Below, piece by piece: positions 1-64,000 of a DNA stretch of 64,000 nucleotides. The position numbers were made by a program, and so were the translations under genes. Numbering within the stretch: the stretch's first letter is position 1; each line of letters opens with the position of its first letter. The stretch is from Macrostomum lignano (taxonomy: Eukaryota): contig NIVC01002428.1 in NCBI GenBank assembly GCA_002269645.1, positions 110,627 to 174,626 of the forward strand. Reading direction: 5' to 3'. The notes beneath the pieces are model-generated. The model did no database searches, had not been told where the DNA came from, and saw nothing but the letters and a program-made list of their open reading frames with translations.

Positions 1-3000
1 ACGCTAAACTTACAGTATTCACTCCGAAAGTAGAGATTTCTGCACAAAAATTACATGTCTGGATGTCTTGTCTTTGTTCCCATCATAAAATGCAAATTCT
101 CCCATCGCGCCGCAGACAGCCGCCGCAGCCGCTACGAGTCAGCCTGCCGCTTTCTTCAAAACAAAACTGAAACAATGCCGAGAAATGCAAACAAAAATGT
201 TTTTTCATGCTCACCTAGGAGCAACAAAATTCATATTGTCCTTGCCATGCAAATCTTTAATTACTTTTTTTCTTGCTAATTTTGGTCTCAATCAACAAAA
301 TTGCTCCTTGAATTTGGCCTCATTAAAATATTTTATGGAGCTTCGTCTTCATTGTCTGCTTTTTGTACTTTTATCTCTGACCGCCAGCTGCGGACCCTCG
401 CTAACCTGTCCAATTCAACTCTATTTGTTGTAATATTTTATTATTTCTTTTACGTATTCTTAGCGATTTATCCGGAATTTACCTTAGCAAGCCGGTAACG
501 ACATGGTTTGTCCGGTAGGAATTCGTGTTTAAAACAAAACTGTGCAATTCGTTCCGCCACCCAGACTTTCCCGTTTCGCTCGCTCTGTGCAGAGAGGGGA
601 GTGAAATTTATTTTTGTAAAATTGATTCAATTCTCAATTTGTTTGACCCTTAATCTTGTTTTTAAACCCGCTAACATTTCGTGTTTTACAAAAAACGTTT
701 TAAAAGAAATTATTCAGCTTCAAATTCGACACAAAATTGTTTTGTTTAATAAGTTTTATTCTGTCAAAAACTGCTTCAAACTGACAAAAAAGTTTTCTGT
801 TAATGTGCGACTCCTTTTTTTAACTGGAAATCTCTCTTTGTTTGTTTTATTAATCTCTTTTTCTAATTTTTACCTGCGTATTTTTTTCCCTAACGGAAGT
901 TCTGTGCGAGTGTGAGCGGTACGGTGAGTCATGCAAATGGCCTGATTGATGTGATCACAGAGACCAGCTGCTTGATGGACAGGTACGAGAAACCAGTGCG
1001 CCAGGTGTTAAAAATCCAATAGTGATATTAAATGATAGCATTCACTGCACTCACAGATTGGAGACATTCGCACGTGCGGTGTGAAAGCTGATGAAAATCC
1101 CCACTGTCAGCGTTGGCAAGAATGTTTTAAAAAGTGAGCATTTATATTTTATACATATTCTATTATTGCCACCTGCTATCTCGCGCACCTGGCACTCAAA
1201 TACAAGGTATGCAGAACTGCACTGACAGAAGCACCGTCACCTGCTGGGAAAAGCTTGAGGCAAAAAATGAAGTTCCCGTTTCCCCGACTCCACAATGTAA
1301 AACATGCTCAATAAGCTTACCGCGTGTGTCTGTAAGGAATTCGCCCCAACAAACTGCACTGTTTAAAATCAAGACTCGACTATTATTATTTTACCAAGAG
1401 TGCAAAATGTACTTAAAAAGTGTGTTTTAATATGTGACATCTTCAGCTATGGAAATAAATTGCATCGTCAAAAATTTTGGAGACAAAATATGATTTGGTT
1501 TTTTTCTCTTGTTCTTTCATAACAAGATATGAAATGTGAAATATGATTTATTTTATTATTATATTTATTATTATTAATTATTATTGTTTTATTTAATGAC
1601 TTATTATTATATGAAATATGATTCATAACAATATATATCTGTAGAAAGAACAACGTCCCTCTCGGCCTGTATAGAGTGATTTGATGACTGTTTTTGCCTT
1701 TTCCAAGGACTGCAGCATTCTACACGCAATTCTCGATCTTCAGAGTTACATGGCTATGTAGAACGCTGTAATTTTCGCTGCATTTTTGCTGTGCTACATG
1801 CTACCAACGCAACAGGAGTAGCGCGAGTAGTACTGTACATGTACATGTACGTGTAAAATATGAATGTAATATGCACACACTATATATGTACATTGTATAC
1901 TCTGCAACATCGAAAAGTCGACATCACCGAAGATTCAGTCTAGCTGTTGAGAGTGCAGGTAAAGGTCTCTCGCTCTACGAGTGACGCAACATACATGTTA
2001 GCTACTCTGTGGCAGACTTAAGGAATGAAGTGGGGGGAGCTGTGTGCGAGGCTTGGACAGATTAAAGCTACCCCGATCAGCTTTCTCGTATATTTCATTT
2101 CAGAACAGTTAAAGAGAAAATTGCTCACTGGCGCATAGAGCGTGGCGACTTTTCAAATGTTGCTGAGTATATACGTCGAGTCGTAATGTAAATCATTGCA
2201 GGAGGCTGTGGGGTCACCCTTGCGAAACGCCTTCGCGGCGACATCCGTCCCACAACGACTGCTGAGGCGATTCTTTCCCGACAGCGCGCCAATACTGTAC
2301 ATGTACATGTACGCACGATCACACAGGGTTTAACGCGCATAGGTTATCTATGTTTATTATACTAAAGCCTGGCATGCGCGTTAATCGTGACTTTGGAATT
2401 TCCTCCGCGTACGAGCTTCAGCCAGTAAGAAATTAGGGGGGACTATTATTAAATTCCAGCAGCCAATAAAATTCATGGGGGAAATTTCCCAATTTTTAGG
2501 AACCCTTGACCATAGACTCGCTTTCAGATGAGCGATCCTTTCTATTCCTTCATCCATGGATGCTGCTGCCAGCTTGCCAAATCGCCGCTTTCAAGTAGCC
2601 GGCTGTCTGGCCTGTACTGCAAATCTAGTCTGGGGTGAGCCGGGATGTCTATGGCCAATGCTGCTTTTGGATACGTCTGCGAGGAAAGAATTTTAGAATG
2701 TAGTGCTAATCCAAGGAGTTCTAGAATTAGCAATCTGGAGCGGAAGCGAGTTTTACCTCTTGCCATGGCACTGAATGTCTATGGCTCTGTCTGGCTCTGT
2801 CTATGCTAGTCTGGCCTCATGAGGTAAAACTGAAAAACTCGCTTCCACTCCAGGTTGCTACTTATAGAACTCCTTGGCTAATCTGAGCCAGTAATTTTAG
2901 TCTCGCTCGATCTTCACTTTTAGCATCCCTCCCCCCCCCCCGCGTTCCTTCTTATTGGCTCCTGACTGCCATAGACAAAGTCGCTTTCGTCTCAATTTTT

Positions 3001-3352
3001 GTTTTCGCCCCCTCTGAAAATACGAGTGTATCACCCTCAAGTTTTTGCAACATGCAAGTCTCTAGGGCCCGTTTCAGCTTTCAATTCGCAGCAAAAGCCA
3101 ATACAAATATTTTGAGGCTAAATTTATAATCATTTTTAGCCACTCGTGTATTATACAGTCATTAATTTTTACATTTACACTCTATCTGGCAAGCATGCCT
3201 TCAGAAAAACAATAAAATTACACGATGCACCACGCCAGAAGTACGCACAGTTCCATATAAATATTATTTCGTACACACTTATAAGAATGACCAACGACTG
3301 CATCTACTGTACACAGTAGCCTACTGTTAGTAATGCGCGCAGATTATACAGA

Positions 3353-16205
<12,853 letters not shown>

Positions 16206-16587
16206 TTCTTAGCCTTAGCGGGGAATCGGCAAGGTGCGCGGCTGGGGAGCGGAGCTGGCAGTTGAATCGGGCACTTGCGGCCTGCCATCCTGCCTGCCTA
16301 CCTGCCTATATGGCACTGGGGGCGGCCGCCTGCCGCAGGATTTGTTGGCACGGGGCCAGCCAATCGGTGACTGCTTGGAATCTGGGAAACAGATTCGGGC
16401 ATTTGATTTGGCTGCTGTTGAGCTGGCTGGGGGGGGGGTTAAGCTGAGGGCGTGGCATCCATGAGGCATACTGTTGTGCTTAGCGGCCTGTGGGGCCGAA
16501 ATCAGAGGGTTAGTGCTTGTTCATTACCCGGGGAACTGCAGGGTTACTGAGGCCGACAGATATACGGAGGGGACCGAATGAATGAGG

Positions 16588-16738
<151 letters not shown>

Positions 16739-17280
16739 TGCCCAGCATTAGCTTTCTACTCGCATGACTGTTGGCTCACATGAGCATTAATGATTTTGAT
16801 CCAGCGGTGACTGCAGAGAGACACGGAGACAGCCCGGACTAAACGGGAACGCAGAGCCAACAAAGGCGAAGCCTCTCAAGCCGAAGCAGACGCGATAGCT
16901 GCTTCCATTGTTGCACTGAAATTAGAGGCCCTGGCTGAGGACAAAGCCGCCCATTGTTCCAACGAAAGTGGAAATGCAAACTGCGCGGTCTGATGAAGGG
17001 GCAGCGGGGAGAGAGCGGGTGGGAAGCCGAGAGAGGTGGCGGAGTAGCGGCAGTCCCGCAGTCTTCGCAAAAGGTAAAAAATAGATCCCACTTCCGCAGT
17101 GGCTGAGGTGTGAGCTCAGCGTGAGTCGAGCCATGCACCTGATTAGTGCAGATGCGGATCCTAGAACTGATGAGAACTGTTTTTTTGTGGGGGAAGGAGG
17201 GAGAGGGATGTGCCTGGCAGGGCTTGTGAGCAAGGTGGGCCCAGACTGTCTGGCAAAACTGGTAGGATAATCTCAGCGGG

Positions 17281-17726
17281 AAAACTTCGCCGTGAGAAAC
17301 CTTCGCCGTGGAAACCTTCGCCGTGAGAAACTTTCGCCATTGGAAACCGCCACGCCATGAGAAACCTTCGCTGTTGAGAACCTTCGCCATGAGAAACCTT
17401 CGCTGTTGAGAACCTTCGCCATGAGAAACCTTCGCTGTTGAGAACCTTCGCCATGAGAAACCTTCGCTGTTGAGAACCTTCGCCATGAGAAGCCTTCGCT
17501 GTTGAGAACCTTCGCCATGAGAAACCTTCGCCATGAGAAACCTTCGCCATGAGAAACCTTCGCCATGAGAAACCTTCGCCATGAGAAACCTTCGCCATGA
17601 GAAACCTTCGCCATGAGAAACCTTCGCCATGAGAAACCTTCGCCATGAGAAACCTTCGCCATGAGAAACCTTCGCCATGAGAAACCTTCGCCATGAGAAA
17701 CCTTCGCCATGAGAAACCTTCGCCGC
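17281..17726. repeat. 18-bp minisatellite (GCCATGAGAAACCTTC..)n with higher-order variants
   Basis: Tandem units with no unique spacers. Confidence 0.93.
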
Positions 17727-18229
17727 GGTAAAACTCCTGTGGGGGAAATCTCGTGCTCCCGCATAAACTTAGAAAACTTCCGATATGTTTATTAAATACG
17801 AACTTTGTACTGTTCCAGGCAGAGCATCAGAAAAGATGAATGCTAATTTCGTACTGACAAAAACTCTTCTGTCGATCTAAGCGGAGCGTTGCCGCCCCAC
17901 GTAAATATTTACATTGAGAACGGGGCGCTCTCAACAATTCCAAGTGCCGATCCATCAAATTTTTTTGACTTGGCGAACCTTCCCGGCCGTGTCGGCAGCC
18001 TGCTGGGCACTTTTCAACTCCTCGATTTGTTTGGCCAAAAACCCGCTTTCAAAGATCAGGGAAGTTGCGTGTCGCCGTTCAACTGCTGCATTCGCCATCG
18101 GCGTGACCACTTCGGCAGCCACTTCTTGATTTTTTCCTGCATCTGCTTCCACCTTCGGCCCAGCCCCAAGTCTCGCTCTGCGTGCTGCATAATATTTGAT
18201 TTTTTAGTGCGATCGGCTCAGTACCGTGA

Positions 18230-18921
18230 CACTCACTCACTCACTCACTCACTTACTCACTCACTCACTCACTCACTCACTCACTCACTCACTCACTCAC
18301 TCACTCACTTACTCACTTATTCACTCACTCATGCACTCACTCACTCACTCACTCACTCACTCACTCACTCACTCACTCACTCACTCACTCACTCACTCAC
18401 TCACTCACTCACTCACTCACTCACTCACTCACTCACTCACTCACTCACTCACTCACTCACTCACTCACTCACTCACTCACTCACTCACTCACTCACTCAC
18501 TCACTCACTCACTCACTCACTCACTCACTCACTCACTTACTCACTCACTCACTCACTCATTCACTCACTCACTCACTCACTCACTCACTCACTCACTCAC
18601 TCACTCACTCACTCACTCACTCACTCACTCACTCACTCACTCACTCACTCACTCACTCACTCACTCACTCACTCACTCACTCACTCACTCACTCACTCAC
18701 TCACTCACTCACTCACTCACTCACTCACTCACTCACTCACTCACTCACTCACTCACTCATCACTCACTCACTCACTTACTCACTCATTCACTCACTCATG
18801 CACTCACTCACTCACTCACTCACTCACTCACTCACTCACTCACTCACTCACTCACTCACTCACTCACTCACTCACTCACTCACTCACTCACTCACTCACT
18901 CACTCACTCACTCACTCACTC
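18230..18921. repeat. (CACT)n microsatellite
   Basis: Read directly. Confidence 0.98.
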
Positions 18922-18987
18922 GTTCTATTCTTTCCTCCATGTCCTGTACATGATGGCCAATTTTGATTTCAATGTCCGATATCTTCT

Positions 18988-19400
<413 letters not shown>

Positions 19401-20638
19401 CAGCGAGAGACAAGCAGGGAGAATTTGAAAGGTAGAGATTAGCTAATCCGCAGATTAACTAACCCGCTGCCACCAGTCCGTGCGCCCCGGCTCACCAAAC
19501 CGGAGCTATCGAAATCGGACTTCCGACTAGAGGGGCACTGCACTTACCTGCCACCTAGTGTCTTTTAGCTGTCTATCTCGAAGTCATAGCCAAATAGAAG
19601 GGGCGCTGCTGGTACTAAGATCGCATTGGCCATGCAGGGACAGAGAGGACTTTTGCAGGGGGTTCTTGCGCTAGCGAGCCTTCATACACTACTGAAAATA
19701 CTATTTCATTAACCAAATTCCAGAAGTACATGTATAAGTACTCGTAACTGCACGCTTTTGGCACTAAATGTGTTAACACGTCGACAGATAGCGATGATGT
19801 AGATGCATTGTCACTTTCGGAGATCGTTAGACTAATATTTAACTTATTTTAGCCGCTTAACTGCCTGTGACCGCGCCAAAGCGCCAGTCTGGCTCTTAAT
19901 TTGCATGCTTAACATAATGATTTCTTAGATTGTCTGATTGACTGGGAACTGTGCCGCCTCCGGTCCACCGTGACCTCTGCCTCTAGATCTAGCCACTCAT
20001 CTCTGCTGGCATTGCGAAAAAGAAGAAAACGCTAAGTCTTTAACTTCCAGATTTAACTTTCTCACTTAATCCGCAATCCTAAACACTTTAGATTGAGTTA
20101 GAGCAAATGGCTACTTTTAATATTAACTGACACTGCTGCCTCGAGATTGGCACACAAAAGCAAGTAAGCAAAGTGCAATCCTATCAGACTACCTAGGAAG
20201 GGTCAGACAAAGGGTGCACCCAGTTAAGCAGGTCAAGAGAGCCTCTCACCAAACCAATCAGAGGACCTATCTGCCGGTGGCCAAGGAATCCACAGAGACC
20301 GAACACTCCACAGAGACCGAAACACTCAGATGGTATTCTGCTGCTGATCTTAACTGACGCGCGACGCTGTTGCTCCTCACTTGCCGGTTGTCGTTGCTGC
20401 TCTTGGATCACTGCGGGAGATATTGACGATGCTTCTCAGCGGGAACTTAGCTGTTGAAGCCGAAACTGCCGGGGGGAAGGAGGATCAGGTCGGCAGGACG
20501 CGGGCGGGAAGAGCTTGAAGGTAGTATCAGGCCAAGTCGAGCGCCCCAGAAGGCCTTGGCAAGGACAAAGGCCAGGGAGTAAACGACCAGTTCGCCAAAA
20601 GTCGAGAGGGGCTCTCGAGCGCGGTTAGAGTTGCCGCC

Positions 20639-20769
20639 TTTTATAGCTCTCACGCGGCCGATTTGTTATAAGGCACGCCGAATTTTCGATTGACTGAGAG
20701 CTTTTGTTAAAAATAGGCGCCGAATTTCTGATTGGTCGAGCCGGGGGCAGTCAGGTCGACTTTGATTGG
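20639..20769 (-). promoter_or_regulatory. Putative Pol II promoter: tandem CCAAT boxes plus TATA box
   Basis: Minus-strand CTATAAAA at 20639-20646. CCAAT (plus-strand ATTGG) at 20731-20735 and 20765-20769, 34 bp apart, with a third imperfect copy near 20689. The gene it serves is unknown. Confidence 0.4.
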
Positions 20770-21256
20770 CTGAGCTCAAGACCCCAAAACCCACCCACCA
20801 GGTGGCCTTTCAGACCCCAGGGAAGTTGACAGGTGCGGTCATAAATCATTAGCAAAACATAATAAAAGTCACTTGTCTAGACACCCTGGCCGCCAAAAGT
20901 GACAGCAAAACACCCATAAATTAAAGGAGGAAGTAACAGAGCGAGTGGGGGAGAAAGCTTGGAAAGACCTCTTTGACCCAGACAGGCTGGAGCCAAAAGT
21001 GACAGCTGACCGCCATAAATCACTGAAAACAGTGAAAAAGCCGCCAATCTGGGGGTCAGAATGGGGTTGAAACAATTCCTCCCAGACTTAGTGTCGCCCG
21101 TCTAGACTGCTAGAGGTGAATCCGTCTCAGACCCAGACAGTCTGACCTTCAAAGATGCGTAAAAAAATGCAAAACTTAGAATCCTAAGAGAAGTACATTG
21201 AGTATTAATCATAACTAATAGTGGTGGCATAAATTAGTGTAGACCTTAGCCTGGAT

Positions 21257-22048
21257 NNNNNNNNNNNNNNNNNNNNNNNNNNNNNNNNNNNNNNNNNNNN
21301 NNNNNNNNNNNNNNNNNNNNNNNNNNNNNNNNNNNNNNNNNNNNNNNNNNNNNNNNNNNNNNNNNNNNNNNNNNNNNNNNNNNNNNNNNNNNNNNNNNNN
21401 NNNNNNNNNNNNNNNNNNNNNNNNNNNNNNNNNNNNNNNNNNNNNNNNNNNNNNNNNNNNNNNNNNNNNNNNNNNNNNNNNNNNNNNNNNNNNNNNNNNN
21501 NNNNNNNNNNNNNNNNNNNNNNNNNNNNNNNNNNNNNNNNNNNNNNNNNNNNNNNNNNNNNNNNNNNNNNNNNNNNNNNNNNNNNNNNNNNNNNNNNNNN
21601 NNNNNNNNNNNNNNNNNNNNNNNNNNNNNNNNNNNNNNNNNNNNNNNNNNNNNNNNNNNNNNNNNNNNNNNNNNNNNNNNNNNNNNNNNNNNNNNNNNNN
21701 NNNNNNNNNNNNNNNNNNNNNNNNNNNNNNNNNNNNNNNNNNNNNNNNNNNNNNNNNNNNNNNNNNNNNNNNNNNNNNNNNNNNNNNNNNNNNNNNNNNN
21801 NNNNNNNNNNNNNNNNNNNNNNNNNNNNNNNNNNNNNNNNNNNNNNNNNNNNNNNNNNNNNNNNNNNNNNNNNNNNNNNNNNNNNNNNNNNNNNNNNNNN
21901 NNNNNNNNNNNNNNNNNNNNNNNNNNNNNNNNNNNNNNNNNNNNNNNNNNNNNNNNNNNNNNNNNNNNNNNNNNNNNNNNNNNNNNNNNNNNNNNNNNNN
22001 NNNNNNNNNNNNNNNNNNNNNNNNNNNNNNNNNNNNNNNNNNNNNNNN
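21257..22048. other. Assembly gap (792 N)
   Basis: Run of N. Confidence 1.
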
Positions 22049-22328
22049 GAATCCAGCGGCGGGCGCTCACTCCCTGGCCGCCTACGGCTACTCATGGTGC
22101 ACAGGGCGGGCAGGTCGCTGCTGCGTGCGAATGCTCTCAGCCGTCTGCCGCTGCCAGAGAGGCCGAAGGATTCACTGGTGCTAGCGGATGTCGTGCTGCT
22201 CATGGACATGCTGGACGAAGGTCCAATGACGGCACGACACATTCGAGCATGGACAAGGACGGACCCCGTGCTGTCCAAGGTGTTGCGATCAGCCGAGTCC
22301 GGCCAGTGGCCGGCGAGACCGCCTCCGT

Positions 22329-22330
<2 letters not shown>
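22049..22330 (+). pseudogene. Ty3/Gypsy pol fragment (end of RNase H plus tether), frameshifted and truncated by (GATA)n
   Basis: Reads IQRRALT-LAAYGY-MVHRAGRSLLRANALSRLPLP...VLLMDMLDEGPMTARHIRAWTRTDPVLSKVLRSAESGQWP. This matches the Gypsy pattern RIQRWAL.L..Y.Y.I.HR.G.....ADALSRLP ... I...T..DP.L..V....GWP. Confidence 0.8.
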
Positions 22331-23486
<1,156 letters not shown>

Positions 23487-23952
23487 TTAAAACACGAGTA
23501 GTTTATAGTATCGGTGGCAGACAATAAAATTTATAGTAAGGCTGTTGTCAAGCATGGTGGTGTATTTGATTATTGAAAAAACTGGACCTTCTTAGAGTTT
23601 AGCGCAGCTATTCCAGTTCTTGAAATCGTAAACAACTTGATTTATTTTGACGCTCGTAGAAATTTTATAAACAAATTAAAAAAACATTTACGCATTTAAA
23701 CTTTGGTCAAGCCTTTTTCGAAAAAAATTCTGCTAACTGGGGCGGCGAAAACGCGATTAAAGCAGGTGTCAGACCAGTGTATAAACGTGCTGTGTCAGCG
23801 GGATGAAACTTACAGTAGAAATATTGTAGTAAAATGTCTAAATAGTCTGATAAAAATTGGTTTTTGTGGGCTATTTTAGTTTCAACATGAGCAGATGCAG
23901 AGTGCAGAAATGTTGAACGCTCATCATAATTAGTCTCTGCTTTTTCGCTTTG

Positions 23953-26900
23953 CTAATCACGTCCGGGACCTTCAGGCGGCGTGGCTGTCCGGCCTATTGG
24001 TGCCGGGGCCGTCCACTGGTCGTAGAACTGAGCCCTGTCTGCAATGTTGGGAAAAATTGTTTGCTATTATATTTACTAATTATACTGTATTAGTGAATAG
24101 TGACTGTGTCCTTGATCTGACTGTCTTAAGACTCATCGATTTATCATGGCTTGTTTACCAGATTTGGGATATTACAAATGCCAAACATAACAAGAAATAG
24201 AAATAATCTGACATGGGCATGTAGGGCATGTAAAGCGGATGGCTGCTGCACTGGCAGATAGCGCCAATCCTGGAGGCCGGCTGTGGCTGCAGAACGCATT
24301 GGCAAAATGGGAAGCTCTCAGCTTTTGTCATCAATTCTCAATATTTCACCTTCTGAACATCCGAATCGCAAATCGAACAAATCTAAGTTTTGCTCGAGCT
24401 GAGCTCATGAGTTTATTGAGCTAGCTTTTATGAAGTGCTACCTCGCTCACTCACTCACTCACTCACTCACTCACTCACTCACTCACTCACTCACTCACTC
24501 ACTCACTCACTCACTCACTCACTCACTCACTCACTCACTCACTCACTCACTCACTCACTCACTCACTCACTCACTCACTCACTCACTCACTCACTCACTC
24601 ACTCACTCACTCACTCACTCACTCACTCACTCACTCACTCACTCATTCACTCACTCACCCACACTCATTCACTCACTAACTCACTCACTCACTCACTTAC
24701 TCACCCACTCACTCACTCACTCACTCACTCACTCACTCACTCACTTACCCACTCACTCACTCACTCACTCACTCACTCACTCACTCACTCACCCACTCAC
24801 TCACTCACTCACTCACTCACTCACTCACTCACTTTAATCAAACATCAAACAGCAAAGAAGAAAACCTTGCTCGCCTGCATGAAGCAGTACTTTCAGTTCA
24901 AGGCTTTTGAAGCTGGGGAGTAAAAATGAGAAAAATTTCTATTTTTGTTGAACCCAGCAGAACATAAATATAGAAAGAAGAATTGTGATTCCATTCCGGC
25001 ACTATTTTCCATTTGTCCTATTTTCAAACCCAAATTTCGGTGTCGCAGTTCGCTGTTTCTCTGCTTTCAGTAGCAAAAGGAAGAACGCATAGGCTATTTT
25101 ATAGAAGAAAGGCAGCTGGATGACCCGTAAAGAACTTGCTGTCGGTGCAGCAATAAAGAAAATTGTCATTCCAATTCGAAATTGAGCTATGCCTAATAGT
25201 GAAGCTTCCATTCTCAATTGCTGGCTGTGGAAAAAGCAAAAGGTTTTACTTTCAATTTTGAAGCTGTGCATATGTATGGAGATAGATTTTCCTACACATC
25301 TCGTGCTTTGTTTTTAAATTGTAGACATCCGAAAAGGTGCAGCTAGTTTCTAGCGGCTTGCTTGTAACCAAGGTTAAGAAAGAACAATCTAAATCCCCAC
25401 GCTGAGTCCCCAAACCTGGTCCGTACGGCTCCTCAATCCGGTAGTTCGTCTTCAAGTTCAGTTCGTCCCTCAGGCGCCTGGTCTGCACAGCGTAGACCTG
25501 CAGGTTTTAGGAGGGTTTGTGCGGTTTTAGCGGACTTCCCATATCACCCAGTTGCTTAGGAAATAGCTTTTGCGAGCTTCTTCATGTAACTAAAACAAGG
25601 ATTTTAGTTGTCCCCGACTGCTACTTAGTCGGTATAAGCAAAGAAGCACAGCTAATGGGCACAAGCGCTAGTGCAGTATTGCATACAGCAGCATTCAAGT
25701 CGCTTACGATGATAAAGATGACGAGGACAAGCAGGAAAAGTCCGCCAATTACTGCAACCAGAATGATCAGGATGGTGTAATCCTGCGACACGGCCTCTGT
25801 GCCACCGCTTGTGGCTGTGCCGGCACTGGCTGCCGCAGTCGTGGCCGCTGCCCGAGTGGTGGATTCGACGGCCGTTGTCGTTGAGCTGGTACTGGTGAGG
25901 CTTGTGACGGCTGTGAAATTAGGGAACCATTCGAAATTATTTCATATGGTATATACATGTCAAAGGCACAAAAAGCGCTTGCAATTTAAGCTGCTTTGCT
26001 CACCCGAAGATCCAATGTTATCGATGATGACACCACCCAGATCTGTTGCTTTCAAACCTTTTGTGAGAAGCTCGATAATAGAAGCTGCTGTGTTTGTAGA
26101 CGTGTCTCGAACCACAAGGTTTCCACTGATGACAACACTTCCCGACTTAAACTGTAAGTTCACTGCGTTTTGCAGTTCACCATAAAGCGAAGTTGACCTG
26201 GATGATTTCATAACGGTCTCGAAGGCGTAGTTAGCCAGCTGCTTGTAGCGCCAACTGTTCGGGTCTGCATAGTCATCGAACCACTGCAAATTTGAAAAGC
26301 GGAACGAGAACGGCACGGTCTTGACGTTCTTAAACACAGGCTGGTAGTTGGACGGACAGATGCAAGACGTCGTTGTGGGCGCAACAGTCGTAGTTGTAGT
26401 CGGAGTTGTAGTAGTTGTAGTCGTCGTCGTTGTTGTTGTGGTGCTCGTAGTCGAGTAGTTGTGGTAGTAGTCGGAGTAGTTGTGGTAGTAGTCGGAGTAG
26501 TTGTGGTAGTAGTCGGAGTAGTTGTGGTAGTAGTCGGAGTAGTTGTGGTAGTAGTCGGAGTAGTTGTGGTAGTAGTCGGAGTAGTTGTGGTAGTAGTCGG
26601 AGTGGTTGTGGTAGTAGTCGGAGTAGTTGTGGTAGTAGTCGGAGTGGTTGTGGTAGTAGTCGGAGTGGTTGTGGTAGTAGTCGGAGTGGTTGTGGTAGTA
26701 GTTGGAGTGGTTGTGGTAGTAGTCGGAGTGGTTGTGGTAGTAGTCGGAGTGGTTGTGGTAGTAGTCGGAGTGGTTGTGGTAGTAATCGGAGTGGTTGTGG
26801 TAGTAGTCAGAGTGGTTGTGGTAGTAGTCGGAGTGGTTTTGGTAGTCGTCGGAGTGGTTGTCGTAGTAGTTGGAGTGGTTATTGATGTAGTCGTTGTCAA

Positions 26901-29900
26901 ACACACTGCTGGAATTGTCGTAAAGCAGCCGTTGATGATGAGGTACATCTGGAAATTTGTGCTCGTCGCTGAAGCTGTCTTAAGCGTGCGCGGCAAAATG
27001 ATGAACTGAGCTACTGGAAAGCCGATGTCAAAGCACAGATCCGCCGCAGTGTCTGAGGATACCAAGCTAGCAAGATTTTGGAAAGGTGCCGCATAGAACT
27101 GCTTGTATCGAATCGTAGCCTCTCTAACGTTTCCGGAGAGACACAACTAGAATTATGGCAGGGTAGAGCATTTACCGTCAGACTGATGCGTTCTCTGCAC
27201 TGCTTAGAGAAATAAAGCTAAAAAATTTAGAGCTTACCCTGTCAATATAAATTCCACTACGACAGTTATTAATGGTAAGATCCACAGTCAAATATCCATC
27301 CGTTCCGGTGCGAATATTGAAGCCAGTAGCATCACTGAAGCTGGTAGCCCCCGTGATATAGTCCATTGGCAGGAGCAATGGGTTCGAAAGAGCGTTTACC
27401 ATTGGACAGACTGAATAAACAATTTGTTTTTAGCCGTTAGTGTTTAGAATAAACAAACAATTTTGTCTTAACATAAAGGATAGTGCATTTGACTTACACG
27501 TGGTTCCCACAGTCGTAACGGTCGTGGGGGTTTTGGCAGTAGATGAACTGCTAGTCATCGTGCTTGACGTGGTTGTGCTAGTGCTTGTCGTCGTGCTGGT
27601 TGTTGGAGTGCATCCCGGAATCGGCATGAAGCAGCCATACACCGACAGGAAGAAGTTGTAAGTGCTAGATCCGGTGGCTGTAGAAGACTTCAGTTCCTTC
27701 GGTGCGATGATGATAGTGCTCACGTTGAAGTTCAGGTCGTAGCACAGCAGTCCTGGACCGTCTTGAATAATAGTTGTGGACTGAACCAGTGGCAGGTATG
27801 ACTGAGATGCCGATGTCTGGTAGATGAGGTCAGCTCTCTTTACATTGCCGCCGATAAGGCAAACCTAAAAAGTGCAAGGATTTTTCGGTTACAGATTGAA
27901 TCGTTACGCGACTCTAATGACCAATTAAATAAATGCTACAGAGCCTAATTGTACCTGTGTGATGTATTCTGGTCTGCGGCAGTTGTTGGATGTCAAATCG
28001 ATGAAAAGTCCTTCGCCGGGTGCTCTAGACATTGTGTAGCCCAATACAGGAGAGAATGTTGCTCCACTGATGGCCCAGGAAGGCAGCAACGATGTATCAG
28101 CGATCGCATCGACAGCAGGACAAACTAAAAGTAATATTCAAGTTCAGTATACGATAACAAAAAGATTGAAAGAAATTAAGCCAAAGTACGAGCTACTTAC
28201 ATGTTGGCTTTGGTGTAGTAGTTGCTGTCGTAGTTGAACTTGTTGTTGTCGATGTGGTGGAAGCTGTTGAAGTAGTTGGTGTTGTTGTTGCAGTTGACTT
28301 TGTTGTCTCAGTTGTGGAAGCAACTGGTGTTGTAGTTGTAGAAGATGTTGGCAGTGTAGTAGTTTTCGTTGTTGGTGTAGTTGTAGTTGTAGAACTTGTT
28401 GATGTTGACAATGTGCTTGAAGTTGTAGTAGAGGTCGAAGTTTTAGTTGTTGGAGATGTAGTCGATGTGCTGGTTGTCGGAGTCGTCGTTGTTGAGGTCG
28501 TCGTTGTGGGTGTTGTAGTCGTTGTACTCGTTGTCGTTGAAGTCGTGGTTGAAGTTGTCGTTGGAGTAGTAGTTGTGGTGGTAGTCGTTGGAGTCGTGAG
28601 GCAGGCGCCTGTTAGCGGCGTGAAGCAGGCATCGACTCTAACAAAGAAATTGAACATACTGTCGGTCGAGAACGATTTGAGTCGCAGAGGCACAATTGCT
28701 ATTTTAGCTACAGTCTCTTTGTTGAGAACTGTGTAGCACCACGGACTCGTAGTGTCAACTGAGATGCTCGAAGCAGACAAATCAGGCGAGTACTTTTCAG
28801 TGCTTAATCTTGCAAACAGCAAGTTGGCTTCTCGCACGTTACCAATCAGACAAATCTGAAAGAATAAGCGGACATTCCAGTGTATGGAAACATGTGAGGA
28901 AAATATAGTTCAAGACACGTCATAAATGACATACAAACGCGTACCCTATCAACGACTATTGGCGGCCGACATGAGTTTACAGTCAGATCAATCTCAAGGC
29001 TTCCGTTCTTCAGAGGAAGTCTGTAGCCATAGAATGGGTCGTATTCTCCACCAGTTACAGCGAATGAAGGAATCAAGTTGGACTGGTAGAAGCCGTCAAT
29101 AGCGCAAGACGTTGTGGTTTCCAGTGTTGTGGTCAGAGTAGTTCTTGTTGTCGTCGATGTCGTAGTGCTGGTCGTTGGAGTCGTCGTAGTGGTAGTTGTA
29201 GTCGGTGTAGTTGTAGTAGTGCTTGTTGTAACAGTAGTCGGCGTGGTCGGCGTTGTAGTAGTTGTAGTCGTACTGGTAGTGCTGGTGCTGGTCGTTGTGG
29301 TCGGCGTGGTCAGACACGTGGAGTTAAGAGGATTGATGCAGGCCATGAGAGACACGAAGAACTGGTACTCGGTTGAGTTGTAGCCAGGCTTTGTAGCTTG
29401 AGGAACAATCATTAGTTCAGAGGTGAGTCTATTAAGATCATAGCACAGAGGATCTCCAGTTGAAGAAGTCTTTCCTGGCGTGTTGAAGTCGGGTACCAGT
29501 TTGTCGCTGGTTGGCTCTCGGATCAAGATTTGTGCATTGAACACGTTTCCAGCGATGCACAGCTGCAATCACGATCGTTGACGATTAGTTAGATTAATGT
29601 TATATACGAGCGTAGTTACTAAGCGAGTAAGCATATCCATATCGGAAACAGGAATACAACATCTAAACTTTACCCTTGAAATCACAGCAGCGGGTCGGCA
29701 GCCAAAGACAGTAAGATCGATTTTCAATGCGGCTTTGAGGGGAAGAATGTATCCAAAAAGCTCTCTGTATGTGCCACCAGTGACTGCGAATGATGGCAGC
29801 AAGTCCGAACGACTGAAGGCATCAACGAGGCATGCTGAAAATCAAGTAGTCAGTTTGCACAAATGATTAATCGCATCTTGTAAGCTGGGTTTCCAAAGAA

Positions 29901-32900
29901 ACTGGAGAACAAAAACTAAAAAGTTTCTTTTTAAACTTTGTTTTAACTTACAAGTAGTAGTAGTCGGGGTTGTTATTGTAGTTGTTGGAGTCGTCGTCAC
30001 AGTCGTGGTGGGCGTAGTTGTAGTTGTAGTAGTGGTAGGTGTAGTTGTTGTAGTGGAAGTCGAAGAGGTGCTTGTCGATGTTGGCGTTGTTGTAGTTGTA
30101 GATGACGTTGGTAGAGTAGTTGGCGTTGTGGTTGTCGATGATGTCGTTGTGGTTGTTGTAGGAGTTGTTGTTGGCGTTGTAGTTGTTGAAGTTGTGGTCG
30201 GTGTTGTTGTGCTTGTTGTTGTGCTTGTAGTGGGAGTTGTGGGAGTTGTGGTAGTAGTAGTGGCTGTAGTCGTTGTGGTTGTGGTTGTTGGTGTTGTTTG
30301 GCATGTGTCGTTAAGCGGCAAGAAGCAAGCTTGTATAGTCAAGAAAAACTGATAGTTCACTGCAGGAGCTTGAAGAGCAGTAGGCTTGACTTGGAGCTCG
30401 ACCATGTCGATGTTCAAATTGTAGCATAGTTGAGAACTACTAGTTTCATAGTTTATTGAGTCGGCGAAGATAACCGGATAGTCGGAATATGTTCTTCGAT
30501 AAACCACGTTTGATCTTTTCACATTTCCTCCTATCAAGCAAACCTGAAATGTTCCAAGCGTTTTAAACGGAGTATCTGAAGACAAAATTCTCGTAGTCTA
30601 TAGTAAGCACACTGCTTAGCTGTTAAAACTACTACATCATTCGTAGAAAAGACTTTTGACTCAGAAACAAAAAATATTCAAATAGTTTTACGTGATAAAC
30701 TGTTTAGGTTTGCTCTCAACACTAACTGTCGAACAAAAACTATAAGAGTTTAACTATAGTTTAACTAAACTATAAAGTAGTACTTTGTACTAATTGCTTA
30801 ATAGTACTACAAGGGTGTTCAAAACGTCTTAGGACGTTTTCTCATTACTGTTGGGCTGCGCCCTTCCAGTGCTTGTGTACTTTGTCTTGTTTTCATTTTT
30901 TCAGGCCGCCCCGCCCCGTCCCCCGTCTCGCGCCCGGGCCAGGGTTTGTGAGAGGCGTAAGCCTCAACCCTGGCCTCGCCCTTTCTGCACCCAGCCCCCG
31001 GCCCAACTTCTGTCCAATCTGGTTGCTGACCCTACCCCCTCCCTCTTTGCCCGCCTCACCCTAGGGCTGCTCGTATTGGCTGGCTGGCTGATAAGCCGGC
31101 TGGGCCCCAGGGTTTGGCTCGCCCTCTCCATTCTGCCCTACCCCTCCCCTTTTTGTGTAAATATTATGTAAAGGCTAGCCCTGAGCGGGCTGCGCTCCAC
31201 GCTTTTCGTTCTTTCTGATTTTCCGTTCTTCGGCGTACCTCTGCCATTTGCGTACCAATAACTGCTTCGTGCCAATAACTGCTTTTTACCAATAAACGTT
31301 CCGCCAATTCTAACGCTTCGTTAATAAGTCGATACATCAAGAAGAGGTGAGCGCGTGCTTTCTTCTTTCGGGTTGCCGCGTAGGGCCGGATCTGCAGGGA
31401 CCGGGACCGGTGAACACTCGCTGATCCCAGGGTCGTCGGAGTAGCCAGGGAAGGGCTGGGACCGGGGTGTCTCAGGCGGGAGGGCCCGAACCATGACCCG
31501 TCCAGTGGCCATTAGGCCGAGACACAACATTACTCTTTTTAACAGTCAGCAATAGTACTCCTTGCTTGGCACATCTTTCGTTACTCTGTAATATACGTAC
31601 CTGATAAACAGTCAAGGCTCCCCGGCATCCACGAGCTGTGAGGTCAATCGCTATGTATCCACCGCTGGAAACTGGAATGTTCCAGCCAGTAGCGCCGTCA
31701 AACGTCGCACCAGTGATCGTAAATTGCGGCAAGTACACAGGACTCGATAAACCATTAACGACGGGACAAACTGTAATGACAACGTGAAAATGTCTTATTT
31801 ATTAAGTTATTAATACACTACTTCTCGAATACAGCTCTCAATAACAATTGGGCACTTAAAAGAATCATGTAACGATCTTATTTACTTGTTGTGGGCACTG
31901 TTGTAGTACTTGTACTTGTCAGAGTAGTTGTAGTGGTAGTGGTCGACGTTGTCGGTGTAGTTGTTGTGGTTGTTGTGGGTGTTGTAGTTGTTGTAGTGGT
32001 CGTTGTTGTCGGAGTTGTCAAGCAGGTATTATTCAAAGGTGTGAAGCAAGCCTTGATTGTGATGTAAGCTCGAAATGCCGTGTCGGAGCTGAAAGCGCTC
32101 TTCAACTGTTGCGGTGAGATGCGCACACCAGTGAGCATCATTCCTGTAGGCGGAGTGAAGCACAACGGATCGGAAACCCCAGTAGCTGACTGGCTTGCAG
32201 ACGGAAGATTCGGACTGAATGGTCCTCCGTATGTAGTTTGATACAGGATGTAGGAACTCTGAATGTTTCCTAGTAGACAAATCTGCAAAAACCGTTGTGT
32301 GGTACACAATGTGTATTGTCTAGTGGTATGTCTGAAATTATTAGCAAAGTGTCACGTTGTAACGAAATTCCTGCTCAATACTCACGCTCTCAACAGTAAT
32401 TGGCATGCGGCAGCCAAACACGGAGATGTCCACTGTCATTGCGTAGGTACCACCAGTTCGAATCATGTACCCTGAAACAGTGTAATTGGCTCCACTGACT
32501 GCAAATGATGGAATAAAGCGCTCATCCGACAAGCCATCAACTGCACATGAAGGCGTAGTTGTAGTAGCAGTGGTCGTTGTGCTCGTCGTCGTGCTCGTCG
32601 TTGATGTCGACGTGGTGGGTGTAGTTGTCGCTGTTGATGTTGTCGTCGGTGTAGTCGCAGTCGTTGTTGTGCTCGTCGAAGTGGTTGGTGTTGAAGTTGT
32701 CGTTGAGGTAGTCGTCGTAGTACACGATACTGGCAGAGGAGTGAAACAGGCCTCGATGGAAAGGAAAAACTGATACAACGAATCGCCTGAGGCTGCGCTT
32801 TTAAACTCTTTCGGAACAATTCTCAGCTCGGAAATGGGAAGCATTGGGTAGTAGCACAGCGGTGTAGCAGTGTCACTTGTATTGTACAGCGACTGCTCGA

Positions 32901-35900
32901 AGAAGTCCCAGTAGAGGGTGGAGCCTTGACGGATGATAAGATCAGCTCGTTTTACATTACCGCCGAACAGACAAATCTAAAACGGAACGCATCTAATTTT
33001 AGCATTTGAAATTGCTATTTTATTTAAATATCAAGAAAAGAACAAGTTACATACCCTATTAATTAGGATCGGTGTGCGGCAACCGGATACAGAAATGTCC
33101 ACATAGACGCCTTCCACTGAGCCTCTGGGTACATTATATCCTGTTAACGGATTATAACTAGGAGCATTGATAGAAGAACTAGGAATCAAGACGCCGTTGA
33201 GTCCGTTCACCAAACAGGATGTTGTTGTCGACGGAGTGGTTGTAGTAGTGCTAGTTGCTGTTGTGGTCGATGTCGGCGTTGTGCTAGTAGTTGTGGGAGT
33301 TGTTGTTGTGGATGAAGTAGTCGACGTTGTAGAAGTCGTCGTTGTCGACGTCGTTACAGGTTGAGTTTGACAGGCTGTAGTTAGAGGCGCGAAACAGCCC
33401 TCAAGGCTCAGGAAGAATAAATAATTCGTTTCCAGCGACGAGCTGTTCAGTAGTGCGACTGGCGTGATTGCAATGCTAGATATGTTTGCCCCGAGAGTTA
33501 TGCAAAGAGGAGTCAACGAAGACGAGACAGATACCAAATTGGATTCCAAGACAAGATCGAACCGACCGGTCGGATAAGTCGTCTGGGTAGACACCGTTAC
33601 CTGCCTTACATTTCCTGTCACACAAACTCTCGTTAGGTATGTAGGAACAGGATTACATCCTCCAGCAGTCAAATCTATGATAAGATCTCGTCTCGGACTC
33701 ACTGGCATCTCGTATCGACCAGTTACATAAGTGGCGCCGGTAATGGCCCAATCAGGTATGTACTTTCTATCACTAAGGCCATTGAGTGCTGGACAAATTG
33801 TAGGCTTGACAGTAGTTGTAGACGTTGTTGTCGTTGACGTTGTCGTAGGAGTTGTAGTTGTGCTGGTAGTTGTAGGTGTTGTAGTGGTTGTTGAAGTAGT
33901 CGTCGGTGTTGTGGTAGTGCTACTAGTTGTAGTAGGCGTTGTAGTTGTGCTTGTAGTACTCGAAGTTGGAGTGGTTGAAGTGGTAGATGTAGATGTTGAA
34001 GTGGAGGTTGTTGGTGCGACTGTGGTAGACGTCGTCGTTGGAGTTGTAGTGGTAGTAGGAGTAGTCGATGTCGATGTTGTTGGTGTAGTTGTGGTTGACG
34101 TCGTCGTGGGTGTCGTTGTCGTTGACGTCGTCGTGGGTGTCGTTGTTGTGGTGGTGGTTGTTGTAGTCGTAGTAGTGAGACAGCTGGCATTTAAGGCAGT
34201 GAAGCAGCCGTAGATATTCATATAAAATGTGAAATCTGATCCTGTTCCAGGAGTCATTGTCTGTGGCATCAGCTGCAAACCGGTGATGTCTCTGTTCACT
34301 TGAAGACAAAGCAGCCCGTTTCCACCCGTAACGGATGCAGGGAAAAGCACAAGCCTAGAATCCAGATTGTTCTGTACTGAAATCAGAGTCGTTTGCACAT
34401 TTCCACCGAGACAGACGCTAAAAATTCGAATTGGCGCACGACATCCGCGAGCAGAGATATCCACCACAATAGAACCAAGTGGTTGAACAACGAATGCTCC
34501 TGCTCGATTAATAGATGCCCCAGAAATGTCTTGATCTGGTATAAACTGCGCGCTTGTCATTCCGTCGACCACAGGACAGTCTAAAAATCATATTTTTACA
34601 GACAAATGATGATTATAACAAAAAACAATAAAATGAAACGAAAGGTTAGATTTCTATTACTACTAATTCTTACAGGTCGTAGGTGTAGTTGTAGTAGTAG
34701 AAGTTGTTGTCGGTGTCGTCGGAGTAGTGCTTGTCGTTGTGCTGGTTGTCGTTGAAGTAGTTGAAGGCGTGGTTGTAGCTGTACTGGTTGTTGTAGGAGT
34801 TGTAGGGGTTGTTGTTGGTTCTTTTGTTGTTGTTGATGTTGTTGTGCTTGTTGTGCTTGAAGTTGGTGTTGTCGTCGGTGTAGTGGTTGTTGGGGTCGAT
34901 GTCGTCGGTGTTGTTGTGTCGATGTCGTTGGTGTTGTTGTGGTTGATGTTGTTGTTGAGGTTGTGGGAGTAGTTGTAGTTGACGTTGTTGATGTCGTCGT
35001 AGTCGTTGTAAGACAGGACGCGTTTAAGTTGCTGAAGCAGCCATAGATCGATAAGAAGAAGTAGTAGGAACTTGCTGTCGTCTTTAATAGCTGCGGTTCT
35101 ACCTGAACACTGATGACATCTCTGTTTACATCAATGCACAGAATTTCTCCTTCCTTTGCAGTGAGCGTAGCCGAGTCAGGGATCAGGTAGGGAATCACGT
35201 CTGTGTTGAATCGCACCAGAACAAATGCTTGAGCAACGTTTCCAGCTATGCAAACCTAAAATTTAGGTTAGTGTGATATTATAGTCAATGATTGTGTCAG
35301 TTGGCAGAAATGCTGCTTTTTCTTACTCTTAGAACCCGAGTTGCGGGACGACAGCCTCTCGACGAGATGTCGACAATGACAGACGTTCTTTGCTGAAGTG
35401 TAAACGCTCCTGAGACTTGACGAGTGCTGTTACCGAATGTCGCAATGTCGATAGCGGGGATCATCGAAGGGTACAGCATACCATCGACGCTGGGGCAATC
35501 TGCGATTGAGCGCCAGATTTAGGCAATATTAAAATCTTATTTCTTATAGAGTCGATATACAAAGCCAAGTTAACAGGCCTAGTATGGTGTCCTTAAAGCA
35601 TATGTACTAGTCCCTGTAGCGCTACACATTTAAACTAATTAGTTCGTAAAAGAAATAAAGCGTTGGTATGTATTTTTCTTTGCTAGAACTGTTTCTTTTT
35701 TTTAGTTTTTAATTTATTATTCTTGTTTTGTGTTCTTTGAAATTCGTGCGTTGTTGTCGCAAGTACATTTTTTAGTTTGTCAACTGGTTGCTGGTATAGA
35801 ATTTAACATATGCTCGTAATTTATTTAGATCTATTCTCTTGATGAAGAAAAAAACACTTTTATTTAGCAATTGATATCAATTTGATGTTTGTTTTATTAT

Positions 35901-38900
35901 TACTACCAGTCATAGCAAAGCTACTGCAATATCTGATTCTAAGTTAAGGCTAAAGTTAAAGCAACGACATTAGGACTATCTAACCTAGTCAAAAACAATT
36001 TCGCAATCATATCTTATCAAAGGAAGAAGTCAGAAACTAGCAACTCTATCGAAGTTAAGCGGCTATGCCGTAGGCCCCTGCAAAATCGTCAACTAATTTA
36101 AAGTATCTTTATTTCCTTTCTAACAACAAATACAGGCTGCTTGCTGAGAAAACTACATTTTATATGCTTTTAATAGCGTGACTCGGCTATAGGCGATAGG
36201 GTAACAAGAGGTTTCGGTGAATGTGACTTTGGCAAAAGAGGTTTTGGCGACTGGCTGATAAGTTCGTGATGCCTGTTACATAGGTGAATATAATATGCTC
36301 GCATTGTTCAACACTGCAGCTGACCATGCGTGGTCTACAGGTTGCGTGCGTTGGCTGGGATCTTGCAGGTCAGGAGTTCGAATTTTTGTGTACTTTTTTA
36401 GTTTTTGGTGCTGACATATGACTGCAGGTTGCACAACCGATTAGTGGGTGTGGTAATTTTTTGAGTAGCATGTAAGTAGCAAGAAAATTTCAGTGCTACT
36501 AAACCTGTTGTGTATGGATGATCATATTGTTTGTCATTCAATCTGGTCCGAGTCGATCAATAAGTAACCATCTGCTTTTTAGGCTTTCCTTTTCGCTACA
36601 GTTTTAGGCTTTCCTTTTCGCTACAGTTTTAGGCTTGAAGAGATTTAGTGTGCCCTGGGTCTGTACACAGGCATAAACTCGATGGTAGTGTAGGTTTGAG
36701 ATGATCGCTGTTGTTAGCAGTTCAACAAACACAAATCTTATAGTTGACTAACCGCTACAGCGTGATACGTCCCGTTCGATAACTTTAGATACATGTAAAG
36801 CTCAAATGTCTAGAAATCAACTTACAGGTTGTACTCGGGGCTGTTGTAGTCGTACTTGTTGTTGGTGTCGTTGTAGTCGGCTTCGTTGTCGTGGTCGTCG
36901 ACGTTGTTGTTGGAGTTGTTGATGTAGTTGTCGACGTCGACGTCGATGTCGTTGTTGGAGTAGTTGTAGTCGTCGAAGTGGTCGGTGTAGTGGTCGTCGT
37001 CGTTGAAGTCGTAGTCGTAGTCGGAGTCGTAGTAGTTATGGTAGTTGTAGGTGTGGTCGTCGATGTAGTAGTTGACGTAGTAGTCGTTGGCGCAGTGCAA
37101 GTGCTCGGCAGTGGTTCGAAGCAACCCTCAATGGTGACGGAGAACCGGAAGTTTGTCGCAGCCGAATCATAAGACTTTACCAATTGAGGAGCGATTCTCA
37201 CTGCCGATATGTTGAATCCGATCGAGTAGCAAAGCGAGTCAGCCATGGCGTCCCCGGTGGTGGTGAAAGATAGCTCAGAAAAGACCAGATTTGCAGTGAC
37301 GCTTCTTTGCAAACGGATGTTGGCTTGTTTGATGTTTCCGTAAAGACAGATCTGAAATGCACCAGGTTGAGTTATGGTCGGGTATGAGCTACAATCGGAC
37401 TCATCAGACATTTATGGTTATTAATAGTAACTGTCCGTATACCCTCTCAATGTAGACTGGATTTGGTCGGCAGTTTACGGCAGACAAATCAATGTCCATA
37501 AATCCGGACGCGGACCTTGAAATGCTGTATCCAAAGATAGGGTCAGACGAGACTCCGCTGATAGAGTAGGATGGAATGTAGGTATTGCTCGAAAGTCCAT
37601 TTATTAGTGGGCAGACTGAAAAAGTGCGTAGTAGTTGAAGGTCGGTAAGAAAAGTTGAAAAAAAAATACCATCGAAAAATCGCGAAACAAGAAACTTACT
37701 CGTTGGCTTTGGAGTCGTAGTAGTTGTTGTAGTTGTTGTCGGAGTGGTGGTTGTTGGCGGTGTAGTAGTTGTGGATGTTGTTGGTTTGGTGGTTGTCGTT
37801 GACGTTGTAGCAGTCGTTGTGGGAGTGGTTGATGTCGTTGTAGTCGAGGTAGTGGAAGTCGTCGTTGTTGGCGTCGTTGTTGGCGTAGATTGAGTGGTGG
37901 TTGTCGTTGATGGTGTCGTCGTCGTAGTTGTCGTTGGTGATGTCGTCGATGTTGTTGTTGTAGACGTAGTTGTGGTAGGCGTAGTTGTGGTAGGTGAAGT
38001 TGTGGTTGATGTGGTAGTTGGAGTAATTGTTGTTGATGTTGTCAATGTAGTCGATTTGGTGGTAGTAGACGTTGGGGTAGTGGTAGTGCTGGTAGTGCTT
38101 GTAGTTGTTGTTGGCGTTGTCAGACACACTGCGGAAAGCGGCAAGAAGCACGCGTTGATCGTGAGGTAGAACTGGTACTGGGTTTTGTTCGGTGCCGATG
38201 ACTTGAACTCCAATGGAAAAATTCCAATCTTGGCCGCAACTAGTTTAATGTCGTAGCACAGATCTCCAACATCGCTCGATACGGATGCTGATCTCGGCAC
38301 AGGGACGAATGGCCTATCGGATGTTTCACCGTACAAAATGTTGGCCCGTTTTACAGTGCCACTGATACAGATCTGAAAATAACAGTATATAGAATTAAAT
38401 TTTCCACAAATAATAAAAAACGTTTTTTTACTTATATGAGTAACGATTTGATCGACGAACTTACACTTTCAATTAGAATTGGGCTGCGGCAACTTCCCAG
38501 TACCAGGTCAATTTGCATGACGTCATTTTGGTAAACCAGCCAGCCGCGAAGTGGATCATTCGTTGCGTCTGCCACGGCAGTCGTCGGAATGTAGGAGTAG
38601 TCCGACATGCCGTTTACGATGCGACAGTCTAAAATTTTTATGGTTGATTCGTAGGCTTCGCTTCTCATGTCATCAACGGCAGTATCGGATTTTTTTGTTG
38701 AGAAACTGCCACTTGGCTTTAGCGGCCTATTTTTCTAATATAAATTTCTTAGTTCCTAACACTGCACTCACAAGTCGTAGTGGTGGGCGTTGTTGTCGTG
38801 GTGGTTGTCGGCGTTGTGCTGGTGGTTGTGGTGGATGTCGTCGGAGTTGTAGTGGGTGTTGTCGGCGTCGTTGTAGTAGTAGTAGATGTAGTCGTCGGGG

Positions 38901-40573
38901 TCGTAGTAGTGCTGGTAGTGGTAGAAGTTGTAGTGCTTGTGGAGGTAGTTTGGCAGCTGTCATTAACCGGTGTGAAGCAGCCGTCGATGGTGAGGAATAC
39001 CTGGTAGTTGGTGGCCGAGAGGGCTCCGGACTTCAGTGCGACTGGATAAAAGGCAAGCCGAACCATCCTCGTATTCAGCTCATAGCACAGCCTGGCGCCA
39101 GTGACATCAGAAAACAGGGAGCTGGACGGCTCAAATGGGACGTAGCGGCTACTGGTGGTCGGCATGTACTTTACCAAGGCTCGCATCACGTTTCCAGTCA
39201 TGCACAGAGTGTTCACAAAAATTTCAGTAGTTCGACAGCCATCGACAATGAAGTCGAACTCCATCTGATCGTTGAAACTGATCAGAAAATCACCAGACAT
39301 TCCCGGCCGTCCACCGGAGATGGATTTGTCCGGGATGTAAGACTTCTGCGACAGACCGTTCACGTAGTTGCAGACTGAAATTCGCAATATTGAGGGCGTG
39401 TTGGTGATGAAGCTCGAAAGATAACTGATAAAAATTTCGCCAGCAAATAAAAGACATCTTTTTATAAAGAAGTGCCAAACTCACCGGGCGTGGAAGTTGG
39501 CAGTGGCGTCGTCGTAGTTGAAGTCGACGTCGTGCTTGAAGTAGTTGTTGGCGTGGTTGTGGTCACGGTGGTGGTGGGAGTAGTCGGAGTTGGTGTTGTG
39601 AAGAAGTACTTGGTGGTGAGCGGCACGCATGAACAGAAGGGCTCGGCTGTTGTGAAGCCGGCGGCAGGCGTTGCCAGGACGGCCAAAACGGCTACTGCTG
39701 CGGCGATGCCTGTCGAAAGGTGATCGAAAATCAATGTGCTGCTTGTTGAATTTCATTAGCACTCGGCAAGGGGACCGAAGTACCAACAGGCGTTTTAACT
39801 CAGGCAATTTGGTCTAGGTACTCCAATGGTTATATGTGCAGTGTCTCTAAACTTAGTCGTTGCTAGTTACTAAAATGGTGGTCGTGAGTTTGCTAATTAC
39901 CAACCATTCAGTGGTGGTGATTTTCACGCTTTTTTAAAGTAAGTAAACTTGGTCACTTCGTTACCGTTAGTAGTATGTTATTGTCGATTGGACCGTTTGA
40001 ACTCGAAAGTATATTAGGATACCTTTTCTGTGGGAGAAAACTAGAAACGAAGTTATCAAGTCAATAAATTTTTCTCTATGATTCAGAGACCTGTTTTGTG
40101 TACAGAAAAAAGCTTGTCTCCCCCCTACTGATAGTAGTCTTGCTAGAATCATATTTAAATATGTCCATTTTTGGCAGGTAGCTCGTACAACAGTAGCAAA
40201 GATAAACAATCAGCACATCCAGGCCACATAAGCGTAAGTGTAAGTGTAAGCCTTTTCATCATTTTTGTGTAAAATGCAGTACAGAGCTGCATAATTAATG
40301 CGCTCGTATTTGAATGAGTTTTACTCGTGACTACTCATTCCGCATCGATTCCAGTAAAATCAGGCTTTTTATGAGCTCTAACGTACGCTACGATTTTATC
40401 ATCTAGTTGAAAACAAGCATATACCGACCGTGAGCAGCGCTAAAAGCATTTTATTTTTAAGGTCTACCAATTGTTAAAAGTATGAATAGACGGGCCCCTA
40501 AAATAGATAGACGGACTTAAAATAGACGGGCCCTGGACTCACTCAGCATTGCAGGTTGAGCAGAGATGGACAT
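23953..40573 (-). CDS. Giant transmembrane mucin-like protein (~3,360 aa): signal peptide, 13 six-Cys discoidin/F5-8C-like domains separated by Thr/Pro/Ser stalks, SEA domain, TM helix, short cytoplasmic tail
   Basis: 24 exons (minus): 40573-40543, 39709-39485, 39374-38772, 38628-38465, 38372-37700, 37615-37443, 37351-36826, 35499-35327, 35255-34674, 34580-33055, 32975-32386, 32282-31886, 31770-31601, 30543-29952, 29834-29674, 29562-28945, 28855-28201, 28124-27955, 27864-27498, 27410-27238, 27146-26004, 25910-25708, 25497-25416, 24038-23953. All introns are GT-AG with matching phases once three single-base deletions (~34918, ~32951, ~26452) are corrected. Signal peptide MSISAQPAMLSIAAAVAVLAVLATPAAG; TM ILIILVAVIGGLFLLVLVIFIIVYAV then QTRR. 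The first exon and the last two exons are less certain. Confidence 0.85.
24445..24833. repeat. (CACT)n microsatellite in the last intron of the mucin gene
   Basis: Read directly. Confidence 0.97.
26040..26325 (-). other. SEA domain of the mucin with GSVV autoproteolysis motif (26131-26142)
   Basis: KTVPFSFRFSNLQWFDDYADPNSWRYKQLA...LQFKSGSVVISGNLV fits the SEA pattern (F...L.DP.S..Y..L ... F..GSVVV). Confidence 0.8.
26455..26880 (-). repeat. Coding 21-bp VNTR (PTTTTTT heptad, ~20 copies) in the juxta-SEA mucin stalk
   Basis: Plus-strand unit GTAGTAGTCGGAGT(A/G)GTTGTG; translates on the minus strand to (PTTTTTT)n. Confidence 0.92.
30849..31529 (+). mobile_element. Solo LTR (681 bp), probably Gypsy-type, in a mucin intron
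   Basis: Begins TGTTG (30849) and ends CAACA (31529). Flanked by the 4-bp TSD TTAC (30845-30848, 31530-31533). GC-rich compared with the AT-rich host intron. AATAAA at 31291 and a TATA-like tract near 31155. Orientation inferred from these signals. Confidence 0.8.
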
Positions 40574-40749
40574 CTCCAGTTTTGGTAGCAGGTAAGACGG
40601 ACGGACGGCTGTCAGGCCGCTGTTGCGGCACGGCGACTGCTGCGTTTGGGGCGAAGAGACTTGCTGCGAAAGTCGCTGGAGCTGTTCTGCAGGGCGCGCC
40701 CGGTTCTTTCGTTTCGCGGTCGAAGCGGCTGGAGGCGGCGCGACGGGGC

Positions 40750-40860
40750 GACTTAAATAGGCGGGTTTCCAGCAGAGCTGCGGCTGTTCGCGAGTAGTCC
40801 AGGTGAAGCTCGTCCATCGGCTGGCTGCCTCTCCTCTCTCCCTCTCTCTCTCCATCGCGA
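40750..40860 (-). promoter_or_regulatory. Putative core promoter of the mucin gene (TATTTAA plus upstream GA-rich tract)
   Basis: Minus-strand TATTTAAG at ~40752-40759, about 180 nt upstream of the proposed ATG (40573). GA-rich tract at ~40830-40852. Confidence 0.35.
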
Positions 40861-41299
40861 GCCCCCATTGTTGCCAACCTCTAGAAGTTTCCAGTATTCT
40901 CTCTTCACGTTTCCAGTAGCGCGGGAGCCGAGGAGTGGTCACATTGTCAGAGAGACGCCCACACTCTGCTGTCTCAGCGATGGGTTTCAATGGCTGGCAA
41001 ACCTTTTTTAGAGGGCTACCTTCAGTGTTCGTAAAAAGCATTCACTACACAGTTCACCTCAGTAGTCATTAAACTCTTGCTTAACCGCAGGAAGAACAGG
41101 CGGCATGGACCGGACAAAAAGCAGAAAGAAGGAAGACAATGTGCACTGCTCAAATTCAATAGCAGCGCCTGTTATGGACCATTGAGCATCGCTCTGCGTT
41201 TTTCTACGCTTACACTGCAGCATAGCGCTGCTTAAGCTCGGATATCTGTGGCCTGAAATGCGACAATATTCAAGTCTCACAACATTGAAAATATCACGC

Positions 41300-41465
41300 T
41301 ACCTAAATCTCACCCTACATGAATCTCACCCTATATGAATCTCACCTTGTAAGAATCTTACCCTACATGAATCTCACCTTACATGAATCTCACCGTTCAT
41401 GAATCTCACGCAACCTGAATTTCCCTACATGAATCTCACCCTACGGGTGTCTCACCCTACGTGAA
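41300..41465. repeat. Degenerate 16-bp minisatellite (CTCACCCTACATGAAT)n
   Basis: About 10 diverged units. Confidence 0.85.
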
Positions 41466-42169
41466 GTTAGTGAGACTCCCAGAGCAGTGGGCGTGGCGGC
41501 CCGGCCCTCACTTCAGCTCAAACCGGAGCGAGCGGGTTCTATTGAATCAGAGCCAGCCATTGAGATGAGCCAAGCAGGTCCAGAATGAGCTGTCCGGAGA
41601 GGAAACAGGACTCCATGGCCGTCTTGACTACTCTGGGGCACTTCTGCAACTTCTGCAGTCGGGAAGCTCATTGTCTTGCTTGGGTACGGAGTCTCGGTGC
41701 GAGTTAGCGAGAGAAGATGGACTGGCTGTCTGCAAGCCAATCACAGCAGGGGCCTCCAACTTCCACGCAGTCTTCTCACCTCACCAAGGGGTGCCTGCCT
41801 ACCCCATGCTAGTGGGCAGCCGCTCACCTTTAGTGCTCCTTTGGCCGAACACTAACTGCGTGCACAGCTTGGAGAATCTTCGGCATTTTACTGGATGGGG
41901 CTGAGCAGCGCAGCGCATTGAAACCTTGCATTGTGCACTTTGAAACAGTCTTCGTGTCTTTTTCTATTTTCTGCATTTTCCGGTTCAGACCGGTCTATCG
42001 TGTTTTACGAGTAGGCCTTCTACTTCTAGCTCAATCTATCTAACTTCTATTTTAGCCTATCTAAAAAGTACATGCATGCAATGTCCCATGCTGTACGCCC
42101 ATTATTCAACGCTTTGAAATTATTATTTGACTACTAAAAATATATTCATGAGATAATGGACTTGTGCAT

Positions 42170-42400
42170 GTGGTTTGTCATAGACAATGTCCACAGGGCG
42201 CACTTGAGGGCCTGGGCTCGAACGTAGGCCGCACCGCCGGCAGTACCCGGGGCGCCGGAATCAGCCAGCAGGCCGCGTCAGCAGCAGCACCTCCTGCACC
42301 GGTTGCGGGCAGTACGACTCGGCTCGGATGCTATGGTTTGCCAGCTCAACTAAATAGACTGTCTATATTCCAGAGCGGCGCCTGCCAGCCACACTGACGG
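42170..42400 (-). pseudogene. 3-prime fragment of an RTE-like non-LTR retrotransposon ORF
   Basis: Minus strand reads LANHSIRAESYCPQPVQEVLLLT, then after a deletion LLADSGAPGTAGGAAYVRAQALKCAL. This resembles the post-RT R.RL.LAGH.IR....P...VLL.. tail of RTE-clade elements. Confidence 0.5.
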
Positions 42401-42639
42401 CAAGGATACTTCCACTAAAACCCGTGAGAGACGTCCTGATCTTTGCTTAGAGGCAGAGTCAGTTTTGTATTCGTCAACAGGACATGACCCGTCGCGCTGA
42501 TTCAAAAACTTTCTGTATCCGAGATAAAGAATGTCCCGAATGAGATTCAAAACGATTGGAAACTATATCTTCGACAAACCTAACCCTAACCCTAACCGGA
42601 GATATGAACCCCCTCTTGATAAATGCACTTTGCCATCTT

Positions 42640-43720
42640 AGTTGCGCCCTCTTGCTTCACTCACGCACTCGGTGCAACAAATCAGGAAAAGACTGTTCGA
42701 AGGCTCCAACCAGCCTGCTCATAACCAGCCTCGATACCGTCTTCTTCCTTTGTGTCGTTCGTTTGTGCCTAAGGCTCGTAAAGCCAGCAGCTTGCCGTAT
42801 TGGTCTCCCTGCTTCCTGCATTGCAGCCAAGGACCAATGAAGAAAGTGTCTCCTACAGCGGTCCTTGATTGCATCCAGCACTCATTTGGTAATCTTAAGT
42901 GTGTGCGGAATAAGCCACTTTAAAAGGGACACCACCTTTTAAGATTGACAGTTTTATCTTGTGACCCCTTCCATTCTGTTTTGGCTGGAGCGTCTGGCCA
43001 TGAACAACACTATCTCTCTCAGTTAGCACAGTGGAACAAAGTGCAATTTTACTCGGTACGAAGGGAAATGAAGTGTCTATGGCATGCCCTGCTTGCCAAC
43101 TGGTGAAATAGACACGTGTTGGAAGAAATTAAGTGCAGTAGACAAGTGGATAAATTTTAAAGGTATAATATCGAGGAAGCTTAAAACCACGAGTGACACT
43201 GAGAAACCCGATTGTCTAGAAATTCGACGATCATTATTCACATTTTTATGCAGAACAATACATTATGGGTAGGCTGCCTGGGTTGAAACGCGATTGAAAC
43301 GCTCTACATTTGTCCGCCGTCACTGTCTATGGTTGAAGCATATTTCAATTATATTCAATTCATCACTTATAGCCACTGTATACTTCACTGCCAACAAACA
43401 CAAGACCAAACACAACAGGAATGAAACACGAAGTAAACGAAATAATTCAGTAAATAACGCTTGGAAGCTCAAAATGATATGTGGCTGGAGAGTTCATCAA
43501 TAGTTACCTCAATAGTTACATCTGTCAGTTAGCGTGGTCAAACGACAAAAATTCGGTGTTACCTATAATTCGCACGTTCCTTGTCTCCAGCACGTACCGA
43601 TGAATAGACGCCCTGAAGCACACCAGACTTCGGACAGCGTATGGCTTGCCTTCCTGACTCCTCGTAGCGTAGCGCCGAGGCTTTTCAGTTCATTTCAGTC
43701 CTCAACAGCCAGTCTATATT
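42640..43720 (-). pseudogene. Decayed Crypton-like tyrosine-recombinase / DUF3504-like sequence
   Basis: Minus strand ~43700-43525 reads EMN-KPRRYATRSQEGKPYAVRSLVCFRASIHRYVLETRNVRIIGNTEF..DHAN, resembling the Crypton/ZMYM-QRICH1-type motif L..FY...R...G..Y...SL...RA.I.R.L......II....F..AN. Weaker downstream traces (RWCPF, LRALGT) are broken by stops and frameshifts. Confidence 0.45.
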
Positions 43721-44569
43721 AATATATTACTACAAACAATGCATTGTTTTTAGGATCGTCAAACAGAAAAACAATGCAAAGGCTTTTCTACTTTTCTACC
43801 TTCTACTTTTCTACTTGTAGGCTTTTCTACCGGCGCTCGCCAGACAATCGTTGTCACACACTAGGACCGCTGATTATCTATCAATTATCCTTCATTTACT
43901 GCTGCTGAGTTTGAGACAGAGAAAATATTGATTATACATACGAAGATGTCTACCAATGCTTGCAAATGTATGAAACTGTCCCACTATCTCAACTAGCATA
44001 ATCCTAACACTGCAACAACGCAACCTAACTATACGCACTGAGGGTAGCCAAGTGGAGAATAAACACACAATAGCTCGTAAATGTCATTGTCAAATGTCAA
44101 TTCATTTTTGCCGAGTCTTCTCAGGCACAGCAGCTGACCATTCAACAGAGAAAAGCTACATGTATCGCCGCATTTTGAGCCCCCATAAAACAGTGGCTCC
44201 TCTGCTGCAGTGGCGCCACTGGGCTTGGGTGTACATGTAGCTTCGAAGTTGAGGTCATGCAATGCGCTCACCCACATTGGACTCTCATCTGACAATTGTA
44301 CCGTCAGGTGCTTCACCTTAGCCTATCACAGAGCTCCTCCCGACATTAGTGACTGTGGCAGTCATTTGCCAAACTACTCTTATCATGCAGACACTGCCCA
44401 GGTGCTTTACAATTTCCGAAATTTTTCCGCAAGCTCAGGTGCGCGATTGTCAAAAGTGAAACTGCAAGAGGTGAAATCTCTTTTCTATTAGCAATACAAA
44501 AGCTCACTTTTTGTCCTACTGCGCTCAATGTGTGGATTGGGGCGCCGTGATAGGTGTGCATGATGGGAT

Positions 44570-45395
44570 TGGAGGGTGACAGGTGTGCATGGGATGGGGG
44601 ATGAAAGGTGTACATGGGATTGGGAGGTGACAGGTGTGCATGGGATAGGGGAGGTGACAGGTGTGCATGGGATCGGGGAGGTGACAGGTGTGCATGGGAT
44701 CGGGGAGGTGACAGGTGTGCATGGGATCGGGGAGGTGACAGGTGTGCATGGGATCGGGGAGGTGACAGGTGTGCATGGGATCGGGGAGGTGACAGGTGTG
44801 CATGGGATCGGGGAGGTGACAGGTGTGCATGGGATCGGGGAGGTGACGGTGTGCATGGGATCGGGGAGGTGACAGGTGTGCATGGGATCGGGGAGGTGAC
44901 AGGTGTGCATGGGATCGGGGAGGTGACAGGTGTGCATGGGATCGGGGAGGTGACAGGTGTGCATGGGATCGGGGGTGACAGGTGTGCATGGGATCGGGGA
45001 GGTGACAGGTGTGCATGGGATCGGGGAGGTGACAGGTGTGCATGGGATCGGGGAGGTGACAGGTGTGCATGGGATCGGGGAGGTGACAGGTGTGCATGGG
45101 ATCGGGGAGGTGACAGGTGTGCATGGGATCGGGGAGGTGACAGGTGTGCAAGGGATCGGGGAGGTGACAGGTGTGCATGGGATCGGGGAGGTGACGGTGT
45201 GCATGGGATCGGGGGTGACAGGTGTGCATGGGATCGGGGAGGTGACGGGTGTGCATGGGATCGGGGGTGACAGGTGTGCATGGGATCGGGGAGGTGACAG
45301 GTGTGCATGGGATCGGGGAGGTGACAGGTGTGCATGGGATCGGGGAGGTGACAGGTGTGCATGGGATCGGGGGGTGACAGGTGTGCATGGGATGG
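44570..45395. repeat. 27-bp minisatellite (GGTGACAGGTGTGCATGGGATCGGGGA)n
   Basis: About 30 near-identical units. Confidence 0.97.
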
Positions 45396-46084
45396 GGCAC
45401 TCTGACAGGTACATGCATGCGTCGGGGGCTAAGCACAAAAATTTGACCTTTAAAAGCTACAAGCAGCAGGCCTGCCGCACTTCGGCAGCACTTCTTTTAC
45501 CACTCCAGCCATAATTGGCAGTCGCAGCATGCGCTTCTCTACCAAACTCGGCAGCTCTCTCACGCGAAAATTAAAGTACTGGGCGGGTACATTTCAACCC
45601 TCAGAGAAACAACAAACGAAAATTTGCTCCTTGCAGCATTCAAATAGTCTAGCTCAAGATGCTGGAATGATGAGGCGCATTGTGCATTGCCCAGTGACCC
45701 CTCATTAAGCCATGCCAGCAGGGAAGCACTCAGAAAGACAAGCTCTACAGGCCTGCTGCAAAAAAGGGCTACTTAAAATGTTTCAGTAATGGCAGAATTT
45801 TTGCGCAAGCCAAAGACTTGCAACAACGCCCACACGGTTCCGCCATAGCGCTGAGAGTTGTGGCAGAACTTTAATTGCAGCTCAAAACCTTGAAAGCGTA
45901 AACAGAAAATCTCTTTCTCTCTAAGAACATCGCTGCCAGCCGCACCCAGTAAGGCAGAAAATATTTCTTAGTAGAAAATTTTTACGGATTAGGCTTCTAC
46001 CATTAACTGCTAAACTGAATATGTTCTGTCATGACCTTACATATGCTAATTACCGGTATTTATTAATTCCGTCGGTCTGCTTCC

Positions 46085-46160
46085 GTTAGTCTGCGTGCGT
46101 GTCTGTCTGACTGAGTGACTGTCTGTTTGTCTGTCTGTCTTCTGTCTGTCTGTCTGTCTG

Positions 46161-46191
<31 letters not shown>

Positions 46192-46372
46192 GTCTGTCTG
46201 TCTGTCTGTCTGTCTGACTGTCTGTCTGGCTGTCTGTCTGTCTGTCTGTCTGTATGCCTGTCTGTCTCTGTCTGCCTGTCTGTCTCTGTCTGCCTGTCTG
46301 TCTGTCTGTCTGTGTCTGTCTGTCTGTCTTTCTGTCTGTCTGTCTGTCTGTCTGTGTCTGTCTGTCTGTCTG

Positions 46373-46433
<61 letters not shown>

Positions 46434-46445
46434 ATCTTCTGTCTG

Positions 46446-46514
<69 letters not shown>

Positions 46515-46530
46515 GGGTCTGTCTGTCTGT
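46085..46530. repeat. (TCTG)n microsatellite
   Basis: Read directly. Confidence 0.97.
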
Positions 46531-47339
46531 GCTGCCTGCGACAGTTTGGCAAAAGACAAACCAATGACCAAGCAGCCAAACCAATTCATAATTAGCAGTT
46601 TAGCGTCTGATAATCTGATAATAATTTACTGAGCTGAATAGCAGTAGTACAGTGCGAGTATGCGGCGTATAATTTAGGAACACAGACAACTTTCTAAGGT
46701 ACTAAAACAAGTCAAGGATCGGTGGGAACGGTCTACAAGAAATATTGTCGAGCTCTTGGCGTGAAGTTCAAGCAAGAGCAGATTGACAGCCCGCATGCCT
46801 TCAAGTCTCATCGCCAAATCCGAAGGGCTGTAATGAAGACCGCACGGAGCAGCGGCTGATAAATTTTCGCCTAAATAGAAAAGTCGCGAAGCTATTGAGA
46901 ATGAAACCGCTTGCAATTTGGCCGAGCTCGCAATGCCCTCAACACACTACTGACAGTAGCGCTATGATAATCAGTAGTCACAAAAGTTTTTTCGCCATAA
47001 TTTGAAAATGAATCAAAATGTAATCATGATTTTTGAATAGCAAAGCTATAAATATCTGGCAACTCGGCCCTGGCATCCTGCACAACCGCAAGCTTTCAAG
47101 ACTGAGAAAATTACAATTTTGCTAAGAGTCAACAGCTATTCATTTCTCACGCAAAAGTTCAAATTACATCTTTATAGTTTGCAAAACAATATCTAACTAA
47201 TAAACTGCATATACTACTTAGTAGTGATAAAATGGTAGCAAAAATAAGGAAGCCAAACTGTTTCGATTCATACACAAAAATACCTATATGTATAGAAGTC
47301 TGCCCATGGTGCTGATGCAGCAGCCTCTGTGTTAGGAGT

Positions 47340-48125
47340 GCTTCTTAGCGTGCTGCAGGGAGTGATTCTCAGGGTGCTGCAGGGAGTGATTCTCAGGTTT
47401 GCCGCAGGGAGTGATTCAGTGCCACAGGGAGTGATTCTCAGGTTTGCCGCAGGGAGTGATTCTCAGGTTTGCCGCAGGGAGTGATTCTCAGGTTTGCCGC
47501 AGGGAGTGATTCTCGAGTGCTGCAGGGAGTGATTCTCAGGTTTGCCGCAGGGAGTGATTCTCAGGTTTGCCGCAGGGAGTGATTCTCAGGTTTGCCGCAG
47601 GGAGTGATTCTCAGGTTTGCCGCAGGGAGTGATTCTCAGGTTTGCCGCAGGGAGTGATTCTCAGGTTTGCCGCAGGGAGTGATTTTCAGGGTGCCACAGG
47701 GAGTGATTCTCAGGTTTGCCGCAGGGAGTGATTCTCAGGTTTGCCGCAGGGAGTGATTCTCAGGTTTGCCGCAGGGAGTGATTCTCAGGGTGCCGCAGGG
47801 AGTGATTCTCAGGTTTGCCGCAGGGAGTGATTCTCAGGGTGCCGCAGGGAGTGATTCTCAGGGTGCCGCAGGGAGTGATTCTCAGGGTGCTGCAGGGAGT
47901 GATTCTCAGGGTACCACAGGGAGTGATTCTCAGGGTACCACGGAGTGACTCTCAGGGTGCCACAGGGAATGATTATCAGGTTTGCCGCAGGGAGTGATTC
48001 TCAGGGTGCTGCAGGGAGTGATTCTCAGGGTGCTGCAGGGAGTGATTCTCAGGGTGCCACAGGGAGTGATTCTCAGGGTGCCACAGGGAGTGATTCTCAG
48101 GGTGCCACAGGGAGTGATTCTCAGC
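47340..48125. repeat. 24/25-bp minisatellite (GGGAGTGATTCTCAGG(TT/G)TGCCGCA)n
   Basis: Two length variants interspersed. Confidence 0.95.
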
Positions 48126-48424
48126 GGTTCAGGAGATATCTGCGTGTACATTCTGACGCTTTAAATGTTGCACAAAAGTCGTGAGGGTCTGCATCGACTC
48201 CAAGTGAGCAGTGAACGCCAGAGAGTGACTGCAATAAGCAGGAGCGGATAGAAGCGAATAATAACAGTAATAATAATATTTATTAACACAGTTTTTTGTG
48301 TAAAATACAAAGGGTAATACAGGTTAAGTCCCAAACACAAATAAATAACATGAAAACAATACAAACTTCGAACCGAATAGCAAATCAACATGCAAGCTGT
48401 CCGTCAGCGGGCAGACAGCCATGA

Positions 48425-48625
48425 TACAGTGACAGACAATGGCACTGACAGTGACAACTGACAATGGCACTGACAGTGACAACTGACAATGGCACTGAGA
48501 GTGACAACTGACGATGGCACTGACAATGACAACTGACAATGGCACTGACAGTGACAACTGACAATGGCACTGACAGTGACAACTGACAGTGACAACTGAC
48601 AATGGCACTGACAGTGACTGACAGT
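48425..48625. repeat. 25-bp minisatellite (GACAATGGCACTGACAGTGACAACT)n, probably in the HIP1 3-prime UTR
   Basis: Lies between the proposed stop codon (48762) and a minus-strand AATAAA near 48280. Confidence 0.85.
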
Positions 48626-48761
48626 GGTGTCACCTGCCCAATCACAGAAAAATTGCAAAAGCATTTCCCAGAAAGCAGTGATTAAACAGCAGTTCACTTC
48701 AGTCAGCACTGCGGCATGCGCGGGCAGGCAGACGGTGAGGCCGTGACGGTGAGGCGAACAG

Positions 48762-63181
<14,420 letters not shown>

Positions 63182-63389
63182 CTGCATGATGGCAAAAGAA
63201 AACAATATAATTTTCGGGACATAACAGTCATCATTGTACTTACAGCAGTATCTAAATGTAGAAAGTTTGATAAAATATATGTAAAATGCATATAGATAGA
63301 TTTTTAATCTGCACGAATGTGTAATCTACTAAATTGTAATCTGTACTAAGCAGAGTAGGTGTCTATATTAGCCAGTAGCTATTGGATTC

Positions 63390-64000
63390 TGACATTCGCC
63401 TTGACATCTCAGCAACATCCCATGAGCCTTGACCTCTCAGAAATCCCTAGTAAGCCTTGAAATCTCAGCAATATCCACATTAAGTCTTGACATCTCAGCA
63501 ATCCCCCCCTGTAAGCCTTAATATCTTAGCTTTGATATCTTAGAAATTCTCTCATGAGCATTCACATCTTAGCAATTCCCTCCCATATAGCTGACATCCA
63601 ATTCTCCCAGTAAGCCTGAACATCTTAGGCAATATTCCCATAAGCCTTGAAATCTTAGCAATATATCCCATAAGCCTTGACATCTTAGCAATATTCCTAT
63701 AAGCCTTGACATCTTAGCAATATTCCCATAAGCCTTGACATCTTTAGCAATATTCCCAAAAGCCTTGACATCTTAGCAATTTCCCTGTAAGCCTCAAACA
63801 TCTCACCGATTCACCTAAGCCTTGATATCTCAGCAATTCCTTCCTTTAAGGCTTGATAGCTTCACAATTTCCCCATAAGCTTTGATATCTTATCAATATT
63901 CCCAAAAGCCTTGACATCTTAGCAATTTCCCTGTGCCTCAACATCTCACCGATTCCCCTAAGCCTTGATATCTCAGCAATTCCTTCCTTTAAGGCTTGAT
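63390..64000. repeat. ~29-bp intronic minisatellite (AAGCCTTGACATCTTAGCAATATTCCCAT)n
   Basis: Diverged tandem units running off the window end. Confidence 0.9.

What the first reader, a model, noticed from the sequence alone, without database searches (positions are those of the whole stretch)
23953..40573. Giant beads-on-a-string membrane mucin with 13 divergent six-cysteine discoidin-like domains plus SEA
Splicing the exons by hand gives a ~3,360-aa type I membrane protein: signal peptide - [globular ~135-aa domain + Thr/Pro stalk] x13 - SEA(GSVV) - TM - short tail. Domain consensus: C.xx(N/D)G(L/M)S...(I/L)P...I(S/T)G ... IDL...(G/N)CR.P..I.R(V/I)C(L/I).GNV..A.I.Y ... LCY ... I.I.P..LK ... 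Y.F.L.I.(G/A)CF.PL...C. Its ends match the F5/8C (discoidin) landmarks C..LGM.SG.I.D..I.ASS and L.LEL.GC (e.g. CPVVDGMTSAQFIPDQDISGAS ... MNIYGCF). It has four extra conserved Cys and lacks the W-x-A and QWLQ motifs, so it may be an undescribed galactose-binding-like subfamily. The copies are very divergent from each other, which could give a multivalent array of different glycan or ligand specificities on a sheddable glycocalyx stalk (mucus, adhesion or microbe-recognition role; inference). The ORF track never shows this architecture because each domain is split by introns.
Basis: partly seen in the sequence, partly recalled or inferred. Interest (0 to 1): 0.88.

Follow-up and report, generated by a model that had tools for sequence, protein, structure and literature searches.

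The report
Giant flatworm mucin with discoidin-like domains
This stretch of the flatworm Macrostomum lignano genome encodes a roughly 3,400-residue cell-surface mucin in which 13 different copies of a previously uncatalogued, distant relative of the discoidin (F5/8 type C) binding domain alternate with sugar-carrying stalks, which is a new twist on known membrane mucins rather than a new kind of molecule.

Summary
On the minus strand (40573 to about 25255) 23 exons with 22 canonical GT-AG introns encode a signal peptide, 13 x [about 140-aa six-Cys domain + Thr/Ser/Pro stalk], a SEA domain with GSVV, a TM helix and a short basic tail. The product is 3,387 aa, but only if one base is added at two stalk sites (about 34917 and 26455), which are probably assembly indels.

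An HMM finds exactly 13 copies, all in this gene. AlphaFold models the domain confidently (pLDDT 93) as a jelly-roll whose best PDB match is a CBM32 module.

The domain is clearly homologous (hhalign 98%) to a 2-Cys variant in a chiton "mucin-2-like" protein and in an unidentified marine eukaryote. That variant's model matches neuropilin b1, factor V/VIII C and lactadherin C2. The family is therefore a very divergent discoidin/F5-8C offshoot. It fails Pfam PF00754 and the PROSITE signatures, and only 12 credible relatives turned up among 1.84 billion representative proteins.

A paralog keeps the same domain order, position by position, so the array is old and each position is maintained. Ligand binding is inferred, not shown, and two canonical discoidin binding loops are shortened.

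Verdict: a new variant of a known kind, of moderate interest.

The parts
25255..40573 (-). Whole coding span of the membrane mucin gene: 23 exons, 22 GT-AG introns, 3,387 aa after two 1-nt frame corrections
40543..40573 (-). Exon 1: putative start codon, MSISAQPAML. Donor CTGA|GTGAGT, phase 1. Unverified.
   Evidence: sequence read
39485..39709 (-). Exon 2: hydrophobic signal-peptide core (IAAAVAVLAVLATPAAG), the conserved motif EPFCSCVPLTTKYFF, and the first short Thr/Pro stalk
   Evidence: (15/15 identity with paralog P0015)
38950..39372 (-). Domain D1 (unsplit)
   Evidence: E 3.5e-48; AlphaFold model pLDDT 93
38121..38626 (-). Domain D2 (92-nt phase-0 intron, 38464-38373)
37094..37613 (-). 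Domain D3 (91-nt phase-0 intron)
35010..35497 (-). Domain D4 (71-nt phase-0 intron); preceded by a 1,326-nt intron
34177..34578 (-). Domain D5 (unsplit; in the 1,526-nt exon 10)
   Evidence: E 1.8e-40
33367..33795 (-). Domain D6 (unsplit; exon 10)
   Evidence: E 3.2e-44
32719..33216 (-). Domain D7 (78-nt phase-0 intron)
32019..32547 (-). Domain D8 (103-nt phase-0 intron)
30298..31768 (-). Domain D9 (1,057-nt phase-0 intron)
29311..29832 (-). Domain D10 (111-nt phase-0 intron)
28598..29106 (-). Domain D11 (89-nt phase-0 intron)
27607..28122 (-). Domain D12 (90-nt phase-0 intron)
26898..27408 (-). Domain D13 (91-nt phase-0 intron)
26447..26880 (-). Longest stalk: a 21-nt unit repeated 20.7 times, encoding (PTTTTTT)n. 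The other stalks are degenerate Thr/Ser/Pro runs.
34915..34919 (-). Frame break 1 in the D4 stalk: one base must be inserted to stay in the Thr/Pro frame, and no GT-AG intron is available
26453..26457 (-). Frame break 2 at the end of the D13 repeat array: the unit reads ACTCGACT instead of ACTCCGACT (CC contracted to C)
26008..26367 (-). SEA domain with the GSVV autoproteolysis-type motif, opened by SCICPSNYQPVF
   Evidence: PF01390, E 1.9e-9, 38 bits against 26.4; 55% identity to the paralog's SEA
25708..25910 (-). Exon 22: juxtamembrane Ser/Thr/Ala-rich linker and the TM helix (25794-25708 region, ILIILVAVIGGLFLLVLVIFII)
25255..25497 (-). Exon 23: cytoplasmic tail starting VYAVQTRRLRDELNLK. 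The 3' limit is uncertain because further splicing is not excluded.

Best explanation
The gene encodes a type I, SEA-type transmembrane mucin of the flatworm Macrostomum lignano. After the signal peptide, the ectodomain is a rod about 0.3 micrometres long. In it, 13 compact disulfide-stabilised beta-jelly-roll modules are spaced by stalks that would be densely O-glycosylated.

The modules belong to a lineage-restricted, very divergent offshoot of the discoidin / F5-8 type C / CBM32 family. The flatworm version carries four extra cysteines.

Next to the membrane, a SEA domain with G|SVV is expected to cleave itself during folding. The large ectodomain would then be held non-covalently and could be shed under mechanical load, as in MUC1, MUC3, MUC12, MUC13 and MUC17.

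The 13 modules differ from each other (median 33% identity), but each is kept at its own position in a paralog. The most likely role is therefore a set of non-redundant binding sites, for glycans, proteins or surfaces, displayed at defined heights in the glycocalyx. This resembles a membrane-tethered counterpart of DMBT1/gp-340.

Shown here: the architecture, the fold class, the homology chain and the positional conservation. Inferred: O-glycosylation, SEA cleavage, surface location and ligand binding.
For: - Architecture. 13 HMM hits in one strand and one gene; 22 consistent GT-AG junctions and a 3,387-aa product; SEA above Pfam threshold with GSVV; TM and basic tail conserved with the paralog; 32% Thr and about 1,113 stalk residues.
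- Fold. AlphaFold pLDDT 93, pTM 0.86, eight strands. By Foldseek the best match is CBM32 4a6o (E 1.7e-4, TM 0.62), and other top matches are laminin/netrin LN, IFT25, CBM29, another CBM32 and APC10, all galactose-binding-like jelly-rolls.
- Homology chain. 6-Cys against 2-Cys family: hhalign Prob 98.3%, E 1.7e-14, 129 columns. The 2-Cys model (pLDDT 85) best matches neuropilin b1 (top 11 hits, TM 0.62-0.70, E 5e-5), and also hits factor V, factor VIII C2 and lactadherin C2. The merged profile against seven verified F5/8C domains aligns end to end (125 columns, Cys to Cys) with score 25.6, against a maximum of 18.3 in 100 column shuffles and about 10 for reversed sequences. One 2-Cys fragment gives PF00754 E 1.1e-4.
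- Positional conservation. All 10 scorable domains of paralog P0015 have their best match at the equivalent position (D1-4, D8-13) at 33-52% identity, with margins of 5-52 bits.
- SEA catalytic Gly-Ser. G-S-V is kept in all three M. lignano paralog groups: GSVV, GSVK and GSVA.
- Same alternation elsewhere. Module and Thr/Pro stalk also alternate in a chiton 'mucin-2-like' protein and in the ENA contigs.
Against: - No expression, splicing or protein data were available.
- The assembled frame is broken twice.
- The start exon is a prediction.
- Direct profile comparison of the flatworm copies alone with F5/8C is not significant (E 0.14), and Pfam and the PROSITE-type signatures fail. The link to discoidin therefore rests on the fold and on an intermediate family.
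- In the profile alignment, the regions that form two of the ligand- or membrane-binding 'spikes' of factor VIII C2 are deleted or shortened. Binding therefore cannot be transferred from discoidin domains, and no sugar-binding residues could be checked.
Confidence: 0.6

Rival explanations
1. The gene is the same, but the globular modules are structural rather than ligand-recognition units. They would be rigid, protease-resistant, disulfide-locked spacers, or homotypic cross-linking knobs that organise or stiffen the glycocalyx or a cuticle-like surface coat. Their divergence would reflect relaxed loop constraint, not different specificities.
For: - Two canonical discoidin binding loops are shortened in the profile alignment.
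- The conserved positions are mostly core or structural ones: six Cys, P14, D40, G60, N61, P110 and F133.
- The flatworm version has four extra Cys relative to the 2-Cys relatives, which suggests selection for stability.
- The longest variable segment (residues about 71-94 of D1) is coil with lower confidence.
Against: - Each position is individually conserved between paralogs well above the between-position level: 10/10 best hits on the diagonal at 33-52% identity, against a median of 33%. That is not expected if only a generic scaffold were needed.
- Discoidin, CBM32 and neuropilin-b1 type modules are binding modules in essentially all characterised cases (established knowledge).
Confidence: 0.25
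2. The locus is a decaying or non-functional copy (a pseudogene) of a recently multiplied gene. The two frame breaks would be real, and the product would terminate after domain D4.
For: - Without corrections the first stop is at residue 1057.
- M. lignano carries several near-identical copies or alleles: P0003 is about 93% and P0004 about 97% identical to parts of this gene. One copy could therefore decay.
Against: - Both breaks are single-base deficits inside low-complexity stalk repeats, and one is a CC-to-C contraction in an otherwise 96%-regular 21-nt array. This is the typical signature of long-read consensus errors.
- Downstream of the breaks, nine further domains, the SEA domain, the TM segment and the tail keep open frames, all six Cys and intact splice sites.
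- Gene predictions of the paralogs show similar frame slips in stalks.
Confidence: 0.1
3. The region holds several adjacent genes, or alternative transcripts, each encoding one or a few modules with stalks. These would be secreted mucin-like lectins, and only the last would be membrane-anchored, rather than there being one 3,387-aa protein.
For: - Public predictions for this species are all fragments of 290-1,617 aa.
- There are two long introns (1,326 and 1,057 nt) where transcript breaks could lie.
- No transcript evidence was available.
Against: - No internal exon has a start codon followed by a signal peptide.
- Every junction keeps phase and frame across the whole span.
- Only one signal peptide and one SEA-TM module exist in the locus.
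- The paralog prediction P0015 also runs from the same conserved N-terminus to SEA-TM-tail.
Confidence: 0.08

Closest known systems
F5/8 type C (discoidin) domain, Pfam PF00754, including bacterial CBM32 (galactose-binding domain-like superfamily)
   Same: - It has the same jelly-roll fold. The best PDB matches are CBM32 for the flatworm copy and neuropilin b1, factor V, factor VIII C2 and lactadherin C2 for its 2-Cys relative.
- It is about the same size (roughly 140 aa).
- A Cys at the N-terminus and a Cys in the terminal 'GC' align with the discoidin disulfide pair.
- The landmarks GM..I.D..I, (L/I).(V/I)DL, V..(V/I)...G and I.I.P are in register in a full-length profile alignment.
   Different: - It fails the Pfam gathering score in all 13 copies and in all 2-Cys copies tested whole.
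- It lacks both PROSITE-type signatures.
- The direct profile comparison is insignificant without the intermediate family.
- It has four additional invariant Cys, in GCR, (V/I)C(L/I).GN, LCY and the C-terminal C.
- Two of the binding 'spike' loops are shortened.
SEA-type transmembrane mucins (MUC1, MUC3/12/13/17, MUC16; 'mucin1-like' of sea anemones, PMC9080433)
   Same: It has a signal peptide, Thr/Ser/Pro-rich mucin regions, a membrane-proximal SEA domain with the G|SVV-type site, a single TM segment and a short cytoplasmic tail.
   Different: - The mucin region is not one long PTS/VNTR block. It is interrupted 13 times by folded Cys-containing modules.
- There are no EGF domains flanking the SEA domain.
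- The SEA domain has no detectable match to solved SEA structures by sequence.
- The architecture was probably assembled independently of the vertebrate MUC genes (inference).
DMBT1 / gp-340 / salivary agglutinin
   Same: It is a beads-on-a-string design. About 13 copies of one small disulfide-rich binding domain are separated by short Ser/Thr/Pro linkers, giving a multivalent mucin-like pattern-recognition molecule (established knowledge, recalled, not tested here). It is the best functional analogy.
   Different: - The domain type is different (SRCR rather than discoidin-like).
- DMBT1 copies are nearly identical to each other, whereas these are only about 33% identical and are position-specific.
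- DMBT1 is secreted, with CUB and ZP domains, and has no SEA domain or TM segment.
Lophotrochozoan and arthropod gel-forming mucin-like proteins with F5_F8_type_C domains (hemolectin/hemocytin type; Lang et al. 2016, PMC4948705)
   Same: These combine discoidin-family modules with PTS regions in invertebrate mucin-like proteins. PMC4948705 notes that the F5_F8 domain is characteristic of lophotrochozoan mucin-like proteins.
   Different: Those proteins are secreted VWD-C8-TIL polymers with canonical, Pfam-recognised F5/8C domains. Here there is no VWD, C8 or TIL domain, the protein is membrane-anchored through SEA-TM, and the domain is not recognised by Pfam.
Liolophura sinensis (chiton) 'mucin-2-like' XP_064614628.1, and unnamed tandem arrays in ENA assembly ERZ25069853
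   Same: They carry a homologous domain (E 2.6e-25 for the chiton protein; hhalign 98.3%). The domain alternates with Thr/Pro-rich linkers in the same beads-on-a-string way.
   Different: - They have only the two discoidin-type Cys.
- They have a longer first loop with a conserved RP...W.
- The chiton copies are nearly identical to each other.
- No SEA or TM module was detected in the available prediction.
- Copies are mostly one exon each.

Membership tests
F5/8 type C (discoidin) domain, PF00754 | Scores at or above the Pfam gathering threshold (28.2 bits) against the PF00754 HMM | tested here: not met
   0 of 13 window copies give any PF00754 hit even at E<=10. 0 of 8 whole 2-Cys copies hit at E<=1. 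Only fragment P0014 reaches 22.7 bits, E 1.1e-4. Seven reference discoidin domains score 80-117 bits.
F5/8 type C (discoidin) domain, PF00754 | PROSITE FA58C_1 and FA58C_2 signature patterns (patterns recalled from memory; they hit 7/7 and 6/7 of the verified references) | tested here: not met
   0/13 window copies and 0/10 2-Cys copies match either pattern.
F5/8 type C (discoidin) domain, PF00754 | Eight-stranded distorted beta-barrel/jelly-roll fold superposable on solved discoidin/CBM32 domains | tested here: met
   For the D1 model (pLDDT 93) the top Foldseek hit is CBM32 4a6o, E 1.7e-4, TM 0.62. For the homologous P0010 model (pLDDT 85) the top 11 hits are neuropilin b1, TM 0.62-0.70, followed by factor V, factor VIII C2 and lactadherin C2. 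These are predicted structures, not experimental ones.
F5/8 type C (discoidin) domain, PF00754 | Statistically supported sequence-profile homology to the family | tested here: inconclusive
   hhalign of the merged family against 7 F5/8C domains gives score 25.6, E 0.0016, Prob 16%, over 125 columns end to end. This exceeds all 100 column-shuffled controls (max 18.3) and the reversed controls (about 10). The flatworm copies alone give E 0.14.
F5/8 type C (discoidin) domain, PF00754 | Disulfide linking the N-terminal Cys to the C-terminal Cys of '..GC' | tested here: inconclusive
   C1 and C132 (the GC|F motif) align with the two discoidin Cys, and they are the only two Cys kept in the 2-Cys relatives.
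F5/8 type C (discoidin) domain, PF00754 | Protruding loops ('spikes') at one end of the barrel that form the ligand- or membrane-binding site | tested here: inconclusive
   In the profile alignment, the segments matching factor VIII C2 residues about 24-40 and 77-85 are gaps or much shorter in the flatworm domain. No structural superposition was possible.
SEA domain, PF01390 | Scores above the Pfam gathering threshold | tested here: met
   38.0 bits against 26.4, E 1.9e-9, profile positions 3-94 of 106.
SEA domain, PF01390 | G|S(V/I)VV autoproteolysis motif at the expected hairpin | tested here: met
   The sequence FKSGSVVISGNLVV is present. The paralogs keep GSVK and GSVA.
SEA domain, PF01390 | Actual self-cleavage and non-covalent association of the two chains | not testable with these tools
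   This needs expression of the SEA-TM region followed by SDS-PAGE or mass spectrometry.
Transmembrane mucin | Extended Pro/Thr/Ser-rich (PTS) regions | tested here: met
   There are 15 segments with at least 75% T+S+P, totalling 1,113 of 3,387 residues. The protein is 32% Thr overall. One stalk is a 21-nt x 20.7 repeat array.
Transmembrane mucin | Dense O-glycosylation of the PTS regions | not testable with these tools
   This needs lectin or periodic acid-Schiff staining, or glycoproteomics.
Transmembrane mucin | N-terminal signal peptide and a single C-terminal TM helix (type I topology) | tested here: inconclusive
   The TM segment is clear: 23 hydrophobic residues followed by RRLR, conserved with the paralog. 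The hydrophobic signal-peptide core is present in exon 2, but its start codon depends on the predicted exon 1. No dedicated signal-peptide or TM predictor was available.

The most novel reading that the evidence does not exclude
The 13 mutually divergent but positionally conserved discoidin-like modules would form an ordered 'barcode' of distinct recognition sites displayed at fixed heights along a sheddable glycocalyx stalk. This would be a membrane-tethered, multi-specific pattern-recognition or adhesion scaffold of flatworms. It would be built from a previously uncatalogued spiralian branch of the discoidin superfamily and would work like DMBT1/gp-340, but with non-redundant sites. Ligand engagement or shear could then release the ectodomain at the SEA cleavage site, acting as a decoy.
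Probability: 0.25. Interest if true: 0.7.

Novelty: new variant of a known kind. Interest (0 to 1): 0.5.

Why it matters
1. It defines a domain family that current libraries miss. There is no Pfam model, and only 12 credible hits were found among 1.84 billion representative proteins. It also places that family, through fold and an intermediate 2-Cys subfamily, as a far-diverged spiralian branch of the discoidin/F5-8C/CBM32 group. A curated HMM would immediately improve annotation of flatworm and mollusc 'hypothetical' and 'mucin-2-like' proteins, which at present carry misleading automatic names (ZP-, PKD-, REJ- and DUF3707-containing).

2. It shows a membrane-mucin design not seen in the vertebrate MUC genes: folded binding modules interleaved with the glycosylated stalk, with each position conserved for a long time. 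That makes a testable prediction of position-specific function.

3. Macrostomum lignano is a transgenic, RNAi-amenable, transparent model. Localisation, knock-down and shedding of such a glycocalyx molecule can therefore be tested directly, which bears on host-microbe interaction, ciliary gliding and adhesion at the body surface or gut.

4. It is a practical warning. The full architecture is invisible to ORF tracks and is fragmented in public gene predictions, because of mid-domain introns and indel errors in the Thr/Pro repeats.

Tried and rejected
- Single-sequence and per-copy Pfam scans found nothing relevant: all 13 copies at E<=10 and eight 2-Cys copies at E<=1.
- Sequence-profile searches of all PDB chains with the 13-copy and the 23-sequence alignments found nothing beyond a chance pilin hit at E 1.4.
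- The SEA region against PDB by phmmer gave no hit.
- The word-indexed search of 5.8 billion proteins found nothing with the 13 copies, and only ENA fragments with the broader alignments. None of those carried Pfam annotation, so the hoped-for annotated bridge family does not exist in that resource.
- Bacterial hits P0011 and P0013 from the exhaustive search were rejected as spurious. Their per-repeat scores are around or below zero to 8 bits on short segments of unrelated repeat proteins.
- I considered whether the two frame breaks could be short introns. This was rejected because there is no GT...AG and the repeat unit simply lacks one base.
- I considered a spliced-leader or in-exon start for the signal peptide. 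This was rejected because no in-frame ATG lies between the exon-2 acceptor and the hydrophobic core.
- I considered a conserved mid-domain intron shared with the 2-Cys relatives. This was rejected: the one split copy seen (P0014) breaks three codons away, and most copies are single-exon.
- The plus-strand ORFs across the region (poly-Val/Gly) are mirror images of the ACN-rich stalk codons, not genes.
- The organism behind ENA sample ERZ25069853 could not be identified with the tools at hand.
- Literature searches for a Macrostomum membrane mucin, a discoidin-like protein or the locus tag Mlig023086 found nothing specific.

Full report
**Source and setting.** The window is eukaryotic. It has GT-AG introns, kilobase microsatellites and one N gap at 21257-22048. 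Near-identical protein fragments identify it as Macrostomum lignano, a free-living flatworm. P0004 is PAA49141.1 (BOX15_Mlig023086g3), and several UniRef entries are 93-97% identical to parts of the gene.

**Observation.** The minus-strand translation shows globular Cys-containing segments alternating with Thr/Pro runs.
- I extracted 13 units and aligned them (A1). Six Cys are invariant (C1, C46, C57, C96, C132, C140), as are P14, D40, G60 and P110. Pairwise identity is 25-44%, median 33%.
- An HMM from these copies, run on the six-frame translation of the whole 64 kb, finds exactly these 13 copies (39372-26898, minus strand) and nothing else. E-values are 1e-13 to 1e-48. The repeat is real and far beyond chance.

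**Gene model.** For every gap between coding blocks I enumerated the frame-compatible GT...AG pairs.
- Each of the 22 junctions has a clear best solution with GT(A/G)AGT-like donors and pyrimidine-rich (C/T)AG acceptors.
- Ten domains are split at the same position by a phase-0 intron (..R | (I/V/L)C.GN). D1, D5 and D6 are unsplit.
- The nine domains that begin an exon (D1-D5, D9, D10, D12, D13) follow a phase-1 intron. D6, D7, D8 and D11 follow the preceding stalk without an intron.
- Several junctions reproduce independent public predictions: PKPT|ICPLING and IER|ICLYGN in P0003, and VES|ICLLGN in P0004.

**Frame breaks.** The frame runs through only if one base is inserted at about 34917 and at about 26455. 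Otherwise translation stops at residue 1057.
- Both sites lie in stalk repeats with no possible intron. At 26455 a 21-nt unit reads ACTCGACT instead of ACTCCGACT, at the edge of a 20.7-copy array that is 96% regular.
- Nine domains, the SEA domain, the TM segment and the tail downstream are intact. I therefore read these breaks as consensus indels of a long-read assembly, but a real frameshift is not excluded.

**Termini.**
- Exon 2 carries a hydrophobic core (IAAAVAVLAVLATPAAG) with no in-frame ATG. The best upstream solution is a 31-nt exon at 40573-40543 (MSISAQPAML, donor CTGA|GTGAGT). This is unverified.
- Directly after the predicted signal peptide lies EPFCSCVPLTTKYFF, which is 15/15 identical in the paralog P0015.
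- At the C-terminus, the SEA domain passes Pfam's threshold (38 bits, E 1.9e-9) and contains GSVV.
- It is followed by a Ser/Thr/Ala linker, a 23-residue TM segment, and a tail (VYAVQTRRLRDELNLK) that matches the paralog's tail VYAVYSRRMRSDLKQK.
- I found no evidence for coding sequence down to 23953.

**What the domain is.**
- Pfam does not recognise it in any copy. PDB sequence-profile searches are empty.
- AlphaFold2 with the 13 copies as alignment gives a confident all-beta model (pLDDT 93, pTM 0.86). By Foldseek, the best match is the CBM32-4 module of C. perfringens GH89 (E 1.7e-4, TM 0.62). Other top hits are laminin/netrin LN domains, IFT25, CBM29, another CBM32 and APC10, with the DDR1 DS-like domain lower down. 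This is the galactose-binding-domain-like jelly-roll class, at 5-13% sequence identity.
- An exhaustive HMM search of 1.84 billion representative proteins returns only 14 hits at E<=1e-3. Eight are M. lignano proteins. One is a chiton (Liolophura sinensis) 'mucin-2-like' protein. Three are ENA metagenome-assembly fragments. Two are bacterial repeat proteins that I reject as spurious.
- The chiton and ENA sequences carry a 2-Cys version of the domain, again alternating with Thr/Pro linkers.
- hhalign links the flatworm 6-Cys and the 2-Cys alignments at Prob 98.3%, E 1.7e-14, over 129 columns.
- The model of the 2-Cys member P0010 (pLDDT 85) matches canonical discoidin domains best. Neuropilin-1/2 b1 fills the top 11 places (E 5e-5 to 1.8e-4, TM 0.62-0.70). 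Factor V, factor VIII C2, lactadherin C2 and several CBM32s also hit.
- For a sequence-level test I wrote out seven classical F5/8C domains from memory and verified them against Pfam (80-117 bits). The merged 6-Cys plus 2-Cys profile aligns with them end to end, from the first Cys to the terminal GC, over 125 columns. The landmarks GM, I.D..I, R, W, (V/I)DL, V..(V/I)..G and I.I.P are in register.
- That alignment scores 25.6. The maximum over 100 column-shuffled controls is 18.3, and reversed controls score about 10. The nominal probability is low (16%), and the flatworm copies alone are not significant (E 0.14).
- One 2-Cys fragment reaches PF00754 at E 1.1e-4, below threshold. PROSITE-type F5/8C signatures are absent from all copies.

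Conclusion on the domain: it is a very divergent, lineage-restricted branch of the discoidin/F5-8C/CBM32 group. It is recognisable by fold and through an intermediate family, but not by the family's own sequence definitions. C1 and C132 correspond to the discoidin disulfide pair. The other four Cys are additions found only in the M. lignano copies. In the profile alignment, two loops that form binding 'spikes' in factor VIII C2 are shortened.

**Evolution of the array.**
- M. lignano has at least two further loci. P0015/P0001/P0002 has the same N-terminal motif, a SEA domain 55% identical, and a TM segment and tail. P0005/P0008/P0009 is more divergent, with four modules, a SEA domain, a TM segment and a longer tail.
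- Each of the 10 scorable P0015 modules has its best match at the equivalent position of the window protein (D1-4, D8-13). Identity is 33-52% and margins are 5-52 bits, whereas copies within the protein share a median of 33%.
- The 13-module order therefore predates the split of these paralogs, and each position has been kept distinct. That argues for non-redundant roles.

**How it most likely works.**
- By analogy with SEA-type membrane mucins (established knowledge), the protein enters the secretory pathway and the SEA domain cleaves at G|SVV while folding.
- The Thr/Ser/Pro stalks, about 1,113 residues, become densely O-glycosylated and extended. This gives a rod of roughly 0.3 micrometres with 13 folded knobs, held at the apical membrane by the non-covalent SEA junction and sheddable under force.
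- The knobs, as discoidin-superfamily modules with position-specific sequences, are most plausibly binding sites. This resembles DMBT1/gp-340, which is built from SRCR domains and Ser/Thr/Pro linkers.
- All of this paragraph is inference. No expression, glycosylation, cleavage or binding data could be obtained, and the shortened loops caution against transferring any specific ligand.

**Rival readings.** The rivals are structural spacers or cross-linkers, a pseudogene, or several genes or transcripts. They are listed separately with their tests.

**Known context and novelty.**
- SP-PTS-SEA-TM proteins have been described outside vertebrates, as sea anemone 'mucin1-like' (PMC9080433).
- No paper on this M. 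lignano protein or domain was found.
- The new elements are the uncatalogued domain family and its ordered, interleaved 13-position array on a SEA-anchored mucin. I rate it a new variant of a known kind, with interest about 0.5.

Noticed in passing
window 49591-62170, minus strand: The upstream neighbour is an HIP1/HIP1R-like gene. It has an ANTH domain (60931-61377, E 1e-17), a coiled coil (55363-55800) and an I/LWEQ domain (49591-50193, E 1.9e-39; start of the domain at 50756-51760). It is interrupted by long microsatellite-filled introns.
   Followed up: partly
window 3997-4413, minus strand: An ORF with 'LTCPAGTRLKIWYAYFGRSFDGTCP' matches the first half of a SUEL / rhamnose-binding lectin domain (PF02140, E 2e-5, 25 bits, below the 31.4 cutoff). 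It is probably one exon of another lectin-domain gene.
   Followed up: partly
window 39600-39644, minus strand (exon 2): The 15-residue motif EPFCSCVPLTTKYFF, right after the predicted signal peptide, is 100% identical in paralog P0015, while the rest of the proteins are 33-55% identical. A similar CxC motif (SCICPSNYQPVF) opens the SEA module. Its function is unknown; it could be an interchain disulfide or a processing site.
   Followed up: no
window 34915-34919 and 26453-26457: There are two single-base frame breaks inside Thr/Pro stalk repeats, and both need an inserted base. They look like long-read consensus deletions, but they could be real.
   Followed up: partly
window 33055-34580 (exon 10); introns 35500-36825 and 30544-31600: The exon structure is uneven. 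D1, D5 and D6 lack the mid-domain intron, and one 1,526-nt exon holds D5, D6 and half of D7, which suggests intron loss. Two introns are over 1 kb, against 70-140 nt for most others, and may contain inserted repeats. Their content was not examined.
   Followed up: no
window 8777-10383, 17889-18966, 19093-19413, 22289-23524, 24430-24923, 58082-60236; N gap 21257-22048: There are kilobase-scale microsatellite arrays, translating as (SIYL)n and (LTHS)n, on both sides of the gene and in neighbouring introns, plus one assembly gap.
   Followed up: no
L001, L002, L005, L006, L008 (ENA ERZ25069853); L007 (ERZ23498661, SOLA22-1 marine metagenome): An unidentified marine eukaryote carries long tandem arrays of one-exon copies of the 2-Cys version of the domain, spaced about 1.5-3 kb apart. 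One copy is preceded by a (TTTATPTPG)n stalk (L002 10849-12207). The organism was not identified.
   Followed up: partly
public entries P0003, P0005, P0006, P0008, P0016 (UniRef, M. lignano): The automatic names 'ZP domain-containing', 'PKD domain-containing', 'REJ domain-containing' and 'DUF3707 domain-containing' do not hold up for the one such entry rescanned (P0005, 'PKD domain-containing'), which gave no PKD hit at E<=1. The other four entries were not rescanned, but they consist of the same discoidin-like modules and low-complexity Thr/Pro sequence, or out-of-frame translations of it.
   Followed up: partly
P0018 (JGI/IMG metagenome, 57 aa): A fragment in the same 90%-identity cluster as the M. 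lignano protein P0003 occurs on two JGI metagenome contigs. This suggests Macrostomum-like DNA in an environmental sample.
   Followed up: no
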